NCBI GenBank assembly: GCA_964621235.1
Contig: CAZULR010000001.1
Coordinates: 1,058 to 65,057 of the forward strand
From: an uncultured Acidimicrobiaceae bacterium
Lineage (GTDB): Bacteria; Actinomycetota; Acidimicrobiia; Acidimicrobiales; RAAP-2
Length of the DNA: 64,000 bases
Direction of reading: 5' to 3'
The position numbers and the translations under genes were made by a program. Below, piece by piece: positions 1 to 64,000 of the stretch. Position 1 is the first letter of the stretch. Every line of letters begins with the position of its first letter. The notes beneath the pieces were generated by a model. It was not told where the DNA came from. It saw only the letters and a list, made by a program, of their open reading frames with translations, and made no database searches.

Positions 1-846
1 GAGGACGAGGTCATACAGTTGGCCGACCGCCGGCCCCCTCGCCTCGGCGAGCAGTCGGCTCTCGGCCGAACCGGAGGCGATCCAGTTGACCTGTCCCACC
101 TGCCCGACGGCCGCGACGACCCAGACGCCGACGAGGACCAAGAGTGTGGCGATCGGCGCGAGCAGACTCCGAATCCGTTCGGTGAACAGAGCCGGGCGCA
201 CCGCCAGGACGCAGACGAGCATGGAGATGGGCGCCAACACCGCGAACAATTGGGCGGCCGTCGCCAACACCGCCAGCAAACTGAAGGCCCACATCCAACG
301 CAGTCTCGGATCGCGGAGCCATTCGACAAGGGCGACAGCGCACAACGCGACGGCCAGGGCACTGAGTTCGTAGGGTCGGGCGTTCAACGCCTTGAGGACC
401 AGGAGCGTGCTGGTGGCAGTGAGGACGGCGGCAACGATTCCGCACCACCTTCCCGCCAACCTGAGTCCGAGGACGCCGACCACCAGCACGGTGCCTCCGT
501 AGGCGAGCAACGACAGTGCGTGCGCCCAGGCGATGCTCCACGAGACCAGCATCCAGAAGTGGAGGACGACGTAGTACGGAAGCATGACCAGGTCGACATG
601 GGTGGACTGGGCCCAGAGGTCCGACCAGGAAAGTCGGGCGGAGTACAGCGAGGCCCCTTCGTCCGCGAACATCGACTTCCCGAGCCAGGGCACCGAGCCG
701 AGCGTCGCCACTACCGCCACCGCGATCACGACCACCAGCCCGACACGGTCGTGCCCGACATCCTGCGGTGGCCGATCTCCGACGGTTCCCGCAGGTGTTG
801 GCGTTGCTTCGACCGACACTTCCACCCCGTCCGCCCCCTCGCTCAT
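1..846 (-). CDS. GT-C fold polytopic membrane glycosyltransferase (GT39/PMT_2/ArnT-like), first 282 codons; 3' end lies beyond the left window edge
   Basis: Absent from the ORF track because it runs off the edge. Hand translation of the reverse strand from ATG (844-846) is stop-free to position 1: MSEGADGVEVSVEATPTPAGTVGDRPPQDVGHDRVGLVVVIAVAVVATLGSVPWLGKSMFADEGASLYSARLSWSDLWAQSTHVDLVMLPYYVVLHFWMLVSWSIAWAHALSLLAYGG... It has several hydrophobic helices and high GC3. The listed ORFs 11..1423(-) and 19..879(+) are Arg/Gly-rich shadow frames. Confidence 0.7.
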   Translation of the reverse strand, partial: MSEGADGVEVSVEATPTPAGTVGDRPPQDVGHDRVGLVVVIAVAVVATLGSVPWLGKSMFADEGASLYSARLSWSDLWAQSTHVDLVMLPYYVVLHFWMLVSWSIAWAHALSLLAYGGTVLVVGVLGLRLAGRWCGIVAAVLTATSTLLVLKALNARPYELSALAVALCAVALVEWLRDPRLRWMWAFSLLAVLATAAQLFAVLAPISMLVCVLAVRPALFTERIRSLLAPIATLLVLVGVWVVAAVGQVGQVNWIASGSAESRLLAEARGPAVGQLYDLVL

Positions 847-1096
847 TCCAGCCCGTCCAACGAGCAACTCGTACTATAGGTTTGGCCCGCGTTCCCTGTC
901 CGGCGGTCATTTCAGTTCCGACCGCCCGGTTCGCGACCGCGTCTGGCGAGTACGGCAGCTGTTCTACAATTCCGATGACGAACGGGTACGTTGATGCGGT
1001 TGGGATGCGCATCGTCCAGTGACGCGGAACGTTCGGACATTGTCCGTGATCCGACCGGCGTCGCACGACGCCGGGGCACCACGAGGGGGATCGACA

Positions 1097-1477
1097 ATGA
1101 AGGAATGGACACGGGGCCTGCGACTGTGGCGGCGATGGTTCGTCGGAGAGGCTCCCCTGCCCCAGGGAAGGGTGCGATCGGTGGGCATCGCGATCGCGGT
1201 CGTGCTCGTGGGAATCACCGGTCTGCTGTTCACGGAAGCCGACTCCGTCGGTGCACGCCCGGCAGCGGCCGTGGAGACCACCACCACCTACGACCTGCCG
1301 TTGTCCTCTCTGACTCCTCCGAGCACGGCGGCGCTCCCCTTCACATCCGCTCGGTCGACACGCGCAGTCACGTCGTCCCCCACGTCGACCTCTGCGTCCT
1401 CGCACCCCGGCCACCACCTTCATCGCGCTCGCGCGAAGGCCAAAACGAAGGCGAAATCAGCGAAGGTCGCGAACTGA
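1097..1477 (+). CDS. hypothetical membrane-anchored Ser/Thr/Pro-rich protein
   Basis: Within ORF 1019..1477. An internal ATG at 1097 (MKEWTRGLRLWRRWF) is followed by one hydrophobic helix (VGIAIAVVLVGITGLLF) and an S/T/P-rich tail. No recognisable domain; start uncertain. Confidence 0.4.
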   Translation: MKEWTRGLRLWRRWFVGEAPLPQGRVRSVGIAIAVVLVGITGLLFTEADSVGARPAAAVETTTTYDLPLSSLTPPSTAALPFTSARSTRAVTSSPTSTSASSHPGHHLHRARAKAKTKAKSAKVAN

Positions 1478-1607
1478 TCGCCTCGAAGGTCGGCGAGATC
1501 CTTGAGGCCGGAGTCCGTCGGTCCGGACTGATCACCGTTCGACGTCGGCAACGTGCACTCCAAGGTGCACAGCGCTGGACGGCGATCTGCTGGCTACACT
1601 CGGATCC

Positions 1608-1919
1608 ATGAAATGGTTAACCGTCGTGCTCCTTGCAATTGTCGGACTCCTTGCCGCGTTCGTCGCAATCGAGTATTTCACCGTGTCGATCCATTCCCTG
1701 CCGAGCTATATCCCTGGTCACCGGAATGTCAACGGTCGGTACCACGTACGGGGTGCAATCGCGGCCTTGATCGCCATCGTCGCCCTGGCCGGTGCGGCCG
1801 TCCTCGCCATCCGGATCGTCAGGCCTCGTGACCCGAAGCCCGAAGTGGTGGAAGCGCCGCCGGCCAATGTGTCTGCCGACCAGTTGCTCGGTAACGGCGA
1901 AGCCGATCCCCACGCGTGA
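1608..1919 (+). CDS. small two-helix membrane protein, unknown function
   Basis: 103-aa ORF with two hydrophobic helices (WLTVVLLAIVGLLAAFVAI and AIAALIAIVALAGAAVLAI). GC3-rich frame. Confidence 0.55.
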   Translation: MKWLTVVLLAIVGLLAAFVAIEYFTVSIHSLPSYIPGHRNVNGRYHVRGAIAALIAIVALAGAAVLAIRIVRPRDPKPEVVEAPPANVSADQLLGNGEADPHA

Positions 1920-2171
1920 CGAGCTCCGGTCCGCAGTCCGGGGTACGTAGTCGAACCGCGCCTGGTGCGTCGGTGAGCAGCCGTACCAGAGGAGAGGGTG
2001 GTGAGTTCCGGGATGATGGGCACGGTGCGCCCCGGGTGCGCCAGGTCATTGCAGACCCGGACGATCTGACAAGCACCCACTGGTACGACCGTCCGCCGAT
2101 CCGGCAGGCTGGTCGGACGGCCGTCTCCGTCCGGACGACCTGCCACCGACCCGACCGGAGGAGAGACCGCG

Positions 2172-2897
2172 ATGGTGAGTGACTCCGGGTCGGAGGATGT
2201 GCGCGAGTTCTTCGATCGCCAGCAGCTCGACAATCAGTACGAGTCGCTGAAGAACATGACCCAGGAGCTGGATGTCGAAGCGGCTCGCCTGTTGAACTCC
2301 AAGGTGCGCGGTGACACCCTCAGCATCGGGGGCATCTGGGACTTCTTCACGTGGGAGGACCAGATGACGTCGTTGACGGTGCTGGACCTCTCACCGGAGA
2401 TGCTGAAGTCCTACTGCCCGGAACACGCCACCGGAGTGGTCGGGGACATCTACGAACAGGAGTTCCCGCCGGACAGTTTCGATTCCATCGTGTTCCCCCT
2501 CATGCTCCATCACACACCCAAAGGGAACTGGGCGTCCTGCGAAGCGCGGGTGGAGGAGGCGATCGACCGGGCCCGCGGGTGGTTGCGTGAGGACGGACAC
2601 CTCTTCATCCTCGAGTACTGCCCGCAGCGTGCGTGGTCACCGATCCAACGAGCTCTCCTGCCCCTCACCAAGTGGTTTCTCACCACCTTCCACCAGCCAC
2701 TGGTGGTCATGTACGAAAAACGCTTCTACCAGCGGATCCTCAACGAGCGATTCGGTTCGTGCACCATCCAACTGGTCGATCCTCCCGGATTCAACTACCG
2801 GAAGTGGTATCCGGTCTTCATGTCGATCCGATGGCTTCGGGTGCCGATGGCGATCTATCCGAAGCTCCATGTGATCAGCGCGCCGGCGCTCCCCTGA
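2172..2897 (+). CDS. class I SAM-dependent methyltransferase
   Basis: 241 aa. Methyltransferase-like LTVLDLSPEML motif-I region, DSIVFPLMLHH and GHLFILEY. GGAGGAG Shine-Dalgarno 8 nt upstream of the ATG. Confidence 0.7.
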   Translation: MVSDSGSEDVREFFDRQQLDNQYESLKNMTQELDVEAARLLNSKVRGDTLSIGGIWDFFTWEDQMTSLTVLDLSPEMLKSYCPEHATGVVGDIYEQEFPPDSFDSIVFPLMLHHTPKGNWASCEARVEEAIDRARGWLREDGHLFILEYCPQRAWSPIQRALLPLTKWFLTTFHQPLVVMYEKRFYQRILNERFGSCTIQLVDPPGFNYRKWYPVFMSIRWLRVPMAIYPKLHVISAPALP

Positions 2898-3049
2898 GTC
2901 GTCACCCGGTGAGCCGGGTCCGAACCCCCCGTTTGCCCTGTTCAGAGCCGAGCTTGCTGAGGTGGCCCGGGGCCATCGGGGTTGCCGTTGGAAGTGCCTC
3001 ATGGTATTTTTCAACGATCGGTGTCTCCAGCTTTCGGCACTGACGAACG

Positions 3050-4507
3050 ATGGGGGGCACGTTGATGCCAGTTGACCAGCAGGTATCCGAGGAACGAATT
3101 GGCATCGTCGTCGTCGCGTACAACGCCGCGTCCACCTTGGCCGCGGTGCTCGACCGGGTACCGCAGAGCTTCCGGTCGCGGGTGTCGGACGTTCTGGTCT
3201 GCGACGATGCCAGCAGCGACTGCACCTACACCGTCGGCAAGGAGTATCAGGCTGACACCGATCTGCCGCTGACCGTCATCCGCCGGCCGCAGAACCTCGG
3301 CTACGGGGGCAACCAGAAGGCCGCGTACCGGTGGGCCATCGACAACGGTCTCGACATCGTGGTGCTCCTCCATGCCGACGGGCAGTACGCACCCGAGGTG
3401 ATCGAGGATCTGGTGGCGCCGTTCGAGTCCGAGGACTGCGACGCCGTCTTCGGGTCCCGCCTGCTCGACCCGGGCTCCGCGCGTATCGGTGGGATGCCGC
3501 TCTACAAGTACCTGGGCAACCGCGTGCTCAGCAAGTTCTCGAACGCGGCCACGGGCCTGCAGCTGTCCGAATGGCACAGCGGCTACCGGGCGTATCGGGT
3601 GCAGGCACTCAACGAGATCCCGTTCGAGTCGAACACCGATGGATTCGACTTCGACACGGAGATCATCCTCCAGTTGCTCGAGGCGAAGAAGGTCATCGTC
3701 GAGGTCCCGATCCCTACCTTCTACGGCAACGAGATCTGCCACGTGAACGGGATGGGCTACGCCAAGGACGTGGTGACCGACGTCCTCCGCTACCGGGTCC
3801 ACAAGATGGGCTTCGGTTCGGGCGACATGGCGTTCGCCGATGATGGCTACGACCAGCGGCGAACGACGGCTGCGCATCGCAAGCTCCTGACCTGGCTGAG
3901 CGAAGGGGCGCCGAAGCGGATCCTCGATCTGGGCTGCGCCAACGGCCGCCTGGGTGAGCTCCTCCGGCTGGAGGGACACACCGTGGTCGGCATCGACTCG
4001 GTGAAGTTCGACGGTGTCGCCGACCGACTCGACGAGTTCATCGAGGCCGACCTGAACGACGGACTGCCCGCTGACGTGGGCACCGACTTCGACGTGGTCA
4101 TCGCCTCCCACGTGCTGGAGCGACTCACGGATCCCGAGGCGCTCCTCCGGCAGCTGCCGCAGGTGCTGGCGCCCCGAGGTGTGGTCATGGCCAGCATTCC
4201 CAATGTGGCGCACTGGTACCCGCGCGTGCGGGTCGCGTCGGGGAAGTTCGACTACGAGCAGCGCGGCATCTTCGACGGTCAACACCTCCGCTTCTTCACG
4301 CAGAAGAGCTTCGAACGCATGGCCACGAAGGCCGGGATGCGGGTGCGTCGACGCTCGAGTGCCGGTCTGCCGGTCGAGGTCGCAGAACGCGGGGGTCCGT
4401 CCCCGTCCCGGGTGATGAGGTCCGTGGCCGCCGCGGACCGGCTGGGACTCGCCTTCTCGCCGACGCTCTTCTCCTACCAGTTCCTGTTCGAGTTGGAGCC
4501 GGTCTGA
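3050..4507 (+). CDS. bifunctional family-2 glycosyltransferase / class I SAM methyltransferase fusion
   Basis: N-terminal GT-A signature (IGIVVVAYNAASTL, VLVCDDASSD, NLGYGGNQKA, LLHADGQY). C-terminal MTase (RILDLGCANGRLG motif I near 3920-3955, FDVVIASHVLERL, LAPRGVVM). Confidence 0.9.
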   Translation: MGGTLMPVDQQVSEERIGIVVVAYNAASTLAAVLDRVPQSFRSRVSDVLVCDDASSDCTYTVGKEYQADTDLPLTVIRRPQNLGYGGNQKAAYRWAIDNGLDIVVLLHADGQYAPEVIEDLVAPFESEDCDAVFGSRLLDPGSARIGGMPLYKYLGNRVLSKFSNAATGLQLSEWHSGYRAYRVQALNEIPFESNTDGFDFDTEIILQLLEAKKVIVEVPIPTFYGNEICHVNGMGYAKDVVTDVLRYRVHKMGFGSGDMAFADDGYDQRRTTAAHRKLLTWLSEGAPKRILDLGCANGRLGELLRLEGHTVVGIDSVKFDGVADRLDEFIEADLNDGLPADVGTDFDVVIASHVLERLTDPEALLRQLPQVLAPRGVVMASIPNVAHWYPRVRVASGKFDYEQRGIFDGQHLRFFTQKSFERMATKAGMRVRRRSSAGLPVEVAERGGPSPSRVMRSVAAADRLGLAFSPTLFSYQFLFELEPV

Positions 4508-4616
4508 CCCGGCGCCGGGCCTTGGCGACCCGTACGTCGGATTCGAAGGCGCGACGTGTTGTGCGCGAACATTCGGAAGGGCCCAGTCGCCATCGTGGTG
4601 ACGTGATTCGGATCGA

Positions 4617-5498
4617 GTGACAGTGAACATAGAGTCCTACGACACCCAGCGCGCACCGGTCCTCGATTTCGCCGCGCTCGAAGCCCGGATCGCCCGCGTC
4701 CGATCGGCCTATCAATCTGCAGACCCGTTCCCCCACGTCATCCTGGACGACTTTCTCGAGGAGGGGGTGGTGGCCTCGGCGAACGAGGAGTTCCCCACAC
4801 TCGAGGGTGGCGAGTGGATCTCCTACCTGCACGTCAACGAGCGCAAGTTCGGTCAGACGGACGCATCCACGTGGGGCCCGACCCTCCAGTCCATCCTGCG
4901 GGAGCTCAACTCCGACCGGTTCGTGCGCCAGCTCGAGCAATTGACGGGCATCGACGGGCTGTTCGCCGATCCATCCCTCGAGGGAGGAGGGCTCCACCAG
5001 TCGACGACGGGTGGCTTCCTCAACATCCACGCCGACTTCACCGTGCATCCGCAGCACCGGACGTGGCGGCGTCGGGTCAACCTCCTCGTGTACTTCAACG
5101 AGGAGTGGCTGCCGGAATTCGGTGGGGATCTCGAGCTGTGGAGCACCGACATGAAGCGGTGTGAACAGAAAGTGGCACCCGTCGCCAACCGGGCGGTCAT
5201 CTTCACCACCGACCCCGACTCCTTCCACGGACACCCGGAGCCGATGCAGTGTCCTCCGGATCGGGCCCGTCGGTCGCTCGCCCTCTACTACTTCAGTCTC
5301 GATGAGGACTCGGTGGTGCGCTCCACCGAATACCGGGCACGGCCGGGCGATGGCGCACGGTCGATCCTCATCTACCTCGACAAGCAGGTACTTCGTGTCT
5401 ATGACCGGATCAAGCGGCAGTTCGGGATCTCCGATCGGGCGGCCAGTGACCTCCTCGGTCGTCTGGACAAGTTCCGTGGTCGCAAACCTCCGTCGTAG
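4617..5498 (+). CDS. 2OG-Fe(II) oxygenase superfamily protein (prolyl-4-hydroxylase-like fold)
   Basis: 293 aa, GTG start. DPFPHVILDDFL N-terminal box. HxD facial-triad candidate in FLNIHADF, distal His in SFHGHPEP, RRSLALYY Arg for 2OG. Confidence 0.8.
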   Translation: MTVNIESYDTQRAPVLDFAALEARIARVRSAYQSADPFPHVILDDFLEEGVVASANEEFPTLEGGEWISYLHVNERKFGQTDASTWGPTLQSILRELNSDRFVRQLEQLTGIDGLFADPSLEGGGLHQSTTGGFLNIHADFTVHPQHRTWRRRVNLLVYFNEEWLPEFGGDLELWSTDMKRCEQKVAPVANRAVIFTTDPDSFHGHPEPMQCPPDRARRSLALYYFSLDEDSVVRSTEYRARPGDGARSILIYLDKQVLRVYDRIKRQFGISDRAASDLLGRLDKFRGRKPPS

Positions 5499-5558
5499 CC
5501 CCCCGTCCCACGCCGAGTTGCCGACGCCAGCGGGCGTGGAGGCAGGTACCCCCGTGCC

Positions 5559-6905
5559 ATGCCGCCCGCGAGCGTCCGCCTCCGTGGCGACCGCGCCCGA
5601 ATGAACGATCCGGTGACCACGGCGAGCGACGAGGGGGGCGTTCGTCACTCACTGGGCCAGGCGTATTCGGGTCGCCACAACAGCCTGAACTTCCTGCGAC
5701 TCGTACTGGCGCTCGTCGTCGTCGTCGATCACGCCTATGGACTCGGTGGCTTCGGATCACTGGTGACCCTTCACGGGATCAGCTTCGGCACCATCGCCGT
5801 CTACGGGTTCTTCGCGATCAGCGGCTTTCTCATCGCGGGAAGCGCTATGCGCAACGGGTCGGTGCGGTATCTCTGGCAACGGTTCCTTCGCATCTTCCCG
5901 GGATTCTGGGTCTGTCTTCTGGTTACCGCACTCGTCTTCGGCGTCATCAGCTGGTTCGCCAGCCCACTCCCGCACTGCGGTCTCTCGTGTTACGCACATG
6001 CTCCCAATGGACCGGCCACCTACGTCACCCGCAATTGGTTCCTGCCCAATCAGTACTGGGCGCAGTTCAAGATCTCCGGGACACCGAACGGGGTCCCCTT
6101 CGGGGTGACCTGGAACGGTTCCATCTGGACGCTCTTCTACGAGTTCTTGTGCTATCTCATGCTCCTGGCCCTCGGACTGACCGGCTTTCTGCGCTATCGC
6201 CTCGTCACGCTGGGGGCAACCATCGGCCTGTGGATCGTCATCGGTCTGGCCACTGCGACACCGTCGCTCAATCATCAGCTCAACATCCACAGTCACACGT
6301 TCCTCATGAACTTCATGAAGTTCGCCGTGGTCTTCCTCACCGGAAGTGTCATCTACCTCTACCGTCATCGGATCCCGGACTCCTGGTGGTTGGCCCTCGT
6401 CTGCGCAGTGGTGTTGATCGTCGGATTCTGGCTCCCGAACGGAGCCAAGGCGCACGGAGTAGGAGAGAGGAATCCCCTCTACTTCTTCACGTATTCGGGT
6501 CTCTTGATGCCGTTCATCACCTATCCGATGCTGTGGCTGGGTGCCCACCTCCCGTTGCAACGGGTCGGATCCACCAATGACTACTCGTACGGCATCTACA
6601 TCTACGGCTATCCGGTCGCCCAACTCATGGCGGTGTTCGGGGTGCAGAAGTGGGGCCTGCCGGCGTTCCTGTCCCTGAGCATCCTGGCCACGGCGCCCTT
6701 CGCCGTGGCGAGCTGGTGGTTCATCGAGAAGCGAGCCCTGAGTCTGAAGCGGATCGACGTCCATGCGATCGGACCCCGTCTTCGCAACCTCTCGCCCGGA
6801 GCGACCCGGCATGACGACCCCGGCGATGGGGCGGTCGACCAGGCCCTCGATGCCAGGGATGCCGGGGCCGACCGAGGGGTGACCCTGGAGAGTCGGGAGG
6901 GCTGA
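5559..6905 (+). CDS. acyltransferase family 3 (OafA/WecH-like membrane O-acyltransferase)
   Basis: 448 aa. LNFLRLVLALVVVVDHAYG (AT3 catalytic His region) and about 10 hydrophobic helices. Alternative start ATG at 5601 (MNDPVTT). Confidence 0.85.
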   Translation: MPPASVRLRGDRARMNDPVTTASDEGGVRHSLGQAYSGRHNSLNFLRLVLALVVVVDHAYGLGGFGSLVTLHGISFGTIAVYGFFAISGFLIAGSAMRNGSVRYLWQRFLRIFPGFWVCLLVTALVFGVISWFASPLPHCGLSCYAHAPNGPATYVTRNWFLPNQYWAQFKISGTPNGVPFGVTWNGSIWTLFYEFLCYLMLLALGLTGFLRYRLVTLGATIGLWIVIGLATATPSLNHQLNIHSHTFLMNFMKFAVVFLTGSVIYLYRHRIPDSWWLALVCAVVLIVGFWLPNGAKAHGVGERNPLYFFTYSGLLMPFITYPMLWLGAHLPLQRVGSTNDYSYGIYIYGYPVAQLMAVFGVQKWGLPAFLSLSILATAPFAVASWWFIEKRALSLKRIDVHAIGPRLRNLSPGATRHDDPGDGAVDQALDARDAGADRGVTLESREG

Positions 6906-7063
6906 CGTCCAGCGGGCGGGCCATGGCCCACGACTGAGTCGAGAACCTGCACATCGCCGACGGTTGCCGGCGATCGCAGCGGTGGGCGGACAGGATTCCT
7001 TCAGCATTGCCGGCGGCATCACCGGTACTGTGGCGAGTCCAGATGATCACGTGAGGGGGAAGG

Positions 7064-7963
7064 TTGTCGAACGACAGTGAACTTGTTGGTCCGGTAGGGA
7101 TAGGGGGAGTCGGGGGGAGCGGTACCCGGGTGATCGCCTCCATGGTCTCCAGCCTGGGCTTCCATCCCGGAGCCGACCTCAATACCCCCGAGGACGATCT
7201 GACCTTCTCGATGCTGTTCAAGCGCCCCCGTCTCTACCGGGGTGTCCGAGGACTCATACCCGCCGACCACCCGTCAGCAGTTGCCGCCACGAGGGCGTTC
7301 GTCGAGCTCCGCCACCGACGTCGGACGCCCAGCTCGCTCCTGCAGCTCATTTCCGCCTGTGCGGCGTTTCCGCGCAGTGGCGTGACGCCTCTGCCGAACG
7401 ACCCGTGGTCGTGGTCGATGCATCGGCTCACTGGTGCACTGCGGAACACCCCGCCGGACAAGGCCGGGATGTGGACGTGGAAGGAACCCAACACCCTGCT
7501 GTTCATCCCCACCCTCTTCCGCGAGCTCGAGGGCCTCCGCTACATCCACGTGGTGCGCAACGGCCTGTCGATGGCGAAGAGCAAGAACCGCTATCAGCTC
7601 GCCAACTGGGGCCCACTCTTCGACGTGCGCCCGGACGCCCGGCCGGTGGAGCTCCGCCAGTTGATCTATTGGGCACGGGTCAATCTCGCCGTGTCGGACT
7701 TCCTGGACGCTCAGCCCCGTTCCCTCGTGGTCACCCACGAGCGAGCGGTCGCAGATCCCGTGGGCGTGCTCACCGACATCGCGACGTTCCTGGGTCGAGA
7801 GGTGACTGACGAGGGACGTGCCGTCGTCGACCGGGTTCGGCGACCTGATGATTTCGAACGGTCCTATCCGTTCGACGAGAGTGACATGACTTCCGGCGAA
7901 CGAGAAGACGTCCGACGGGCTCTGGACCGATTCGGGTACGTCATTGACGACAGCTCCCACTAG
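7064..7963 (+). CDS. sulfotransferase family protein
   Basis: 299 aa. P-loop-like 5'-PSB GGVGGSGTR near the N-terminus. WTWKEPN and 3'-PB-like IHVVRNGLSMAKSKN. Confidence 0.75.
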   Translation: MSNDSELVGPVGIGGVGGSGTRVIASMVSSLGFHPGADLNTPEDDLTFSMLFKRPRLYRGVRGLIPADHPSAVAATRAFVELRHRRRTPSSLLQLISACAAFPRSGVTPLPNDPWSWSMHRLTGALRNTPPDKAGMWTWKEPNTLLFIPTLFRELEGLRYIHVVRNGLSMAKSKNRYQLANWGPLFDVRPDARPVELRQLIYWARVNLAVSDFLDAQPRSLVVTHERAVADPVGVLTDIATFLGREVTDEGRAVVDRVRRPDDFERSYPFDESDMTSGEREDVRRALDRFGYVIDDSSH

Positions 7964-8108
7964 ATGGAATGGGCCGATGGCCGCCATGACAGGTGGGACT
8001 TCGGCCACCGGACCCATGATGTCAACAGGATTCGGGACACCCTCACGTACGTCGGGAGACGGTTAACGTAGCAAAGGTGCACAACTTCCTGGACAAGGAA
8101 GGCCGGAC

Positions 8109-9686
8109 GTGATGGAACGAAGTGTCCTTCCGACGGAGATCAGCCCTCCGGACGGCCCATCCTCCAAGCCGTCCGACGAAGGCGGGAGGGGGACCTCGGC
8201 CTCCTGGCTGCACCGGCACAACGTCGCGCTGACCATTGTGGCAGCAGGTGTCACGCCGGTTCTCTATCTCCTCTATATCGCACACTTCGCGGTCAACGAC
8301 TTCCAGTTCGACGATTGGTCCGTCATCCCGCTGGTCCATGCCGCGATCCACGGCCATCTCTCGCTGGGCCAACTCTGGGCGCAGCACACCGAGTCGCGAG
8401 TCCTGGTGGCGAACGTCCTGTTTGTCCTCTTCGGTCTCCTCGACCGATTCGACACGCGCTGGGTGATCGTGTTCAACGCGTTGGTCTACATCGCCACCTA
8501 CGCCCTGGTGCTGACCCTCTTCCGCCGGTACATGGGAAGACGTCTCACGCCGATCCCGGTCCTTGTGATCGGGCTCGTCTGGTTCAGCCTGGCGGACGTC
8601 CAAGCCTCCCTGTGGGCCTTCCAGCTGACGTGGTACCTGGTGGTGTTCTTCTTCGTCGTCGTACTGTGTGCTCTGCTGGTTCCCACAGGACATCGGACGC
8701 TGTGGCTGACCGTGGCCCTCCTCGCCGGACTCGCCGCCTCGCTGTCCTTCCTCCAGGGATTCATCGTGTGGCCCCTGGGGGCGGTCTGCATCCTCTGGAG
8801 CCAACCGTGGGCGCGCCGAGCATTCGTCGAGCTCGCCGTCTGGATCGGCGGCATTCTTGCGACCAGTGCTCTCTACTTCTCGTCCTATCACTACAACTCG
8901 AATTGTGACCGGGTGATTCAATGTTCCACCAGCTCTTCTTTGGGACATCCGTTGACGGCGCTCCGCTACTTCTCTGTCCTCATCGGAGACGTCGTCCCTG
9001 GTGGATACTGGTCTGCACTCTTCTCCCCGGTCCACAATTTCGAGCGCTTCGAAGTAGTCGGTGCGGTGCTGTTCGCCACGGCCATATTCATCGTCATACA
9101 GTCGTGGCGCCACCGGACCTCGTCGGAACGTATCCCTGTGCCGATGCTGTTGATCAGCTTCGCCCTTCTCTTCGATGCCATGATCACCCTCGGTCGCAGT
9201 CGGATGGGCTCCGGTGAAGCCCTCTTCAGCAACCGTTACGTCATGGCGAACCTCATGCTCCTGACCGGCATCGTCATGTATGCGTGGCGCCACCGGCCGC
9301 CACACATCCTTCCCATCGGTGCTCGATCCTGGAAGGTCTACGCCACGTGGCTGACACTTCTCACGTTGGCGATCTTTCTCATCGTGCAAACGACCGTCGC
9401 GACCGGATTCGGATTGAACAATGGTCAACTCGACCGCGAGTTCCTGACCAACCAGGCTCGGCTGGTCGTCAACCTCGACCGCATACCCCCCCAGGACCGA
9501 TCCTGTGAGGTGAACATCTACCTGGACCTGGGCACCGTCAACTCCAAGCAGCCGTCGGCCCAGAGAATTCGCAAGATCGATGAGGCTGCCACGGACCAAC
9601 TGGGGGAGTTCCGTCCGGACTCCTTCCGCTACTTCCGGAAGTTGGGCCCCCCTCCACTGTCCCCGATCTGCTCGACCGGGCCCTAG
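8109..9686 (+). CDS. polytopic membrane protein, GT-C-like candidate glycosyltransferase or polymerase
   Basis: 525 aa. More than 10 hydrophobic helices over about 410 aa, then a roughly 110-aa soluble tail. No specific family recognised. Confidence 0.7.
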   Translation: MMERSVLPTEISPPDGPSSKPSDEGGRGTSASWLHRHNVALTIVAAGVTPVLYLLYIAHFAVNDFQFDDWSVIPLVHAAIHGHLSLGQLWAQHTESRVLVANVLFVLFGLLDRFDTRWVIVFNALVYIATYALVLTLFRRYMGRRLTPIPVLVIGLVWFSLADVQASLWAFQLTWYLVVFFFVVVLCALLVPTGHRTLWLTVALLAGLAASLSFLQGFIVWPLGAVCILWSQPWARRAFVELAVWIGGILATSALYFSSYHYNSNCDRVIQCSTSSSLGHPLTALRYFSVLIGDVVPGGYWSALFSPVHNFERFEVVGAVLFATAIFIVIQSWRHRTSSERIPVPMLLISFALLFDAMITLGRSRMGSGEALFSNRYVMANLMLLTGIVMYAWRHRPPHILPIGARSWKVYATWLTLLTLAIFLIVQTTVATGFGLNNGQLDREFLTNQARLVVNLDRIPPQDRSCEVNIYLDLGTVNSKQPSAQRIRKIDEAATDQLGEFRPDSFRYFRKLGPPPLSPICSTGP

Positions 9687-10086
9687 TGCGACCCACTGAC
9701 CACCAATCGACCCGAGAACCGAGAGCGGTCCAGGTGCCGGTCCTGCGGGGCAGGCATCGCTGCGGCACCCACCGACGGTCCGATCGTCACGCGACGACGT
9801 CCGCAGACAGACTCGACACCGACATGGAGCGAAGATCAAGGTGTCGGACCGAGGCGGCGGGACGACTTCGGGACGAGCGGTAGGAGGCCTCGGAGGAGAC
9901 GCTGAGCATCTCGTTCGGCAGGCCCAGGATCACGACCTCGTGCCCGAGTCCTCGGATCCGGAAACGTGCCGTCCTCATTCCTCGGCGTTCCTGTGTGGTG
10001 GGGCCGGGTAGGTCCTCACGGTCGATCCGGTCGTGCCGCGCCGCGACCCGTGCCGTCGGCGATTGCGGGTGGGCCGTGCCGGGGGA

Positions 10087-10917
10087 TCAGGCCGGGTCGC
10101 GTCCCGGTGGCACGAACTCGAGGTAGAAGTCGGCATCACTCGCCAACCGCGCGAAGACTTCATCGCCCAGGGTCCGATTGGCGGCGACCTGTCGATCCAT
10201 CCAGGCGTCGATGCGCATGTCGTCCACCGTCCGGACGATGCGCCCGAGCTTGGGAATCCGTTCGCCCCGCTTCCACCGGGCGGGTCGGCCGGCCTTGATG
10301 CTCCGGGACATGGGATTCCGGAAGCCGGCGCCGTGGTGGTAGACGATGTCGCCGTAGACGGCAAACCACAACGGATGGAGATCGACCGTGTTGGTGCGCA
10401 CCAGCGGCGTCCAGGGCAGGTTCTCCCGCTCCAGGGTGGCCAGGAGATTGCCGCCGGAATCCGTCGTCATGAACCCCGAGGGGAGTCTCCACGGGTGGCC
10501 CATCGACCAGTCGCCCCGGATGCGGGCCCAGTCACCGGCCCGGATCACGCAGAAACACGGGTGAGGTTGCGGATCCCCCTGGTTCTCGTCACGTCTCACG
10601 GCGACCAGGACGGTCGATGCCAGGGCATCGCGGATGACCGGCATCGGGTCCACGATGGGGAACGCGTCGCCGTCGAGGAACATGATCAGGTCGTCAGGAT
10701 CGGCCTCGGCCACGATCTCCGCGGCCAGGAGATTGAGCTTTCCGGGGTGGCCCTCGAGTGCCGGTACCACCCGATCGAATTTCACTTCCTGATGCCCGGG
10801 TACTCCCTCCAGGCTGGCCACCACTCGGTACGGCTCGTGGAGGTGGCGTCGCAGGTAGGCGAGCTGGATGTCGATCCACTTGTTCGACTGGTAGTGCACG
10901 GTGGCGACGTGGATCAT
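10087..10917 (-). CDS. putative GT-A-like glycosyltransferase with DXD motif
   Basis: ORF 10087..11034. Most plausible start is ATG 10917 (MIHVATVHYQSNKWIDIQLAYLRRHL). DLIMFLDGDAFPI is a DXD-type motif. Family not recognised beyond that. Confidence 0.6.
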   Translation of the reverse strand: MIHVATVHYQSNKWIDIQLAYLRRHLHEPYRVVASLEGVPGHQEVKFDRVVPALEGHPGKLNLLAAEIVAEADPDDLIMFLDGDAFPIVDPMPVIRDALASTVLVAVRRDENQGDPQPHPCFCVIRAGDWARIRGDWSMGHPWRLPSGFMTTDSGGNLLATLERENLPWTPLVRTNTVDLHPLWFAVYGDIVYHHGAGFRNPMSRSIKAGRPARWKRGERIPKLGRIVRTVDDMRIDAWMDRQVAANRTLGDEVFARLASDADFYLEFVPPGRDPA

Positions 10918-11073
10918 CGGTCGGTCCTGTCGATGATCGGCATCGTCAACCGTTCTACGGCAACAGACATGGGCCCCCTCGGAATCGTGATCGGGTACAC
11001 CACCAGGAGTGGTGCCGCCGATGGCAACTTGCATCGTACCAACCGGTTCGGATAGACATCGGACGAGCCGCGC

Positions 11074-12090
11074 TCAGTCGACCCGTGTCGATCCGTCGGG
11101 GTCCCGCAGACTGGAGACCACGTCCCGCATCGAGAGGGAACGCATCCCTTCGGTGTCGGCGAGCTGGTCGAACTCGTCGAAGATGCGCTGCAGGAACTCG
11201 AAGTTCTCCTTGGGATAGCGCGTGAAATTGTGCGGGTGCCACCAGAGATGGAACAGGCGGTGTCGACGTGCTGCATAGCGCATTCCTGCCACCAGACGGT
11301 GGAGCTTCCTTGAGTCGAGACTCCGACGCCCCGGTGAGTACGGTCGCAAGAACGCGCTGGCCGGAATGTCGCAGAGCCCATTCGGGCGGAGCACCTCGTG
11401 CCATGCCACCGTAGGCGGGGGACCGGCCCCGGCGTACGTGTCGATCAGGCGGGCGACGCGGGCGGTCCGTGACTGTTCGTCCCCGGACCGCGCGCGATGC
11501 CCCCACGACGGCTGGGGCCCGCGGATACAGTCGAATCCCTGCTCGAGGACGATGTCGGCGTAGCTCGGATTCCACTGGTTCCGGGGAAGGACCAGACTGG
11601 TGAGTTGCACCCCGTGGAGCGAGGCGGCGGATTGCGCCGCGGCGAGATCGGCACGGAACTGCTCCCCACCCTGGCCGGCTTCGAGGCAGTAGTAGTGGGA
11701 GAACGTGTGGGAGGCGACTTCCTGGCCGGTGGTCGCCGCCAACTCACGGACCAGCGAGCCGGCCAAGTGCTCCGGGTCGGTGCGTTCGTCCGCGCCCACG
11801 GGTTCGTCGTACGGATCGAACTCGTGGCGCAGATAGGAGGGTCGCAGCTGGGGAGCGTGCGCGAGGAGTTCGCTCCTCGTGGAGGCGAAGAGGAAACCGA
11901 CGGTCGCCCAGGTCGCATGGATACCACGCTGGGCGAAGCATGAGGCCATCTCCGACACCATGGCGCGGGAGTCCGCCAACTCGGCAAACGTCGGACTCTG
12001 CCGGTCCACATGGTCCCGCATCCCCCAGTGGAGCTCGAAGTCGAGCGAGATGACGAGCGCCCCGGGACGAGACGGTTCACCTAGTTGCAC
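11074..12090 (-). CDS. polysaccharide deacetylase (CE4-like)
   Basis: 338 aa, GTG start. ISLDFELHWG, HTFSHYY and LWWHPHNF are boxes typical of EPS-cluster polysaccharide deacetylases. Confidence 0.85.
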   Translation of the reverse strand: MQLGEPSRPGALVISLDFELHWGMRDHVDRQSPTFAELADSRAMVSEMASCFAQRGIHATWATVGFLFASTRSELLAHAPQLRPSYLRHEFDPYDEPVGADERTDPEHLAGSLVRELAATTGQEVASHTFSHYYCLEAGQGGEQFRADLAAAQSAASLHGVQLTSLVLPRNQWNPSYADIVLEQGFDCIRGPQPSWGHRARSGDEQSRTARVARLIDTYAGAGPPPTVAWHEVLRPNGLCDIPASAFLRPYSPGRRSLDSRKLHRLVAGMRYAARRHRLFHLWWHPHNFTRYPKENFEFLQRIFDEFDQLADTEGMRSLSMRDVVSSLRDPDGSTRVD

Positions 12091-12217
12091 GTGCCACCTC
12101 CGGGCCCGTGTCGTGATCCCGGTCGGGGAACGGGAATGGCCGGATCACGATGGATGGCTGCAACTGGCAAGTTGGCTACCCCCGCACCGATCGGCGATCG
12201 TCTCGAGTATCGACGTC

Positions 12218-13012
12218 TCAACGTACCCCGTCCTTCACCCGGTGACGGACGTATTGCCAGAGGGTCGGATGCAGGTAGAGGCGGCTCCCGTCCGGCAACC
12301 CCGACGCGGGGACCGGCGTCAGTTCACCGACTTCACGGAGTCGTGCGAGCTGGTCCGCCAGCACCGGGAGTCCGGCGGCCAGGTGCAGGTAGGGATAGGT
12401 GGCCACCGTGTCGGCACATGTCGGCTCGAAGGTCGCCTGGGCGAGCACGCCGCCGGTGTCGATGCCCTGGTCGACCAAGTGCACGGTCGTTCCCACCAGT
12501 TCGGGCGTGCCTTGGACGAGGGCCCAGTAGCCGCCGTGGACGCCCCGGAAGCGTGGTGTGATCCCGGCATGGGTGTTGATGATCGGGCAGTCGAGCGCAT
12601 CGAGGAGCGGGCGCGAGATGATCCGGGTTCCGTTCACCACCACGACTGACGGATGGAGCGACCGGAGGATCGTGGCGGTCTGAGGATCGTTGACGGACGG
12701 GACGTGCGTGACTCGCGGGAAGGGCGTGGCGTCCAGTCCTGACTGCTCCAGGATCACGCCGATCCGACGCCGCCCCTGCCGACGGAGGATCGGCATCGCG
12801 AGGGCGATGAAGAGGACCTGGCCCAGCACGGTGAACCACCCGACGCGTGTCGCACGTCGGCGGGCCATCGCCCAGCGCGAGGGGGGCGCTTCAACGACCA
12901 CCCGGAGATCGTCGACCCGGTGGGCAAGGTAGTTGGCCACGATGTCGGTGGTGTCGCCGGGACCCGCGAGGAGGACGACAGGACCCGTCGGGCCTCGGGA
13001 ATCACCGGGCAC
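12218..13012 (-). CDS. formyltransferase (Formyl_trans_N fold), candidate sugar N-formyltransferase
   Basis: 264 aa. VVVVNGTRIISRPLLDALDCPIINTHAGITPRFRGVHG and VHLVDQGIDTGGVL give the N/H/D catalytic pattern of formyltransferases. There is an extra hydrophobic helix near the N-terminus. Confidence 0.8.
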   Translation of the reverse strand: MPGDSRGPTGPVVLLAGPGDTTDIVANYLAHRVDDLRVVVEAPPSRWAMARRRATRVGWFTVLGQVLFIALAMPILRRQGRRRIGVILEQSGLDATPFPRVTHVPSVNDPQTATILRSLHPSVVVVNGTRIISRPLLDALDCPIINTHAGITPRFRGVHGGYWALVQGTPELVGTTVHLVDQGIDTGGVLAQATFEPTCADTVATYPYLHLAAGLPVLADQLARLREVGELTPVPASGLPDGSRLYLHPTLWQYVRHRVKDGVR

Positions 13013-13023
13013 GCGGGTTCAGC

Positions 13024-14346
13024 TCAGGTGAGTTCGCCGAAGGACGCGTGCCCGAGATCACGGCTGTTGGCGATCGCGACAGCGGCGAGTTGTGAGCGCA
13101 CCCCGAGCTTCCGGAGGACGGATCCGATGTGCGATCGGACGGTCGTCACGGAGACGACCAGTTCCTGGGCGATCCTCTGGGCGGAGCACCCCTCGGTCAG
13201 ATAGAAGAGCACGCGGCGCTCACTGATGGTCAGGCCGACCAGGGAGAGAAAACGAGGCGGGAGCGTGCAGTCGCCGGCCGCAGAGGAGTCCGCTTGCGGG
13301 CGGGAGGTCTGGCTACCCAGGGCGTCAGCCAACTGGTGCATGCCGAACACGGGTCGCGCGCCCTGGGCCACGCAGCTGGCGACGATGCCGGCCCCCGCTC
13401 CCGCGCTGACGGCGAGGACGGGGACATCGACCGCACAGTAGGAGGCGGTCAGGCGCGCGGCGATGTCCCACGGGCCCGAGGCCCACGTGGGCGTCTGGCC
13501 CGTCCAGGCTCCGTCCAGCGCAAGCACTACCTGGTCGACGGGGAACCCGTCGATGGAGCAGGTGAGTTGGTCATCCTGGGAGAAAATCAGGACCTCGGTT
13601 CGACAACCCGCCCGCTCGGCGACCCGCGCCGCTCCCGTGGCGGTCAGGCTCGGTTCGCCGGCCACCGGCGTCATGGGATCCACCACCAGGACGATCCGGG
13701 TCGGCTGATCGGCGCCCGGGGGGGCGAAGCGAGACGATCTGGCCCGCGCCGACGGCGAGTGGCTCGCCGACTTGTCCCGCAGGCGGCCGGCCTCGTAGCG
13801 GTAGACGCTTCGCCGACGAATGGTCTGGACGGGGGAGTGGCCCTGGACCGATGGCCCCCGTCTGGTCAGGGGCCGATCGACGGTGACCACCGCTCGGTGA
13901 TCACCGGTGAGGGCGTCGTGGTGGCGGTGCAGCTGCGCATGGCTGCATCGCGTCGACGTGAGGGCACTGCTGTCGACGGCCGTATGGGGAAGATGGACGT
14001 CGGGGCAGGCGATGCCGACCGAGACGGAGAGCTGGACGCCGGGAAGGTCAATGAGCGGACTCTGGTCGACGGCTCGTGCCAGCCGGTCTCCCAGGACCTG
14101 GGGAAGGGCACCGCTCGCGACCGATCCGAACTCGATGGTCATGCGCGAGGAGGCGACGGGACAGATGTGGTCTTCGGCCCGCACGGCATGCTCGATCAGC
14201 TTCTGCGCCAACTCCATCACTTCGGCACGGAGCTGGGGAGGAAGGGCCTCACCGTCCCGGGTGACCTCGATCGCCACGCACGCGACCGTGTGCGCGGCGC
14301 GCTCGCAGCTGTCGTCGGAAGGAGTCCGTTGCAATTCGTCCAGCAT
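13024..14346 (-). CDS. LuxR-family transcriptional regulator with N-terminal degenerate GGDEF-like domain
   Basis: C-terminal HTH: LTISERRVLFYLTEGCSAQRIAQELVVSVTTVRSHIGSVLRKLGV. The N-terminus has GGDEF-domain architecture (RAED-5 aa-ASSRM at the GGDEF position, later LSVSVGIA). The middle region is receiver-like (IVLVVDP, VVLALDG, VLAVSAG). Confidence 0.85.
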   Translation of the reverse strand: MLDELQRTPSDDSCERAAHTVACVAIEVTRDGEALPPQLRAEVMELAQKLIEHAVRAEDHICPVASSRMTIEFGSVASGALPQVLGDRLARAVDQSPLIDLPGVQLSVSVGIACPDVHLPHTAVDSSALTSTRCSHAQLHRHHDALTGDHRAVVTVDRPLTRRGPSVQGHSPVQTIRRRSVYRYEAGRLRDKSASHSPSARARSSRFAPPGADQPTRIVLVVDPMTPVAGEPSLTATGAARVAERAGCRTEVLIFSQDDQLTCSIDGFPVDQVVLALDGAWTGQTPTWASGPWDIAARLTASYCAVDVPVLAVSAGAGAGIVASCVAQGARPVFGMHQLADALGSQTSRPQADSSAAGDCTLPPRFLSLVGLTISERRVLFYLTEGCSAQRIAQELVVSVTTVRSHIGSVLRKLGVRSQLAAVAIANSRDLGHASFGELT

Positions 14347-14505
14347 GTTGCCCCCAAGCGCAGCCGATGACGTGCTGTTGAACTGACCTCCCCGACCATC
14401 AGCGCAGAGGCCATTCTATCGGCGGTGGGTCGATTGGCAACAGGCCCGGATCGTCGTCCGCTGAATCCCGGCAACCGCCTCACCTCAGATGCGCTGACCT
14501 GGACA

Positions 14506-15162
14506 TCACCGAGATCCTGCCCGCGCGCCCAGGAGCCGGCATTGCTGGAGTACGGCATCCAGGGTCAGGACGAATCCAGCCCCGAATGTCGCCCCCACGA
14601 GAGCGTCACTCGGGTAGTGCCAGCGGAGGCCGACCACGGCAAACCCCATCAGCACGACCACGGTCGCGCCGGCGACTACGACGACCGGAACCAGCTTGCG
14701 GGGCACGGCGAGTGCCCAAGCGGTCGCCAGTGACGCAACCACGGTCACGCTCCCCGACGGGAAGGTCAGGACGTCGACGTACCGTCGGCCCACCATCGGC
14801 TTGACGACCCATTCGACTACCGCGGAGGCGACGATCGGACCGACGAGGCAGGACACCGCCCTCCATCGGTCCCTTCCGACGACGACAACGGCGGCCAGGG
14901 CCGATCCGCCGACCAGTACGACCGTGCTACCGAGGTGGGAGATGCCGAGGAAGAGCGGTTCATGCAGGGCTGGAGGCTGGACCCGGAATCCCCAACGGTC
15001 CAGTTCGTTCGGACCGGGATACTTCCACACGGCCAGGGCGGCCACGAACGACCAGAGGAGGAGGAGCACACCGGCGAGCAATTCCCCGTGCTCCCGGAAC
15101 GGATGCGTGGCTGTCGGTGCAGCCCTTCGCCTCACGGAGTTCAAGACGACGAGGAGAACCAA
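14506..15162 (-). CDS. PAP2-superfamily phosphatase (candidate polyprenyl-diphosphate or lipid phosphatase)
   Basis: 218 aa, polytopic. The three PAP2 boxes are KPMVGRR, FPSGSV and LRWHYPSDA. Its 5' end overlaps the 3' end of the next gene by 22 nt. Confidence 0.8.
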   Translation of the reverse strand: MVLLVVLNSVRRRAAPTATHPFREHGELLAGVLLLLWSFVAALAVWKYPGPNELDRWGFRVQPPALHEPLFLGISHLGSTVVLVGGSALAAVVVVGRDRWRAVSCLVGPIVASAVVEWVVKPMVGRRYVDVLTFPSGSVTVVASLATAWALAVPRKLVPVVVVAGATVVVLMGFAVVGLRWHYPSDALVGATFGAGFVLTLDAVLQQCRLLGARAGSR

Positions 15163-16076
15163 TCGATCGTCGCGGCCAATCCATCCTCCAGGCCCACCGG
15201 TCGAGTGTCTGGAAACAGTCGCCGCAGTCGTTCGAAGTCGGCCTGTGAGTCCCGCACGTCACCCGCACGCGGTGCGGTGTGCTGCCGTTCCAGCGTGCGT
15301 CCGAGCTGCGCCTCGATAACCTCGATGAGCGTCAGCAACGACACACGGGTTCCAAATGCCAGATTGACCGGCCGATCGGAGGTCACCTGCCGGCGAGCGG
15401 CGTCACCCAGAATGGCGGTCACCGTTCCGACATAGGTGAAGTCGCGGGTCTGGAGGCCGTCACCATGCACAGGAAGCGGTTCCCCCCGCAGCGCTGCAGC
15501 CAGGAACACCGGGACGACGGCGGCGTAGGCGTGGTCCGGTGCCTGGAGCGGACCGAATACATTGAAGAACCGGAACGCGAGGACGGGCATATCGAAGGAC
15601 TTCCCGTACGCCAGCGCATAGGACTCTGCGGCCAGCTTGCTCGCAGCGTACGGACTTACCGGCATCGTCGCCATGTCCTCGTGCTTGGGCAGGGTGGGAT
15701 TGGAGCCGTAGACCGACGACGATGACGCCACGATCACCTGGGGCCGTCCGTGGCGGCGACTGGCCTCCAGCACCTCCACCGTCCCCGTGGCATTGACCAG
15801 ATGGCTGGCCATCGGGTCCTCGAGTGAGCGAGGAACGGACGGACGAGCGGCCAGGTGGATGATGGTGTCCGCGCCGGGAACGACTGCATCCAGCAGCTCC
15901 GGGTCGAGGATGGAGCCCTTGACGAACTCGACCGCATCGAGTCCCTCCAGGTTCTCGATCCTTCCGGACGAGAGGTCGTCGATGACGACCACCTCGTCGA
16001 CCGTCGGGTCCTCCAGGAGCGTGCGGCACAGATTGGCGCCGATGAACCCCGCCCCACCGGTGACCACGACGTTCAT
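15141..16076 (-). CDS. NAD-dependent SDR epimerase/dehydratase (UDP-hexose or UDP-HexNAc 4-epimerase-like)
   Basis: 311 aa. VVTGGAGFIGANL Rossmann motif and the YAASK catalytic YxxxK. Confidence 0.9.
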   Translation of the reverse strand: MNVVVTGGAGFIGANLCRTLLEDPTVDEVVVIDDLSSGRIENLEGLDAVEFVKGSILDPELLDAVVPGADTIIHLAARPSVPRSLEDPMASHLVNATGTVEVLEASRRHGRPQVIVASSSSVYGSNPTLPKHEDMATMPVSPYAASKLAAESYALAYGKSFDMPVLAFRFFNVFGPLQAPDHAYAAVVPVFLAAALRGEPLPVHGDGLQTRDFTYVGTVTAILGDAARRQVTSDRPVNLAFGTRVSLLTLIEVIEAQLGRTLERQHTAPRAGDVRDSQADFERLRRLFPDTRPVGLEDGLAATIDWFSSSS

Positions 16077-16128
16077 GAGAACCTACGGGCGCGTGCGACC
16101 GATGCCCCAGCCGACGGCTTCCGGACGG

Positions 16129-17439
16129 TCACAGCCGTTCGATGGACGGTCCGTCCAGCCGGTTGCGGGTGTCGAGGACATAGGTCGCGTGGTCGCGGAT
16201 CAGGTCGTAGTCGAACGCGTCGTGGTCGGTGACGAGAAGCACGGCATCGGCGGAGGACAGTTCGGCGGCGGTCACTTCGACCAGGGGAAAGGCGAGGGTA
16301 TCCCCGGAGAGGTGTGGATCGGCGACACGCACGGACGCGCCGAGCGCCCGTAGCGAGTGGGCGATCACGGATCCGGGTGCCTCCCGGGCGTCGCCCGTGT
16401 TCCGCTTATAGGCCATGCCGAGCACGAGGACCTGTGCACCCTTGACCGCCAGGCCCCGATCGTTGAGGCCCAGCATGAGGCGCCGCACCACATAGTCCGG
16501 CATGTGCTCGTTGACGTCGTTCGCCAGTTCGACGAATCGGAACGGCTGGCCGAGACTCCGGCGCACCTTCCAGGACAGATAGCTCGGATCGATGGGGAGG
16601 CAGTGGCCGCCCACGCCGGGTCCGGGGGTGAAGCGCAGGTAGCCGAAGGGCTTGGTCGACGCCGCGTCGATCGCCTCCCAGACGTCGATATCGAGGTCGG
16701 CGGCGAACATGGCGAGTTCGTTGACCAGTGCGATGTTGACGTGTCGGAACGTGTTCTCGAGCAGCTTCGTGAGCTCGGCCTCGCGGGTGCCAGACACCGC
16801 CACGGTGCGCTCCACCAGCCGGTCGTAGAAGCGTCGGACGGCGGCCAGTGACGGACCGTCGATACCCGAGATGACCTTCGGCGTGTTCTCCAACTGCCAC
16901 GTGGTGTTGCCCGGGTCGATCCGCTCCGGGCTGTAGCCGAGGTGGAAGTCCCGTCCGGCGGCCAGACCCGACCCTTCCTCCAGGATGGGGCCGACGAGCT
17001 CCTCGGTCGTGCCGGGATAGCTGGTCGACTCCAGCACCACCGTCGCACCGGGACGGAGGTGGTGGGCGAGGGTGGCGGCGGCGTCGGTGACGAAGCTCAG
17101 ATTCGGATTGCCGTCGTGGAGCGGCGTGGGGACGTCGATGACCGCCACGTCGAATCCGCTCATGTGCTGTGGATCGTCGGTCGGGACGAACCGACCAGAG
17201 GCGAGGGCGGCGGCAAGACGGCTGTCGGTGATGTCCTCTACATAGGAGTCTGCGTCCACCAGACGCTTGATCCGATCCACGTCGATATCGAATCCCACCA
17301 CGTCGTAGCCGACCTCGACCGCCCGCAGGGCGAGCGGGAGGCCGACATAGCCCTGACCGACGACGACGAGCTTCTCGGGCATGGAGTTCGGGCTCAACGG
17401 GTGTCCCGTCGCCGGATCACGCAGATACCTGATCGGCAC
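16129..17439 (-). CDS. nucleotide-sugar 6-dehydrogenase (UDP-glucose/GDP-mannose dehydrogenase family)
   Basis: 436 aa. VVGQGYVGLPLA NAD fold and GGHCLPIDP catalytic Cys. Alternative start ATG 17382 (MPEKLVVVG) would remove the overlap with the upstream gene. Confidence 0.9.
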   Translation of the reverse strand: MPIRYLRDPATGHPLSPNSMPEKLVVVGQGYVGLPLALRAVEVGYDVVGFDIDVDRIKRLVDADSYVEDITDSRLAAALASGRFVPTDDPQHMSGFDVAVIDVPTPLHDGNPNLSFVTDAAATLAHHLRPGATVVLESTSYPGTTEELVGPILEEGSGLAAGRDFHLGYSPERIDPGNTTWQLENTPKVISGIDGPSLAAVRRFYDRLVERTVAVSGTREAELTKLLENTFRHVNIALVNELAMFAADLDIDVWEAIDAASTKPFGYLRFTPGPGVGGHCLPIDPSYLSWKVRRSLGQPFRFVELANDVNEHMPDYVVRRLMLGLNDRGLAVKGAQVLVLGMAYKRNTGDAREAPGSVIAHSLRALGASVRVADPHLSGDTLAFPLVEVTAAELSSADAVLLVTDHDAFDYDLIRDHATYVLDTRNRLDGPSIERL

Positions 17440-19480
17440 CGGTGTCCGGCGGAACGAATTCGTCGGTCAGCGCCTCCCGGAGCTCGACGGCGTTCTGGTC
17501 CTCGGTGGGCTCGGGCCAGGAGAACTCCGGTTCGGCGACCGTGTGGACCTGGTCCCGCTCCGCTCCACCGGCGGACGCGGCGTTGAAGAGCAGGAAACGC
17601 ACGAGGTCGTTGTCGCGACTGATGGTGGCCGCCTCGAGCTTCACCAATTCGGCGGCGAAGCGGTCGCGCGGTGCCGTGATCGGCGTGAGGCGGTTGATGT
17701 ACGGGTGACTTGTGGCGGCGACCTTCTCGTCGGGAGTGCTCAGCACTTCCGCGAGCTTTTCCCCGGGCCGGATCCCCGTGATCTCGATGGGGATGTCAAT
17801 GCCGACCTGGCAGCCCGAGAGCCGGATCATCCGCTCGGCGAGATCGAGGATTCTCACCGGAGTGCCCATCTCGAGCATGAAGATCTCGCCGCCCCGGGAG
17901 AGCACCGAGGCCTGCAGCACCAGCTGGACCGACTCCTCGACGCTCATGAAGAACCGGGTCATGCGCGGATCGGTGACCGTCACCGGTCCACCGTTGGCGA
18001 TCTGGCGGGCGAAGGTCGGGATGACGCTGCCCCGGCTGCCCAGCACGTTTCCGAATCGGACGGCGCAGTAGGCCGCGCCCTCGGGACTGACGGCCAGCAC
18101 CGTCTGCTCGGCAAGTCGCTTGGAGGCACCCATGACGCTCGACGGTCGCACGGCCTTGTCGGTAGAGATCTGTACGAATCTCGTCGTACCCGTCGTCGCT
18201 GCCGCATCGACCACGTTGCGGGTACCCAGGACGTTCGTCCTGGCGGCTTCGATGGGGTGCTGTTCCAGGACGGGCACGTGTTTGTGTGCGGCGGCGTGGA
18301 ACACCACCTCCGGTCGGTACTGTTCGAACGTCTCGAAGATCGCCGGGCGGTCGGCGATGTCGACGAGCGCCTGCTCGCAGGCACCGCCGACGGTGGCCGC
18401 AGTGTCGTGCAGATGGGTCTCGTCGTGGTCGAGCAGGACGAGGAGCGAAGGCTGCATGCCTGCCACCTGCCGGCAGATTTCCGAACCGATGGAGCCACCG
18501 GCACCGGTCACGAGCACCCGTCGGCCCTCCAGGGAATGACGGACGGCTTCGAGGTCGGTGGGCACGGGAGTCCGTCCGAGGAGGTCTTCGATCTGGGGCT
18601 CGCGTGCCTGACGCAACGCGGCGAGATGCGCAGGCTCGTTGATCATGTCCTTCACCCCGGGAAGGATCTTCATCGAGATACCGGCGGCCTCCGAGGATCG
18701 GAGGGCCCGTTCGACCAGCTCGGGACCGGGTGAGGGAATCGCCAGGAGAATCTGCTGGATCGTGTATCTGCTCGCCGATTCGGGGATCTCGGCGATCGTG
18801 CCCACGACCGGCACGCCGAGCAGGGAGAGTCCGTGGGCCCGGGGGTCGTCATCGAACACCGCAACAGGGACGAGCCCGGCGCCCGGGCTCCGGAGCATCT
18901 CGCGGATCGCCGCGGCTCCGGTGTCCCGGCTCCCGATCACCGCAACACGGAGTCCGAGGCGCTTCGAGCCCCGTTGCCAGGCGAACAGGCGTGAGTGGAA
19001 CCGCAGGACCCCCATGCCCGTTGCGGCGAACATGCATCCGACGCCGACGACGATGGGCGGCACGAGTTCGATCCGCAGCGTCCGACCCACGGGCCAGAAG
19101 GCGATGAGGACACAGAGCGTCACCGCCGTCGAGAGGGTCAGCTGACGGGCTTCGTCGGCTCCAGCGTGTCGCCACATGCGTCCGTAGAGACCGAAGATGC
19201 GGTTGCACACGAGGGTGACGATGATGGCCACGATCAGGAAACCCAAGAAGTGCTCCCAGTAGTGGGCCGGGGCACGATCACGGAAGTAGGCGACCTCGGC
19301 GAGGCCGTACCCGGCGACCACGCACACCACATCCAGCACGACGAACAGGATGACCGCCCGGACCCGGCTGGCCATGACGGCGAATTGCCAGCTCGCGGGG
19401 CTACCCTCGGCGGCCTGCGACGGCTCCCCGTGTTCTTTGGATACGTCCACTACGTCTGCCCCCTCCATCCGACGCCCCAA
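17417..19480 (-). CDS. membrane-bound NDP-sugar 4,6-dehydratase (CapD/PglF/WbpM family)
   Basis: 687 aa. Four N-terminal helices, then VAVIGSRDTGAA and VLVTGAGGSIGSEICRQV Rossmann motifs. An acidic C-terminal extension follows. Confidence 0.9.
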   Translation of the reverse strand: MGRRMEGADVVDVSKEHGEPSQAAEGSPASWQFAVMASRVRAVILFVVLDVVCVVAGYGLAEVAYFRDRAPAHYWEHFLGFLIVAIIVTLVCNRIFGLYGRMWRHAGADEARQLTLSTAVTLCVLIAFWPVGRTLRIELVPPIVVGVGCMFAATGMGVLRFHSRLFAWQRGSKRLGLRVAVIGSRDTGAAAIREMLRSPGAGLVPVAVFDDDPRAHGLSLLGVPVVGTIAEIPESASRYTIQQILLAIPSPGPELVERALRSSEAAGISMKILPGVKDMINEPAHLAALRQAREPQIEDLLGRTPVPTDLEAVRHSLEGRRVLVTGAGGSIGSEICRQVAGMQPSLLVLLDHDETHLHDTAATVGGACEQALVDIADRPAIFETFEQYRPEVVFHAAAHKHVPVLEQHPIEAARTNVLGTRNVVDAAATTGTTRFVQISTDKAVRPSSVMGASKRLAEQTVLAVSPEGAAYCAVRFGNVLGSRGSVIPTFARQIANGGPVTVTDPRMTRFFMSVEESVQLVLQASVLSRGGEIFMLEMGTPVRILDLAERMIRLSGCQVGIDIPIEITGIRPGEKLAEVLSTPDEKVAATSHPYINRLTPITAPRDRFAAELVKLEAATISRDNDLVRFLLFNAASAGGAERDQVHTVAEPEFSWPEPTEDQNAVELREALTDEFVPPDTGADQVSA

Positions 19481-19914
19481 ACAAACGACCGACCTGAGGG
19501 TGAGCCAGGGATCTCCCCAGATAGCTGGCCCAAGGTCCCTTGGACAGGTGTACGCACACGAAACCTCGGAGCACTCCAGTCGGACTGCGGCAAGGCTACC
19601 TCACCCGGCCTGGGCCAGCATCCTCAATCTTGGGGAGATTGACCGACGGTTTCGACGTCGCCGCGGCGTCGGAGGAGGCACCGGAGCCCGACGTCGAGAA
19701 CTCGGTGGCCAGGTTCGTTGCCGAACTCGTCGTCCGGCGAAACAGCGACTCCGGATTGCCCCGTGCCTCCCGCCCACCCCAGTCAGCCACGGAATTCGGC
19801 AACTGCAGTCGCGGACGGCACCGAGCCGGCCCGGTCAACTGCCGACAGTGACCAGCCGGCCACGTACGAGGACCACTAGCCGTTGGGGGAAGAAACACCC
19901 GCCGATCAGGTAAG

Positions 19915-21570
19915 ATGCTGGCCCGGTCGTCGAGGCAGGACAGGGGCATGATCGAACGCATCAACTATTGGGGACCATTGCGTCGGGGCTGGCGCCTGCT
20001 TGTCGCGCTCGCGATCGTCTTTGCGGTGGTCGCCGTGCTCCTTCCCCAGTCGAAGAGTCCGAAGGTCGTCCAGAACAAGTATGACTGGCGGGCCGCTTCC
20101 TATGTGGCGGCGCTCTCGACCGATGGCATCGCATCGGCCGGTGTCACCTCGCACACCATTCTCTTCTGGGCCAACAACTTCTACACCAAGAGCGCAGCGA
20201 TTGTCGCTGCCGGGCAGGCGTCCGAGGCGGACCAGCTGCTTCAGCACATGAAGGCTTCGACGGTCGGCTTCACTGTCGTCACGCACAAGTTGAAAACCAA
20301 GGCGAAGAAGGCCACCACGAGCACGACCACGAAGGCGGGATCGCAGAGTTCCCAGTACGTGCAGCTGTTGGTCGGTGGGTCGAGTGTGGACAATGCCGTC
20401 AAGCTGGCCAATGCGTATGCCACGGCGACCGAGAACGCGGTCAACAAGGCATATGCGGACTATCTGGCCGGCCTGTCAAAGCAACAGTTGACGGTCAAAC
20501 CCAGTGCGACGAGTGGGTTGGTGCTCGTCGCTCCTGCCATAAACAGTCATGCCGCGAAAGTGGTCGCGAAGGCCCCGAAGAGCTCGCAGCTGGGGCGCAA
20601 GGAACGCGGTCTCATCGGCCTGGGCGTCGGATTGGTGCTCGGTGCGCTGATCATCCTGGTGCGAGAGTTGTTGAATCGGACCCTGCAGACCACGGCGGGT
20701 ACCGAAGCGTCGTTCCTCTACCCGGTCATCGCTGAAGTACCCGAGCATGAGGGAAGTGGTGGCCACCAACCGGCAACCGTCTTGGCGGTCGTCGACGATC
20801 CGGTATCCCCGGCCGCCGAGGCGTATCGCATGCTCCGAATGTCGCTCCTCTTCGAGGGCCTTGCCGACGTGACGACGTACGACGACCCGTACGGTGCGGC
20901 GATGGCCGGCGGGCCACCAGCAGCGAGGGGTACCTACCAGCCTCCGGATCCTGGCAGCCGACAGGTGGTCCTGGTCGTGTCGCCGGGACAAGAGGCGTCC
21001 CGACCGATTCTGACGGCGAATCTCGCTGCGGCCTACGCCGAGGCTGGTGAGCGGGTGATCGTGATCAGCACCCGCGACATCGATTCGGGGCGCGCGACGG
21101 GCCTTGCCGGGTCACGAACCGCCCGAGTGGAGAAGGAGGACGTGGTGGCGAGACTCGAGCCCGCCAACCTCGAGGGCGTCTCCCGACTGTCGCTTCGACC
21201 CTTCATCGCCAGTGGCGGGCAACTGGCGACCCGTGCACCGGACATCCTCGCCATCGTGCGCCAACTGACTGACGTCGTGATCATCGAGACGCCGCCGCTC
21301 CTGGCTGTCCACCACGGTGAGGCATTGATCCATTCGGTCGATGTGGTGGTCGTGGTGGCCGAAGCACGCACGACCCCGATCGCCCACGCCCAGCGGGCCG
21401 GCGAGATCCTTCGCCGGATGGGTGCGCCCGTCCTCGGGGTGGCACTCACCAACGTTCGGCTCTCTCCTCGCGACGTTCGCAAGACGTCCGAACCCCCTGG
21501 ATCGATTGCCTCGCCGGAACTGGAGCCCGCCGGACCGATGGAATCGATCGGGGAAGCCACCTCGGCGTAG
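19915..21570 (+). CDS. polysaccharide co-polymerase (Wzz/PCP-2-like) fused to a degenerate BY-kinase-like P-loop domain
   Basis: 551 aa. Two helices flank a roughly 200-aa loop. The C-terminal domain aligns by eye with CpsD/Wzc kinases, but Walker A reads SPGQEASRP (20980-21006) instead of PGEGKST. Walker B-like DVVIIETPP. No C-terminal Tyr cluster. Alternative start ATG 19948. Confidence 0.75.
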   Translation: MLARSSRQDRGMIERINYWGPLRRGWRLLVALAIVFAVVAVLLPQSKSPKVVQNKYDWRAASYVAALSTDGIASAGVTSHTILFWANNFYTKSAAIVAAGQASEADQLLQHMKASTVGFTVVTHKLKTKAKKATTSTTTKAGSQSSQYVQLLVGGSSVDNAVKLANAYATATENAVNKAYADYLAGLSKQQLTVKPSATSGLVLVAPAINSHAAKVVAKAPKSSQLGRKERGLIGLGVGLVLGALIILVRELLNRTLQTTAGTEASFLYPVIAEVPEHEGSGGHQPATVLAVVDDPVSPAAEAYRMLRMSLLFEGLADVTTYDDPYGAAMAGGPPAARGTYQPPDPGSRQVVLVVSPGQEASRPILTANLAAAYAEAGERVIVISTRDIDSGRATGLAGSRTARVEKEDVVARLEPANLEGVSRLSLRPFIASGGQLATRAPDILAIVRQLTDVVIIETPPLLAVHHGEALIHSVDVVVVVAEARTTPIAHAQRAGEILRRMGAPVLGVALTNVRLSPRDVRKTSEPPGSIASPELEPAGPMESIGEATSA

Positions 21571-21594
21571 CCGGACCGGCACTCCAGACCATCC

Positions 21595-22950
21595 ATGGTT
21601 GCCGCGACCGCCGCCTTTCCGTCAAATCCATATGTCGGCGTCCTCGTCGCGGTCGTGCTCTTCGCCATCACCCGACCGATCATCAAACGGGTGGCGATCG
21701 CGGAGGCGAAGCCGTGGCTCGTAGGGATCCTGACGGCGAGCCTGATCCTGCACCTGCTGGCGGCGCCCGCCCAGATCTACGTCGTCGATCACCTCTATCA
21801 CGGCGTCGCAGACTGGATCCGGTACGACAGCAAGGGTGCATCACTCGCCCCCGGTTTCCGCCACTTCAACTTCTCGATCGATCAGGCGAATCTGGGCGGC
21901 ATCGTCAACAACGGCTCGGTCAGCATCGCTGCCGGAATCGTGTTCATGTTCGTCGGCGTCAATCAGGTCGCCGGCTTCCTGGTGTTCAGCTGGCTCGCGT
22001 TCCTCGGAACGATCCTGTTCTTCCGGGCCTTCAGCCTGACGTTCGCCGGCGCCGATTCCCGTCGGTACGCCTACCTCCTCTTCTTCTTCCCGTCGATCAT
22101 CTTCTGGACCGCGGACGTCTCCAAGGAATCAATCATGATGCTGTCGCTGGGCATCATCTCCTATGGAGCGGCCAAGATGCTGGCCCGCCAGCGCGGAGGG
22201 TTCATCCTCGTCGTCGTCGGTGCGGCCCTCGGGATCGTCATCCGGCCCAATGACCTGCTGGTGATGATGGCAGGCTTCACGGTGGGGATGATGGTTGCCC
22301 AATCGGGCGGACAACGGAATCCGGGTGCCTTCGGACGGGTGGTCCGACTGTTGTTCTTCGGGCTGCTCCTGGCCTCCTCGCTCTACTTCACCCTCCACTA
22401 CCTGCACTCATCGGGGAAGTCGTTCTCCCTCCAAGCCACGGCCAGCAACAACAGTGGTTCCGGTGCAGGCTTCGGCAGTAGCGGCGTTCCCTATTCGAGC
22501 AGCCCGATCACCTACCCTCGAGACATCTATTCGGTGCTGTTCGATCCGCTGCCCATCAACGCCCACAGCGGCAGCCAGTTGGTCGCCGCAGCGGAAAACA
22601 GCATCATCATCGTCTTGATCCTGACCTCGTACCGCCAACTCCGGATAGTTCCGCGAGCATCTATCGCCCGGGCCTACGTGATGATGTGTGTCGTCTATTC
22701 CATCCTCTTCATCTATTCGTTTGCCGCCCTGGGAAACCTCGGACTCATCACAAGAGAACGCACGCTCCTGTTCCCGTTCCTCCTCGTGCTCCTCTGCATC
22801 CCGCTTTCGCCCAAGGGAAGTTATGTCCGCTATGAGTGGGAGATGCGGCGCCGGGACCGACTGAGGATGCGCTTCCGTCGGCCGGCGCCGCGACCGGGCC
22901 CCGATCCGCGCCGGCACCCACCCGACGGTCGCGTGGTGGTGAGGAACTGA
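21595..22950 (+). CDS. polytopic membrane protein, candidate Wzy-like polymerase
   Basis: 451 aa with at least 10 hydrophobic helices, immediately downstream of the PCP gene. The function is assigned by context only. Confidence 0.6.
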   Translation: MVAATAAFPSNPYVGVLVAVVLFAITRPIIKRVAIAEAKPWLVGILTASLILHLLAAPAQIYVVDHLYHGVADWIRYDSKGASLAPGFRHFNFSIDQANLGGIVNNGSVSIAAGIVFMFVGVNQVAGFLVFSWLAFLGTILFFRAFSLTFAGADSRRYAYLLFFFPSIIFWTADVSKESIMMLSLGIISYGAAKMLARQRGGFILVVVGAALGIVIRPNDLLVMMAGFTVGMMVAQSGGQRNPGAFGRVVRLLFFGLLLASSLYFTLHYLHSSGKSFSLQATASNNSGSGAGFGSSGVPYSSSPITYPRDIYSVLFDPLPINAHSGSQLVAAAENSIIIVLILTSYRQLRIVPRASIARAYVMMCVVYSILFIYSFAALGNLGLITRERTLLFPFLLVLLCIPLSPKGSYVRYEWEMRRRDRLRMRFRRPAPRPGPDPRRHPPDGRVVVRN

Positions 22951-23004
22951 CCGGGGCGTCCCTTCAGGGTGCGCCGGTCGGTGCCCGGTTGGACCGGACG
23001 GTGC

Positions 23005-24156
23005 CTACGGCAGGAGCGGCTCGATCAACCCGGACCAGATCCGACACACCGATTCGATGCTGAACTGCTCCACGCACCGTTGGCGCGCCGTTGTTCCCAA
23101 GCGAAGGCGCAGCGCATCGTCATCCAGCAAACGGGCCACGGCGGTCGTCAGTCCGGCGCCGTCCCGTTCAGGCACGATCAGCCCCGTTTCGCCGTCGACG
23201 ACGATCGTGCGAACACCGGGTACGTCCGTCGCCACCACGGGGACACCGGAGAGCCCGGCTTCGATCAGGACCCCGGGCATGCCCTCGCCGGCTGGTCGGC
23301 TGGGGAACACCATGATGTCGGCGCCCCGAAGCAGTTCGTCGACGTCGGATCGGGAGCCGAGCAGCTCTACCCGGGCTTCGGCTGCGGGCCGCACGAGTGA
23401 GTCGTGCAAGGGTCCGTCGCCGATCAATTGGGCGTGGAATCCGTACCCCTCGGCCCGAAGGGCAGCCACCACCTCGATGAAGCGGTTCGGCTGCTTTCCC
23501 TCGGTCAGGGCCCCCACGAATACCACCAGCTTCTGTGTCCGTGCCCCGTCCCGGGCACGGGGGTGAAACCGGTCCGGATCCCGCCCGTTCGGCGTCATGA
23601 CCACCCGCTCGGGTGGGACACCGAGCAGAGCGGTGCACTCGTTCTGGACCTCGTACCCCTCGGCGGCGACCACGTCTGCCTTCGACATGACGAAGCGCCA
23701 GAACTGATGTTGCAGGAAGCGGTCGCGCGGCCCCGCGTAGGTTCCGATGGCGTAGTAGGCGAGTGGTCGTCGCCGACCGATCTGGGCCGGTACCAGGTAC
23801 TTCAATGGATCGCCCCCGTGGGCTACCACCAGGTCCGGTCGCAGCCGATCCAGCGACCGCCGGAGTGGCCGGACGGCGCGCACGTCAAATCCCCGCGCAG
23901 CTGCTCCGCCGCTCGGGAGGTCGAGAGAGATGTCCGCCTCGACTTCTGGAGGGCTCTCGAACAGGGCCAGGACGCGGTGCCTACGGATTCCTGGCCGATC
24001 CAGGTGATCGGCCAGTGCCCTGGCCTCCCGCTGCGCACCGCGGGCGACGGTTGTCGGGATGACATGGAGGACCAACGGGGTCCGCGGTTGCATCGGCTGC
24101 GTGTTCACGACGAGTGCCCCGTGCTCATGGCCACCCACTCTAGGACCAGGCGTCAC
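23005..24156 (-). CDS. GT-B glycosyltransferase, family 4
   Basis: 383 aa. C-terminal EX7E region: FPSRPAGEGMPGVLIEAGLSGVPVVATDVPGV. Confidence 0.9.
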   Translation of the reverse strand: MTPGPRVGGHEHGALVVNTQPMQPRTPLVLHVIPTTVARGAQREARALADHLDRPGIRRHRVLALFESPPEVEADISLDLPSGGAAARGFDVRAVRPLRRSLDRLRPDLVVAHGGDPLKYLVPAQIGRRRPLAYYAIGTYAGPRDRFLQHQFWRFVMSKADVVAAEGYEVQNECTALLGVPPERVVMTPNGRDPDRFHPRARDGARTQKLVVFVGALTEGKQPNRFIEVVAALRAEGYGFHAQLIGDGPLHDSLVRPAAEARVELLGSRSDVDELLRGADIMVFPSRPAGEGMPGVLIEAGLSGVPVVATDVPGVRTIVVDGETGLIVPERDGAGLTTAVARLLDDDALRLRLGTTARQRCVEQFSIESVCRIWSGLIEPLLP

Positions 24157-24329
24157 GACGGCCCGACTCCCGGGTCAGGCCCTGAACCCGGGGAATTCCG
24201 GTCCGACGAGGGTCGGATCGATGTCCGGAGAAGAGCTGGTCTGGTACTGTCCCAGGCCGGTCGAAGGCGCGTGTGGTATCTCGGACGGTGTCCGGTAGCT
24301 GACGCTCGGAACCGAGAATCGGGGCGTAC

Positions 24330-25550
24330 GTGAGAACGTTGGTCATCGCCGGCGACTATCCCTGGCCGGAGAACAGTGGCGCCAGGATGAGGTTGCGGAC
24401 GACGTTGGAAGGCCTGGCTTCGTGTGGTCCGACGGAACTGCTCGCCATCGTCCCGAGTGCCCGTTCGGACTTCGAGCCTCCGGACCCGACGTTGGATCTG
24501 GCTCGGGTCGCCCGGGTGAGCTACGACAACCGGTCGATCACCGCATGGTCGGGTCTTCGGGGCCTGGCTCGTACCGGGATCCCGATGACGTTGCCGTGGG
24601 CGGCCCGTCGCACCGTCCGACCCGCTGTGGCGAACTTCATGTCCGGCCACTACGACCTGGTGTGGATCTTCGGGACCCGGGCATGGCTGCTGGGTGGGGA
24701 GCCGTCGGCTGCCCACACGATCCTCGATCTCGATGATCTCGAGGACCAGAAAATTCTGGCGCGGCTGAGCATCCCCCGATCGGCGACGAGCGGACTCGTC
24801 GGTCGCCTTCGGCGGTCTGGGGCGACGATGTTCTCCAAGGAGGAAGTGCGTCGGTGGCGCCGACTCCATCGTCGTGCCCAACGCCGCACCGAGCGCCTGG
24901 TGGTGTGCAGCGAACTCGATGCTGGTCGGCTCGTCCGAACCGGCGTCACCGGTGCCGCGGTTATCCCGAATGCGTATCCGCGGGTGGAGCATCCCGTGGG
25001 CCGTACAGAGGTCGCGTCGCCCCCGACGGTGACATTGCCGGGAAGCCTCCGGTATGCACCCAACGTGCAGGCGGCCCGATTCCTGGTGCGCGAGATCGGA
25101 CCACTCCTCCGGGAACAGGTTCCTGACGTGGGGATCCGTCTCGTCGGTTCGGTGGCACCGAACCTGACCGACCTGAACGACCCCCCGGCGGTTGTCGTCG
25201 TCGGGCACGTTCCGGACATCGGGGTCGAACTGGCCCGAGCGGACCTCATCGTGGTGCCGATTCTCTTCGGCAGCGGCACACGCATCAAGATCCTCGAAGC
25301 GTTCGCCCAGCGGATTCCTGTCGTGTCCACGACACTCGGGGCAGAAGGACTTGGCGTCGAGGACGGACATCATCTCCTGATCGGTGACGATCCGGAGTCG
25401 ATCGCGTCGGCGTGCGCCCGACTGCTCACGGATCCGGCCCTGAGGGAGCGCCTGGTGTCCAACGCCTACGTGCTCTACCTGGCGGAGTTCGAGCGCACAC
25501 GGGTTGTCGAGGTCGTCCGCAACCTCGCTACGGAGGTTGCGGGATCCTGA
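24330..25550 (+). CDS. GT-B glycosyltransferase, family 4
   Basis: 406 aa. FGSGTRIKILEAFAQRIPVVSTTLGAEGL. Paralogous by eye to 45853..47160. Confidence 0.9.
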   Translation: MRTLVIAGDYPWPENSGARMRLRTTLEGLASCGPTELLAIVPSARSDFEPPDPTLDLARVARVSYDNRSITAWSGLRGLARTGIPMTLPWAARRTVRPAVANFMSGHYDLVWIFGTRAWLLGGEPSAAHTILDLDDLEDQKILARLSIPRSATSGLVGRLRRSGATMFSKEEVRRWRRLHRRAQRRTERLVVCSELDAGRLVRTGVTGAAVIPNAYPRVEHPVGRTEVASPPTVTLPGSLRYAPNVQAARFLVREIGPLLREQVPDVGIRLVGSVAPNLTDLNDPPAVVVVGHVPDIGVELARADLIVVPILFGSGTRIKILEAFAQRIPVVSTTLGAEGLGVEDGHHLLIGDDPESIASACARLLTDPALRERLVSNAYVLYLAEFERTRVVEVVRNLATEVAGS

Positions 25551-25563
25551 GTGGTCCCCGTAG

Positions 25564-26733
25564 TCACCGGCGGTCACGCCGTGGAGAGAGTCGCCGATAG
25601 GCCGACAGGGTCCTCCGGATGACTTCCCGGTCGTCGAACTCCGCTTCGGCCTTGCGCCGACCGTTGGCGCCCATGGACGTGCGCAGGTCCCCGTCGTCGG
25701 CCAGTTGCATGATGCGCTGCGTCAGGCGGTCAACATCGTGGAGCGGGACGAGGAAACCGGATCTCCCGTCCTCCACCGCCTGACGACACCCACGGATATC
25801 GGTGGCGACGACCGGAAGCCCACTGGCGGCGGCCTCCATCGCCGATCGCGGGAACCCTTCACGGTAGGACGGCAGCAGGAACATGTCGAAGCCGCAGTAG
25901 AGCTCACTTATGTCGTCACGATGGCCGAGGAACGTGATGTTTCCGATGTCCGTGGCTCCGGCGATATCGGTGTCATCGAGGGCGTCGCCCTTCGCAGCAT
26001 CGTGGGGGCCGATGATCACGAACGACACCTCGGGTCGGGCGGTTCGCACGCGACGGGCCACGGCGAACAGCTCCCGGAAGCCCTTCTGCCATACGAGCCG
26101 ACCGACCAGTCCGACCACGATGGCTCCCGGTCCCGCTCCGAGTCGTGCACGCGCGGCCGCCACCTCCGCGGACGAGCGAGGCGGACGGTACTGCACCAAA
26201 TCCACGCCGTTGCCGAGGAGTTCGAGCTTCCGCTCGGGCACCCCCAGTTGGCGCATCACCTGGAGATCCTCGGGATTCTGGAACAGTTCGACGTCGGAAC
26301 AGGTGGAGGCCAATCGCTCGAGCGCGTACACGGCGGCCTTGCGACGTCCGGAGTCCTCGGGCGCGGCGTAGAGCCCGTGCACGGTGTTGACGATTCCGGG
26401 TACCCCGGCGGCGCGGGCGGTGATGCGACCGTAGATCCCCGGCTTCGGATTGTGGGTGTGCACGATGTCGGGGCGGAGCCGCCTGAAGAGTCGGCCGAGC
26501 TCGATGAAGGCGGCCAGATCGTCGGCAGGGGACACGGACCTCGTGGCGTGACGGAGAGAAACGTGTTCGATACCCCACTCGGCGAGAGTCGGCACGAATG
26601 GGCCTGGAGCAGATACCCCGATCACCTCCATGCCTTCTGCGGCAAAGGCGCGCAGCTGGGGTCCGAGGAGGAGGGCCAGGCTGATGTCCGCCGTCGTGAC
26701 GTGTACGAGTCGCTTGCCTTCGAGGTCGATCAT
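25564..26733 (-). CDS. GT-B glycosyltransferase, family 4
   Basis: 389 aa. PSYREGFPRSAMEAAASGLPVVATDIRGCRQAV. Confidence 0.9.
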   Translation of the reverse strand: MIDLEGKRLVHVTTADISLALLLGPQLRAFAAEGMEVIGVSAPGPFVPTLAEWGIEHVSLRHATRSVSPADDLAAFIELGRLFRRLRPDIVHTHNPKPGIYGRITARAAGVPGIVNTVHGLYAAPEDSGRRKAAVYALERLASTCSDVELFQNPEDLQVMRQLGVPERKLELLGNGVDLVQYRPPRSSAEVAAARARLGAGPGAIVVGLVGRLVWQKGFRELFAVARRVRTARPEVSFVIIGPHDAAKGDALDDTDIAGATDIGNITFLGHRDDISELYCGFDMFLLPSYREGFPRSAMEAAASGLPVVATDIRGCRQAVEDGRSGFLVPLHDVDRLTQRIMQLADDGDLRTSMGANGRRKAEAEFDDREVIRRTLSAYRRLSPRRDRR

Positions 26734-27917
26734 CTGCGGCCTCGAGCCAGGCGACGATAGTCGGCTTCGACCTCTGCGGTGGCGGCCGCGACGTCGAAGA
26801 CCTCGCTCGTCTCCTTTGCGGCACGACCGAGGCGCTGACGTAGTTCAGCATCGTCGACGAGGCGCTCGAGCGCCTCGGCCAGCGCCGTCGGTCGGCCCGG
26901 TGGGACCAACAGCCCATTGCGCCCGTCGGTGATGACTTGGGGAATGCCACCCACTGCGGTGGCCACGATGGGGAGGCCCACGCTGGTCGCCTCCATGAGG
27001 ACGACCGGCATGCCTTCGTGGTGGGAGGCGAGGACGAAGATGTCGGCGCCCACCAGCAGTCTGGAGACATCACCTCGAGCACCCAGGAAAAGGAACCGTT
27101 CCCCGAGGTGCAGTTCCTGATGCTTGGCCCGCAGCTCCGTGTCGAGTGGCCCGGCGCCGACCGACACGACGCTGGCTGCCACGCCGTGGTCGGCCAGCAG
27201 TCGGGTGGTGTCGAGTAGGACGTCGTATCCCTTTTCTGCTCGGAGGTTGGCCACGGTGAGGATGACCAGATCGGGGTCCTCGATCCCCAGTTCTGAGCGA
27301 ACCTGCTCGCGAATCCGACCCCGGTCCTCCAGCAGTTCCTCCGCCCGTGCGAGATCGACCCCGTGCACCACGACGTGGGACTGCGCACGCACAGAGCGGG
27401 GCAGAGCTTCCTGGGTCGCTTGGGACACGGCGATCACGGCGCCGTCACGCCTGATCGTCGCCCGATTGAGTGCCCGCAATGGAATGGCCATCTTGTTCCA
27501 CAGGCTGTGTTCGGTCGTCATGGTCGCCGGGCGTCGATTCCGGGGGATGGTGGCCACGACGATCCGTCCCAGCCCGGAGGCGTAGGGGAGATGGAAGTGG
27601 ACCACGTCGAACCGGCCCTCGACGACGAGGCGGCGAAGCCGGCCCATCCATCGGAGGTCACGATTGCTGCGGGCTCCGAGGGCGTGCACCGGAGTTCCGG
27701 TCGCCGCGACGTACGGCACCAGAGCGTGCTGGGCTTCCAGCACGTACGCGACCTCGTAGTGGAAGTCCTGACGGTTGCGGTGGACGATCGTGTCCACCAG
27801 GAGCCGTTCGGCACCACCGAATCCCAGGCACTTGATGACCACCAGTATCCGAAGCTGCTTCCGGGGGGTGTGCTGGGACGCGTGCTCTACCCTTGCGGTG
27901 AAGCCCCCAGGTTGCAC
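26730..27917 (-). CDS. GT-B glycosyltransferase, family 4
   Basis: 395 aa. ASHHEGMPVVLMEATSVGLPIVATAVGGIPQVI. 4-nt stop/start overlap with the downstream GT4 gene. Confidence 0.9.
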   Translation of the reverse strand: MQPGGFTARVEHASQHTPRKQLRILVVIKCLGFGGAERLLVDTIVHRNRQDFHYEVAYVLEAQHALVPYVAATGTPVHALGARSNRDLRWMGRLRRLVVEGRFDVVHFHLPYASGLGRIVVATIPRNRRPATMTTEHSLWNKMAIPLRALNRATIRRDGAVIAVSQATQEALPRSVRAQSHVVVHGVDLARAEELLEDRGRIREQVRSELGIEDPDLVILTVANLRAEKGYDVLLDTTRLLADHGVAASVVSVGAGPLDTELRAKHQELHLGERFLFLGARGDVSRLLVGADIFVLASHHEGMPVVLMEATSVGLPIVATAVGGIPQVITDGRNGLLVPPGRPTALAEALERLVDDAELRQRLGRAAKETSEVFDVAAATAEVEADYRRLARGRR

Positions 27918-28034
27918 GGGTCAATGGTACCGTGCCCAGAGTATTTCGGGTCGGGAGCGTGGAGTACCATGGGAGCGGCGGCGGGGTCATTCTCATTATG
28001 ATTGGCTGGTCTGACTTGAGCCGAAGGGGTAGCG

Positions 28035-28964
28035 GTGTCAGAAGACGAACCTGAATCCTCCGTCCGGGGTTCGCTCCACGTCGTCGACATTTCGGCGATT
28101 CCCGACGAGCCACCGGACGACATCCTCTACAACCACCAAGCGGGGTTGCTGCCATCGGCGAAGCAGGTGTGGGCCCACCGCGAGATCATCTACACCTTGG
28201 CCGAGCGCGACTTCAAGGCGCAGTACAAAGAGGCGACCCTCGGGATCCTCTGGGCCATTCTCACCCCGGTGGCGACGTTGCTGGTTCTCATGGTGGTGTT
28301 CACACGGGTGAAGGGTTTCCACACCGGGGGGATCCCCTACCCCCTCTACGCCTTCGTCGGCATCCTCTGCTGGGGATACTTCTCGGCCTCGCTCGGATCC
28401 GGCGGGGGCTCTCTGCTCACCAACCGGGCGCTGTTGGCCAAGACGCAGTTCCCGCGTGAGTGCTTTCCGCTGGAGGTCATGCTCTTCAACGCGTTGAACA
28501 CGACACTCTCCCTGATCCCGTTGACCATCCTCTTCGTGATCTTCGGCCGTGCTCCGGCCATCGCCACGCTGTGGGTGCCGCTGTTCATCCTCATCGAGGT
28601 GGTGTTCGCCGCCGGAGTGACGCTCGCCGCGGCCAGCCTGATCATCCAGGCCCGCGACCTCGTGCAGGTAATCCCCCTGATCATCTCCCTCGGCATCTTC
28701 GCCACCCCGGTGATCTGGCCGTTCACGCTCATCCCGACCCATTATCACGTAGTGGGTGACTTCTATGTGAACCTCCAGGCCGTCTATGGGTTCTTCAATC
28801 CACTAGGTCCGGTGATCGCCAACGTGCGATTGACGATGTTGTCGGGACACGCGCCGAGCTGGATACCGCTGATTGCAGCGGCCGTCGGTGCGAGCCTGTA
28901 TCTGGTCGTGGGCTACAAGATCTTCAAGCGATACGAGGTGAACTTTGCCGACATCGCTGCCTGA
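28035..28964 (+). CDS. wzm: ABC-2 type polysaccharide export permease
   Basis: 309 aa with six helices. The N-terminal EIIYTLAERDFKAQYKEATLGILWAILTP box is typical of Wzm/TagG/KpsM permeases. Confidence 0.9.
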   Translation: MSEDEPESSVRGSLHVVDISAIPDEPPDDILYNHQAGLLPSAKQVWAHREIIYTLAERDFKAQYKEATLGILWAILTPVATLLVLMVVFTRVKGFHTGGIPYPLYAFVGILCWGYFSASLGSGGGSLLTNRALLAKTQFPRECFPLEVMLFNALNTTLSLIPLTILFVIFGRAPAIATLWVPLFILIEVVFAAGVTLAAASLIIQARDLVQVIPLIISLGIFATPVIWPFTLIPTHYHVVGDFYVNLQAVYGFFNPLGPVIANVRLTMLSGHAPSWIPLIAAAVGASLYLVVGYKIFKRYEVNFADIAA

Positions 28965-30138
28965 CGGGAGCATCCGGGCCGAGCATCTCTGGAAGAGGTT
29001 CCGGGCCGACGAGACGCCTCCCCTCCTGAAGGACCAGTTGCACCGGTTCCGACATTCGTTGACGGAACGGAACAAGCGCGAATACCGCTGGGTGTTGAAA
29101 GACATCAATCTCGACGTCGAACCCGGTGGAAGCCTGGGTCTGATCGGTATCAACGGCTCGGGTAAGACGACACTGCTCAAGGTGCTCAGCCAGGTGACGT
29201 TCCAGACGGCCGGCACCTGTGAGGTGCGAGGCCGGATCGGGGCGCTCCTGAGTGTCAGCAGCGGGCTCCATCCTGATCTGACCGGCCGGGAGAACGTCTA
29301 TCTGTACGGTGCCGTCCTGGGCATGAGCCGCGAGGGCATGCGGCAACGGTTCGACGAGATCGTCGAGTTCGCAGAGCTGTCTGACGCCATCGAGCGCCAG
29401 GTCAAGTACTACTCGTCGGGCATGACGGTCCGCCTCGGGTTTTCGATCGTCGCGCATCTCGATCCTGACATCCTGGTGGTCGACGAGGCGCTCGCGGTCG
29501 GTGACTCGAACTTCCAGCAGAAGTGCCTCGAGCGGATTGACAAGATCGTCCGGTCCGGCACGACCCTCCTCTTCGTCTCCCACGACCTCGCGTCGGTGGA
29601 GGCGACGTGTGACCAGTCGATCTGGTTGTCGGACGCCGTCATGCGGGCATCGGGACCGACCAAAGAGGTCATGGCCCTGTATCGGTCCGCAGTACAGAAG
29701 CAGGCCACCCTGGTGTCGACCCAGGGAGCGGTCACGGTGCTGAAGACGGAGGTCGAGGCCGTCGACGGGGATCAGCTGCGCACGGAGGGGGAGTTCGAGG
29801 TGCGCCTGACGCTGCACGCGGCGGAAGCCGAGGATGTCATGTTCCTCATCGGGATCTCCCTCGGTACCGGCTTTCCGGTGTTCGTGGTGGATCATCACGG
29901 ACCGATGCCCTCCGGCATCTTCGAGGTCAAGTGCCGGATGAAGAGCCTTCCACTGCCCAGAGGTCACTACTCCGTGTGGGCCGGCATCACGGGATATCCA
30001 GAGGGCAGGAGGGATCCGCTCCTGGCCTGGCAGCCGCTGCACACCTTCGACGCCTTCGGGCCCGAACGTGTGAAGCCTCCGCAGGGCGTCATGGTGCGGA
30101 CGCCCGTCTACGTCGGATCGACCTGGAAGGTCGGCTGA
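28945..30138 (+). CDS. wzt: polysaccharide ABC transporter ATP-binding protein with C-terminal Wzt_C-like glycan-binding domain
   Basis: 397 aa. Walker A GINGSGKTTL, signature YSSGM, Walker B ILVVDEAL. An extra roughly 150-aa beta-rich C-terminal domain lies at about 29692-30138. Overlaps wzm by 20 nt. Confidence 0.9.
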   Translation: MPTSLPDGSIRAEHLWKRFRADETPPLLKDQLHRFRHSLTERNKREYRWVLKDINLDVEPGGSLGLIGINGSGKTTLLKVLSQVTFQTAGTCEVRGRIGALLSVSSGLHPDLTGRENVYLYGAVLGMSREGMRQRFDEIVEFAELSDAIERQVKYYSSGMTVRLGFSIVAHLDPDILVVDEALAVGDSNFQQKCLERIDKIVRSGTTLLFVSHDLASVEATCDQSIWLSDAVMRASGPTKEVMALYRSAVQKQATLVSTQGAVTVLKTEVEAVDGDQLRTEGEFEVRLTLHAAEAEDVMFLIGISLGTGFPVFVVDHHGPMPSGIFEVKCRMKSLPLPRGHYSVWAGITGYPEGRRDPLLAWQPLHTFDAFGPERVKPPQGVMVRTPVYVGSTWKVG

Positions 30139-30141
30139 CGT

Positions 30142-31023
30142 TCACGGGTAGAAGGTGCGCTGCCGCACGGAACCGGACAGGCGCCCCAGACGGACTCCTG
30201 CGGTCCTGACCCAACGGACACGCTGACTCGGTTGGAACAGTCGTGGACTGGCGACCACGAGCCAGACCCAGGCCTTGACGGCCCCACGAAGGTCACGGTG
30301 AGCACCGTCGACCCGATGCCGGCGGAACAGGACGGGTCCACATCGACCATAGGCCGTGCTCTGTCGGAACACCTCCCGGGCGGTACTGCGTTCACGTTTT
30401 GCGACCAGTGCGCTGCGGGCGACGGCGAATCTGTATCCCCGCAGCTGCACGCGCCAGCAGAAGTCGATGTCGTCTCCCAACAGGAGCGCCTCGTCGAATC
30501 CGGACACCGCGTCGTAGGCTTCTCGTCGCACGGCCAGATTGGCGGTGAGGCCGGCCGGGAGAAAACCGAGTTGCCGGGTGGCTGCTGGAACGGCCGCCGT
30601 CTCGCCGAGCCCGTTCAGCGATGAGAAGTCGAAGACACCGGCCACCAACTCCGCACCGCTGAGCGCATCGATGCATCCACGGACCCAGTCCGGGTCGACG
30701 CGATCATCCGCGTCGCAGAAGGCCAGCATCTCACCCTGGGAGGCCCGGACGCCGACATTGCGGGCGGCAGGGGCTCCCGGCACAGCCGACGCATCGACCA
30801 CACGCGCGTTCCCACGGTGTGCAGCCCAAGACTCGGCGAGCTCCCGACTGCCGTCGGTGGATCCGTTGTCGGCGATCACGACCTCCCATCGGTCGTCACA
30901 CCGCTGGTTGCCGAGCGCCTCGAGCTGTTCGCTGAGCCAGGGAAATCCGTTGCGGACCGGCACGATCACGCTCAACACGGGGACGTGCACTCCCATCGGA
31001 GTCGGTGAGTGTTGACCAGTCAT
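30142..31023 (-). CDS. family-2 glycosyltransferase
   Basis: ORF 30142..31149. Likely start ATG 31023 (MTGQHSP). LSVIVPVRNG, VVIADNGSTDGS and FCDADD (DXD). Confidence 0.85.
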   Translation of the reverse strand: MTGQHSPTPMGVHVPVLSVIVPVRNGFPWLSEQLEALGNQRCDDRWEVVIADNGSTDGSRELAESWAAHRGNARVVDASAVPGAPAARNVGVRASQGEMLAFCDADDRVDPDWVRGCIDALSGAELVAGVFDFSSLNGLGETAAVPAATRQLGFLPAGLTANLAVRREAYDAVSGFDEALLLGDDIDFCWRVQLRGYRFAVARSALVAKRERSTAREVFRQSTAYGRCGPVLFRRHRVDGAHRDLRGAVKAWVWLVVASPRLFQPSQRVRWVRTAGVRLGRLSGSVRQRTFYP

Positions 31024-31176
31024 TCTTCGAGTACCACGTGGCCCCTCACCCGGTCGATTGCCTGCAGCCACGACCAAATTGTCCGAAGACGGAGGGTCGA
31101 TGAGCGCTGATAGCCTACCGCTGCGAAGGTGGGACGAGCACCCGTCCAACCACTGTCACGCTCCGGAGGTGGTCCC

Positions 31177-32109
31177 ATGCCGTCACTTCCCCCCGGGTTG
31201 GTCGCTGTCGTGCTCACCTACAAGCGGCCGCGCCTGGCGGGCCAGGTCGTCCGTTCGCTCCTCGACGTCGAAGGCGTGGCCGCGGACCGGATCATCACGG
31301 TGGTCAACGGCGAGGGTGGGTTGGATCCGACGGAACTCGAAGCCTCCGTCCGCATGGTGCGGCTGGAGCGGAACACCGGTCCGGCTGGAGGATTCCGGGC
31401 GGGTATCGAGGAGGCGTTCTCGGATCCGGACGTCGAGTGGGCCTACCTGTGCGAAGACGACGTCGGGCTCTTCGACCTCCCGTCCCCACGGTTGGCCGCG
31501 TTGCTGGCCCGGGTGGAAGCTCTGCCCCCGGCCGGAAGGCCTATCGGTGCCGTGGTGGCCTATGGCCGCAGCTTCGTAGGTCGCGGAACGCACACGGTGA
31601 ACGTTGTGCCCACCGGTGAAGCTCCTGGTGATGCGACCCGGGTGGACGTGGCCTGCTGGGGTGCGACGCTGCTCGCCCGGCGAACCTTTGAGGCCGGCGT
31701 ACTGCCCGATGAGCGTTGGTTCTTCGGCCTCGAGGACTTCGACTTCTTCTGTCGGGTCCGTGAGGCGGGGTTCGACGTGCTCGTCGACGGCGAGGCGGCG
31801 CGGGCAGTAGCGGCGCAACAGACGACTGTCGGTCGTTCTGCTGCGATCGCTGCAGAACGACCTGGTGATGATGAAGAGGCGTGGCGTGCCTACTACCACG
31901 CCCGGAACTCCGTAGAGCTCGCTCGGAGGCACGGCCGCCCCCATTGGCATGCATGGCATCTGGCCTATTCGGCGAGGCGCTGGCAGCAAGCTGGTTCACG
32001 TGCCGAACGATCGGCGATACTGAGCGGACTCTGGGACGGGGCCCGGGGCCGGATGGGGGAGAATCCGCGTTACGGACGTCGGGTGGGGGAGTTCTCCGTT
32101 CCCGAGTGA
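31177..32109 (+). CDS. family-2 glycosyltransferase (GlfT/rhamnosyltransferase-like)
   Basis: ORF 31129..32109. ATG 31177 is preceded by GGAGG. VAVVLTYKRP, NTGPAGGFRAG and LCEDDV. Confidence 0.8.
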   Translation: MPSLPPGLVAVVLTYKRPRLAGQVVRSLLDVEGVAADRIITVVNGEGGLDPTELEASVRMVRLERNTGPAGGFRAGIEEAFSDPDVEWAYLCEDDVGLFDLPSPRLAALLARVEALPPAGRPIGAVVAYGRSFVGRGTHTVNVVPTGEAPGDATRVDVACWGATLLARRTFEAGVLPDERWFFGLEDFDFFCRVREAGFDVLVDGEAARAVAAQQTTVGRSAAIAAERPGDDEEAWRAYYHARNSVELARRHGRPHWHAWHLAYSARRWQQAGSRAERSAILSGLWDGARGRMGENPRYGRRVGEFSVPE

Positions 32110-32966
32110 TCGATAGGTCCCGCGAGGTGTGCGAAGTTCGGCCACAGGCGCAGATCCAACATCGGCAGTCGCTCGCCGAGCGCCCGGACGTCGGCCTCGT
32201 AGAGACCGACCAACCGCTGAGTCAGCTCGGGATCGAACGGCTCACGCTGATCGGAGGGGCTCGTGGGCTCCTGATTGACAATTGTTCCGGATGAGTCAGG
32301 GATGCCAAGGAACCGAAACGTGGCTTCCAGTTGCCCTGAGGGGTCGGCCACGCACCGCTCGTACTGGAGGATCAGGAATCGGTCTTTGTCGAAGTAGTCG
32401 AGCCACGTCACCAGGGCGCGGTGGTAGAACCCCCGCTGCACCGCGTCGGCGACACCGGCACCATCGACCGACTCGCCCATTCGCCGTCGATGGGCGAGTC
32501 CCGACTTGAGCCGGTCGACAGGATCCCGCAGGAGGAGGAGCAGTCGGGCGTCGGGCGCGGCTCGACGGAGCAGTTGGGGGGTCCAGTCGTAGGTGAAATA
32601 GTCCGGAGTCCATTCGCCGGCGATCTGTCCGGGCCGACGGGGGAACCACCCGTGATACTGCTCGACGTCGTGTGGCCCGAACGGCTGCGCTCCGAACCGG
32701 TCGAAGAAGTGACGCTCCTTGTGAGCGGCGGATGGTGACGCCACCGACGGGTGTCCGGCGATGCGGTCATACCACCAGGTCGTACCGGCCTTCTGCACGC
32801 CGATCCCGACGAAGTCCGGAGGGCCGGCATGCTCTCCGGGCCCGAGTGGCGGCGGGGTGAAGTTGAATTGAGGTTCCCACGGAGCGAACCGTCCCATGCG
32901 GTGGAGGACCATCCGGCGGGCGGCGGGCGGAACGAGGGCGACGAACCGCTCGGCCCGGTCGCGCAT
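32070..32966 (-). CDS. sulfotransferase (Sulfotransfer_1-like)
   Basis: ORF 32070..33260. Plausible start ATG 32966 (MRDRAERF). 5'-PSB GVQKAGTTWW and 3'-PB LLLLRDPVDRLKSG. Its 3' end overlaps the convergent GT2 gene by 40 nt. Confidence 0.85.
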   Translation of the reverse strand: MRDRAERFVALVPPAARRMVLHRMGRFAPWEPQFNFTPPPLGPGEHAGPPDFVGIGVQKAGTTWWYDRIAGHPSVASPSAAHKERHFFDRFGAQPFGPHDVEQYHGWFPRRPGQIAGEWTPDYFTYDWTPQLLRRAAPDARLLLLLRDPVDRLKSGLAHRRRMGESVDGAGVADAVQRGFYHRALVTWLDYFDKDRFLILQYERCVADPSGQLEATFRFLGIPDSSGTIVNQEPTSPSDQREPFDPELTQRLVGLYEADVRALGERLPMLDLRLWPNFAHLAGPIDHSGTENSPTRRP

Positions 32967-33183
32967 CGTCACGACCTCGCCCCGGAGTGCACTGCCGCAG
33001 GATGCCACATGGGTGCGGAGGTCACAAGCGTCACGACGGACCGGGCATCGACACCCGGCACGATGCCGACACTTGACGACACCGTGGCTGGGACCGATGA
33101 TCTGCCCATGGTCGAGCCACGCGGTCCAGGCGCTCGTCGACATCGGGCCCGGCCTGTCGGCATCGTGACGAGGTTCTGATCCC

Positions 33184-35154
33184 GTGTGTGGCATCGCAGG
33201 ACTCCTCGATCCCCGATCGTCGACCGAGGCCGGACACCTGGCCCAGTTGGTCTCGACCATGACCTCGACGTTGGCCCATCGCGGACCTGACGACGGAGGG
33301 CTCTGGGTGGACGAAGGGGGCCGTGCCGCCTTCGGTCACCGTCGGCTGGCCATCGTCGACCTGAGTCCGGAAGGGCATCAGCCGATGACCTCGTCAGACG
33401 GGCGATGGACGATCTCCTACAACGGCGAGGTCTACAACTATCGCTCCCTGCGCGAGCAGCTGCACTCCGAGGGGCTCGTGTTCCGCGGCACCTCGGACAC
33501 CGAGGTCCTGGTGGGAGCCATCGAGCGCTGGGGCATCGAGCGGGCGCTCGACGCCAGTGAGGGGATGTTCGCCTTCGCACTGTGGGACCACCAGCTCCAG
33601 GCACTCCACCTGTTCCGTGACCGATTCGGGGAGAAGCCCCTGTACTACGGATGGGTGGGCGACCGCCTGGCCTTCGCCTCGGAACTCAAAGCACTCCGGT
33701 CGCTTCCCGATTTCGCCCCGGAGCTCGATCGGGGTTCGATCGCCCTGTTCCTCAGTCGTAACTGCATCCCCGCTCCGACGACGGTCTACGCAGGCATCTC
33801 GAAGCTGCAGCCCGGCCAGTGGGTGACGTTCGATGCAACCTGTCGTCGGGGTGATCCCCCCGAGTCGCGGCAGTTCTGGTCCGCCCGGGCCGCGGTGGAG
33901 GATGCTCGAAGCCGACCGTTGTCTGGACCGCTCGACCGGATGACGGACCGCTTGGAGGAGATCCTGACGACAGCCGTGGGGACCCGAATGGTGGCCGACG
34001 TGCCCGTGGGTGCATTTCTCTCGGGAGGTGTCGACTCGAGTCTGGTGGTCGCTCTGATGCAGTCGGTCAGCGCCCGACCGGTCCGAACCTTCACCGTCGG
34101 TTTCGCAGATCGCGCGTTTGACGAGTCGCACGAAGCTGCGGCCGTGGCCGAGTACCTCGGTACCGACCACACGGCCTTGATGGTGACAGACGATGACGCG
34201 GCCGCCGTCATCCCCGATCTCGCTGACATCTGGGACGAACCCTTCGGAGACATCTCGCAGATACCCGTGCTCCTCGTGAGCAGGCTTGCCCGTACGCAGG
34301 TGACCGTCGCACTGTCTGGTGACGGCGGTGACGAGCTTTTCGCCGGATACAACCGGCATGCATGGCTCGAACGCCTCTGGCGGTATGCATCGCATGTCCC
34401 GGATTCCCTCCGGCAGGCCACGGGCTCGGCAGTGGGTCGGATCCCACCGGGATCGGTCGATGCTCTGTCCCGGGTGACCGATCATCTTCCGATTCGCTGG
34501 CAGGTGAGAAATCCGTCGACCAAGGTGATGAAAGTGGGTCGGGTGTTGGCGGCTCAGGATCCGCGGAACGCCTACCTATCCCTCATCTCGCACTGGGACC
34601 GACCCGAATCCATGGTTGTCGGAGTGGGACAGCGGCAGCAGGATCAGGCACTGTCGACCGAATGGCCGAAGCTGTCGGGCATCACGGAGCAGATGCTCTG
34701 GCTCGACCTCGTCGGCTACCTGCCGGACGACATCCTGACCAAGCTCGACCGCGCCTCCATGGCCACCGGCCTCGAGGCGCGCGCTCCGCTCCTCGACCGC
34801 TCGGTGTTCGAGTTCGCCTGGAGTCTTCCGATGGATGCCAAGCTGCGAGATGGCGTCACCAAATGGATGTTGCGCCAGGTGCTGTACCGGCACGTTCCCC
34901 CGGGGCTGGTGGACCGGCCGAAGATGGGCTTCGGACTGCCCATCGGGTCGTGGCTCCGCGGTCGGCTCCGACCTTGGGCCGAGGAGATGCTCGACGAGCG
35001 TCGGTTGAGGACGCAGGGACTGCTCGACCCCGCGCCGATCCGCCTGGCCTGGGGGCAGCACCTCTCGGGCCGACGGGACCTCGGCTATGAGCTGTGGGAC
35101 GTCCTGGCCCTGCAGTCATGGTTGGACCGTTGGATGCCGGCTCTCGGAGGCTAG
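33184..35154 (+). CDS. asparagine synthase (glutamine-hydrolysing) family amidotransferase
   Basis: 656 aa, GTG start giving (M)CGIAGLL with the N-terminal nucleophile Cys. PP-loop FLSGGVDSS. Confidence 0.92.
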   Translation: MCGIAGLLDPRSSTEAGHLAQLVSTMTSTLAHRGPDDGGLWVDEGGRAAFGHRRLAIVDLSPEGHQPMTSSDGRWTISYNGEVYNYRSLREQLHSEGLVFRGTSDTEVLVGAIERWGIERALDASEGMFAFALWDHQLQALHLFRDRFGEKPLYYGWVGDRLAFASELKALRSLPDFAPELDRGSIALFLSRNCIPAPTTVYAGISKLQPGQWVTFDATCRRGDPPESRQFWSARAAVEDARSRPLSGPLDRMTDRLEEILTTAVGTRMVADVPVGAFLSGGVDSSLVVALMQSVSARPVRTFTVGFADRAFDESHEAAAVAEYLGTDHTALMVTDDDAAAVIPDLADIWDEPFGDISQIPVLLVSRLARTQVTVALSGDGGDELFAGYNRHAWLERLWRYASHVPDSLRQATGSAVGRIPPGSVDALSRVTDHLPIRWQVRNPSTKVMKVGRVLAAQDPRNAYLSLISHWDRPESMVVGVGQRQQDQALSTEWPKLSGITEQMLWLDLVGYLPDDILTKLDRASMATGLEARAPLLDRSVFEFAWSLPMDAKLRDGVTKWMLRQVLYRHVPPGLVDRPKMGFGLPIGSWLRGRLRPWAEEMLDERRLRTQGLLDPAPIRLAWGQHLSGRRDLGYELWDVLALQSWLDRWMPALGG

Positions 35155-35779
35155 GGCCTTCCCGGGCGTCCACATGCCGGCCCGATCGGCGAATAGGGGA
35201 GGCCGTCCAACCATTCGGCGATCGTGGTGAACGCAGCTTCGGCGTCGTCGAGGATGGACTCGTAGCTGCACGCAAACGTGTCGATTTCCACCAGGGCCCC
35301 AAGGGCCGAGCGGTTGTCGTGCTCCCAGGGGGCCACCCGCTCGGCGAGATGCAGACCGTCCCGCTTCTGTAGGGACCGGGCCACGGCGAGCGGTGACCGG
35401 CACACGAGTACGGCCGCCAGGGGCCAGGGGAGCCGTCGTCGCCAGGAGGGGGCGAGGCACACGCGTGGGTCCTTCCACTCGATCGGACGGGAGTCGGGAT
35501 GGGCCACCGACACCGCACTCCGGGGATCGGGGGTCCCGGGCGTGGACCGACCCGTCTCCCAGCCGTCGGGAAGCTCGAGGAGCGTCCTGACGGTCCCCGA
35601 GTCGGTCCAACAGCACTTCGTCGAATCGGTTGACGGAGATGGTCTCCCAGTGGTCAGGGTGCGCTCGTGCCAACCCCAGCGATCGTCGGCATGCGGGGTC
35701 GCCAGGCCGAGGTGCCGCTCCGGTACTTGCCCACCACCAACAGCCAGGGTCCGGCTGGGAGCCCCGGGCGGTGCACCAC
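35151..35779 (-). pseudogene. frameshifted sulfotransferase (at least two frame changes)
   Basis: Three reverse-strand frames give consecutive pieces of one sulfotransferase. From GTG 35779: PWLLVVGKYRSGTSAW (P-loop codons 35708-35731). Second frame: SLGLARAHPDHWETISVNRFDEVLLDRLG (ORF 35116..35673). Third frame: LLELPDGWE...IEWKDPRVCLAPSWRRRLP...VLVCRSPLAVARSLQKRDG...SYESILDDAEAAFTTIAEWLDGL (ORF 35151..35879). The frame changes fall near the 4-nt homopolymers at 35695-35698 and 35595-35598. Confidence 0.55.
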
Positions 35780-35896
35780 TCCCGTTCAGCTTCGATTCAG
35801 GCGATTCGTGGTCCCCGGATGTGCGAGGAATCGAGATCCTGACGGCCGTCGGTCCGGCGACCGGCGGTGATGGCGTCAATAGTCATCTCGGCATGC

Positions 35897-36820
35897 TCAA
35901 TTCCGCCTGGCCACGATCACGTTCTGGTTGAGGCGGGTGGGGCTGTCGATGAAGTCCACCACCGAGAATTCCGGTTGCCACCGCCGCTGCGCGTACGCCA
36001 GGGGAATGCAGGTCTCGCCGTAGGTCTCCGCGGGGAGCTCGTCACCCCCGCCGATGGGGTCGTTGCAGTAGTCGCCGGCGTCGTACCTGGCCAGGGAGGC
36101 CTCCGTGTCCTGGAACGCCACGAACGCGCCGGTGTTGACCGGTGACCGGACCTCTTCCGCTCGGATCCTCGCGCAATCGGGGATGAAGCTGCGCTTGCGG
36201 GTGGTGACGACAAGTGTGCCTCCCTTCCGCAGCAGTCGGGCGAACTCACCCAACCACTCGAGATGGGTGTCCTCCGTCAGGTGGGAGAAGACGGAGAAGG
36301 CGAACACCAGGTCGAGGGAGGCACTCGGACGATCGATCGGGGGATGAAGGTCGATGTGCTGGAAGGTCGCCCACCGGTTCGTGGACCGGCACGTCTCGAC
36401 GGCCTCTGTCAGTGGGTCCACGCCGAGCAGATGATCCTTGGCGAAATCCTTGATGAAGAAGCGCGAGATGCGCCCCCAGCCGCAGCCGAAGTCCATCGCA
36501 TCCGTCGGCTTGTGACGGGCAGTTGCCTCAGTGACAATTCGATAGAACTGGAATGCCTCCTGGAGAGTCGCCGGACCACTGGCTCCGGTGAAGCGGACCT
36601 GCATCTCCTCGGGCGGCATGGTCGGGAGATAGTCACGGAGGGAGGGGAAGACGGTTGCACCGTGGACGTTGAGCCAGTACCACTCCATCGGCGACATCAG
36701 GTGGAAGGCCTGGTGCGGGGGAAGCGAAAGTTTCGTGGCGGCCACGACGTTCGGTGCGGCGAGCGCGGGCCGAATCCAACCGCGTGCGGTCCTGGCGGCG
36801 TGCTCCAGTTGTTGATTCAT
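35897..36820 (-). CDS. class I SAM-dependent methyltransferase
   Basis: 307 aa. MDFGCGWGRISRFF (motif I), LDLVFAFSVFSHL and LRKGGTLVVTT. Confidence 0.85.
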   Translation of the reverse strand: MNQQLEHAARTARGWIRPALAAPNVVAATKLSLPPHQAFHLMSPMEWYWLNVHGATVFPSLRDYLPTMPPEEMQVRFTGASGPATLQEAFQFYRIVTEATARHKPTDAMDFGCGWGRISRFFIKDFAKDHLLGVDPLTEAVETCRSTNRWATFQHIDLHPPIDRPSASLDLVFAFSVFSHLTEDTHLEWLGEFARLLRKGGTLVVTTRKRSFIPDCARIRAEEVRSPVNTGAFVAFQDTEASLARYDAGDYCNDPIGGGDELPAETYGETCIPLAYAQRRWQPEFSVVDFIDSPTRLNQNVIVARRN

Positions 36821-37041
36821 GGTCAGTCCCCTCTGTCCCTGATCACAGGCATCACGCTAGATCAACAGGTGACCGGTCATCGACGCTCGGCGTAGGCGAG
36901 ACGATATCCCGAAGCCGACCCTCGGGTTGCGGCAACAGGCGCGTTGAGCAGGCGGTTCACGCTCGCCGGAGGGCGGGCGCGACGTCTATCCGTTCGAGCC
37001 CCGCGGCCTTCCGGTGAAGGATCTCCGGTAGAGTTGACCGG

Positions 37042-39171
37042 ATGTCGGGGGGAGTGCTCGAGGCTGACCGGACGGCCGGTGGGCCACAAGCCTCGGCCGA
37101 TGTCCGCGCTCCGGCGGGCCGGGACTCGGCCAGCCGTCGACGCTTCGTCGCCGTCGCATCGGCCGGCACGCTGGTCGCGGCTGTTCCCTTCCTCTGGATC
37201 CTCACCAATGAGTGGACCGGCTCGTTCAACCTGCTGCGGAGCAACGCCGGTCCCAATTCGTTCTACGACCTTCAGGCCCAGGCCATCATGCACGGCCACT
37301 TGTGGGTGCCGAACGGAAGCCTGGGGATCGAGGGGTTCCTCCACGGCGGTCACACCTACACGTACTTCGGCTTGCTCCTCTCCCTCTTCCGGATCCCGAT
37401 GATCGCGGTCGCTCCCCGTCTCATCGGTCACCTCGCAGCTCCCTCCATGCTGGTGGCCTGGGTCCTCACGGCGCTGCTCACCTCGATGCTCATCTGGCGC
37501 ATCCGGATCCTGGTCCGGGGGGCCGCCCAACTCGGGTGGGCCGAAGCATGCTCCTACGGCGTACTGGTCACGTCGGTCCTGGCCGGATCGGTGCTGCTGT
37601 TCCTGGCGGCAGCGCCACGTGTTTCTGACGAGGACATCGCCTGGACCGTCCCGATCACCATAGGAGCGCTCTTCGTCTTCATCGGCATCCTCGATCGACC
37701 ATCGGTGTGGCGGGTGCTGGCCGCCGGAGGATTCCTGCTGGCCGGAGCGCTCGAACGCCCTCCCCCGGGCCTGGCCTGCATCGTCGGTGCGCTGCTCATC
37801 TCAGTATGGTTCCTGTCCGGGCGCGGGGGCTCCGCCCAACGACGGTGGGCACTACCGGTGGCCATCGCCGCAGTGGTGCCCTTGGCGGTCTGGTGTCTCG
37901 TCAACTGGTTGAAGTTCGGCACCGTCGTCAACGGTCTGCCGCTCATCGACCAGGTGTGGACCCACGTCAACGCCCATCGGCGCCTGTTCCTGGCAGCCAC
38001 GGGGGGGAAGGGCTACAGCTTCCATTTCCTGCCCACGACCATCTGGGCGTACCTCCAGCCGTTCGGACTCCGCGTGCAGCCGACGTTCCCGTTCCTGACG
38101 CTTCCGGTGGGATCGCCCCACGTCTTCGGTGGCTACGTCGTGGACACACTGAACCCGACAGCCAGCGTGCCGGCCACGATGCCGCTGCTCTTCGGCCTGA
38201 GTGTCTGGGGCGCCATCATGAGCTTTCGTCCGCGGGCGCCGCGTGGCCTGGCGCTGTTGCGGATACCGCTGATCGCTGCCGCGGGGGCCACCGCCGTCGA
38301 CCTGGTGCTTGGCTACATCGCCCCTCGCTACCTGGGAGATTTTCTTCCGTTCCTGATCATCGGTTCGGCGATCGGCATGGTTGAGCTCTGGGGGAGGTGG
38401 GACGGGGGAACACTGGCCCTGAAGCGCACCGTCGTCGCCGTGTTGACCCTGGTCGGGCTGTTCGGACTTGCCGCCAATATCGGGATCGCCCTCTCGCCGA
38501 CCACGGAGTGGACCGCCCGGCAGACGACCAACTACCTCAAGGTGGTCCGAGCGGTGAGCAACATCTCTGGTCACCCACTCGCTCGACAGATCAGGACCGG
38601 GCCCACCCTCCCCGATGGAGCCCCCGCCAACGAAGTGTTCATCGTCGGACAGTGCGAAGGGCTCTACCTCTCCATGGGGCCGCACCTGGCCACATCGCCT
38701 TCGGCAGTGGAGGAACACCGGACGTGGCTGCCGATCGAGCAACGTCCAAACGTCAATACGCAACTCAAAGTCACGTTCAATTCGACGACCGGGCTCGGCA
38801 CCGGCGTGCCGCTCGTGACCTTCGGACCTGACGTCGTATCGGTGCGTTCGGCGGGAGCCGGGGTGAAGTTCGTGGTTCACGATGCCAACTTCCCGATCGT
38901 CGGAAAGAAGTTCGTGCCACAGTTGGGTCACGCCTATGCCGTCCAGATCGAGTTGAACCCGATCCTCCGGCGCGTCGTGGTGCACGTCAACAGTGCCAAG
39001 GTGCTCAAGGGACCCTTGTCCCACGTCGGCAAGGGCAGCACCCCTGTCGTCGTCGCCATCCAACCGTCAGCCGCCACGGGTACGCCTCCGCTGATCGTCG
39101 TCCCACGGAAGACGGCTCCCACGAGCATGGCGCTGTGCCACAGTCTGCTCGCATCGACGAAGCGCGGCTAG
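37042..39171 (+). CDS. large polytopic GT-C-like membrane protein with C-terminal extracytoplasmic domain (paralogue A)
   Basis: 709 aa. About 12 helices over 490 aa, then a roughly 220-aa beta-rich soluble domain. Collinear similarity to 50804..52924, for example VPFLWILTNEWTGSFN / VPFLWVLTNEWTGSYN and HGHLWVPNGSLGIEGFLHGGHTYTYFGLLLS / HGHLWVATGSLGIEGFVHDGRTYTYFGLLLS. Confidence 0.8.
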   Translation: MSGGVLEADRTAGGPQASADVRAPAGRDSASRRRFVAVASAGTLVAAVPFLWILTNEWTGSFNLLRSNAGPNSFYDLQAQAIMHGHLWVPNGSLGIEGFLHGGHTYTYFGLLLSLFRIPMIAVAPRLIGHLAAPSMLVAWVLTALLTSMLIWRIRILVRGAAQLGWAEACSYGVLVTSVLAGSVLLFLAAAPRVSDEDIAWTVPITIGALFVFIGILDRPSVWRVLAAGGFLLAGALERPPPGLACIVGALLISVWFLSGRGGSAQRRWALPVAIAAVVPLAVWCLVNWLKFGTVVNGLPLIDQVWTHVNAHRRLFLAATGGKGYSFHFLPTTIWAYLQPFGLRVQPTFPFLTLPVGSPHVFGGYVVDTLNPTASVPATMPLLFGLSVWGAIMSFRPRAPRGLALLRIPLIAAAGATAVDLVLGYIAPRYLGDFLPFLIIGSAIGMVELWGRWDGGTLALKRTVVAVLTLVGLFGLAANIGIALSPTTEWTARQTTNYLKVVRAVSNISGHPLARQIRTGPTLPDGAPANEVFIVGQCEGLYLSMGPHLATSPSAVEEHRTWLPIEQRPNVNTQLKVTFNSTTGLGTGVPLVTFGPDVVSVRSAGAGVKFVVHDANFPIVGKKFVPQLGHAYAVQIELNPILRRVVVHVNSAKVLKGPLSHVGKGSTPVVVAIQPSAATGTPPLIVVPRKTAPTSMALCHSLLASTKRG

Positions 39172-39179
39172 GGCCTTCC

Positions 39180-39600
39180 CGGAGGCTCAGCCCCGGAGTC
39201 GCGACGCCTGGGACCGGACGGGACGACGTCAGCTCCGTTCGCTCGCGCCTCGACCTGAACGGTCTTGTCGTCGCCATCGGCGAGGACCTCGTCGAAGGGT
39301 CGATGGAGTGGCCGGCGACCTCGGAATCAGCGGTGGCAATGGACGAAAGCAGGACCGCCGTGCGTGCGGCTGAGGTCCACGTGGGCCTCCCGGGCCTCCG
39401 GTACGCGGAGGTCGCAATAGTCGAGTTCGCCAAGTACGTGCGGTTAGCCGCGGCCGGACTATTGGTGTCGCCCGGCGGTGACACTGGTCCACTCGGTGGA
39501 GCCGCGGCCCCACCACTCGTCGTTCCCCGGAATCGGGTGGCATTGGTGAGGGTAGAACGCCGGTGCCTCGGTGTCCGCGGCAGTCGGTGCGGATCGCCCC
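39180..39600 (-). pseudogene. decayed WbsX-type (Glyco_tran_WbsX / GH99-like) gene remnant
   Basis: Reverse strand. [27 protein letters not shown] (39481-39558) matches the WbsX N-terminal box [27 protein letters not shown] and runs into TAG at 39459-39461. A second frame continues LGELDYCDLRVPEAREAHVDLSRTHGGPAFVHCHR-TGA(39327-39329)-FRGRRPLHRPFDEVLADGD. The TGA sits where the family has the Trp of HYWF. The rest of the gene is missing. Confidence 0.55.
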
Positions 39601-39660
39601 CCGAAATGCCCTTGGACGCCGATACGACAGAACGACGTCAGGCCAGCGTGCCGATGCGGG

Positions 39661-40797
39661 TCATGTCGGGCCGGAGCGCCGGGCGCTCCGGAACGTATCG
39701 ATGATCCGCTCCTGGTCGACCGGGTTGAGCGCCGAACCACTCGGCAGGCAGAGACCGCGATCGAAGATGCCGGCTGCCACTGATCCACCCACGACGTGTG
39801 ATCCGGCGAAAGTGGGCTGGAGGTGCAGCGGCTTCCAGGTCGGGCGCGACTCGATGTCCCCGCCTTCGAGGGCCCGTCGGACATCCTCGCGATCCGCTCC
39901 GAAGCGATCCGCGTCGATGCATACACACGTCAGCCAGTAGTTCGGCTCGCCGTACTCGGCGATCGGCATGAAGGTCACACCGGGGAGGTCATCGAGAGCG
40001 GCCCGGTAGTTCGAGTTGATGTGGGCTCGCCGCTCGAGGTGGCCGGGAAGCCCCCGGAGCTGCGCCCGACCGATCGCAGCCAGCAGGTTGCTCAGCCTGT
40101 AGTTGAATCCCAGCTCGGCGTGCTCGTAGTGGGGGTAGGGGAGTCGTGCCTGCGATGCCAGGTACCGGGCACGGTCGGCCAGATCCTCGGAGGGCAGCAC
40201 CAGCATCCCGCCGCCGCTGGTGGTGATGATCTTGTTGCCGTTGAAGGAGAACACCCCGGCCTCGCCCATCGTCCCCGACGATCTCCCCCGGTAGGTGCTC
40301 CCGAGAGCTTCGGCCGCGTCCTCGATCAGGGGAATCCCGTACTGCTCGCACAGTGGGGCCAACGCGTCGTAGTCCGCCATCTGGCCGTAGAGATCCACGG
40401 TCACCAGTGCGGACGGCAGGCGACCGTGCCGAGCCCGCTCGCGGAGTTCAACCTCGACCAGTTCGGGATCGATGGTCCACGTGGCCGGTGCGCAGTCGAC
40501 GAACACGGGTTCGGCGCCCAGATAGCGCACCGCATTGGCCGTGGCGACGAAGGTGAACGTGGGCACCAGCACCTCGTCGCCCGGGCCCACGCCGCTGAGG
40601 AGGAGGGCGAGGTGGAGCGCCGCGGTGCCACTTGACAGTGCCACCGAGGGTCCTCCGTGGATGAACTCGGAGAACTCCCGCTCGAATGCGTCGACGTCGG
40701 GTCCGAGGGGCGCGATCCAATTGGAGTCGAACGCGTCGAGGAGCATCGTGCGTTCCTCGGCCCCCATGGATGGGGGGGAGAGGTAGATTCTCGTCAA
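39661..40797 (-). CDS. DegT/DnrJ/EryC1/StrS-family PLP-dependent sugar aminotransferase
   Basis: 378 aa. [17 protein letters not shown] carries the PLP lysine. The N-terminal [12 protein letters not shown] box is typical of PglE/WecE-like enzymes. Confidence 0.92.
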
Positions 40798-41753
40798 GGG
40801 ACGGCCTCCTGCTCGGGGGAGAGCGCTCCGGACGCTCCGGCCAACACCACCAGCAGCAGGGCTGCGAACCCGTCGACGATGAGTGCGTTCCGGAGCGAGG
40901 ACCGCCGACCGGTCACGACCACCGCCACCGTGATGACCAATTGTAGGCCGAAGTAGGTTCCGGTCGTCGCCAGCGTCGACCAGCCTCTGGCGACCAGAAG
41001 ATCGTACGGGTGTCGGCGGTCACCGTCGACCAACGACCGTCGGCCCCGGATCCTGCGGATCAGGGCGAATGCCACCTCGGCGACCGGGATGGCGACCAGA
41101 CCTGCGGTGGCCACGCCGAGCGTCGTCGACTCCCCGGGAGCCCACGCGCCGGAAACCATTACGGCAAGTGCCGTGCCGAGGAGATAGGCACCGCCGTCCC
41201 CCAGGTAGATCCTGGCCGGCGGCCGGTTGAACACGAGGAATCCGGCGAGGGAGGCGGCGAGCGCCACGGGCAGGAGTCGATCCGGACCGACGAGCAACAG
41301 GGCGAAGCCGATCGCGCCGAGTCCGACCACCCCCGAGGCAAGCATGTCCATCCCGTCGAGGAGATTGGCGCCGTTGATCAGCAGCACCGTGATCGGGATG
41401 ATGAGGACGGCGACGATACCGGGCACATGGAGGGGGCAGACCACGAGCACCACACCGCCGATGACGAGCTCCGCTCCCAGGCGCAGGGCGGGGGGAAGGC
41501 CGCGCTTGTCGTCGGCGATGCCGAGGGCCAGCGCCAGCAGGAGGGGAACGAGCACGGAGACCCGGTGACCGAACATGCCGACTGCGACTCCGGCCATGAC
41601 GGCCGCACCACCCAGGTACGGGACCGACGATGACTGGGACTTCAGGGGACCGGGCCGATCCACGATCCCGGTGCGCCGGGCCACCACGATGGCGACCGGT
41701 GTCGCCGCCAACGTCGTCGCCAGTGCGAGGAGGGCGACCACCACGACGTTCAT
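40794..41753 (-). CDS. polyprenyl-phosphate HexNAc-1-phosphate transferase (MraY/WecA family, initiating enzyme)
   Basis: ORF 40794..41786. ATG 41753 overlaps the upstream stop (ATGA). VDRPGPLKSQSSSVPYLGG, IADDKRGLP, NGANLLDGMDMLASG and IYLGDGGAYLLG. Confidence 0.9.
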   Translation of the reverse strand: MNVVVVALLALATTLAATPVAIVVARRTGIVDRPGPLKSQSSSVPYLGGAAVMAGVAVGMFGHRVSVLVPLLLALALGIADDKRGLPPALRLGAELVIGGVVLVVCPLHVPGIVAVLIIPITVLLINGANLLDGMDMLASGVVGLGAIGFALLLVGPDRLLPVALAASLAGFLVFNRPPARIYLGDGGAYLLGTALAVMVSGAWAPGESTTLGVATAGLVAIPVAEVAFALIRRIRGRRSLVDGDRRHPYDLLVARGWSTLATTGTYFGLQLVITVAVVVTGRRSSLRNALIVDGFAALLLVVLAGASGALSPEQEAVP

Positions 41754-42388
41754 GACGATGGACCCCCATCCGGTGGCCGCCGCCACTGCATGAGCAACGA
41801 CACCGTGCCGGCGTGCAGCTCGAACCGACCGGCCACCACGAAGCCGGCACGCCCGTAGAAGCGGACAGCCCCGACGTTGTCGGCCGCTACCACGACGTGC
41901 GCCGCGTCACGACCGTCCCCTGTCGCCCGATCCAGGAAGGCACGGATGAGGGACTCGCCCACGCCCTCCCCCTGCCGGCCCGGGTCGACGGCGATAGCCA
42001 GCAATTCGACCCCGGATCCACGGGGACCGTCCGATCCGGTGCCGTGCCGGAGCGTCTCGAGCGCGGATCGCCAGTGGCGTAGCAGTCGTCCGGCCGATGC
42101 CCAGGCCACCCGGAGGCCGTCGTGGACGAGGAAGTCGCGGTACAGGGCCCCGACATCCGCTGATCCGGCGACGAACCCGACGACCCCACCGTTGTCCTCG
42201 GCGACCATCAGGAACGAACCGGGTGACAGGCAGATCCGGCGGTAGAGGTGCGAGAGGAAGCTCGGTCCGAGCAACGAGAGGAACCCACCTCGGATCTGCC
42301 CGCTGTGGAGTCGGGCCACGGCGGCTGCGTCAGTGCCCGCTCCCGGGCGGATTCGCCAGGCGTCCCGGTCCGACGGGGGAGCTGTCAC
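41750..42388 (-). CDS. GNAT-family N-acetyltransferase
   Basis: 212 aa. LLAIAVDPGRQGEGVGESLI (acetyl-CoA Q/RxxGxG/A motif) and VGAVRFYGRAGF. Confidence 0.85.
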   Translation of the reverse strand: MTAPPSDRDAWRIRPGAGTDAAAVARLHSGQIRGGFLSLLGPSFLSHLYRRICLSPGSFLMVAEDNGGVVGFVAGSADVGALYRDFLVHDGLRVAWASAGRLLRHWRSALETLRHGTGSDGPRGSGVELLAIAVDPGRQGEGVGESLIRAFLDRATGDGRDAAHVVVAADNVGAVRFYGRAGFVVAGRFELHAGTVSLLMQWRRPPDGGPSS

Positions 42389-42608
42389 GGCAGGTCGAGG
42401 GGCAATCCGCTGACGTCACGAGTCGTCCCGCCCGTCGCCTCCAGAGAGTCGCCGACGCCAGCTCCACGTGGGTTGACCTGCACGGTGGACCCCATCGTCA
42501 TCTCCTTCGGCTCCGGGGGTGGTCCGCGCCCCAGCGCCGCGGCTGCACCCTCCGGTCCGTCAATTGGGCCTTTTCCGGCGTGAATTCCATGGAGTAAGTT
42601 AGGTTGCC

Positions 42609-43544
42609 ATGGAATCGGGCACGGGGCTGGGGGCGACAGGACAGTACCAACTGTCCCATCTGCGAACAATCGAGGCACAATCGATTCACATCATCCGGGA
42701 AGTGGCGGCCGAGTTCGAGCGACCCGTCCTGCTGTTCTCCGGTGGCAAGGACTCGGTGGTGATGCTGCGGCTGGCCCAGAAGGCCTTCTGGCCCGGGCGG
42801 ATTCCGTTCCCGGTGATGCACATCGACACCGGACACAATTTTCCTGAAGTCCTCGAGTTCCGCGATCGCATCGTCGCCGAGTTGGAGGCCTCGCTACTGG
42901 TCGCCTCCGTCCAGCAGTCGATCGACGCCGGCAGGTCAGTCGACGAGCCCGGACCGAATCCGTCCCGCAACCGGCTGCAGACGCGGACCCTCCTCGACGC
43001 CATCACCGAGTACAAGTTCGACGCCGTCTTCGGGGGGGCCCGCCGGGACGAGGAGAAGGCCCGGGCCAAGGAACGGGTGTACTCCTTCCGCGACGAATTC
43101 GGCCAGTGGGAGCCGAAGAACCAGCGCCCGGAACTTTGGTCGCTGTACAACGGCCGTCACCAGAGTGGCGAACACATCCGGGTGTTTCCGATCTCGGACT
43201 GGACGGAGCTCGACGTCTGGCAGTACGTGGGAGAAGAGGGCCTCGATCTCCCGAGCATCTACTACTCACACCGCCGAGAGGTCTTCCGCCGGGACGGCAT
43301 GCTCCTTGCCAAAGGACCGTTCGTGTCGGTGGCATCGGACGAGGAGCAGTTCGAAGCAACGGTTCGCTATCGGACCGTAGGGGACATGACCTGTACCGGG
43401 GCCGTCGAGTCCTACGCTGCGACGGTCGACGACATCATCCTGGAGGTGGCGGCGTCCCGACTCACGGAGCGTGGAGCGACCCGGGCGGACGATCGGGCGA
43501 GTGAAGCTTCGATGGAGGATCGCAAGCGAGAGGGCTACTTCTGA
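42609..43544 (+). CDS. cysD: sulfate adenylyltransferase subunit 2
   Basis: 311 aa. LSHLRTIEAQSIHIIREVAAEFERPVLLFSGGKDSVVMLRLAQKAFWPGRIPFPVMHIDTGHNF is collinear with E. coli CysD. Confidence 0.95.
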   Translation: MESGTGLGATGQYQLSHLRTIEAQSIHIIREVAAEFERPVLLFSGGKDSVVMLRLAQKAFWPGRIPFPVMHIDTGHNFPEVLEFRDRIVAELEASLLVASVQQSIDAGRSVDEPGPNPSRNRLQTRTLLDAITEYKFDAVFGGARRDEEKARAKERVYSFRDEFGQWEPKNQRPELWSLYNGRHQSGEHIRVFPISDWTELDVWQYVGEEGLDLPSIYYSHRREVFRRDGMLLAKGPFVSVASDEEQFEATVRYRTVGDMTCTGAVESYAATVDDIILEVAASRLTERGATRADDRASEASMEDRKREGYF

Positions 43545-44794
43545 TGGAACTCCTGCGCTTTGCCACTGCGGGGTCGGTCGACGACGGCAAGAGCACGTTG
43601 ATCGGACGTCTGCTCTACGACTCCAAGGCGATTTTCGAAGATCAGCTCGAGGCGGTCGAACGTGTCAGCGTCCAGCGTGGAAACGACTACACGGATCTCG
43701 CGCTCCTGACCGACGGACTGCGGGCGGAGCGGGAGCAGGGCATCACCATCGACGTCGCCTACCGCTATTTCGCCACCCCGGCCCGGAAGTTCATCATCGC
43801 CGATACTCCCGGGCACATCCAGTACACGCGCAACATGGTGACCGGGAACTCGACTGCCGACCTGACCATCGTGTTGATCGACGCCCGGAAGGGCATCGTC
43901 GAACAGACCCGGCGCCATGCGTTCCTGGCCTCACTGCTCCGGGTCCCGCACCTCTTGATCTGTGTCAACAAGATGGACCTGGTCGACTATGACCAGGGGG
44001 TCTTCGACGCCATCCGGGAGGAGTTCACGGCGTTCGCCAGCCGCCTTGAAGTCGCCGACATGACGTTCATCCCCATCTCGGCGCTGCAGGGCGACAATGT
44101 AGTGCAGCGTTCGGTCAACATGGACTGGTACGAGGGCGCATCCCTGCTGCACCACCTCGAGCAGGTCTACATCTCCTCGGACCGCAATCTGATCGACCCC
44201 CGACTCCCGGTGCAGTGGGTGGTCCGGCCCCAGGCCACGGACTGGCCTGACTACCGTGGCTACGCCGGTCGGATCGAGGGTGGCGTGTTCCGTCCGGGGG
44301 ACGAGGTGTTGGTGCTCCCTTCCGGACTGACGACGACCGTCGCCGCCATCGACACCTATGACGGTCCGGTCGAGGAGGCCTTCGCGCCGATGTCGGTCAC
44401 CGTGCGCTTGACCGAGGACATCGACGTATCGCGTGGCGACCTCATCTGTCGTCCGAACAACCGTCCGGTGGTGGGACAGGACCTCGACGCCATGGTGTGC
44501 TGGATGACCGAGCGACCGCTGCGAAAGGGCGACTTCTTCGCCTTGAAGCACACGACCCGATGGGTGAGGGCCGTGGTACGGGACGTGCACTACCGCCTGG
44601 ACGTGAACACACTCCATCGGGACGAAGATGCCTCGTCACTCGGCCTCAACGACGTGGGACGGGTGAGCTTCCGTGTGACGAAGCCGCTCTTCTACGACAG
44701 CTACCGCAGGAACCGTCACACCGGATCGTTCATCCTGGCCGCCGAGGACACGAATGTCACGGCCGGAGCGGGCATGCTGCTCGGTCCCGACTGA
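43544..44794 (+). CDS. cysN: sulfate adenylyltransferase subunit 1 (GTPase)
   Basis: 416 aa. G1 GSVDDGKST, G3 DTPGH, G4 NKMD. Its start overlaps the cysD stop (TGATG). Confidence 0.95.
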   Translation: MELLRFATAGSVDDGKSTLIGRLLYDSKAIFEDQLEAVERVSVQRGNDYTDLALLTDGLRAEREQGITIDVAYRYFATPARKFIIADTPGHIQYTRNMVTGNSTADLTIVLIDARKGIVEQTRRHAFLASLLRVPHLLICVNKMDLVDYDQGVFDAIREEFTAFASRLEVADMTFIPISALQGDNVVQRSVNMDWYEGASLLHHLEQVYISSDRNLIDPRLPVQWVVRPQATDWPDYRGYAGRIEGGVFRPGDEVLVLPSGLTTTVAAIDTYDGPVEEAFAPMSVTVRLTEDIDVSRGDLICRPNNRPVVGQDLDAMVCWMTERPLRKGDFFALKHTTRWVRAVVRDVHYRLDVNTLHRDEDASSLGLNDVGRVSFRVTKPLFYDSYRRNRHTGSFILAAEDTNVTAGAGMLLGPD

Positions 44795-44813
44795 GTCGGG
44801 ACGTCAGCGGACG

Positions 44814-45443
44814 GTGTCATCGAACATCACCTGGCACGCGGGCCACGTCAGTTCCTCTGATCGGTCCCTTGCCGTCACGAGCCGGGGAGCGACGCTGTGG
44901 CTGACCGGGCTGTCCGGTTCAGGGAAGTCGACTCTGGCCGCGGCGGTCGAGCACCGACTGGTGCTCGAAGGTCGCGCCGCCTACCGCCTCGATGGGGACA
45001 ACCTGCGCTCGGGCCTCAACGGTGACCTGGGGTTCGACCGGGAGGCCCGCGAGGAGAATGGTCGTCGGGTCGGCGAGGTGGCCCGGCTCTTCGCCGATGC
45101 CGGACTCGTCGCTGTGGTCGCGATCATCAGCCCCTACGCAGAGTCCAGGGCCCACGTCCGGGCGATCCACGAGACCTCGGGCCTGCCCTTCGTCGAGGTC
45201 TACCTGACCGCATCGGCGGAGCAGTGTGCGGAGAGGGATCCGAAGGGGCTGTACGCACAGGCCTCTCGCGGCGATCTGTCCAGCTTCACCGGAATCGACG
45301 ATCCCTATGAGGTCCCGGCGTCACCCGATCTGGTCATCGACCCGGACGTCGGCGTCGAGGAGGCCGTCGACCTCGTGCTGTCCGCTCTGAACCGCGCGAC
45401 CGGCGCGGTCCAGAGCGGCACTGACGCCGCAGCTCATCCCTAG
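44814..45443 (+). CDS. cysC: adenylyl-sulfate (APS) kinase
   Basis: ORF 44754..45443. GTG 44814 (VSSNITWHAGHV) lies just after the cysN stop. P-loop LWLTGLSGSGKST. It is a separate ORF, not fused to cysN. Confidence 0.9.
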   Translation: MSSNITWHAGHVSSSDRSLAVTSRGATLWLTGLSGSGKSTLAAAVEHRLVLEGRAAYRLDGDNLRSGLNGDLGFDREAREENGRRVGEVARLFADAGLVAVVAIISPYAESRAHVRAIHETSGLPFVEVYLTASAEQCAERDPKGLYAQASRGDLSSFTGIDDPYEVPASPDLVIDPDVGVEEAVDLVLSALNRATGAVQSGTDAAAHP

Positions 45444-45852
45444 GGTCCAGAGCCGGCAGAGAGGGACTCCACCCGCCGAGACGTTGTGGCGTTGACGAGT
45501 GCCCAACGGGGAGACACGGGCGACCGGGGATTGACTCCGAAGTCATAGCCGTGTGGAGCTTGGATCGACAGGAATTCCAGGAGGTCCGCCTCGAGGATGG
45601 GTCGGCCGATGAACGTGCCGTGTTCGAAAAGACCGGCTGAAGGTATGGCTTCCATCACTCAGTCCTCGGCCCCGAGGCCGCCGACCGTCTCAGCCTCGAG
45701 CGCGGTTGTGCGAGACCGAATCATGCGCGATCCGGTGCGCCGGGCGAGTGGCGACAGCGGTTGCCTCAAGAGCACTTGTACCGGTTCAAGGAACTGACGG
45801 GCGATCTGGTCGTACGGCTGGGATTCGACGACGACCCTGATCGCTGAGTGGT

Positions 45853-47160
45853 TCAGTTCAACGGCACCGGTCCACGGACTTCCGGGCCGGCCTTGGTGAC
45901 CTCCGACACGAGTCGGCCAACCTTCTCCTTGGCCGCCGTCCATTCATACCGGTCGAGATAGAGCGCTTCGGCGGCGTTTACGAGCCGCTGCCGCAGCTCC
46001 GGATCGGTGAGCAGTCGCTGGCAGGCGTCGGCAAACGCCTCGGCGTCATCGGCCAGCAGCAGGTGGACTCCGTCCTCGACATCGAGGCCGTCGGCACCTA
46101 ACCGGGTCGAGACGACGGGGATCCGGTGGGCGAAGGACTCGAGGATCTTGAGTCGGGTCCCGCTGCCGATCCGGAGTGGCACCACCGCCAGATCTGCACG
46201 TTCCAACTCAGGTTCCATGTCGGGAACCTGGCCCGTGACGACTACCTGTGGTGGGTGGTTGTGACGTTCGACGCCGGCGGTGGCCCGGCCAACGAGGCGG
46301 ATCTGGACGTTCGGGATCCGGTGGCGGAGGAGTGGTCCGATGTCGCCGACCAGCCAGTCGGCACCGTCGATATTCGGCGCATAGCGGAGGCTCCCTTGCA
46401 GGAGCACGACCGGAGGGTCTCCCACCACGACCGAGCCCATCTGGCTGGTCGGTGCGGGATAGGTGTTGGGGATCGAAAGCGCATTCGGAAATCCCGATCG
46501 CTTGACGTCGGATTCACTGCAGAGAACGACACGATCGACATCCTTGGCAACCGATTCTTGCAAGGCGATCCAGTCACGGGCGTTCTTGCTCGCCTGTGCC
46601 GCGGCGACGCGCAGCTTCAAGAAGTCGACTCCGTCTCGAGGTTTGGCCAGAGTCCGAAGCAGGCCGGCACGCTGGCGTGCCTTCTCGTCCTCGAGGTCCA
46701 CCAGGTCAATGACCGTAGGACCCAGGTTCGGGCGACCCATCCAGATGAAGGTCGCCGCAGTGGAGAACCACACCAGGTCGTATCGTTCCGCGGCCCATGC
46801 CTCGAACTGGATCCGCGGCGAGCGATCGAGCATCCGCATGGACACTTCCAAGGGAAGCGATCGTTGGGCCAGCCACTTCAGGCGCCAGTGCAGTTGACGG
46901 GGGGCGCCCGGGTAGAGGACGGTTCGAACCCGTCGGACCTTGATCGACGGTGGAACTTCGAATTCATCACCGCGCCTGATGTCATGCAAGGTGAAGAGGT
47001 CGACCTCACCGAGCTCGGCGATCGCCTCGATCATCTTGGCCAATCTGATGAGTCCCCCACCGGTGGAAGGCCACGGAAAGTCTTCTGCCACGATCAGAAT
47101 GGATAACGGACCTCCGTCCCTGCCCGTCATGGTTGGGGGCACGATGGATCGGTCGGTCAC
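45853..47160 (-). CDS. GT-B glycosyltransferase, family 4
   Basis: 435 aa. IGSGTRLKILESFAHRIPVVSTRLGADGL. Paralogue of 24330..25550. Confidence 0.9.
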   Translation of the reverse strand: MTDRSIVPPTMTGRDGGPLSILIVAEDFPWPSTGGGLIRLAKMIEAIAELGEVDLFTLHDIRRGDEFEVPPSIKVRRVRTVLYPGAPRQLHWRLKWLAQRSLPLEVSMRMLDRSPRIQFEAWAAERYDLVWFSTAATFIWMGRPNLGPTVIDLVDLEDEKARQRAGLLRTLAKPRDGVDFLKLRVAAAQASKNARDWIALQESVAKDVDRVVLCSESDVKRSGFPNALSIPNTYPAPTSQMGSVVVGDPPVVLLQGSLRYAPNIDGADWLVGDIGPLLRHRIPNVQIRLVGRATAGVERHNHPPQVVVTGQVPDMEPELERADLAVVPLRIGSGTRLKILESFAHRIPVVSTRLGADGLDVEDGVHLLLADDAEAFADACQRLLTDPELRQRLVNAAEALYLDRYEWTAAKEKVGRLVSEVTKAGPEVRGPVPLN

Positions 47161-48695
47161 TTGGATCTACTCCGCATCCCGGCGAGGCGCTTCTTCAGGC
47201 GAACCGACGGAAGTGACTCGATGTACGACGTCTTCGCGTTCAGGAACGCCCGGGATTCGGCCAGCTCCGTTCTCAGGCCTTCGATCTGCGCTTCGAAGGA
47301 GGCGATGTATTCGTCCTTGATGGCGGCTTCCGATCGAAGGGCCTCGATCTCCCTCATCATCTGTGCGTGATCATCGAGGGCAGGGCGTCCGCCCAGTTCA
47401 CTACTGGGGAAGTCGTCCGACATTCGCTCAGGGTACCAGCCGCTCCGGGGTGCACCTCTGGGCTTCGGGGCCCGCGCTGCACGCCGGTTGGCCTCTTCCA
47501 CCACGGAGCTGACTGCCCGACCTTCGTCGAACTCGATGTCGACCTCGGGAGTTACCTTCCGGCCAGCGCGTCGGGCCCCGGTGGCATAGGCGGAGAAATG
47601 GTCCTGATCGGCGATGACCGCGTCGAACTCGACGCCGGGCGCCAGTCGAACCTGATCGGCGCCCGTCCTGGTGACCTCGACTCCCAGGTCGGCCATCCGG
47701 TCGAGCATCGTCGTGTCCGCCGGTTCCGACATGGAGACAGTGACTCCCCACCCGGCCCGGGCCAGAGCCTCGGCCAGTGCCCATACGGCTGCTTCCCCGT
47801 CCGGAGTTCGGACGACGTGACTGATCAGCGCGCGGGGCAGGTCGCCGCGTGCTCGCTCGACCGCGGCGGTGATGGAACCCGGATCGTCGTGGGCAACGGG
47901 AATGAGGCACTGGTCGAGCACCGATGCCCATCGTGCGACCAGTCGTTGTCGGTTCCGCAGCAGGAGGAATATCCGGAAGTTTCTGGAGGTGCTCTGACTT
48001 TCGAGGTGAACCAGTAGCGCCCGAGGCTCGTACACGACCCGATACCCGAGCTGATTGAGGGAGAGACAGAAATCGACGTCCTCGTAGTACGCGGGGAAGT
48101 ACCCCGGATCGAGTCCACCGACGGCTTCCCATGCATCGCGCCGCACCAGGAGTGCGTTGGCCGAGATGTAGTCCACGGCACGAACCGCGGAGTAGGCGTC
48201 GGTGTGAGGAGGGAGTCCCAGGCCGACATGCGCAGCTGAACCATCTCGCCAGAGAACCGACCCCGCCTCTTGAAGCGTGCCGTCGGTCGAGAGGATGCGC
48301 GCTCCGACCGCTCCGATGGACGGATCGCGCTCGGCGGTGGCGACCAGTCGGTCGACAGCTCCCGCCTGGAGGACGCTGTCGTCGTTGAGCAACAAGAAGT
48401 ACCGACCACGGGCGATCCCGGCGGCGAGATTGTTGCCCCCAGCGAATCCGAGGTTCGCCCGGCTGCGAACCACCACAATGTCGTCTCGCGCCTCGAGCAA
48501 GTCCGCGGCGGCGGCAGGGGTCCCATTGGCCACGACGACGGTCTCGACGGCGGTCCCAGATGCCGCGTCGAGGGCATCCAGTCCACGCAGCGCGTTGGTG
48601 ACATCGGCCATGACCAGCATGATGACCGACACGGTGGGTGCGTCGGGTACCAGCACACCCCGGCGGATGTAGGACGCTGCGTTCGGGTCGGTCAT
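47157..48695 (-). CDS. family-2 glycosyltransferase with extra central domain and C-terminal coiled-coil tail
   Basis: 512 aa. VSVIMLV, VVVANGT, NLGFAGGNN and LLLNDDS. The C-terminal roughly 60 aa are heptad-like (MMREIEALRSEAAIKDEYIASFEAQIEGLRTELAESRAFL, about 47160-47430). Confidence 0.85.
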   Translation of the reverse strand: MTDPNAASYIRRGVLVPDAPTVSVIMLVMADVTNALRGLDALDAASGTAVETVVVANGTPAAAADLLEARDDIVVVRSRANLGFAGGNNLAAGIARGRYFLLLNDDSVLQAGAVDRLVATAERDPSIGAVGARILSTDGTLQEAGSVLWRDGSAAHVGLGLPPHTDAYSAVRAVDYISANALLVRRDAWEAVGGLDPGYFPAYYEDVDFCLSLNQLGYRVVYEPRALLVHLESQSTSRNFRIFLLLRNRQRLVARWASVLDQCLIPVAHDDPGSITAAVERARGDLPRALISHVVRTPDGEAAVWALAEALARAGWGVTVSMSEPADTTMLDRMADLGVEVTRTGADQVRLAPGVEFDAVIADQDHFSAYATGARRAGRKVTPEVDIEFDEGRAVSSVVEEANRRAARAPKPRGAPRSGWYPERMSDDFPSSELGGRPALDDHAQMMREIEALRSEAAIKDEYIASFEAQIEGLRTELAESRAFLNAKTSYIESLPSVRLKKRLAGMRSRSK

Positions 48696-48732
48696 GTGCG
48701 TGCGAACGGGACGTGCGGCGAGGGTGCCGCCA

Positions 48733-49614
48733 TCAACCGCCGGGAGCCCGGAAGGTGACCAGCTGCGCCATCTGCGGATAGTCCCTACAGACGGCGAACT
48801 CCTCGAGGCGGCACAAAATGGCGTCAGCCGAGAACTCCGCGTACCCGTTCAGTTCCCTACGGTCGCCACTCACCATGGTGAAGCCCAGGATGTCATCGAT
48901 CCAAGCGACCGAGGCATTCGTCCCCCAGACATTTTCAATCTGTGAGCAGAAGGGCGAGAGGTTGAGGAAGAGGTCGATCGTGAGGACCAAGAGGCCACCG
49001 GGCGCAAGGCGCTCCTTCACGGCCAACAGCGTGGCCTTGATGTCCTCGCGCGAGAGGTGCTCGATCGTCGAGATGCAAACGGCCGCGGAAAACGTCCCCG
49101 AGAGATCAGCTTCGGGAAGTGTCGACCGGTGTAGCCGCACGTCGGTGCCGAATACCTTGTTGAGTGCGTGGTGCTCCGCCACGGGATCCACCTCGTAGTC
49201 GCCGCTCCCATAGTCGAAGAACGGATCGACATTGTGAACTTCGTGGCCCTCCTTCGCCAAGACGAACTGAAGACCGGATAGCGCACCTCCGATCTCGAGG
49301 ATTCGAGAGGGACCGAGATCGGCGAGCTGGTGATAGGCCCACGGGAACTCGACCGATCGGGTGGGCGTGTTCCACTGGAAGGCGAACGGTCCCTGAGATC
49401 GTCGGACTTGTGCAGTTTGAAAGAACGGGCGCGTGGCGGGAGCCGGGAGCCGCCGGATGATCGAAAATGTTGCCTGGTGCCGTCCGCCAGGTGCACCCCA
49501 CCGGCGGTTCCACCGCTCAAATTCTGGCGGGAGTTCCCGTCTAGCCAGCATGCGTTGCCCCTGTTGATGCGGTCGAGTTGCGTCACTATAACTGGAATCA
49601 ACCAGAGAACCCAT
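48733..49614 (-). CDS. class I SAM-dependent methyltransferase
   Basis: 293 aa. ILEIGGALSGLQF (motif I), FSAAVCISTIEHL and LAPGGLLVLTI. Confidence 0.8.
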   Translation of the reverse strand: MGSLVDSSYSDATRPHQQGQRMLARRELPPEFERWNRRWGAPGGRHQATFSIIRRLPAPATRPFFQTAQVRRSQGPFAFQWNTPTRSVEFPWAYHQLADLGPSRILEIGGALSGLQFVLAKEGHEVHNVDPFFDYGSGDYEVDPVAEHHALNKVFGTDVRLHRSTLPEADLSGTFSAAVCISTIEHLSREDIKATLLAVKERLAPGGLLVLTIDLFLNLSPFCSQIENVWGTNASVAWIDDILGFTMVSGDRRELNGYAEFSADAILCRLEEFAVCRDYPQMAQLVTFRAPGG

Positions 49615-49946
49615 GGTGCCGGTGCCTGTCGACTCCGCTTGTCAATCACCACCGCTCGGTCATCGTCCGCACCGTGAAGTACCCGCGGAGCTCCAGCGGG
49701 ACAGAGGCTATTCCGCCGGAGGCGTTTGCCCGAACCAACCCGGGATAGAGCTGGTTCTGACCGCACCCCAGGAGGAATCCACGTGTTCTGGCTAAGCGAC
49801 CACCACGGCGTGAGCTCGAGTGTCGTCAATTTTGAGGACACGATGGAGAAGAAGTCGCACCATCCCCTTCGGTCGGTTGGCGGAAGCGGCGATGAACCCG
49901 TAGAATCAGCTGCATTGGGGGCGAGGAACGACGCAGGCGAGGGCAG

Positions 49947-50735
49947 ATGCGGTTGAACAGGTGGCACAGGATCACCGCAGCCTTGGCAATAATGATGTTG
50001 ACCGTCGGCGGTTCGATGGTGACGGCAGGGGTGGCGGAAGGTGCCCAGTCCGCTGGGGCTCGACCGATTCTGATCTTCAATTCCGCCGCACAGCAGGCCC
50101 AGCTGACCATCCCGACGCCCCCCTGTCCGAAGTCGGACAAGCATTGCAAGTGGATGCTCTACATGAACCTTCCGACCATGCCGATGCAGCCACGCGTGGG
50201 GTACGTCCTCGGTAAGTCAGGCACGCTGACGATCGACTACCCCAAGTTCTGTGGCCAGATCCAGGCTGACGCACTCGTCGGACCGGCCCCCTGGATCTAC
50301 AAGACCGGCATCCGCACGCAGATCCATACTTGCCACGAAACCACGACGACCACCACGACGACAACTTCGACGACTTCGACAACTACGACAACTACGACAA
50401 CGACCCGACCCACGACCACGTCGAGCACGGTTCCGCCCGTCGTCGCGGCGAGTTCCACCACACCCACGACGGCAGCCACGTCTTCGGCGCTCCCGTTCTC
50501 GGATCCTTCCACGACCTCGACCCCAGCGGTGGAGAAGACGGCAGCCGAGTTGCCATTCACTGGTGTCGACATCAAACCGCTGGGCCTCATCGGCACAATG
50601 CTGATTATCTTGGGGGGCATTCTCCTCTCCACCGTCGAATCGCGACGCAGAATGTTTCGGCGGGCGGCTGCCGTCAATCTCGACCAGGTGAAGGACGGCG
50701 TGCGGAATACGACCGCATGGTTCCTCGGACAGTAG
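49947..50735 (+). CDS. secreted Thr-rich cell-wall protein with LPXTG-type sorting signal
   Basis: 262 aa. Signal peptide (ITAALAIMMLTVGGSMVTAGVAEGAQS). Globular roughly 95-aa Cys-containing domain. Thr/Ser/Pro linker (about 50338-50490). LPFTG (50550-50564), a hydrophobic helix and RRRMFRR, followed by an atypical extra tail of about 25 aa. Confidence 0.8.
   Translation: MRLNRWHRITAALAIMMLTVGGSMVTAGVAEGAQSAGARPILIFNSAAQQAQLTIPTPPCPKSDKHCKWMLYMNLPTMPMQPRVGYVLGKSGTLTIDYPKFCGQIQADALVGPAPWIYKTGIRTQIHTCHETTTTTTTTTSTTSTTTTTTTTTRPTTTSSTVPPVVAASSTTPTTAATSSALPFSDPSTTSTPAVEKTAAELPFTGVDIKPLGLIGTMLIILGGILLSTVESRRRMFRRAAAVNLDQVKDGVRNTTAWFLGQ
50364..50399 (+). repeat. four imperfect tandem copies of a 9-nt Thr/Ser-codon unit inside the LPXTG gene
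   Basis: ACTTCGACG ACTTCGACA ACTACGACA ACTACGACA, read directly from the sequence and embedded in a longer ACN-rich tract. Confidence 0.8.
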
Positions 50736-50803
50736 GCATGCCCGCGTGGATGCCGGGCCACCCGACTGGGTTTCCCGAGCCTCTCCCGGACTAGAATCCC
50801 GAC

Positions 50804-52924
50804 ATGGCAGGGGTGGGATTGGAGTCTCGTGAGGAGGCCACGCGGGTGGTGGCGGCCAACTCCGACGTTCCTCCGGGGGACCAGCGTGGCGTAAGGCGAT
50901 TCGTGGTGGCCTCGATCCTGGGCGGAATCGTGGCTGCGGTGCCGTTCCTGTGGGTGCTCACGAATGAGTGGACCGGCTCCTACAACGGCGAACGTCGAAT
51001 CTCCTACCTGAGCGGCTTCTACGACAATCAGGCCGAGTCGATGATCCACGGCCATCTGTGGGTCGCTACGGGGAGCCTCGGCATCGAGGGATTCGTGCAT
51101 GACGGCCGGACCTATACCTACTTCGGCCTGTTGCTCTCCATCCTGAGGATCCCGTTCCTTCTGGTAGCGCCAGGCCTGAACGGACACCTGACGGCCCCGT
51201 CGATGTTGGTGGCGTGGCTACTGACCGGACTCTTCGCGGGGTTGCTGATCTGGCGCGTGCGGGTGCTGCTGCGGGGTCCGGTGGCGATCGGCTGGGCGGA
51301 ATCAATCTCCTGGGGCGTGGTGATGACCGCGATCCTCGGCGGCTCGGTACTCCTGTTCCTGGCTTCCGCGCCCTGGGTCTACGACGAGGACATCGCGTGG
51401 ACCGTCCCCATCACCGTCGCGACGCTCTTCGTCTTCCTCGGCATCCTCGAGCGGCCCACCGCCGGCAAAGTGCTCGCCGCAGGCGGGTTGGTGCTGGCCG
51501 GCGTCCTCGAACGCCCGTCACCGGCACTGGCGTGCATCGTCGGCGCCCTGCTCATCGCCGCCTGGTTCTACTTCGGTCGGGGCGAATCGCGACATCGCCG
51601 ATGGGCCCTCCCGATGGTGGCCGTCGGGGTCGTGCCGTTCGTGGTCTCCAGCGTGGTCAATTGGGTGAAGTTCGGAACGGTGCTGAACGGTCTTCCCCTG
51701 TCCGAACAGGTGTGGACCCAGGTGAATGCCCACCGGAGGGCGTTCCTGGCGGCGACCGGAGGAAAGGGGTACAGCTTCCACTTCCTCCCGACGATGTTCT
51801 GGGCGTACCTCCAGCCGTTCGGACTACGCGCCCAGCCGACGTTTCCGTTCCTCTCCCTACCGATCGCGCCACCCCATGTCTATGGCGGCTATATCGTCGA
51901 TATCCTGTATCCGACAGCCAGCGTTCCGGCGTCGATGCCCCTCCTGTTCCTCTTGAGCTGTTGGGCACTCGTCATGGCCTTCCGGCCGCATCCGAGTAGG
52001 GGTATGGTCCTGATGCGGATCCCGTTGCTGGTCGGGGTGGGCGCCACCTTGGTCGATTTCCTCCTGGGATACATCGCCCCCCGCTATCTGGGCGACTTCC
52101 TTCCGTTCCTCGTGCTCGGCGCGGCCATCGGGCTGGTCGATCTGTGGAGGCGATGGGATGGTTGGGCGCAACGGGCGAAGTGGCTTGCTGTTGGCGGCGT
52201 GATCGTTCTCGCGCTGTTCTCCGTCGCGGCCAACCTGGGAATCGCATTGACACCCACGACCGAGTGGACCCCGAAACAGTCGACCCACTACCTCCAGGCT
52301 GTCAACGCAGTGAGCAGCGTCACCGGGAACCCACTCAGGCGGCAGATCACCGTGGGCACCGTGATGCCCTACCAGGCACCGGCAGGCCAGGTGTTCATCG
52401 GCGGAGACTGCGTCGGCATGTATCTCTCTTCGGGTAAGCCGGTCTCGGCCGATCCCACCTTGCAGCGCGAGCACAAGATGTGGGTTCCCGTCGAGCAGAG
52501 TTCGGCCATCATCACCCGGATGGTGATGACCTTCAGCGCGCCGGCGGAGATCGGACCTGGTCTTCCGGTGCTGACGGTCGGCAGTGATGTCGTATCCCTC
52601 CGATCCGTCGGTGACCGGAGCGTGCAGTTCGTACTCGATGATCCGCGCTTTCCGATCACCGGCAAACGCGTGACTCCGAAGATCGGGCATACCTACCACC
52701 TCGTCGTCACGGCCGATCCGTTCCTGAACAGGATCACGCTGAACATGGGCAATCGCACGGTGCTGTCGGGGGTTCTCACGGGGGCGGGCACCGGCACCTC
52801 GCCGTTGGTCGTACACACCACCCCGCCTTCCTCCGTGGACGCCGTGCCGCCGGTCGTCATCGCCCATGGGCGACAGACCGTCCTGGACATGTCGCTGTGC
52901 CGTAGCCTGCTCAAGAACCGCTGA
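50804..52924 (+). CDS. large polytopic GT-C-like membrane protein with C-terminal extracytoplasmic domain (paralogue B)
   Basis: 706 aa, collinear with 37042..39171 over its full length, including the C-terminal domain (VTFGPDVVSVRSAGAGVKFVVHDANFPIVGKKF / LTVGSDVVSLRSVGDRSVQFVLDDPRFPITGKRV). Confidence 0.8.
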   Translation: MAGVGLESREEATRVVAANSDVPPGDQRGVRRFVVASILGGIVAAVPFLWVLTNEWTGSYNGERRISYLSGFYDNQAESMIHGHLWVATGSLGIEGFVHDGRTYTYFGLLLSILRIPFLLVAPGLNGHLTAPSMLVAWLLTGLFAGLLIWRVRVLLRGPVAIGWAESISWGVVMTAILGGSVLLFLASAPWVYDEDIAWTVPITVATLFVFLGILERPTAGKVLAAGGLVLAGVLERPSPALACIVGALLIAAWFYFGRGESRHRRWALPMVAVGVVPFVVSSVVNWVKFGTVLNGLPLSEQVWTQVNAHRRAFLAATGGKGYSFHFLPTMFWAYLQPFGLRAQPTFPFLSLPIAPPHVYGGYIVDILYPTASVPASMPLLFLLSCWALVMAFRPHPSRGMVLMRIPLLVGVGATLVDFLLGYIAPRYLGDFLPFLVLGAAIGLVDLWRRWDGWAQRAKWLAVGGVIVLALFSVAANLGIALTPTTEWTPKQSTHYLQAVNAVSSVTGNPLRRQITVGTVMPYQAPAGQVFIGGDCVGMYLSSGKPVSADPTLQREHKMWVPVEQSSAIITRMVMTFSAPAEIGPGLPVLTVGSDVVSLRSVGDRSVQFVLDDPRFPITGKRVTPKIGHTYHLVVTADPFLNRITLNMGNRTVLSGVLTGAGTGTSPLVVHTTPPSSVDAVPPVVIAHGRQTVLDMSLCRSLLKNR

Positions 52925-53810
52925 ATCACCATGCGATGAGGCGCCGGCAATCGGTGCTACTGGAGTCACGGGGAAGGTGATCGCCCGATCGGGAGGTCGG
53001 TCGACGCCAACCGGCATCGCCGCCGAATCGACCCGGCTCGCCCGTCGTCGGGAGGCTGACTCACCTTCCCGGACGAAATGGCTCACGCCTTCGCGGCACG
53101 TCGCGACCTGCGTGGTGGAAGCTCGGACTCGGCTCCGGCCGGTTGTCACTGGAGATGATCTCAGCGGTGGGGCCGTGCCAGGGAGCACCGCGGCATCCCG
53201 GCGCCACTCGGGCAGGAACTGACCCATCCGATCCCGCCCAGGGAGTTGGCGCGGCTCCGCTTTGGCAATTGGCGGACGACGGCCCACAGGCGGCCCGAGG
53301 GCTTTTGCATCATCTGCAGACGGGACCGGTAAACGTGGCTGGTCGACGGTCTCCGGGCGGTGCGACAGGCAAAGTTGCGGCCCCGGGTCGGCATCTCGGC
53401 GTGCCTGCCGTCCACCTCCAGACCAACTGCTCGGAGCACGCGTGGATGCGGGAAGCCGACGTCGACAAGACCACCGTCCGACAGCGCAGGAGGTCCTGGC
53501 GGACGTCGAAGAGTTCACCAAGAACGTCCATCGATCGCTCTCGCAACTGAGGTACCGGACACCGGCTGCCTAACCCGCCGAGCGGACCCGAAAAGCAGGC
53601 GGAATCACCAGGCGGATCGAGCCGGAATCGGGTCAGGGTGATTCTCACCTGATCGATGGGGGCAGGTGCGAACCGAATTCGGACACTCTCTCCCCCTGGG
53701 CACCACGGTTATCTTGTTCTTGTCCAGATTGTGTCGGGCGGGAAGGATCTCTGCACGCCGCGGTCATTTCGCCTTGGCCAACATGGGTGCGAGTCTGATA
53801 GGAAAGCCTC

Positions 53811-54758
53811 GTGATCGGACCGTCGAACCGTACCCACCGGGCGACGGTGCGCGGCGCCGCTCGAGCGCTCAGCTCGGCACCTGTGTTCATCGTGGGCGAG
53901 GCACGTAGTGGCACGTCACTCCTGTATCGAAGTCTCCAGAGCCACTCAGCGTTCCGGCCCCGCGTGGGTATCAATCTTGGCGAGAGCCACGCGCTCGAGT
54001 TACTCGCCGGCGTCGATCCTCCGGACGGGCCCGACAATTCTCTGGTTGACTTCATGACGGATGAGCGCCGATACGCCGAGTTCGTCGACGACATCGCGCA
54101 TCTGCGAAGTAGGCGAGAGTTCGTTCGCCGCGGATTCCCGGATACCCGCCAGAACCGTCTTGTGTGGATCGCCGCTGGCGACCATCTGGTCATCAGGCGT
54201 TACTTCATGGCCGCCGCCGAGGCGCGGGGCGCCGAACGCCTCATCGAGAAGACTCCACAGAATCTCCAGTGGGTACCTCTCCTGCAGATCGCCTTCCCCC
54301 GGGCCAGGTTCCTGTACATCGCTCGGCATCCGGTCGACACGTTGAGTTCGTACACGCGACGGTTTCAGGTCGATCCCGGTACGTCTTCTTGGGCCAACAT
54401 TGACTGGCGATCGTTCTGCGAGCGATGGAATACGAATACCAGCGCCGCCCTTCAGATGGCCCGCCACCGATCGTCCCGCCTCCTGGTGCTGCGCTATGAG
54501 GATTTGACGCAAAAAACCGAACCAACGATTCGACGCGTCCTTGCGCACGTCGGAGAGCCTTTCGAAGAGGACTGTCTGCTCACACATCGTGAGGAAGGGA
54601 AGAAGGCCTGGTGGATCGATCCCCACCTCTTCGAGCCGGTAGTGAACGAAACCAAGAATTGGCGAGACTACGTTAGTACCGAGTGCGCACAAGAGGTGGA
54701 ACGCGAATTGGCTTCTAACATGGCGTTACTCGGGTATCCACCATATACCGGGGTGTGA
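53811..54758 (+). CDS. sulfotransferase (Sulfotransfer_3-like)
   Basis: 315 aa, GTG start. 5'-PSB FIVGEARSGTSLL and 3'-PB YIARHPVDTLSSY. LVLRYEDL C-terminal box. Confidence 0.85.
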   Translation: MIGPSNRTHRATVRGAARALSSAPVFIVGEARSGTSLLYRSLQSHSAFRPRVGINLGESHALELLAGVDPPDGPDNSLVDFMTDERRYAEFVDDIAHLRSRREFVRRGFPDTRQNRLVWIAAGDHLVIRRYFMAAAEARGAERLIEKTPQNLQWVPLLQIAFPRARFLYIARHPVDTLSSYTRRFQVDPGTSSWANIDWRSFCERWNTNTSAALQMARHRSSRLLVLRYEDLTQKTEPTIRRVLAHVGEPFEEDCLLTHREEGKKAWWIDPHLFEPVVNETKNWRDYVSTECAQEVERELASNMALLGYPPYTGV

Positions 54759-55058
54759 CGGAACAGATCGTCCACGGATCGGCATTTAGTACGAGGCAGC
54801 GTCAGCTGGAAAGTCAGGGCCAGGATTCCGGTCGAGCTCATAGATGGACTCGAATAACGAAGCTGCGGGGTCGTCTGCCGAGCTGACGCCTACGTGCATG
54901 GCGATCGGGGCAGAACCGTTCAGGCGGGTCGGTGTGGAGCAAACCCCGCGGTTCCCAAGGATCGCCTGTGGTTACGACGGAGTCAGCGGTGCCTGCGTGA
55001 GGGGGTGGTTCGCCGCCGTGAACGAGTCGTCGGCCAGTTCGACACCCATGACTACGCG

Positions 55059-55781
55059 TTACTGACTCTTGGCTGATCCGTGAAGAATCTTCCAAAGCGA
55101 CGTCCGTACGTTCAGAGGTATTGCGTCCTTCACACGCCTCAACGGAGTCCGGGCGGAATCTGGAAAGAAGGGCTGATGCACCTGATTCTCTCCCAGTGGA
55201 CCTTCAGACAAGCGCCGAAATGCCGCCCACTTCTCGGTCGACTCCAACTGTTGCCATCGATCATCTCGCCCAAGAAATGAGTCGATGAACGAACTGACTT
55301 GAGGCAGCTGAATATCGTCAAAGATCACCACTCCGCCCTTGCGAAGCAGACCTGCACCATAGAACCAGTCGATGATCGGGATGGGGAACCCATGGCACCC
55401 ATCGATGAACACGAGGTCAAGTTGATCAATGGTCCCCGCCAACTCAGGTAGCGCCAACTCCGACGGTCGAACATCGAAGCGGAGAGTGTCCCTCGATATC
55501 TCGTGCTCATCGCAATACCGGACGACGGCGTCTGCTTCGTTCTGAAACGGCACTACGGCCAGGTGGTCACAACCCCAGGCGGCAAAGAGCACGGTCGAAA
55601 CCCCCGCACCCGTTTCCAGAGTTCGCGCGCCTTGGTGCAATTGCTCGGCCATCAACTGATAGCACTTGGGATCGGTGTTCCACACGGCACCATTCGGAGC
55701 TTCAGGGTGAACGATCGGAGGTGATGCCGTCACCCGGCTGATCCAAGCCAATCGATCCTGTCTGTCTTTATCGGCGTCCAC
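55059..55781 (-). CDS. class I SAM-dependent methyltransferase (Methyltransf_24/O-MT-like)
   Basis: 240 aa, GTG start. TLETGAGVSTVLFA (motif I), LDLVFIDGCH and LRKGGVVIFDD. GC is visibly lower than in the rest of the window. Confidence 0.8.
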   Translation of the reverse strand: MDADKDRQDRLAWISRVTASPPIVHPEAPNGAVWNTDPKCYQLMAEQLHQGARTLETGAGVSTVLFAAWGCDHLAVVPFQNEADAVVRYCDEHEISRDTLRFDVRPSELALPELAGTIDQLDLVFIDGCHGFPIPIIDWFYGAGLLRKGGVVIFDDIQLPQVSSFIDSFLGRDDRWQQLESTEKWAAFRRLSEGPLGENQVHQPFFPDSARTPLRRVKDAIPLNVRTSLWKILHGSAKSQ

Positions 55782-56365
55782 GACCGCAGCCTACCAGTCG
55801 GCATTTTGGGCAGGATTCCGATGGCGAATCCGGGTTGACTCCACGCCGAGGTGACAACGTGACCGGAGCTCGTCTCTCTGGTCCGGGTCAACTCCAGCCT
55901 GTCCGGCAGAGCGGGTCAGGCTCCCAGGGGAGCGTCACCGCCACTGTCCTCGGTGACCCACCGCGTTGAGCGGTGCGTGGATGTCCGGCAACGCATCCGG
56001 TTCCACCCCGATCTGTCCAGATGTCCTTTGCTACCATTCCCACTGATTCTTCGGCGACCACCTCGGGGGGCGAGTCAAGGAGATCGGGAGAACCACGCCG
56101 CTAACCGGCGTATGCGGCTGACTCCACTCCTGGTAGCTTTCGTCGACCCGGCGGTTGGAGAGTCAGTTCCAGTCTGGGTACGGCCATCGCCGGAACGTCA
56201 TGATCGTCGACTGATCTGGACAGTGCGGGCCAGGTGATTGGGGAGGAATGTAATTTGTCGTGAAGCGCATCTCCGATCCACTCCTCTCAGCATCCATACT
56301 GGTGTGGAAAGCGATACTTCAGGCCGGGCAAGAGGCCTCACTGGACATCTTCCAGGTGGCAGCGG

Positions 56366-58828
56366 ATGCAGCGCGTTGGATCGGAGGCGGGGGCGATGGC
56401 GGTACTTGAGGAAGGCGGCCAACTGGAGGGCCCATCGCCTGACGACGCCCCTGGCCAGCATCAGATACCACCAAGATCAACGCGATTGGAGCTCGTGGGG
56501 TTGTGCTGGGTCGTCGTCGCTGGAGTCGCCGTCCTAGCGCCAGCACTGATCCATGGCGTCTACCTGGGGCCGTTCAACCTCTTGACGCTGTACGGCACCC
56601 CTGGCGCCCATGGCGGCTCGGCTGAGAACGTCTACTTCAACGATCAGTTGTCGGCCATCATGCCGTGGACGGTCCTTGCGACTTCTCAGGTTCATCATGG
56701 TCTCCTGCCGTTGTGGAATTCCTACGGTGGCCTGGGATCTCCCCTTGCCTTCAACTGGCAGTCCGCCGTGTTCAGCTTCCCGGCACTGGTCGGCTATCTG
56801 GTGCCTGCGCATCTTTCGTATACCGTCACGATCGTCGTGACGGTGATCGTCGCCGGCACTGGCAGTTACGTCTTCGCCCGTCTGCTTGGAGTGGGTGTCG
56901 TCGGAGCGGCCATGGCTGGAACCGTGTTCGAACTGAGTGGGCCATTCATCGGATGGCTCGGATGGCCCCATGCAGCAGTGATCTCCTGGGCCGGATGGCT
57001 GTTCGCGGCGACGCTTCTCATCATCCGTGGTGGTCATCGTGCGCGCGTTATCGCTGGCTTTGCGTTGGTGCTGGCCTTTGCCGTCTATGCCGGACAACCG
57101 GAGATCTTGGCTCTGCTCCTGGTGTCCCTCGCCGTCTTTGTCCTCGTCCTGCTGATCCACCGCGCGGTGAGCGACGGACCACGTCAGGTCGTTCGGCCGA
57201 TCGTGGATCTGGCAATTGGGTCGGTGGCGGGTGGTGCCCTAGCGGCACCACTTGCACTTCCTGGACTCCAACTGGGTTCCGGTTCAGTCCACAGGGCCGC
57301 AGTGGCGACTCCTGCGCTCCCCGCACACGACCTGTCATATCTGATCTTCTCCGGATTCGACGGTCTCCCGGTGCCCGGCAGCAAGATGTTCGGTCCCTGG
57401 GGACTGGTGTACATCGGTGGCTACATCGGCATCATCGCCATCATTCTGGCGTTCGTCGCGATAGTGCTCCGGAGGCGTTCACCGGAGGTCATGGCGCTGG
57501 CAGCGGTCGCAGTGGTGACCGGAGGCATCGCCTTCGCGTCAATCGTCCCGTCCCTCAACTCGGTCGTCAACCGCGTGCCGACCGTGGGCCTGTCCCCGGC
57601 TCGGTTTCTGCTGGCCACGGCGTTCGCGCTGGCGATGCTGGCCGGGGTGGGAGCCGATGCCCTCCTTCGAGCCTCACGACTACGAGTGTGGGGTTGGATC
57701 GGACTTGCCTTCGGGGGCGCCGGTATCCTCGTGATCGGGATCTACATCTTGAGCATCGGACATCTTCCGGCTGTCGAGAACCGCATCCGCTCCGACAGCT
57801 TCGTCTGGCCGACCGCGCAAGTCCTCGTGGGGGTCATCTGCGCTGGTGTGGTTGTCGTCATGGGGACTCGGCGATCAGGAGATCCTGATCCAACACGGAA
57901 CGTGAAGCCACGATCGCCAGGAGCGATTCTCAGCTCAAGCGCTCAAGTTGCGGGAAGGTGGGCGGTCGTCGTTCTACTCATCTGTCAGACGGCGTTTCTG
58001 ATTTCCGCCGGCGCACCGCTGTTGCAGTCGAGCGCGGAGTTCTATCCGTCAAACCCGGCAACCACGACTCTCCAGCGAACGGTTGGATCGTCACTCGTCG
58101 GATTCGGGAGACCGACCTTTCTGTGCGTTGGCCTGGGGATCCCTGCGAATATCAATGACGTGTATGCCGTTCACGAATTAGCGCTCTACGATCCGATGAT
58201 TCCCAACAGCTACTTCACACCACCAAGCGGTCACAGCCATATGTTCGTAGGCTTTCCCGCTGAGAACACCTACTGTCCAGCTCTCGCCACAGTCTCTGAA
58301 GCCCAGCTGTATGGAGTTTCGTATGTTCTCGAACCCGCTGGTAAACCCGGTCCGATCGGTACCAGCTATGTCGCACGGATCGGTGTGGATGACCTCTACC
58401 GGGTTCCTAGGGCGTATCAGGCCACCTTGGTGCCGCAGGGCCAAGATGCCTCAACCTCTGAACAATCTCAGGCCACACCGGTGGCGGTCACGAAACCGAG
58501 CCCCACAGAGTGGACAATGCGTGTCAATTCCGCGACCACACGAACGCTGGTACTCCGCCTCAGTGACGTGCCGGGTTGGCGGGCAACCATTGACGGTCAG
58601 CCGCTCACACTCCAGTCGTCTTCCGGAATCATGCTGGCGGCGACGATCCCTGCCGGCCGCCATAGCATCGTGCTGCACTACTGGCCCGAGTCCTTCACCG
58701 CGGGAATATTCCTCGCATTATGCAGCGCGATCAGCCTGCTAACTGCAATGTTTATCGAGAGGCGCCGTCGTCCGACGCGTACGGCGGCGGCGACCTCGGT
58801 CGAAGCACCGACATCTGGTGGGGAGTAG
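56366..58828 (+). CDS. YfhO-family polytopic glycosyltransferase (GT-C type)
   Basis: 820 aa. The N-terminal box HHGLLPLWNSYGGLGSPLAFNWQSAVFSFP is typical of YfhO. More than 12 helices, a large C-terminal extracytoplasmic domain and a final helix. Confidence 0.85.
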   Translation: MQRVGSEAGAMAVLEEGGQLEGPSPDDAPGQHQIPPRSTRLELVGLCWVVVAGVAVLAPALIHGVYLGPFNLLTLYGTPGAHGGSAENVYFNDQLSAIMPWTVLATSQVHHGLLPLWNSYGGLGSPLAFNWQSAVFSFPALVGYLVPAHLSYTVTIVVTVIVAGTGSYVFARLLGVGVVGAAMAGTVFELSGPFIGWLGWPHAAVISWAGWLFAATLLIIRGGHRARVIAGFALVLAFAVYAGQPEILALLLVSLAVFVLVLLIHRAVSDGPRQVVRPIVDLAIGSVAGGALAAPLALPGLQLGSGSVHRAAVATPALPAHDLSYLIFSGFDGLPVPGSKMFGPWGLVYIGGYIGIIAIILAFVAIVLRRRSPEVMALAAVAVVTGGIAFASIVPSLNSVVNRVPTVGLSPARFLLATAFALAMLAGVGADALLRASRLRVWGWIGLAFGGAGILVIGIYILSIGHLPAVENRIRSDSFVWPTAQVLVGVICAGVVVVMGTRRSGDPDPTRNVKPRSPGAILSSSAQVAGRWAVVVLLICQTAFLISAGAPLLQSSAEFYPSNPATTTLQRTVGSSLVGFGRPTFLCVGLGIPANINDVYAVHELALYDPMIPNSYFTPPSGHSHMFVGFPAENTYCPALATVSEAQLYGVSYVLEPAGKPGPIGTSYVARIGVDDLYRVPRAYQATLVPQGQDASTSEQSQATPVAVTKPSPTEWTMRVNSATTRTLVLRLSDVPGWRATIDGQPLTLQSSSGIMLAATIPAGRHSIVLHYWPESFTAGIFLALCSAISLLTAMFIERRRRPTRTAAATSVEAPTSGGE

Positions 58829-58838
58829 TTGATCGAGG

Positions 58839-59837
58839 ATGGTTGACTCTCCGAACACACCGGATGCGCCGCAGGCTCCGCAACTCTGGATCGTCAGCCC
58901 GAGCTATCACGACGTCGAGTCCTTTCAGCTACTCCGTCAGCGAATCATCGCTCTTCGACAGCGTTGGTCTGTTGCGTACGACATCCACTTCGTCCTCGTC
59001 GATGACACCGGCGGCACGGACCACCGGATGTCTGACCTGGCGCCACTCGACGACGTCATGGTGGTCGAGCTGCCATTCAATGTCGGACATCAACGGGCCA
59101 TCGTGTTCGGCCTCCGGTCCATCCTGGATCTCATCGACGACGCCGATCTCATCGTGACGATGGACGCGGACGGCGAGGACCGGCCCGAGGATCTGCCGCG
59201 CCTCTTGGCCCCGTTGGAGGAGATTCCTTCCGAGTTAGGATTCCTTTCCGTCGCTCGACGTACCAAACGGCAGGAGTCGATCCGTTTCCGCACGATGTAT
59301 TTCCTCTTCCGGAACCTGTTCCGGATTCTCACGGGCACGACGGTGCGCAGTGGGAATTTCGCGGCATACCGCGGCGGGTTGGCCAAGCGGATTCTCATGC
59401 ATCCATACTTCGACCTGTGCTATTCGTCCACCCTCGTCAGCTTGGATGTTCCCGTGACGCTCGTTCCATGCCCACGTGGAAAGCGCTATGCCGGGCGATC
59501 GCGAATGAATCTGCTGAGGCTGTTCATGCACGGAACTCGAATGCTGATGCCATTCACGGATCGGATAGCAGTACGAGCGCTTGTTGCCTTCACCACGGCC
59601 TTCGCATTAGGCATCGTGCTGTCGGTATCGGTGGTGGCGATCCGAGTCTTTTCCACTGCTGCCATTCCGGGGTGGGCTACGGCAACCTTGCTGGGTATCC
59701 TGATTCTTTCATTTATTGCACTGGGCAATTTCGTGGTCCTCTTCGTCGTGTTTTCTCATTCACGGGGGATCTCGCTATCCGGATTGGAGGAGTACGTTGA
59801 CGGAGGCACTCGAAGCACACCTGCTTCGGCAGATTGA
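58839..59837 (+). CDS. polyprenyl-phosphate glycosyltransferase (GT2, GtrB/CsbB-like)
   Basis: 332 aa. VLVDDTGGTD, TMDADGEDRPEDLPRL and RRTKRQES. Two C-terminal helices, as in GtrB-type enzymes. Confidence 0.88.
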   Translation: MVDSPNTPDAPQAPQLWIVSPSYHDVESFQLLRQRIIALRQRWSVAYDIHFVLVDDTGGTDHRMSDLAPLDDVMVVELPFNVGHQRAIVFGLRSILDLIDDADLIVTMDADGEDRPEDLPRLLAPLEEIPSELGFLSVARRTKRQESIRFRTMYFLFRNLFRILTGTTVRSGNFAAYRGGLAKRILMHPYFDLCYSSTLVSLDVPVTLVPCPRGKRYAGRSRMNLLRLFMHGTRMLMPFTDRIAVRALVAFTTAFALGIVLSVSVVAIRVFSTAAIPGWATATLLGILILSFIALGNFVVLFVVFSHSRGISLSGLEEYVDGGTRSTPASAD

Positions 59838-60516
59838 GCATTCTCGCCGGTTCTTCTGGCAGCGGCTGCGGTGGCGGGTCGTGCGGCAGCAGTTGCCTGA
59901 CCGAACGCCGTTCGACCTGGTCGACGTCGGAGCCGGAGCCGGTCTGTTGGGTGAATTCCTGCAACGGGACCGCCCCCAGGCCAACTACCTCTTCGTGGAA
60001 CCGATCGAGTCGCTCAGGACGTTTCTTGCTGAGCGGTACGGCGCCGGAGCTGATCTGGGCGACGAGCTTACCTTCGATGATGCGCAATTCGTCACCCTCC
60101 TTGATGTTCTCGAGCATCAAGAGGACGACCGAGCCTTCCTCAAGGATCTGGTCGGAAAGATGGGCGTCGGATCGAAGCTGCTCCTCACTGTGCCGGCTCT
60201 CCAACGATTGTGGTCCGACTGGGACGTCAAGCTCGGACATTATCGGCGTTATGACCGGCAGACACTTGGTGCATGCTTCGAAGGCTTGCCGCTGTCTGTC
60301 GATGAGATCAGTTTCCTCTTTCCTGAGATGGTCCCTCTGGGAATACTGCGCGCCCGAAACAAGCATGGGAAGGTCACCGAGCAGAGTGCGGAGTTTCCCG
60401 ACCTTCCCGGACTGGTAAATGACGTGCTGTATCTTGCCGGCACCGGTTCAGTCGCTTTGCGTCGCCGATGGGGTACCGGCACGTCGCTTTTCGCGGTAGC
60501 AACCGTGACCGGGTGA
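59797..60516 (+). CDS. class I SAM-dependent methyltransferase
   Basis: ORF 59716..60516. The 5' part overlaps the GtrB-like gene, so a TTG start at 59797 (TEALEAHLLRQ) is plausible but uncertain. LVDVGAGAGLLG (motif I), FVTLLDVLEHQ and GSKLLLTVP. Confidence 0.8.
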   Translation: MTEALEAHLLRQIEHSRRFFWQRLRWRVVRQQLPDRTPFDLVDVGAGAGLLGEFLQRDRPQANYLFVEPIESLRTFLAERYGAGADLGDELTFDDAQFVTLLDVLEHQEDDRAFLKDLVGKMGVGSKLLLTVPALQRLWSDWDVKLGHYRRYDRQTLGACFEGLPLSVDEISFLFPEMVPLGILRARNKHGKVTEQSAEFPDLPGLVNDVLYLAGTGSVALRRRWGTGTSLFAVATVTG

Positions 60517-60905
60517 GATCTGCCGCCGAACCTCGTCATAACGGGCAATGGGGTGGACCAGCGTCTTTCGCGGCGGAAGGCGCGTAATCGATGGGTATCA
60601 GGTTCTCACGTTCCCGGTTGGTCACGCTTGCGTCGAGTCGCACTGGTCGTCGTGATCGGGTCCCGATGACTGGTCAGCTGGACCACTTCCAGGAGGTCAG
60701 CTGACCGCGAAGGACCCGGGGACTGGTCCACACGCGATTAGGCGGACCTTGTCCGTCGCCGATCGGCCCGCTATGGATTTCTGCCGCCGGGAGAGGTGGC
60801 AGGTGGGTGGGGTGAATCCATCGAGACGTGGCGGGCCGAAGTGCATCGCTCCCGACAGGTAGCACCGCCCTCAGGGCGCTGCGCCCGAGGAGGGCCAAGC
60901 GCGAG

Positions 60906-60935
60906 AAAGGGACGGAGCCGGAGCTCCGTCCCTTT
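60906..60935 (-). terminator. stem-loop downstream of secreted-protein gene copy 1
   Basis: AAAGGGACGGAGC-CGGA-GCTCCGTCCCTTT, with a 10-bp GC-rich stem extendable by A/T pairs. On the coding (minus) strand it is followed only by TTTCT. Confidence 0.45.
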
Positions 60936-61005
60936 CACTGAGCCGGTCACCAGATTCGGCGACCGCCGCACCCAGAGGTGCTACTCATACATGCTGATCT
61001 CCGAG

Positions 61006-61683
61006 TTAGGAGATCTTCGCCTTGCTGTCGGCAGCAATCGCCGCGGTGGCGATGGTGACACCAGGAGCACCGAGGTCGTTCTCGAAGTTGCCGGTGGTAC
61101 CAGGGCCCGTGTCCGATCCCAGGCACACGGTGTCCTTCACAGTCTGACCGGCATCGGCGGCCGGCGCGGTCAGGTGACCCTTGATGTTGAATCCGGCCTC
61201 ACCGGAAGCACACGTCAGAGCGACCGACGACGACGTGAGAGCTGCCGTGTAGCTGGTAGCGCCGATCTTGATCTTCAGGGTCCCGATGCTCGACCACAGC
61301 GTCGACGCCGACGAGGCGAAGTCGCCGACCGAGTCGTAGTTGTACTGCCCGGACGAGCAACCCGTCACCGGCGTGTTCGTGCCCGTGCATGCGGTGTTGG
61401 CGGTGGTGATGTTGATGGGGTTCGTCTTGCCCGTGCCGGGTGAACCACAGTTGTACTTCACCGTGGTCGTCGTGGTCGTCGACGTGGACGCCGATTCGAA
61501 CGAACCGTTCTGGGACAGCCCGGGAGTCGCGAAGTCGACGGTGCCACTGGTGACCTTGCAGGTGATGGCCAGGGCGGTGGCCCCGGCGGTTCCGGACTGG
61601 GCAACGGAGGTGACCGCGGTCACACCGAACGCCCCCAGCGGAATTGCGACCGCAGAAGCGATCAAAAGCATCTTTCGCAGCAT
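61006..61683 (-). CDS. secreted Cys-containing Ser/Thr/Gly-rich protein, unknown family (tandem copy 1)
   Basis: ORF 61006..61755. Start taken at ATG 61683 by homology with copy 2 and the AAGGAG Shine-Dalgarno 10 nt upstream. 225 aa. Signal peptide MLRKMLLIASAVAIPLGAFGVTAVTSVAQS. Six conserved Cys. Confidence 0.8.
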   Translation of the reverse strand: MLRKMLLIASAVAIPLGAFGVTAVTSVAQSGTAGATALAITCKVTSGTVDFATPGLSQNGSFESASTSTTTTTTVKYNCGSPGTGKTNPINITTANTACTGTNTPVTGCSSGQYNYDSVGDFASSASTLWSSIGTLKIKIGATSYTAALTSSSVALTCASGEAGFNIKGHLTAPAADAGQTVKDTVCLGSDTGPGTTGNFENDLGAPGVTIATAAIAADSKAKIS

Positions 61684-61707
61684 CTTGTTGTTGCTCCTTT
61701 TCGTTAA

Positions 61708-61723
61708 CCTGCACGAGTGCAGG
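61708..61723 (-). promoter_or_regulatory. 16-nt dyad-symmetric element 24 nt upstream of the copy-1 start codon
   Basis: CCTGCAC-GA-GTGCAGG on the plus strand. The same position in copy 2 carries CCTGCAT-GA-ATGCAGG. Confidence 0.45.
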
Positions 61724-62166
61724 ACTAGCGTCAGGCGACGGGCGCCCCCCAACATTGCGTTACCGAGCGATGCCGCGGCTAAGCGTGGTTGTTGTACTGA
61801 GTCCCCCAGCCCCTAGCCGCACCTCGGTCGGCACTGCACTTTAACGAACCGGACTTCCCAATACAAGGTTACCGGTGGCCCCACAAAGGCATCCTCATGA
61901 AATCCTCACAATTGATGAGTGACTGACCAGTTCGGGGAGCCGCATCCGGTGGCCGGTGGCGTGGAACCTCGGCCTGACCTGGGAGTTCGACGGCCCAGTT
62001 CGCACGAGAGCACCCCGGTATCGTCCTCCAGGACGGAAAAGGAAGTGATGACGATCGGCGCGCCCGGCTGCAGCCGAGGACATCCCGCGACAGTCCGGTC
62101 TGCCACGTCCCGAGAGCAGCACGCGGTGCCTCGTCCCAGGGCGACGGCCACGGAGGCACGGGCGCG

Positions 62167-62199
62167 AAAAAGGGACGGAGCCGGAGCTCCGTCCCTTTT
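62167..62199 (-). terminator. rho-independent-type terminator downstream of secreted-protein gene copy 2
   Basis: AAAAAGGGACGGAGC-CGGA-GCTCCGTCCCTTTT. On the minus strand the stem is followed by TTTTT, and on the plus strand by TTTT, so it may act in both directions. Confidence 0.6.
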
Positions 62200-62268
62200 C
62201 CCGAGCCGGTCACCTGAAGTGGTGACCGCCGCACCCGGAGGTGCTACTCGTGCATGCTGATCTCCGAG

Positions 62269-62946
62269 TTAGGAGATCTTCGCCTTGCTGTCGGCGGCGA
62301 TGGCTGCCGTGGCGATGGTGACACCCGGTGTCGTGAAGTCGGTGACGAAGTTTCCGGTCGTACCGGGTCCGGTGTCGGATCCGAGGCACGTGGTCAGCTT
62401 CATCGTCTCACCGGCGTGGGCGGCGGGAGCGGTCAGCTTGCCCTTGAGGTTGAATCCGGCCTCACCGCTGGCACAGGTGATTGCCACCGTCGACGACGTG
62501 AGATTCGCCTTGTAGCTGGTGGTGCCGATCTTGACGGTCAGCGTACCGATCTCCGAGTACAGCGACGAGGCGTTCGAGGCGAACGTGCCCTCTGAGTCGT
62601 AGTTGTACTGTCCGGTCGAGCAACCCGTCACCGGCGTGTTCGCGCCGGTGCAGGCGGTGCTGGCGGAGGTGATGGAGATGGGCTTCGTCGTGCCCGTGCC
62701 GGCGGTCCCGCAGTTGTACTTCACCGTGGTGGTACCGGCCGTGGAACTCGGCGACGACTCGAACGACCCGTTCTGGGACAGCCCGGGAGTGGCGAAGTCG
62801 ACGGTGCCACTGGTGACCTTGCAGGTGATGGCCAGGGCGGTGGCCCCGGCGGTTCCGGACTGGGCGACGGAGGTGACCGCGGTCACACCGAACGCGCCGA
62901 GCGGAATGGCGACCGCAGAAGCGATCAAAAGCATCTTGCGCAGCAT
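62269..62946 (-). CDS. secreted Cys-containing Ser/Thr/Gly-rich protein, unknown family (tandem copy 2)
   Basis: 225 aa. The signal peptide is identical to copy 1. AAGGAG Shine-Dalgarno. The six Cys are conserved in position. Confidence 0.85.
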   Translation of the reverse strand: MLRKMLLIASAVAIPLGAFGVTAVTSVAQSGTAGATALAITCKVTSGTVDFATPGLSQNGSFESSPSSTAGTTTVKYNCGTAGTGTTKPISITSASTACTGANTPVTGCSTGQYNYDSEGTFASNASSLYSEIGTLTVKIGTTSYKANLTSSTVAITCASGEAGFNLKGKLTAPAAHAGETMKLTTCLGSDTGPGTTGNFVTDFTTPGVTIATAAIAADSKAKIS

Positions 62947-62969
62947 CTAGTTGTTGCTCCTTATGGTTG

Positions 62970-62985
62970 CCTGCATGAATGCAGG
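62970..62985 (-). promoter_or_regulatory. 16-nt dyad-symmetric element 24 nt upstream of the copy-2 start codon
   Basis: CCTGCAT-GA-ATGCAGG. It differs from copy 1 by a symmetric double substitution. Confidence 0.45.
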
Positions 62986-63261
62986 ACGTGAGTCAGGCGA
63001 CGGGTGCCCCCCAACGTTGCGATGCCGAACCGAGCCGCGGCGAAGCCTGGCCGTTTCTTCGATTGCCCCAGCCTCCGGACGTAGCGCGGTCGGCAGGCGA
63101 ACCCTAGCGAGTCGCCGTACCCGATACAAGGCACCCCGCCGACCGTTCCAATTCTGCACAGTGTTAGGTAGGGGGCCCCGATGCGCCGATACACGCGACG
63201 GTCGCCGTGGAGGGATCGTCCCTCCCGGGTCGGCCGGCCCCCGTGTCGCGCGCCGTGGGCC

Positions 63262-64000
63262 TCAGGTACTCCACAGGGAGGCCGGACGGATGCCCCAGGC
63301 GACCTGGCGGGCCAGCTCGGCACTGACGACGGGCAGGTCGGCGGCGTGGGTCACGCCGACGAGCTGGCTGTCCGTGGTCAGCACCCGCACCGGGAGGCCG
63401 GTTCCACCGGCCACCATCGTGGAGACGACCTCGGGAAGGAGCACCTCGGCCTTCGGTGCCTCGTCGCCGGCGGCGACCCGGGCGATCAGCGCCTCCTCGT
63501 CGAGCCCCGAGGCGTCCATGGCCTCGTGGAACACACTCCAGATCCCCGGATGGAACCCCCACAGGTTCACTGACGTCGCCAGGCCACCCTCGAGACGCGC
63601 GGGCTCGAGTCCGTCGTCGGAGACGAAGCCGCCGGTGCCGTCGGTGTGGACCGTCCGCCGTTCGTCGAGGGAGACGAGGAGACCGCCGGGTCCCACGGTG
63701 CAGATGCCGCGGGTGACGGGGTCCGCGGTCGCCACGGTCTCGCGCAGCTGGTAGCCGACGAGCACGTGCTCGTCGGCGTGGGAGCCGAGGTGCTCCGCCA
63801 GCAGCCGCATCGCCGACTCCCCGTAGACGTCGTCGGCGTTGCATACGCCGAAGGACGCATCGGGCCGGAGGGCGGTCTCGGCGGCGAGGACCGCGTGGAC
63901 CGTCCCGAGCGGCAGCCGCTGCTCGGTGAAGGACACGCCGACCGACTCCGGCCAGCACTGCTCCACGTGGTACCGGATCGCCGGTCCGGTCTCGGGATGG
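63262..64000 (-). CDS. sugar-phosphate nucleotidyltransferase (NTP_transferase fold), C-terminal part; 5' end beyond the right edge
   Basis: The reading frame stays open to position 64000 (..HPETGPAIRYHVEQCWPESVGVSFTEQRLPLGTVHAVLAAE..NADDVYG). The LGT.HAV box is typical of NDP-sugar pyrophosphorylases. Confidence 0.8.
   Translation of the reverse strand, partial: HPETGPAIRYHVEQCWPESVGVSFTEQRLPLGTVHAVLAAETALRPDASFGVCNADDVYGESAMRLLAEHLGSHADEHVLVGYQLRETVATADPVTRGICTVGPGGLLVSLDERRTVHTDGTGGFVSDDGLEPARLEGGLATSVNLWGFHPGIWSVFHEAMDASGLDEEALIARVAAGDEAPKAEVLLPEVVSTMVAGGTGLPVRVLTTDSQLVGVTHAADLPVVSAELARQVAWGIRPASLWST

Follow-up and report, generated by a model that had tools for sequence, protein, structure and literature searches.

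A degenerate GGDEF domain with a retained I-site in a LuxR-type regulator: a candidate c-di-GMP-sensing gene switch of uncultured Acidimicrobiales

Within the analyzed window, i.e. a 64-kb stretch (64,000 nucleotides) of the genome of an uncultured Acidimicrobiaceae bacterium, the gene at positions 13024..14346 of the minus strand encodes a regulator that is well supported as a candidate gene switch of a new type, one that would sense c-di-GMP. Its GGDEF-like domain has lost every catalytic and GTP-binding determinant and has retained the complete primary I-site (R56-x-x-D59 plus R88). The regulator is predicted to bind both c-di-GMP and DNA. The explanation as a whole, in which a one-component factor senses c-di-GMP with the I-site of a dead GGDEF domain and activates its operon via a conserved palindromic box, is plausible and falls just short of probable.

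Regulator gene and domain layout

The gene and its domains are located as follows.

13024..14346, minus strand: regulator gene, 440 aa, consisting of dead GGDEF domain, pseudo-receiver, and LuxR HTH (ORF and translation)
13867..14289, minus strand: divergent, catalytically dead GGDEF domain, residues ~18-160, the coordinates being those of residues ~20-160 (Foldseek, hhalign, family profile)
13303..13698, minus strand: REC-fold pseudo-receiver, residues 217-348 (Foldseek on the full-length model)
13069..13257, minus strand: LuxR/GerE HTH, residues 364-426 (PF00196, E 8e-12)

The first-pass annotation had described an open reading frame at 13024-14346 with a LuxR HTH and a receiver-like middle region. 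The former is confirmed by PF00196 (E 8e-12), and the latter by the full-length AF2 model (pLDDT 80.9, pTM 0.81), which matches whole NarL/FixJ-type response regulators over ~220-240 columns. Among the 243 homologues of the regulator the majority are full-length (~440 aa), and the position of the start codon is common to them. The regulator is single-copy, and its family is confined to uncultured soil and peat Acidimicrobiales and present in ~140 species-level genomes.

According to the Pfam and NCBIfam scan of the whole protein, the sole match is the GerE HTH (residues 372-426, E 8e-12). Profile matches of the HTH in PDB are VraR, GerE, and NarL, and within the family it is nearly invariant, with ~30 invariant columns. 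The GGDEF domain is not seen in the regulator by Pfam or NCBIfam even at E<=10, and thus the GGDEF reading would have been wrongly refuted by this result alone.

Operon and gene neighborhood

Four genes at 14506..19480 of the minus strand, annotated using Pfam and NCBIfam, are co-directional with the regulator, and their order directly upstream of it is kept across loci.

17417-19480, minus strand: WbpM/PseB-like membrane 4,6-dehydratase, kept upstream of the regulator in 67/80 loci
16129-17439, minus strand: UDP-sugar 6-dehydrogenase, kept in 72/80 loci
15141-16076, minus strand: SDR epimerase, kept in 74/80 loci
14506-15162, minus strand: PAP2 phosphatase, kept in 52/80 loci

These neighbors agree with the polysaccharide-locus setting that had been proposed for the regulator gene. 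The island assignment needs correcting, as the gene is not part of a mobile or variable island. It instead closes, as the last conserved gene, a core operon that 67-74 of 80 species retain, and no other DNA-binding protein is encoded in this conserved core.

As for the region directly ahead of the regulator, the sigma-70-like sequence listed below has 10/12 matches versus 0.1 expected. The same or similar hexamers are present in ~9 of 65 related loci, and this element is possibly the regulator's own basal promoter.

14413..14440, minus strand: sigma-70-like promoter TTGCCA-16-TAGAAT, 67 nt before the regulator ATG

A second conserved dyad, CTCATCA-AAGA-TGATGAG, is found just upstream of the regulator gene in ~17 loci.

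Palindromic box and promoter geometry

Two elements were found upstream of the operon.

19620..19637, no strand assigned: operator-like 18-bp near-palindrome, 140 nt upstream of the WbpM-like gene
19593..19598, minus strand: -10-like hexamer TAGCCT (TAnnnT), 30 nt downstream of the palindrome center

The palindrome family has the consensus ATCCYCAAT/ATTGRGGAT, and the consensus form of the box is ATCCTCAATATTGAGGAT. In the window the box is a single match with 2 mismatches to the palindrome consensus (0.01 matches expected by chance). It occurs once each in 48 of 51 divergent intergenic regions. Ahead of the operon, 59 of 80 loci have a single copy of it, while the control search of 1.54 Mb gave 0 matches. 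Of the four promoter regions that the annotation had suggested for EMSA, 19481-19914 indeed has the conserved box, whereas 24157-24329, 27918-28034, and 42389-42608 are without it.

The spacing between the box and the -10-like hexamer is nearly constant: the offset of TAnnnT after the box equals 20 or 21 in 49 of 56 loci (every other offset is seen at most twice), and the dyad center lies 30-31 nt upstream of the conserved TAnnnT in 49/56 loci. This fixed spacing puts the dyad center near -42 of a predicted start, which is the lux box position. No canonical -35/-10 pair was found at the operon promoter, and TTGAGG within the box was rejected as a -35 element, as its distance of 23 nt from the -10-like hexamer is too large. 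LuxR/TraR-type activators use an 18-20-bp dyad near -42, which replaces the -35 element and is bound by a GerE-type HTH dimer. The box and its geometry suggest that the regulator activates the operon and, with it, its own gene. For the palindrome, a DNA site was preferred over an RNA hairpin, as positions 5/14 show no clean covariation (T15/C33 vs A32/G16).

Elsewhere in the genomes the box is rare (1-5 sites per genome at <=1 mismatch). Co-occurrence was evaluated in 201 genomes of the order, which are related to one another, with 20 candidates scored per genome. A box match is present in 7 of 8 regulator-positive genomes versus 49 of 193 regulator-negative ones, the latter being near the reversed-pattern noise rate. 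The matches in regulator-negative genomes fall mostly into coding sequence or unrelated contexts and were treated as noise, and thus the one-mismatch pattern is too unspecific to define a genome-wide regulon. An extra match in the window's own genome (G000:C98:5491), without a -10-like element at the right spacing, was not counted. In a distant clade the box precedes other genes, yet stays within a few kb of the regulator gene.

It is unlikely, though well worth weighing, that the palindrome is bound by another factor or represents an RNA or promoter element, with the regulator having different targets. Conservation is much stronger in the right half, TTGRGGATG, than in the left, which is degenerate in many loci, and the right half may partly be a promoter element; the link between protein and box is contextual; and the second dyad before the regulator gene (~17 loci) would fit such a reading as well. 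However, the conserved core encodes no DNA-binding protein besides the regulator, the box accompanies the regulator gene in the distant clade even though the surrounding genes are different, it is enriched in regulator-positive genomes, and LuxR/TraR-type activators classically use an 18-bp dyad near -42. In addition, the nearly invariant HTH is paired with a nearly invariant half-site.

Fold and homology of the GGDEF-like domain

The AF2 model of residues 1-165 (pLDDT 84.5, pTM 0.79) shows a beta-alpha-beta-beta-alpha-beta core. The best 50 PDB matches reported by Foldseek for this domain model are all GGDEF domains (E-values from 3e-6 to 1e-3, probability 1.0), having TM values of 0.5-0.6 and 10-18% identity between the regulator and solved GGDEF domains. 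Regarding sequence profiles, the family profile matches the PDB GGDEF chain 3icl_A with E 0.006, and in hhalign it aligns with nine GGDEF domains from the same genome at 88.6% probability (E 2.6e-6). When the family profile is run with hmmsearch against 1.84 billion proteins, bona fide GGDEF proteins follow directly after the family itself at E 1.8e-9 to 1e-6, and the match falls inside PF00990 in 10 of the 10 proteins checked. The GGDEF similarity of the N-terminal domain is far above chance.

The first-pass annotation had assigned GGDEF architecture to the N-terminal region, with a closing LSVSVGIA strand, and had proposed profile and structure prediction against GGDEF domains as a check. 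The region does model as a GGDEF fold, the AF2 fold, Foldseek, hhalign, and family profile all pointing the same way, and the strand is present at residues 106-113. The domain has neither the N-terminal helix (alpha0) nor the GTP-binding loop of true cyclases; compared with true GGDEF domains it also lacks part of the alpha1/alpha2 region, and it is shortened between beta1 and beta2. The missing alpha0 and alpha1/alpha2 part could alter the pocket.

I-site and active-site residues

Columns were mapped by aligning 63 true GGDEF domains to the family profile with hmmalign, and conservation was counted in 103 sequences and then in 91 further cluster representatives (~195 relatives). The elements concerned are the following.

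14170..14181, minus strand: RAED (R56-D59), RxxD primary I-site motif (conservation and column mapping)
14140..14154, minus strand: ASSRM (residues 65-69), degenerate active site in the GG(D/E)EF slot (column mapping)
14083..14085, minus strand: R88 codon, equivalent of PleD R390 and third primary I-site residue (conservation and alignment)
13792..13818, minus strand: extra beta-strand, Arg-rich H-R-R-x-V-x-R-Y, residues 177-185 in the model

The translation of codons 14140-14181 is R56-A-E-D-H-I-C-P-V-A-S-S-R-M69, just as annotated, and the column mapping upholds both claims attached to it, namely that ASSRM replaces GG(D/E)EF and that RAED, five residues before this slot, occupies the I-site position. 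Of the 103 sequences, 102 have R56 and all have D59, and the 91 further representatives have both without exception; R56 falls on R in 56 and D59 on D in 61 of the 63 true GGDEF domains, and RAED aligns with the RxxD of 3icl_A too. The primary I-site is formed by RxxD plus R390 (PMC7288161). R88 is invariant (103/103 and 91/91), falls on R in 57 of 63 true GGDEF domains, and according to hhalign also aligns to a conserved R of the genome's own GGDEF domains. Nowhere else in the domain is conservation across the ~195 relatives as high as at R56, D59, and R88.

The active site shows the opposite picture. ASSRM, located on the beta2-beta3 hairpin of the AF2 model, falls on G/G/D/E/F in 54/49/48/53/54 of the 63 true GGDEF domains, and the family consensus in this slot, [G/S/A]-T-S-[R/S/L]-[V/L/I], is without an acidic residue. 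P63 stands in place of the Arg preceding the slot, the acidic residue of beta1 has decayed, this strand is followed by a short, variable loop, and there is no N/D guanine-binding loop. The regulator thus does not have the features of an active diguanylate cyclase (signature, acidic metal ligands, preceding Arg, N/D loop). Invariance of the I-site triad alongside decay of the GGDEF slot, the preceding Arg, and the beta1 acid indicates selection on the I-site only.

Two other c-di-GMP binding modes were considered and rejected, as both motifs are missing: the VpsT motif W[F/L/M][T/S]R is carried by 0 of 50 family members, and the BldD bipartite motif RxD-x8-RxxD has no match in the regulator protein. 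The Arg-rich strand is a candidate secondary contact for the nucleotide dimer; of 50 family members, all have R179, 40 have R178, and 43 have R183.

It is rather doubtful that the dead GGDEF domain is a ligand-free dimerization or protein-interaction module, in which R56, D59, and R88 would form internal salt bridges or pseudo-receiver contacts, and control would be exerted via expression level or a partner protein, e.g. an active cyclase as in trigger complexes. GGDEF domains naturally dimerize, the compact multi-domain arrangement of the AF2 model (pTM 0.81) implies extensive interdomain contacts, and the secondary I-site residue is only at the candidate stage. Counting against such a module, RxxD is, as far as is known, generally missing from degenerate GGDEF proteins without c-di-GMP binding (LapD, FimX, GdpP). 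Moreover, the hydrophobic core positions of the domain vary, while strict invariance coincides with precisely the three residues by which PleD-type I-sites contact c-di-GMP (PMC7288161).

Still less probable is a pocket that binds another ligand, such as (p)ppGpp, GTP, pGpG, cGAMP, or possibly a nucleotide-sugar product of the operon. The strong divergence of the domain (10-18% identity, shortened between beta1 and beta2), the PDB structure of PleD with pppGpp (9g86), and the location of the regulator within an operon of nucleotide-sugar enzymes speak for it. However, the A-site for GTP and its analogues is destroyed (no GG, acids, or N/D loop, and P63 in place of Arg), and the known ligands of RxxD sites are all c-di-GMP dimers (PMC7288161; PMC4125290; PMC5422440).

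RxxD and an R390-type Arg are common in GGDEF domains generally. Their retention may also reflect a structural salt bridge or an interface between domains.

Pseudo-receiver

In the full-length model residues ~215-430 are aligned by Foldseek with whole RcsB, EvgA, NarL, FixJ, VpsT, and LiaR chains, and the pseudo-receiver shows the (beta-alpha)5 pattern. At the same time, Pfam Response_reg has no match in the regulator at E<=10. D223 is the sole acidic residue of beta1 (kept in 47/50 family members), position 278 at the end of beta3 is D in 34/50, E in 12/50, and Gly or Pro in the other 4/50, 42/50 retain S314, and the 50 family members lack the conserved Lys that would follow beta5. The canonical response-regulator reading was rejected because of this incomplete phosphorylation pocket. 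An ordinary NarL-type response regulator with D278 phosphorylated by an unlinked histidine kinase and an accessory N-terminal domain is very improbable: the REC fold with a GerE HTH, the acid at the end of beta3 in 46/50, and S314 would fit it, but the missing Response_reg match, Glu, Gly, or Pro at position 278, the single beta1 acid, and the missing Lys do not, and the genes examined from the conserved locus core include no kinase gene.

Proposed mechanism

In the c-di-GMP switch that we prefer, the signal would be a rise of cellular c-di-GMP, produced by some of the many GGDEF enzymes of the genome, in which at least 16 GGDEF-domain matches were counted; a point against it is that no diguanylate cyclase gene is present within the 64-kb window. 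An intercalated c-di-GMP dimer would bind the R56/D59/R88 I-site and, in the manner of PleD, WspR, and PopA, bridge it to another surface that carries arginine; this surface may be the Arg-rich strand 177-185, the pseudo-receiver, or another subunit. With the protein dimer fixed in this way, both LuxR HTH domains would bind the 18-bp palindrome ATCCYCAAT/ATTGRGGAT, centered ~42 nt upstream of the predicted transcription start of the operon (WbpM-like/UGDH/epimerase/PAP2/regulator). From this class II position, at a promoter without a proper -35 element, the dimer would activate the nucleotide-sugar genes and its own gene, and production of the envelope polysaccharide would become coupled to c-di-GMP. 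Binding of c-di-GMP, dimerization driven by the ligand, binding of the box by the regulator rather than by another protein, and the positive sign of regulation are inferred here.

If correct, the regulator would be the first c-di-GMP effector with a regulon for uncultured soil Acidimicrobiales, a cyclase domain would have been recycled as the sensor of a one-component regulator, and second-messenger levels would be linked to the synthesis of an envelope glycan that is probably sulfated and methylated. We know of no c-di-GMP effector in the soil and peat Acidimicrobiales, which are abundant and uncultured. The c-di-GMP effector reviews and literature searches covered here list no factor in which a GGDEF I-site and a DNA-binding domain are directly fused. 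That these are the first transcription factors to sense c-di-GMP via a dead-GGDEF I-site in the same chain as the DNA-binding domain, locking to the pseudo-receiver or a second subunit and switching a lux-box-like class II promoter, is a tentative claim, quite possible and on balance somewhat doubtful. Since the family is invisible to Pfam-based domain censuses, such effectors are under-counted.

Comparison with known systems

Degenerate GGDEF proteins with RxxD that are encoded in EPS operons are proven c-di-GMP receptors (PMC4125290; PMC5422440). In PssE of Listeria monocytogenes, encoded by the last gene of the pss operon, DKDDA replaces GGDEF (PMC4125290), and YdaK of Bacillus subtilis needs R202 and D205 (PMC5422440). 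PssE, YdaK, and PelD of Pseudomonas aeruginosa share with the regulator a dead GGDEF domain and RxxD five residues before the degenerate signature (PMC4125290; PMC5422440; PMC7288161). They are also encoded inside the polysaccharide operon they control, PssE, like the regulator, by its last gene. In contrast to the regulator, whose predicted output is transcriptional via a LuxR HTH and whose domain is too diverged for Pfam, these three are membrane-associated, activate the synthase post-translationally, and have no DNA-binding domain.

VpsT of Vibrio cholerae and CsgD-type proteins resemble the regulator in combining a REC-fold pseudo-receiver with a LuxR HTH, and VpsT is among both its Foldseek (3klo, 3kln) and sequence matches. 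VpsT works without phosphorylation, has a c-di-GMP dimer as its ligand, and switches on polysaccharide genes. However, it binds c-di-GMP via W[F/L/M][T/S]R on a receiver extension and has no GGDEF domain.

PopA, which is degenerate and purely a receptor (PMC12564702), PleD of Caulobacter, and WspR likewise combine a receiver fold with GGDEF, and (c-di-GMP)2 at RxxD plus R390 cross-links their domains or subunits (PMC7288161). They differ in having the order REC to GGDEF (GGDEF to REC in the regulator), no HTH, and localization or enzyme inhibition as output.

PdeL (YahA) of E. coli is similar in fusing a LuxR HTH to a c-di-GMP-metabolism domain, with c-di-GMP-responsive transcription (PMC12564702). 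It is, however, a trigger enzyme with an active EAL phosphodiesterase and an N-terminal HTH, whereas the regulator has the I-site of a dead GGDEF domain as its predicted sensor and a C-terminal HTH. As for SgmT/DigR of Myxococcus xanthus, a GGDEF domain without the catalytic motif reportedly binds c-di-GMP at its I-site, and a DNA-binding regulator acts on extracellular-matrix genes. There the receptor domain belongs to a histidine kinase and the DNA-binding protein is separate, while the regulator has both in one polypeptide.

LuxR/TraR class II activators sense acyl-homoserine lactones with an N-terminal autoinducer-binding domain, which distinguishes them from the regulator, whose binding to the box is predicted. 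What they would have in common is the 18-20-bp dyad near -42, the position predicted for the box from the spacing measured here.

Regulator gene and protein family

The regulator gene (13024-14346, minus strand) has a product of 440 aa; its codon bias is like that of the window's real genes, and the position of its start codon is common to homologues. According to Pfam and NCBIfam scans of the whole protein, it contains only the GerE/LuxR HTH (residues 372-426), and a GGDEF domain is not detected by either even at E ≤ 10. The homologue search gave 243 matches that form a coherent family, many of them labelled only as "CsgD/NarL family" regulators, and the top-scoring ones are full-length (~440 aa), mostly with 40-50% identity. 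The family is found only in uncultured Acidimicrobiales and Acidimicrobiaceae of soil, peat, and permafrost (~140 species-level genomes) and is patchy across the order, with 8 of 201 sampled genomes positive; the gene is single-copy. As for the window's own genome, it has 3.4 Mb at 68% completeness. Its GTDB family is represented in the sample by four more genomes, all small (1.7-2.2 Mb) and without the regulator; either this GTDB family is heterogeneous or the placement of the bin may need checking.

The N-terminal domain

Four independent tests are concordant in that the N-terminal domain of the regulator is a GGDEF domain. The first-pass annotation had assigned this region to the GGDEF fold, and structure prediction agrees: the AlphaFold2 model of residues 1-165, built from 103 sequences (pLDDT 84.5, pTM 0.79), has the element order β1, helix, β2-β3 hairpin, helix, β4, helix, β5, and its best 50 Foldseek matches in PDB are all GGDEF domains (50/50), including PleD, WspR, DosC, YfiN, and DgcB (E from 3e-6 to 1e-3). 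Compared with PDB, the domain profile matches the GGDEF chain 3icl_A (E 0.006) and SadC (E 0.2), and hhalign against nine GGDEF domains of the window's own genome reports a probability of 88.6% (E 2.6e-6). When 1.84 billion representative proteins were searched by hmmsearch for the domain profile made from window and locus DNA, matches at E ≤ 1e-10 are the regulator family itself (99 clusters), and those from E 1.8e-9 downward are multidomain PAS/GAF/EAL/REC proteins, in which the match lies inside PF00990 in 10 of the 10 checked.

Active site and I-site

For residue mapping, 63 true GGDEF domains from the hmmsearch were aligned to the family profile; conservation was counted in 103 aligned relatives and in 91 further 50%-cluster representatives.

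Regulator residues: counterpart in true GGDEF domains; conservation in relatives and in further representatives
R56: R in 56/63; kept in 102/103 and 91/91
D59: D in 61/63; kept in 103/103 and 91/91
C62: kept in 103/103 and 88/91
P63: R (the Arg preceding GGDEF) in 56/63; kept in 103/103 and 61/91
A65, S66, S67, R68, M69: G 54, G 49, D 48, E 53, F 54 of 63
R88: R in 57/63; kept in 103/103 and 91/91
S109, G111: S and G of "SiG"

The residues named in the first-pass annotation are present where it had put them (codons 14140-14181 encode R56-AED-HICPV-ASSRM69, and LSVSVGIA occupies 106-113). Its reading of ASSRM as the GG(D/E)EF slot and of RAED, five residues upstream, as the RxxD site is therefore correct according to the 63-domain mapping. 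Family-wide, the slot is [G/S/A]-T-S-[R/S/L]-[V/L/I] and lacks acidic residues, Pro stands in place of the preceding Arg, and the segment after β1, which is guanine-binding in cyclases, is short and variable. Judging from sequence, the active site is dead in the whole regulator family.

The primary I-site consists of RxxD and a further arginine, which in PleD are R359, D362, and R390 (PMC7288161). By the alignments, the I-site is the best-conserved feature of the regulator's GGDEF domain, and lost catalytic residues together with three invariant I-site ligand-contact residues would be the expected look of a receptor. The same type of signature belongs to PssE, a proven receptor encoded by the last gene of its polysaccharide operon (DKDDA with RxxD five residues upstream; PMC4125290), and to the likewise proven polysaccharide-operon receptor YdaK (SDERI; function abolished by R202A or D205A; PMC5422440). 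The window's genome (a MAG, 68% complete) has at least 16 GGDEF-domain matches, so the c-di-GMP signal is available. Binding of c-di-GMP by the regulator is the reading we lean towards; as rivals, the I-site pocket may hold another nucleotide, or the domain may be a ligand-free scaffold.

Pseudo-receiver and HTH

In the full-length AlphaFold2 model (pLDDT 80.9, pTM 0.81), a β-hairpin additional to the GGDEF fold bears the Arg-rich strand H-R-R-x-V-x-R-Y, in which R179 is invariant, followed by a disordered linker (188-212), a (βα)5 domain (217-348), and the HTH. The receiver-like middle region and LuxR HTH of the first-pass annotation are borne out by Foldseek, which aligns both with complete NarL/FixJ-type regulators (RcsB, EvgA, ChrA, NarL, FixJ, VpsT, and LiaR are among the matches). 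Control of the regulator by phosphorylation is a further rival to c-di-GMP binding, but the receiver pocket is incomplete, with one acidic residue at β1 and no conserved Lys; at position 278, 34 of 50 sequences have Asp, 12 have Glu, and 4 have another residue. Response_reg is not found by the Pfam scan at E ≤ 10, and the (βα)5 domain is a pseudo-receiver. The c-di-GMP motif of VpsT, looked for in 50 family members, and that of BldD, looked for in the regulator, are absent. The HTH is nearly invariant in the family.

The window segment 13303-13430 (residues 306-348, β4 to α4 of the pseudo-receiver) carries a near-invariant Gly/Ala-rich stretch, V-S-A-G-A-G-A-G-A-x-A-S-C-V-A-Q-G-A, which is unusual among receivers; possible roles are an interface for tight helix packing or dimerisation, or a loop that binds phosphate.

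Gene neighbourhood and candidate operator

Features of the window, a large polysaccharide locus
14506-19480, minus strand: core-operon genes upstream of the regulator gene
14413-14440, minus strand: sigma-70-like promoter TTGCCA-16-TAGAAT, 67 nt before the regulator start codon
19620-19637: operator-like box, 140 nt before the dehydratase gene
19915-21570, plus strand: divergent gene for a 551-aa protein

In the synteny sample (80 loci, each from a different species), the same-strand genes preceding the regulator gene encode an SDR epimerase (74/80), a UDP-sugar dehydrogenase (72/80), a WbpM/PseB-like membrane 4,6-dehydratase (67/80), and a PAP2 phosphatase (52/80), and beyond them lies a divergent gene pair in 61/80 loci. 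The divergent 551-aa protein, one of this pair, has a C-terminal domain that resembles Wzc/BY-kinase ATPases but scores far under the family cut-off (42 versus 108 bits). Downstream, the content is variable, a formyltransferase being present in only 18/80 loci. Since the upstream genes are conserved and the downstream ones variable, the regulator gene closes the core operon as its last conserved member and does not belong to a variable island. In the window the gap between the regulator and formyltransferase genes is 11 nt (13012-13024); in the 703-aa database protein P0099 both are called as one fused gene, probably a read-through or gene-calling artefact.

A shared-word search of the divergent intergenic regions found the AT-rich near-palindrome AATCCYCAAT/ATTGRGGATG exactly once in 48 of 51. 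As a degenerate pattern with at most one mismatch, the box occurs in 59/80 loci, the reversed control pattern having 0 matches in the same 1.54 Mb; in loci of conserved order it lies directly upstream of the dehydratase gene, in the orientation of that gene. Whole genomes have 1-5 matches. In the order sample, 7/8 regulator-positive versus 49/193 regulator-negative genomes have a match, the negatives being near the reversed-control rate, and this co-occurrence is only indicative because of kinship among the genomes. In a distant clade with different gene order, the distance from box to regulator gene is still a few kb, but the box precedes genes for signal-peptide proteins and not the dehydratase operon, so the regulon there may differ or be wider. 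The form there is TTTCCTCAATnnTGRGGATG (locus:position L065:5272, L069:3879, L070:7493, L080:4685; L106:10013, L107:5574).

Predicted promoter geometry and proposed mechanism

A TAnnnT hexamer follows the box after 20 or 21 nt in 49/56 loci, with no other offset occurring more than twice (variants TAGAGT, TAGTGT, and TAGGGT; TAGCCT in the window). With this fixed spacing, the dyad centre falls 30-31 nt before the -10-like hexamer, at about -42 from the predicted start; no TTGACA-like -35 is present at the putative box promoters. Class II activators such as LuxR and TraR act from dyads near -42, their lux and tra boxes, a geometry that the box would share. The rival here is that a different factor occupies the box; as the sole DNA-binding protein of the conserved core, with a nearly invariant HTH, the regulator is the obvious candidate and probably its binder, and would thereby activate its own operon.

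As for the whole chain, it can be put forward tentatively: c-di-GMP would bind the R56/D59/R88 site, the ligand would cross-link to a second arginine surface and promote a DNA-binding dimer, this dimer would sit on the -42 box, and the occupied box would activate transcription. Effector reviews and full text describe c-di-GMP-responsive regulators (FleQ/FlrA, VpsT, VpsR, LtmA, HpoR, DevR, Clp, BldD, BrlR, MrkH, and PdeL) and GGDEF I-site receptors (PelD, PopA, PssE, YdaK, and SgmT); none in the c-di-GMP effector reviews and full-text literature searched has a GGDEF I-site fused to a DNA-binding domain. The interest of the regulator rests mainly on its direct testability.

Further sites at the regulator gene

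The sigma-70-like promoter is partly conserved (its hexamers recur unchanged in the related loci L043 and L053, and ~9/65 loci have similar hexamers) and could be a source of basal regulator expression. A second dyad, CTCATCA-AAGA-TGATGAG, is not found in window 14347-14505; in ~17/65 related loci (L001-L066) it lies directly upstream of the regulator gene, between it and the PAP2/epimerase gene, and might serve autoregulation or bind some other factor.

Follow-up and report, generated by a model that had tools for sequence, protein, structure and literature searches.

Sulfate-activation and sulfotransferase genes in a glycan island of an uncultured soil Acidimicrobiaceae bacterium suggest a sulfated envelope glycan

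A glycan island with contiguous cysD, cysN and cysC genes

We analysed a 64-kb stretch of DNA (the window) that lies on a 706-kb contig from the soil metagenome assembly of an uncultured Acidimicrobiaceae bacterium. Pfam scans of the window revealed a glycan island of ~60 kb (2172..63966, its right boundary lying beyond the DNA covered) with at least 12 glycosyltransferases, eight methyltransferase domains and a set of sugar-nucleotide modification genes (PglF-like dehydratase, UDP-Glc dehydrogenase, epimerase, formyltransferase, AsnB-type amidotransferase and O-acyltransferase), together with a YfhO and GtrB-like pair and a weak ParA-like match that is a possible chain-length regulator (19915-21570). 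Housekeeping genes in the 10-kb left flank upstream of the window (gatCAB, GH43, cation efflux) mark the left island boundary. A Wzm/Wzt-type ABC-2 polysaccharide exporter is encoded on the plus strand at 28035..30138 (permease, 28035-28964, ABC2_membrane 1.5e-10; ATPase, 28945-30138, ABC_tran 1.1e-17). On the minus strand are genes for a DegT-type aminotransferase (39661-40797), a WecA/MraY-family polyprenyl-phosphate sugar-1-phosphate transferase (40794-41786) and a GNAT acetyltransferase (41750-42388). A truncated WbsX-methyltransferase fragment is found at 39273-39623. The large unknown proteins encoded at 8109, 37042 and 50804 matched no named family in NCBIfam, and the public gene calls differ from the long ORFs at 37042-39171 and 47157-48695. 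Pfam scans detected no PKS, NRPS or lipid-synthesis genes in the window, and neither a PAP phosphatase gene (cysQ) nor a sulfate transporter gene was found in it.

The genes cysD, cysN and cysC lie in this island on the plus strand, and all three are intact. The cysD gene (42609..43544), whose public gene call is identical to the ORF, encodes a sulfate adenylyltransferase small subunit of 311 aa (PAPS_reduct, PF01507, 2.8e-44) with the PP-loop SGGKDS; its translation scored 462 bits against NF003587 (cut-off 195), 448 against TIGR02039 (397) and 433 against NF009214 (413) among the curated NCBIfam models. The start codon of cysN (43544..44794) overlaps the cysD stop. The 416-aa product, the GTPase subunit of ATP sulfurylase, matched GTP_EFTU (4e-42), GTP-eEF1A_C and TIGR02034 (555 bits, cut-off 336) and contains the G1, G3 and G4 motifs (GSVDDGKST, DTPGH and NKMD). 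The APS kinase gene cysC (44754..45443; APS_kinase, PF01583, 4.7e-61) gave 209 bits with TIGR00455 (cut-off 139) and 219 with NF003013 (163), and its P-loop GLSGSGKST is present. CysN has no kinase domain, so that cysN and cysC are separate genes (41-nt ORF overlap) rather than a fusion of the NodQ kind; the true cysC start is possibly near 44814. When 48 ORFs of the window were scanned with Pfam, CysD was the only PAPS_reduct match and sulfite-reductase families gave none. The contiguous cysDNC genes within a glycan locus, and the absence of cysH and sulfite-reductase genes from the window, both reported in a preliminary description of this DNA, were thus confirmed.

The intergenic region 42389..42608, between the divergent GNAT-WecA-DegT operon (minus strand) and cysDNC (plus strand), is a putative promoter region: in an alignment with six relatives a TAGATT-like -10 box is conserved just upstream of the cysD ATG. 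A known RNA or riboswitch for sulfur-amino-acid regulation upstream of cysD was considered and rejected, as an Rfam search with gathering thresholds found no match anywhere in the window, and at E <= 1 none appeared in 42300-42700.

Sulfotransferase genes, intact and decayed

Three intact ORFs of the island are predicted to encode PAPS-dependent sulfotransferases. All exceed the Pfam cut-off for Sulfotransfer_3 or Sulfotransfer_1 (gathering scores in use, 27 and 22), and all carry a conserved 5'-phosphosulfate-binding loop (xxSGT) and 3'-phosphate-binding motif (R....S). ST1 (7064..7963, plus strand, 299 aa) is a distant Sulfotransfer_3-family member (34.4 bits, gathering score 27). Across 48 homologs GGVGGSGTR, WGWKEPN, R165 and S173 vary little or not at all, and in an AlphaFold2 model (pLDDT 94) GGVGGSGTR and R165/S173 sit on strand-loop-helix elements. 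The best 50 PDB fold matches of this model were all PAPS sulfotransferases, at modest TM-scores (0.30-0.53), with the folds of mycobacterial Stf1 and Stf9 among those matched. In ST1 the residue before SGT is Gly instead of the usual Lys or Arg, which leaves the identity of its catalytic residue uncertain.

ST2 (32070..32966, minus strand) is of the carbohydrate type (Sulfotransfer_1, 3e-16; Pfam scores 60.0 and 53.1 bits). Its ORF is open up to 33260, and the 298-aa version agrees with the public gene call. ST2 is related to heparan sulfate 3-O-sulfotransferases (PDB 3uan, 1vkj and 1t8t, 2e-14 to 5e-14), with GVxKxGTT, E-TP-YF and RDPxxRxxS aligned; GVQKAGTT, E118 and RDPVDRLKS align to 3-OST-1, and G56, G61, T62, E118, R147, P149 and S155 are family-invariant. 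ST3 (53811..54758, plus strand, 315 aa) is a Sulfotransfer_3 protein of the CurM-ST/TPST type (Pfam 2e-29; 103.8 and 37.0 bits) that matched PDB 4gbm at 8e-6. Among 36 homologs G29, R32, S33, G34, T35, K147, R172, H173, P174 and S180 are invariant, as are EARSGTS, EKTP and RHPVDTLSS within the family. ST2 and ST3 were thus matched to solved sulfotransferases by sequence, and ST1 by fold modelling. In pairwise BLASTP the three proteins are almost unalignable (best E = 7e-5) and therefore belong to different subfamilies.

A fourth sulfotransferase type, ST4, is present as a pseudogene (35151..35779, minus strand). When intact orthologs of 342-352 aa from related loci (e.g., L004:3749-4777 and L002:3849-4907) served as tblastn queries, the remnant was found in three reading frames, at 35758-35705 ('PAGPWLLVVGKYRSGTSA'), 35667-35578 and 35564-35199, with a small internal deletion and loss of the C-terminal ~140 aa. 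The intact ST4 orthologs score below threshold against Sulfotransfer_3 (22-24 bits), yet over the full model length. ST1, ST2 and ST4 fall in no named NCBIfam family. Sequencing error was considered as the source of the frameshifts; within 600 bp, however, the reading frame changes at least three times, a piece is deleted and the C-terminus is lost, while the neighbouring genes are intact, so real decay is more likely. The spacer between cysC and a GT1 gene (45444..45852) showed no similarity to any sulfotransferase type in tblastn or to 2815 related-locus ORFs in blastx (best E = 0.4), and the ORF over its right half (45659-45943) had no Pfam match; it was rejected as a sulfotransferase remnant. 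The preliminary description was therefore right that three intact ORFs with PAPS-binding signatures, from different subfamilies, encode sulfotransferases; of the two decayed copies that it proposed, the second as a possibility, the one at 35151-35779 stands and that at 45444-45852 does not.

Conservation of the locus and a predicted sulfated glycan

Relatives were sampled as the best 80 of >593 CysD loci, down to about 67% identity. The DegT-WecA-GNAT/cysDNC arrangement, with ST2-like and intact ST4-type sulfotransferase genes upstream, is kept in the four closest species (L002-L005). L002, L004 and L005 retain synteny over the full DegT-WecA-GNAT block (53-71% identity); L003 has matches to DegT (71%) and GNAT (56%) and no WecA match above the filter. 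In L007 cysDNC adjoins homologs from another part of the same island. Sulfotransferase genes lie within 10 kb of cysD in ~31 of the 80 loci by jackhmmer (E < 1e-20; 18 by single-pass phmmer), including Acidimicrobiaceae, Streptosporangium, Solirubrobacteraceae and others. In independent lineages, one Solirubrobacteraceae locus (L069) has four tandem ST2-like genes beside cysDNC and GT4 genes, and another locus (L092) has two sulfotransferases, GT2, cysD-cysN-cysC and GT4. Elsewhere, ST1 and ST3 homologs are flanked by glycosyltransferase and methyltransferase genes. Assimilatory cysH-cysD-cysN arrangements (L045 and L070) are without cysC and without sulfotransferases, and no cysH, sir or sulfate transporter gene was found near cysDNC here or in L002-L009. 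Adjacency of cysC did not predict sulfotransferase presence (16/24/15/25 of 80 loci, Fisher p = 1). The conserved block and the ~31 sulfotransferase-bearing loci support a real coupling of PAPS supply with glycan synthesis.

CysD identity through the Acidimicrobiia falls smoothly (88, 88, 84, 83, 84, 82, 79 and 77%), in L006, L008 and L033 the same cysDNC ortholog has a cysQ-like inositol-monophosphatase gene as its neighbour, and no genome (MAG) occurs twice among the best 80 of >593 CysD loci. By this evidence cysDNC appears to be an ordinary lineage copy; more likely it is the lineage's normal, possibly only, copy located in the island than an added second one, and it is probably co-regulated with the glycan genes. 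The word "dedicated" that had been applied to this PAPS module was therefore too strong.

Since the PAPS genes and the sulfotransferase genes are part of a glycan island rather than of an assimilation operon, and since their linkage is conserved, a sulfated cell-envelope glycan made via the island is the most economical prediction, and we put its probability at roughly 65%. CysD and CysN, a GTP-driven ATP sulfurylase, would form APS, and CysC would phosphorylate it to PAPS. The three soluble PAPS-dependent sulfotransferases would then place sulfate on the hydroxyl (or amino) groups of sugars. We infer that the acceptors are glycans; sulfation would be cytoplasmic, its most likely substrates being polyprenyl-phosphate-linked glycans begun by the WecA-like transferase. 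Export of the sulfated glycan would likely be via the Wzm/Wzt-type ABC transporter, or else by a second, Wzy-type route. The combination of PAPS genes and sulfotransferases in a polysaccharide cluster has been called a hallmark of sulfated polysaccharide synthesis by the authors who described Vibrio sp. KMM 8419 (PMC11641403); here cysDNC, ST1-3, at least 12 glycosyltransferases, Wzm/Wzt and the WecA-like initiator are found in one island.

The lack of cysQ and of a sulfate transporter gene in the window, and the absence of any correlation of cysC adjacency with sulfotransferases over the 80 loci, count against a sulfated glycan. The latter fits a different account, in which cysDNC serves mainly as housekeeping for Cys/Met synthesis, cysC serves a PAPS-dependent CysH encoded elsewhere, the island position is accidental and the sulfotransferases use the general PAPS pool; the vertical orthologs outside glycan loci (L006, L008 and L033) and the absence of a repeated genome among the best 80 CysD loci point the same way. 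However, the neighbourhood of GNAT-WecA-DegT and cysDNC is kept in the closest species, cysDNC still stands with island genes after the rearrangement in L007, and assimilation genes are missing nearby. Moreover, many Actinomycetota reduce APS directly, so that in those bacteria CysC is dispensable for assimilation. We regard a mainly housekeeping role, with an accidental position in the island, as unlikely.

Sulfation of something other than a glycan (lipids, as with the sulfolipid of mycobacteria, secreted proteins or peptides via tyrosine sulfation, or small molecules), with the surrounding glycan genes unrelated, would agree with the solved structures that ST1 and ST3 resemble most, namely CurM ST, TPST and mycobacterial Stf1/Stf9, and with two Thr/Ser-rich secreted paralogs encoded at 61006-62946. 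Because these nearest solved relatives act on polyketide, peptide or lipid-linked substrates, which also weighs against the sulfated-glycan proposal, acceptor specificity is not readable from sequence. Yet ST2 is specifically related to carbohydrate sulfotransferases (heparan sulfate 3-O), homologs of all three types recur amid glycosyltransferases on unrelated contigs, and the window is devoid of PKS, NRPS and lipid-synthesis genes; non-glycan acceptors therefore seem quite improbable. A further adverse observation is that one of the four sulfotransferase genes is already a pseudogene. Together with the truncated WbsX-methyltransferase fragment and the two disputed gene calls, it could mean that sulfation is being lost in a decaying island whose remaining sulfotransferases are unexpressed or non-functional. 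This we consider very improbable, as ST1-3 and CysDNC retain their full length and all residues that are invariant in their families, the GC content at the third codon positions of their genes (0.76-0.85) is typical for coding genes here, and near-identical copies of ST3 and its neighbouring genes occur in an independent sample.

A sulfated envelope glycan thus remains our preferred reading. This type of locus has precedents in other bacteria and reveals no new mechanism. The earlier term "unusual" was overstated, given the ~31 of 80 cysD loci with sulfotransferases, the published cluster of Vibrio sp. KMM 8419 (PMC11641403), the similar design proposed in Actinoplanes (PMC13390465) and the classical case of NodPQ/NodH. 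The present locus, together with its conserved relatives, extends the genomic signature to uncultured soil Acidimicrobiaceae, and the signature recurs in several soil lineages. It offers concrete genes, i.e., four sulfotransferase families and a conserved DegT-WecA-GNAT/cysDNC core, from which new carbohydrate sulfotransferases might be obtained and which could help to trace the origin of soil ester sulfate. We tentatively suggest, with the odds somewhat against it, that sulfated, heavily methylated envelope or secreted polysaccharides, built from recurring cassettes of cysDN(C) and multiple sulfotransferases, are common and unrecognised in abundant uncultured soil Actinomycetota (Acidimicrobiaceae, Solirubrobacteraceae and also Streptosporangium). 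If so, the large ester-sulfate fraction in soil organic sulfur would have a direct microbial source in such bacteria, which would also be the first monoderm lineages from soil with glycosaminoglycan-like sulfated wall polymers.

Comparison with known systems

Chemically proven bacterial sulfated polysaccharides are few, from cyanobacteria, some marine Proteobacteria and rhizobia. A literature search for Acidimicrobiia sulfotransferases and sulfated actinobacterial wall glycopolymers found nothing relevant among the papers covered. In Sinorhizobium meliloti, nodP and nodQ (CysD- and CysN/CysC-type genes) stand beside the carbohydrate sulfotransferase gene nodH and provide PAPS for Nod factor sulfation; NodPQ occur in addition to the housekeeping cysDN, CysN and CysC are fused in NodQ, and the NodH acceptor is a lipo-chitooligosaccharide signal, not an envelope polymer. 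The island shares the placement of sulfate-activating genes beside a sulfotransferase gene, whereas its CysN is unfused. In mycobacteria, a single CysD/CysNC system supplies APS for assimilation and PAPS for sulfotransferases that are scattered over the genome, the acceptors being trehalose lipids, glycopeptidolipids and menaquinone; the link to the present locus is the match of the ST1 model to Stf1 and Stf9. To our knowledge, the xss cluster of Synechocystis has no PAPS genes. Its sulfotransferases are embedded in the exopolysaccharide cluster for synechan (PMC8205485).

The wps-1 cluster of Actinoplanes missouriensis is likewise an Actinomycetota exopolysaccharide cluster with sulfotransferases of different families, two in number and one of the heparan-sulfate type, compared with three intact and one decayed here; it also has a methyltransferase gene and a neighbouring sulfate adenylyltransferase/APS kinase gene on which the phenotype depends (PMC13390465). 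It differs in being Wzx/Wzy-dependent with a single fused CysNC-like gene, where the island has separate cysD, cysN and cysC genes and an ABC exporter, and its mutants have a sporangium-matrix phenotype (PMC13390465). Sulfation is a prediction in both, and the 2026 paper treats sulfation of Actinomycetota polysaccharides as a possibility awaiting verification (PMC13390465).

Vibrio sp. KMM 8419 resembles the present case in having a large cluster with cysD, cysN, cysC, three sulfotransferase genes, many glycosyltransferases and ABC export (PMC11641403). The sulfotransferases of the two are unrelated in sequence. The Vibrio strain, a Gram-negative gammaproteobacterium of marine origin, has a Kps-type exporter and an explicitly second copy of cysDNC (PMC11641403), whereas the monoderm soil Acidimicrobiaceae bacterium has what looks like the ordinary ortholog of its lineage. 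In the Vibrio strain the sulfated capsule has been proven chemically and its structure solved by NMR (PMC11641403).

PAPS-synthesis genes and sulfotransferases

The genes cysD (42609-43544), cysN (43544-44794) and cysC (44754-45443) are consecutive on the same strand, as the preliminary description had placed them. In Pfam scans CysD matched PAPS_reduct (2.8e-44), CysN EF-Tu-type GTPase domains and CysC APS_kinase (4.7e-61), and the three products passed the NCBI curated cut-offs for CysD, CysN and adenylyl-sulfate kinase. The translations carry the PP-loop SGGKDS (CysD), the GTPase motifs GSVDDGKST, DTPGH and NKMD (CysN) and the kinase P-loop GLSGSGKST (CysC); the kinase domain is not fused to CysN. 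The cysC ORF overlaps cysN by 41 nt, and its true start may be near 44814. We concluded from these matches and motifs that the predicted ATP sulfurylase and APS kinase are intact in the window. A conserved CCATCGGCTAGATT-like element was observed at 42570-42608 and immediately upstream of cysD in the related loci L002-L007; it includes a -10-type TAGATT/TAAGTT box ~10 nt ahead of the cysD start codon, which points to a leader that is very short or missing.

Three intact ORFs had been named as sulfotransferases of different subfamilies, and both statements held. All three scored above the Pfam gathering scores: ST1 (7064-7963, + strand; Sulfotransfer_3, 34 bits), ST2 (32070-32966, - strand; Sulfotransfer_1, 60 bits) and ST3 (53811-54758, + strand; Sulfotransfer_3, 104 bits). 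No further Pfam domains were detected beside the sulfotransferase domain, and the proteins are barely alignable to one another, hence the different subfamilies. ST2 aligned with heparan sulfate glucosamine 3-O-sulfotransferases (PDB 3uan and others, 2e-14), matching at the lysine loop GVQKAGTT, the catalytic-base context GEWTPDYF and the 3'-phosphate motif RDPVDRLKS, and these three motifs are kept in 16 related ORFs. ST2, which is 3-OST-like and has GT2 genes on one side and the ABC exporter on the other, is the strongest of the three candidates for a genuine O-sulfotransferase of carbohydrates. The nearest relatives of ST3 are the CurM sulfotransferase domain and tyrosylprotein sulfotransferases; it retains the family-invariant G29, R32-S33-G34-T35, K147, R172-H173-P174 and S180. 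ST1 is the weakest of the three cases and was therefore examined further. Its 197 homologs are nearly all annotated as Sulfotransfer_3, with GGVGGSGTR, WGWKEPN, R165 and S173 invariant or nearly so. Structure prediction, proposed earlier as a check, gave an AlphaFold2 model with pLDDT 94, for which the 50 best PDB matches were all PAPS sulfotransferases, among them Stf1 and Stf9 of mycobacteria; the TM-scores were modest (0.30-0.53).

Content, limits and remodelling of the glycan island

The window has a G+C content of ~65% and is covered almost gap-free by ORFs with high third-position GC. By Pfam scans of 48 ORFs, the glycan island extends across essentially the whole window. It encodes GT2 and GT4/GT1 glycosyltransferases, eight methyltransferase domains, sugar-modification enzymes (PglF-like 4,6-dehydratase, UDP-glucose dehydrogenase, epimerase, DegT aminotransferase, GNAT, formyltransferase and AsnB-type amidotransferase), an O-acyltransferase, a 2OG oxygenase, a WecA/MraY-family initiating transferase and a Wzm/Wzt ABC-2 exporter. 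One ORF with a weak ParA-like match may encode a chain-length regulator. A YfhO-family membrane protein gene followed by a GtrB-like GT2 was seen at 56366-59837 (+); in Firmicutes, such a pair glycosylates wall polymers outside the cytoplasm. In agreement with the reported absence of cysH and sulfite-reductase genes from the window, CysD alone among the 48 ORFs matched PAPS_reduct in Pfam, and none of them was identified as a sulfite reductase, sulfate transporter, sulfatase or CysQ.

Since gatCAB and other housekeeping genes lie upstream of the window, the island begins near position 2000; its right edge is beyond the sequence examined. Tandem paralogs at 61006-61755 (-) and 62269-62946 (-), 82.7% identical over 225 aa, have signal-peptide-like N-termini, are Thr/Ser/Gly-rich and match no Pfam family; an identical 225-aa protein is present in three other metagenomes. 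Both could be (glyco)proteins that are secreted or displayed on the surface, encoded at the island edge.

Of two decayed sulfotransferase copies suggested in the preliminary description, one proved to be a true pseudogene. This fourth type, ST4 (35151-35779, - strand), was recognized by homology to intact 342-352-aa orthologs of relatives: the homologous sequence is spread across three frames, has lost a short stretch behind the P-loop and lacks its last ~140 codons. The intact orthologs carry GMHRSGTS and WRxPxxVAxS motifs and match Sulfotransfer_3 below threshold, yet over the full model. Near the pseudogene, 39273-39623 (-) codes for no more than the N-terminal ~117 residues of a WbsX-glycosyltransferase/methyltransferase of ~700 aa, whose full-length gene adjoins DegT in relatives (L002:4955-7138, L004:4785-6905). 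The pseudogene and this fragment together show that the island has been remodelled at 35-39.7 kb. The other suggested copy, 45444-45852, was ruled out as a sulfotransferase remnant, with no detectable similarity to anything. Two long ORFs with high third-codon-position GC differ from the public calls, which give instead 596 + 102 aa in other frames for 37042-39171 (+) and 191 aa only for 47157-48695 (-). Homologs of their 709-aa and 512-aa products exist in relatives; the mismatches could reflect frameshifts, assembly errors or miscalls.

Conserved linkage and origin of the cysDNC copy

The window lies in ENA ERZ25039454 contig_5065 (706,522 bp). Among the best 80 of >593 CysD-homologous loci in public genomes and MAGs, the closest come from MAGs of uncultured Acidimicrobiaceae/Acidimicrobiales, whose CysD is 88% identical. 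The divergent DegT-WecA-GNAT / cysD-cysN-cysC order is kept in the four closest species (L002-L005; WecA unmatched in L003), all with ST2-like genes; ST4 is intact within the locus in L002-L004, and the L005 ST4-type ORF is only ~165 aa. In L007, cysDNC adjoins homologs of the window deacetylase, formyltransferase, PAP2 and epimerase genes. A sulfotransferase lies ≤10 kb from cysD in 18 of the 80 loci by single-pass phmmer and in 31 by iterated search (E < 1e-20). Four tandem ST2-like genes occur at the cysD locus of a Solirubrobacteraceae MAG, and many Streptosporangium genomes have the order cysD-cysN-ST. The locus of a 41%-identical ST3 homolog also holds a second sulfotransferase, GT2, cysD-cysN-cysC and GT4, and ST1 homologs neighbour glycosyltransferases and methyltransferases. 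At four loci with cysH directly upstream of cysD (CysH Pfam-confirmed for two, L045 and L070), cysC and sulfotransferase are absent nearby. We concluded that the genomic coupling of cysDNC to glycan genes is conserved.

In cultured Streptosporangium (L014, L018, L019, L026, L030, L032, L037, L039, L041), the gene directly after cysD-cysN is a Sulfotransfer_3 gene, at about 12.5-13.9 kb in these loci, often with an ST2-like gene another 5 kb downstream. A 76%-identical ST3 homolog in the relative L088 (ERZ25039542 contig_785, closed, 4.69 Mb; 3061-12042) adjoins a phage-type integrase and TrwC relaxase, and a GH16-like gene and GT1 are also present there; the ST3 type may travel on an integrative element.

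The PAPS module had been called dedicated, which we took to mean an extra copy of cysDNC. This reading was not supported: CysD identity declines smoothly through Acidimicrobiia, no genome is listed twice among the best 80 of >593 CysD loci, and in further-out Acidimicrobiia the cysDNC ortholog is back-to-back with a divergent inositol-monophosphatase-family gene that probably encodes the PAP phosphatase CysQ (L006:9144-9914, L008:1359-2114, L033:9169-9924). Together these suggest that the window cysDNC, which looks like the lineage's normal copy, was moved into or kept within the glycan island.

Predicted pathway and comparison with known systems

We infer that ATP sulfurylase and APS kinase would turn sulfate into APS and this into PAPS in the cytoplasm, that ST1-3 would add sulfate at different positions, or to different glycans, before these leave the cytoplasm (in lipid-linked or sugar-nucleotide form), and that export would follow through Wzm/Wzt and possibly also a Wzy-type route, with later extracytoplasmic glycosylation through GtrB/YfhO possible. 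The genes described earlier are confirmed and their interpretation is supported in part: the proposed sulfated glycan has the backing of intact PAPS genes, ST1-3 and conserved glycan-gene linkage, but a dedicated extra copy is not supported. What the window holds is a locus of known type, predicted to make a sulfated polysaccharide, in a lineage that is new and uncultured; the glycan's sulfate is a prediction, and the locus implies no mechanistic novelty. Homology searches add that cysDN(C)/sulfotransferase cassettes are a recurrent feature of several soil Actinomycetota.

Older functional analogues are NodPQ/NodH and the CysDNC/Stf system of mycobacteria. Among the papers searched, none ties Acidimicrobiia to sulfotransferases. 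Within Actinomycetota, the Actinoplanes wps-1 cluster combines two sulfotransferase genes with a neighbouring CysNC-type gene, and its sulfated polysaccharide product was proposed in 2026 and is still unverified (PMC13390465). The same design as in the window is found in Vibrio sp. KMM 8419, where the sulfated capsule structure has been solved: one polysaccharide cluster combines cysDNC with three sulfotransferase genes, glycosyltransferase genes and an ABC exporter, a design that the authors of that study termed a hallmark of the synthesis of sulfated polysaccharides (PMC11641403).

Follow-up and report, generated by a model that had tools for sequence, protein, structure and literature searches.

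The window (the whole 64,000-nt stretch of DNA analysed here) contains two tandem genes on the reverse strand, copy A and copy B, which encode predicted secreted proteins and whose features are listed in Table 1. Alignment of the two products by BLASTP was gap-free, with 186 of 225 residues identical, and residues 1-63 and 207-225 were the same in both copies. Six Cys (positions 42, 79, 99, 109, 158, and 187) are shared positionally; five of the six were at least 90% conserved among 50 family members, and C79 was invariant among 24 closer members. The first-pass annotation had described a tandem secreted pair with conserved Cys and only five differences in the 5' 123 nt, and both statements were confirmed, the latter by alignment of the coding sequences (five differences in nt 1-123 and eight in nt 1-189, all of them synonymous). 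The mature part of copy A has about 190 aa (18.6 kDa, pI 5.1), that of copy B a pI of 6.5; both are mildly acidic overall, free of Arg, and composed to 55-57% of Thr, Ser, Ala, and Gly (Thr 18-20%). The ENC values of the two copies (34.7 and 37.4) were the lowest among the 17 window genes sampled, with a codon bias just slightly above that of some neighboring genes.

Table 1. Positions (in the window) of the duplicated genes, their predicted signals, and the adjacent glycosyltransferase genes.
Feature	Position	Strand	Remarks	Basis
Copy A CDS	61006..61683	(-)	225 aa including signal peptide	ORF list, family alignment
Copy B CDS	62269..62946	(-)	225 aa, 83% identical to copy A	ORF list, BLASTP
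Copy A predicted signal peptide, codons 1-35	61579..61683	(-)	MLRK n-region, hydrophobic core, A33-G34-A35	
Copy B predicted signal peptide, codons 1-35	62842..62946	(-)	protein sequence same as copy A	
Copy A AAGGAG	61694-61699			
Copy B AAGGAG	62957-62962			
Putative gene-conversion tract, copy A side	61504..61699	(-)	about Shine-Dalgarno to CDS nt 180; B-type sequence in A	
Putative gene-conversion tract, copy B side	62767..62962	(-)	likely donor	dS, distances, breakpoint test
Copy A promoter-like site	61838..61866	(-)	TTGTAT-N17-TAAAGT; -10 ends 154 nt upstream of ATG	pattern match
Copy B promoter-like site	63101..63129	(-)	TTGTAT-N17-TAGGGT	pattern match
Conserved box TCAATTGTGAGGATTTCATGAGGA	61892..61915	(-)	26-49 nt upstream of copy A -35 element	
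Copy A leader RNA motif	61681..61761	(-)	79 bits	CM R1 match
Copy B leader RNA motif	62944..63023	(-)	78 bits	CM R1 match
Copy A structured 3' UTR	60895..61005	(-)	two small hairpins, then long terminator hairpin (core 60909-60932)	
Copy B structured 3' UTR and terminator	62158..62268	(-)	core 62172-62195	
YfhO GT-C	56366-58828	opposite to gene pair		
GtrB-like GT2	58839-59837	opposite to gene pair		

The duplicated DNA begins about 190 nt before each ATG and ends about 115 nt beyond each stop codon, and each duplicated block corresponds to one full transcription unit, the offset between the two units being 1263 bp. The strong AAGGAG (10 nt upstream of each ATG) and the separate terminator that had been attributed to each gene were both found at both copies, and each gene would be a transcription unit of its own. 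Promoter-like sites were identified using a relaxed actinobacterial pattern (TTGnnn-N17-TAnnnT), which lies at the same distance from the ATG in copies A and B and 149-156 nt from the ATG in 8 further distinct family genes; the genes with the pattern were copy B, both L012 genes, L014, L017, both L018 genes, L025, and L023. A promoter and terminator scan of the locus with the E. coli consensus missed these signals. The conserved box TCAATTGTGAGGATTTCATGAGGA, in which TGAGGA occurs twice, 11 nt apart, is missing before copy B and was present at the same distance, with at most one substitution, in L012, L015, L025, L023, and L024; it is a putative regulator binding site. Over a stretch of about 290 nt farther upstream, the flank of copy A could be aligned with only some of the family loci.

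The leader is predicted to fold into hairpin 1 (GUUGGG..GUC..CUGAC) and hairpin 2 (CCUGCA-CUCG-UGCAGG), followed by the unpaired AAGGAG and the ATG, and the Shine-Dalgarno sequence was likewise unpaired in the minimum free energy fold of the leader. In the hairpins 98% of cells were paired and 6 pairs had double changes, a result that was equaled in none of 500 shuffles. The covariance model gave 35 matches in 286 kb, and in every case the match ended where a family gene starts, at its start codon. An Rfam cmscan of positions 60500-63400 (E ≤ 1) gave no match other than a spurious one to a miRNA (21.8 bits vs. a gathering score of 85). RNAalifold on the full 150-nt leader suggested that the G-rich box pairs over a long range with the 5' arm of hairpin 2; this was rejected as it had almost no compensatory support. 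Downstream of the genes, the terminator of each copy is a perfect hairpin, GGGACGGAGC-UCCG-GCUCCGUCCC, with an A tract on one side and a U tract on the other; it was present solely after family genes, and the fold z-scores of the two 3' UTRs were -4.6 and -6.2. Conservation of the leader (72 nt) and of the 3' UTR was close to that of the coding DNA. As judged by these comparisons, promoter, two-hairpin leader, and specific terminator are conserved across the family as one unit. Each copy would begin with a sigma-A-type promoter and a leader of about 150 nt, ending in the two hairpins and an exposed AAGGAG, and would close on its 3' side with a structured UTR and the long terminator hairpin. 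The predicted transcription start is about 147 nt upstream of the ATG in A and B and about 65 nt in a subgroup of the family with a short leader.

Homology searches identified 54 close homologs and, with a profile, about 244 more distant clusters at 50% identity, nearly all of them stand-alone proteins of 220-260 aa, and these family counts indicate that the signals at the locus are not due to chance. The only taxonomic labels on family members and loci were those of Acidimicrobiales or Acidimicrobiaceae metagenome-assembled genomes (MAGs), and a contig profile search using the alignment of the closer members gave no more than four loci, all in distant Acidimicrobiales MAGs. Peat and soil samples, for example those behind ERZ25039454 and Ga0302321-23, carry the family. 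Neither protein had a match in Pfam-A or NCBIfam at E ≤ 1, none of the 54 homologs carried a precomputed Pfam domain, and a sequence-profile search of the PDB gave only noise. The AF2 model of copy A was very confident (pLDDT 96.9, pTM 0.88). With a fold match defined as a Foldseek E-value below 0.001 or a TM-score above 0.5, the search of PDB and of the viral models in BFVD yielded nothing significant: the best E-values were 0.15 (model with pLDDT 85.5) and 0.09 (model with pLDDT 96.9) against the PDB and 0.08 against BFVD, and the query-normalized TM-scores of the matches were at most 0.31. The earlier view that family and fold are not recognizable thus held in Pfam, NCBIfam, and both structure databases. 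On the database comparisons the family is an undescribed one, found only in Acidimicrobiales of soil. Its mature part, about 190 aa long, would be a single compact and beta-rich domain, the six Cys of which probably form three disulfides; a tentative pairing, guessed from spacing and conservation in the sequence and not from the model, is C42-C79, C99-C109, and C158-C187.

Export was assessed using the features of Sec signal peptides, namely positive charge in the n-region, 15-20 residues of hydrophobic core, and an AxA motif with small residues at positions -3 and -1. The signal peptide reads MLRK, then LLIASAVAIPLGAFGVTAV, and then TAGA before the predicted cut with T after it, and has all features expected for Sec and signal peptidase I. 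The n-region, core, and AxA motif are conserved family-wide; A33, G34, and A35 were invariant in 24 close members, and across 50 members the conservation of A33 and A35 was 90% or higher. A33-G34-A35 is therefore likely, by the AxA rule, to be the site of cleavage by signal peptidase I, and the conservation of core and AxA motif across the family supports the secretion that had been proposed from the identical signal peptides.

Several other routes of export or anchoring were considered and rejected. For a lipoprotein, the first Cys is residue 42 (A-I-T-C), seven residues beyond the AGA site, and the lipobox [LVI][ASTVI][GAS]C is absent. The n-region MLRKM has a single Arg followed by Lys and lacks the twin-arginine motif of Tat substrates. 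The C-terminus (AADSKAKIS) has neither the LPXTG motif nor the hydrophobic tail of a sortase anchor, and an SLH anchor is disfavored as no Pfam domain was found at E ≤ 1 in either protein. For a classical S-layer protein, a mass of 19 kDa and the presence of six Cys would be unusual.

The first-pass annotation had offered gene conversion at the 5' end or diversifying selection on the exposed part as explanations for the uneven similarity of the two copies. For the former, within-genome paralogs should be closer to each other than to orthologs in one segment and a breakpoint should be supported. A maximum chi-square test placed a breakpoint near CDS nt 180 (permutation p = 0.0002), to the left of which 50 of 53 informative sites united A with B, vs. 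41 of 91 to the right. The dS between A and B was 0.17 in the 5' segment vs. 0.45 in the mature region. In codons 1-63 the nucleotide distance between A and B was 0.042, whereas that of A to L001 and L002b, its relatives in the mature region, was 0.28; in codons 64-225 the nearest genes were L001 and L002b for copy A (dN 0.10) and L002a for copy B (dN 0.155). The neighbor-joining trees of the two segments were incongruent, and in the mature region A grouped with A-type genes of other genomes and B with B-type genes.

The same 5' near-identity might be put down to purifying selection at the nucleotide level, acting on translation initiation and the export signal after a single duplication. Such constraint would fit with leader and signal peptide being the most conserved parts family-wide, and with their being common also to a sibling family that has a different mature part. 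Codons 1-63, however, are synonymously as divergent between genomes as the rest of the gene (0.45-0.95), and since synonymous divergence in this segment is not reduced, constraint alone does not explain the 5' identity of A and B. Moreover, the signal-peptide sequences of the A-type orthologs L001 and L002b are clearly unlike that of copy A, and we regard the constraint explanation as highly improbable. Gene conversion as the cause of the 5' identity is supported by the phylogenetic incongruence together with the breakpoint. A and B would be two old paralogs, the split of which is older than the divergence of several related genomes, and a tract of about 200 nt that spans the ribosome-binding site and the gene up to about codon 60 would have been copied from a B-type into an A-type gene in this genome. 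Because of this tract the signal peptide and first mature residues would be identical, the remainder having diverged under relaxed purifying selection.

Selection on the mature region was assessed by comparing A with B using the Nei-Gojobori method, which gave a dN/dS of 0.35 for the whole gene and 0.40 for codons 64-225; values above 1 were looked for over the gene and its sub-windows and were not found, the sub-window maximum being 0.60. Diversifying selection on an exposed surface, for example by escape from phages or predators, would be in line with the paralog dN/dS exceeding that of putative orthologs (A vs. L001, 0.16; B vs. L002a, 0.30) and with the retention of multiple divergent copies in several genomes. 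With no segment exceeding 0.60 and no excess of non-synonymous change, the earlier proposal of such selection was not borne out, and the pattern fits relaxed constraint or subfunctionalization following an old duplication; we consider diversifying selection very unlikely.

The pair had been placed at the edge of a glycosylation island and, with its Ser/Thr patches, proposed as candidate glycoprotein substrates; on this reading A and B would be O-glycosylated by the adjacent YfhO (GT-C) and GT2. The island is real and also includes methyltransferases, a sulfotransferase, and PAPS synthesis genes farther upstream; the YfhO/GT2 adjacency is retained in L012, a GT4 and methyltransferases are found close to one other family gene, L011, and the Thr-rich composition of the mature protein would suit O-glycosylation. 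The adjacency was, however, repeated only in L012, which is a strain of the same species (99.1% identical) and whose synteny is not independent. The gene pair is convergent to the island and not co-transcribed with it. Five other family loci (L001, L002, L007, L008, and L011) lie in unrelated contexts, the first four of them without a glycosyltransferase, and no conserved neighbor gene, and no consistent functional clue, was found across the five. The link to the island is weak, and the Thr run at residues 64-74 is modeled as ordered beta-strands with pLDDT above 90 and not as a disordered linker. Three-component GtrB/YfhO systems resemble the genes that adjoin the pair, but these are on the opposite strand and unlinked to the family in other genomes, and nothing was found that connects them to A or B; the acceptors known for such systems are teichoic acids and polysaccharides, and characterized YfhO proteins glycosylate teichoic acids and are not known to act on proteins. 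Glycoprotein substrates of these enzymes are accordingly an explanation to which we assign little probability.

The conserved expression signals, codon bias, composition, and fusion of the domain to adhesin-like proteins suggest a structural or binding protein that is abundant and either extracellular or associated with the envelope, and we think that the most likely role is that of an abundant, disulfide-bonded protein of this kind. A and B would then be differentiated variants of it. Taken as a whole, the explanation that combines old paralogs, self-contained cassettes, 5' conversion, and such a protein is the one that we favor, with a probability of roughly 0.6. A surface-layer or adhesin-like role, as suggested in the first-pass annotation, is possible. 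The domain could instead be a soluble or appended glycan- or lipid-binding module, its stand-alone copies being secreted binders or carriers and not a structural coat. It also occurs repeated in tandem and appended C-terminally to a LamG_3 and He_PIG protein. A binding loop is suggested by the clustering of invariant Gly, Asp, and Glu in two motifs, E162-x-G-F and D191-x-G-x-x-T-T-G-x-F-x-x-D203. Lipid-binding half-barrels (LprG, LmcA, CoxG, START, YceI-like) recur among the weak, non-significant Foldseek matches, but these are at noise level (E above 0.08, TM below 0.4), and no ligand, pocket, or partner was identified for the domain. We consider a purely binding or carrier function rather unlikely.

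The favored explanation, an abundant extracellular or envelope protein encoded by self-contained cassettes, can be compared with known systems. The sap S-layer proteins of Campylobacter fetus have a mass of about 100 kDa, no Sec signal peptide, and a single invertible promoter in common; the sap paralogs of one genome have a conserved 5' block, including the N-terminal coding region, and a divergent remainder, maintained by recombination. A and B likewise share a conserved 5' block, a divergent remainder, and inter-copy recombination, but these 19-kDa proteins each have their own promoter, leader, Sec signal, and terminator, and no sequence or fold relation to sap. Lactobacillus slpA, E. coli ompA, and the B. 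subtilis aprE leader have long stabilizing 5' UTRs and very high expression. A and B resemble these mRNAs in the long hairpin leader before an exposed Shine-Dalgarno sequence, the strong terminator, and the biased codons, and differ in that their leader has no Rfam match and their protein has no SLH or known anchor. Like the multi-copy surface proteins of Streptomyces (chaplins and rodlins) and the abundant culture-filtrate proteins MPT63, MPT64, and MPB70 of mycobacteria, they are small, Sec-exported, lineage-restricted, and present in several paralogs, but they have no Pfam match and no Foldseek match to the solved structures of those proteins. Disulfides are often present in proteins of these types.

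A more far-reaching reading would make the family the major protein of the cell-surface coat or matrix in Acidimicrobiales of soil and peat, with an unseen fold, production governed by a new leader RNA and a conserved 3' UTR, and cassettes that exchange segments; we regard this combination as unlikely. In a coat protein of this kind, conversion between cassettes would vary the exposed surface while keeping the export and expression module.

Acidimicrobiales are abundant, almost uncultured Actinobacteria of soil, peat, and freshwater, and to our knowledge nothing is known about their cell surface; our search of the literature on S-layers and secreted proteins of Acidimicrobiia found nothing relevant. 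The locus is a clear natural case of partial gene conversion between old paralogs. Its expression cassette is unusually well conserved, and the leader motif could become a new RNA family submission. If the proteins are abundant, the cassette would offer high-GC Gram-positive hosts a ready module for strong expression and secretion. For the Acidimicrobiales themselves, the locus provides a lineage-specific secreted family, the structure of which is predicted with very high confidence and has no match among solved folds.

Both copies of the tandem gene pair were found as open reading frames, and their 5' near-identity, six cysteines, AAGGAG ribosome-binding site (SD) and individual GC-rich terminators had been accurately described in the first-pass annotation. 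The proteins align without gaps at 83% amino acid identity, are identical over residues 1-63 and 207-225, and carry the six Cys at matching positions; three disulfides are likely. The duplicated DNA unit begins ~190 nt before the ATG and ends ~115 nt beyond the stop codon of each copy, with an offset of 1263 bp between the units. The SD lies 10 nt upstream of the ATG in both copies, and each 3' end carries a perfect 10-bp GC-rich hairpin between A and U tracts, the two 111-nt 3' UTRs folding much more stably than shuffled controls (z-scores -4.6 and -6.2). Copies A and B are genuine genes, paralogs of long standing within an undescribed family of Sec-secreted proteins.

Coordinates of the gene pair and of the sulfotransferase gene in the window
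Feature	Position	Strand	Remarks
Copy A CDS	61006-61683	minus	225 codons, ORF
Copy B CDS	62269-62946	minus	225 codons, ORF
Sulfotransferase	53811-54758		within the glycan island at 39661-54758

The mosaic identity of the pair had initially been ascribed either to gene conversion at the 5' end or to diversifying selection on the exposed part. Within the CDS, the first 123 nt hold 5 differences between the copies and the first 189 nt hold 8, all synonymous (codons 1-63: dN = 0, dS = 0.17). Homologs on other contigs decided the matter. Over codons 64-225 the nearest relatives of copy A were the gene of locus L001 and the A-type gene of locus L002, L002b (nucleotide distance 0.18-0.19, dN 0.10), and that of copy B was the B-type gene L002a (0.20, dN 0.155); since L002 holds one gene of each type, the A/B split predates these genomes. 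Over codons 1-63, A lies at 0.042 from B, at 0.14 from L002a and at 0.28 from L001 and L002b, and the 5' end of copy A is therefore B-type. Neighbor-joining trees of the two segments were discordant in the same direction, and the maximum chi-square breakpoint fell at about CDS nt 180 (permutation p = 0.0002), with A and B united by 50 of 53 informative sites to its left versus 41 of 91 to its right. Upstream of the ribosome-binding site A-B identity drops back to ~83%, which together with the breakpoint delimits a tract of ~200 nt. A gene-conversion tract thus occupies the 5' end of the pair. Constraint in place of conversion is a very improbable source of the 5' identity, because genomes differ from one another at synonymous sites of this segment without any reduction (0.45-0.95), so that constraint on the nucleotide sequence cannot by itself account for the likeness of A and B. 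Diversifying selection on the mature region is unlikely as well: dN/dS was 0.35 overall and 0.40 in codons 64-225 (dN = 0.18, dS = 0.45), and no sub-window exceeded 0.60, so that positive selection left no sign at this resolution. The remainder of the gene is under purifying to relaxed selection.

With a cutoff as loose as E ≤ 1, neither protein matched a model in Pfam-A or NCBIfam, and the family profile found nothing real among PDB sequences. A word-indexed search returned 54 homologs, all unnamed or "hypothetical" and all without precomputed Pfam domains. When 1.84 billion representatives were searched exhaustively with a profile, 244 clusters reached E ≤ 0.001 and 178 reached E ≤ 1e-10; almost all were 220-260 aa long. 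All organism-named records are Acidimicrobiales or Acidimicrobiaceae MAGs; the metagenome matches came from JGI metagenome assemblies. At the N-terminus the proteins look like Sec substrates: MLRK is followed by a hydrophobic core and by the triplet A33-G34-A35, which is invariant in close family members, with cleavage probably after A35. A lipobox, a twin-arginine motif, an LPXTG signal and a hydrophobic tail are all absent. The predicted mature protein has ~190 aa and 18.6 kDa, a pI of 5.1 (A) or 6.5 (B), no Arg, and 55-57% T+S+A+G.

AlphaFold2 predicted the structure confidently, with a pLDDT of 85.5 when the signal peptide was included (50 sequences) and of 96.9 for the mature domain (104 sequences; pTM 0.88); the model has two short helices alongside ~14 strands. 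In Foldseek searches nothing reached significance, either in the PDB (best E 0.15 and 0.09, query-normalized TM ≤ 0.31) or among the viral predicted structures of BFVD (best E 0.08); lipid-binding half-barrels and small barrels recur among the weak, noise-level matches. In a few family members the domain occurs as a tandem two-copy form (P0095, P0133, P0191, P0188), with an additional N-terminal module (P0074), and as the C-terminal ~195 residues of P0146, a large secreted metagenomic protein of 882 aa that also holds Laminin_G_3, a long Gly-rich region and a He_PIG Ig domain; no other fusion to annotated domains was found. These architectures fit an extracellular module. A ligand-binding module or carrier is a minor possibility, one compatible with the overall reading given below.

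In flank alignments across the family loci the non-coding parts showed roughly the same degree of conservation as the coding DNA. A promoter-like pattern, TTGTAT-N17-TA(A/G)(A/G)GT, places the -10 element 149-156 nt upstream of the ATG in A, B, L014, L017, both L018 genes, L025 and L023, and at 72-74 nt (short-leader) or 223-227 nt (distant) in other subgroups. The final ~70 nt of the leader RNA form two hairpins followed by the unpaired AAGGAG; in an alignment of 17 sequences 98% of cells pair and two-sided changes affect 6 of 15 pairs (4 of 6 in the SD-proximal hairpin), a level attained by 0 of 500 column shuffles. All 35 hits of the leader covariance model in 286 kb (window and loci) end on the start codon of a family gene, exactly two of them in the window. 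The 3' UTR forms an outer stem around two hairpins (compensatory changes in 9 of 34 pairs), followed by the terminator, whose core GGGACGGRGC-N4-GCYCCGTCCC was found solely after family genes, one at 39% protein identity. Rfam contained no match to leader, 3' UTR or terminator. Each copy stands as a unit of its own, equipped with conserved elements of promoter-like, leader and terminator type. For A and B the codon-bias figure ENC came to 37.4 and 34.7, respectively, below every other gene among the 17 sampled in the window, by a small margin in the case of some neighbors. Judged from sequence, the conserved elements and low ENC together speak for selection favoring high, stable expression.

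A box on the minus strand (TCAATTGTGAGGATTTCATGAGGA, 61892-61915; two TGAGGA 11 nt apart) sits 26-49 nt upstream of the -35 element of copy A and is conserved with unchanged spacing in L012, L015/L025 and L023/L024 (the last at 48% protein identity). It is absent upstream of copy B and may be an activator site through which the copies are differently regulated.

Direct pairs of family genes occur in the window, L012, L018, L015/L025, L005, L006 and L027, and a convergent pair in L002. L012, a strain-level relative (99.1% identity over 9 kb), retains the pair with the methyltransferase, GT2, YfhO and sulfotransferase neighbors. Between these strains copy A (L012:10001-10678) is 97.8% identical, under the locus average, with adjacent changes E201-N202 to A-A, and copy B 99.0%. 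The 706-kb contig of L012 carries a third paralog, P0018 (63% identical). In the stretch L008:1300-8702 this gene follows, after a gap of just 88 nt, a run of same-strand genes for fn3/TIG/He_PIG multi-domain surface proteins; since it keeps the SD-proximal hairpin but lacks the family terminator, it may share a transcript with that run. Proteins of ~230 aa that form a sibling family (L027:272-964; L005:7998-8399 and 9167-9868) have the leader motif, signal peptide and first ~50 mature residues in common with the A/B family (hhalign probability 96% over this N-terminal part only), the remainder being different; in L027 the sibling gene stands in tandem with a true family member.

The glycosylation island to which the pair had been linked is real, and its tie to the family did not hold. 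The pair is convergent to the island, and other loci adjoin unrelated genes: a two-component system and BNR protein (L001), RCC1, MBG_2 and beta-helix proteins (L002), miscellaneous metabolic genes (L007), fn3/TIG/He_PIG surface proteins (L008), or GT4 and methyltransferases (L011); association with the island is not a property of the family. That A and B are glycoprotein substrates of YfhO/GT2 is accordingly improbable, despite the island beside them.

The cell-surface glycan island at 39661-54758 includes a DegT aminotransferase, a PF00953 (WecA/MraY-type) transferase, GT1, GT2, methyltransferases and a full sulfation branch with PAPS synthesis genes (CysD-like, CysN-like, APS-kinase CysC) and the sulfotransferase, a gene content that suggests a sulfated polysaccharide in this Acidimicrobiales bacterium. 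The block at 53600-60500 (sulfotransferase, Methyltransf_24, YfhO, GT2, Methyltransf_23) lies clearly below the rest of the window in both GC (0.595-0.62) and GC3 (0.62-0.70 against 0.75-0.87), and may have been acquired horizontally. The methyltransferase ORF at 59716-60516, 266 aa from a TTG start, shares ~120 nt with the end of GT2 (58839-59837) and its L012 ortholog is called at 239 aa; the true start is therefore probably further downstream.

We consider the proteins to be probably abundant, with a likely extracellular or envelope role, structural or binding. To the reading as a whole (paralogs, cassettes, conversion, secretion, abundance and role) we assign a probability of about 0.6, the uncertainty lying mostly in function. 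Multi-copy surface-protein genes with a common 5' block maintained by recombination are of a known kind, as are stabilizing leaders on highly expressed envelope-protein mRNAs, and the findings so far fit ordinary expectations for an orphan secreted protein. New are the protein family itself, without family assignment or fold match, and its family-specific leader and terminator cassette, conserved to ~35-40% protein identity.
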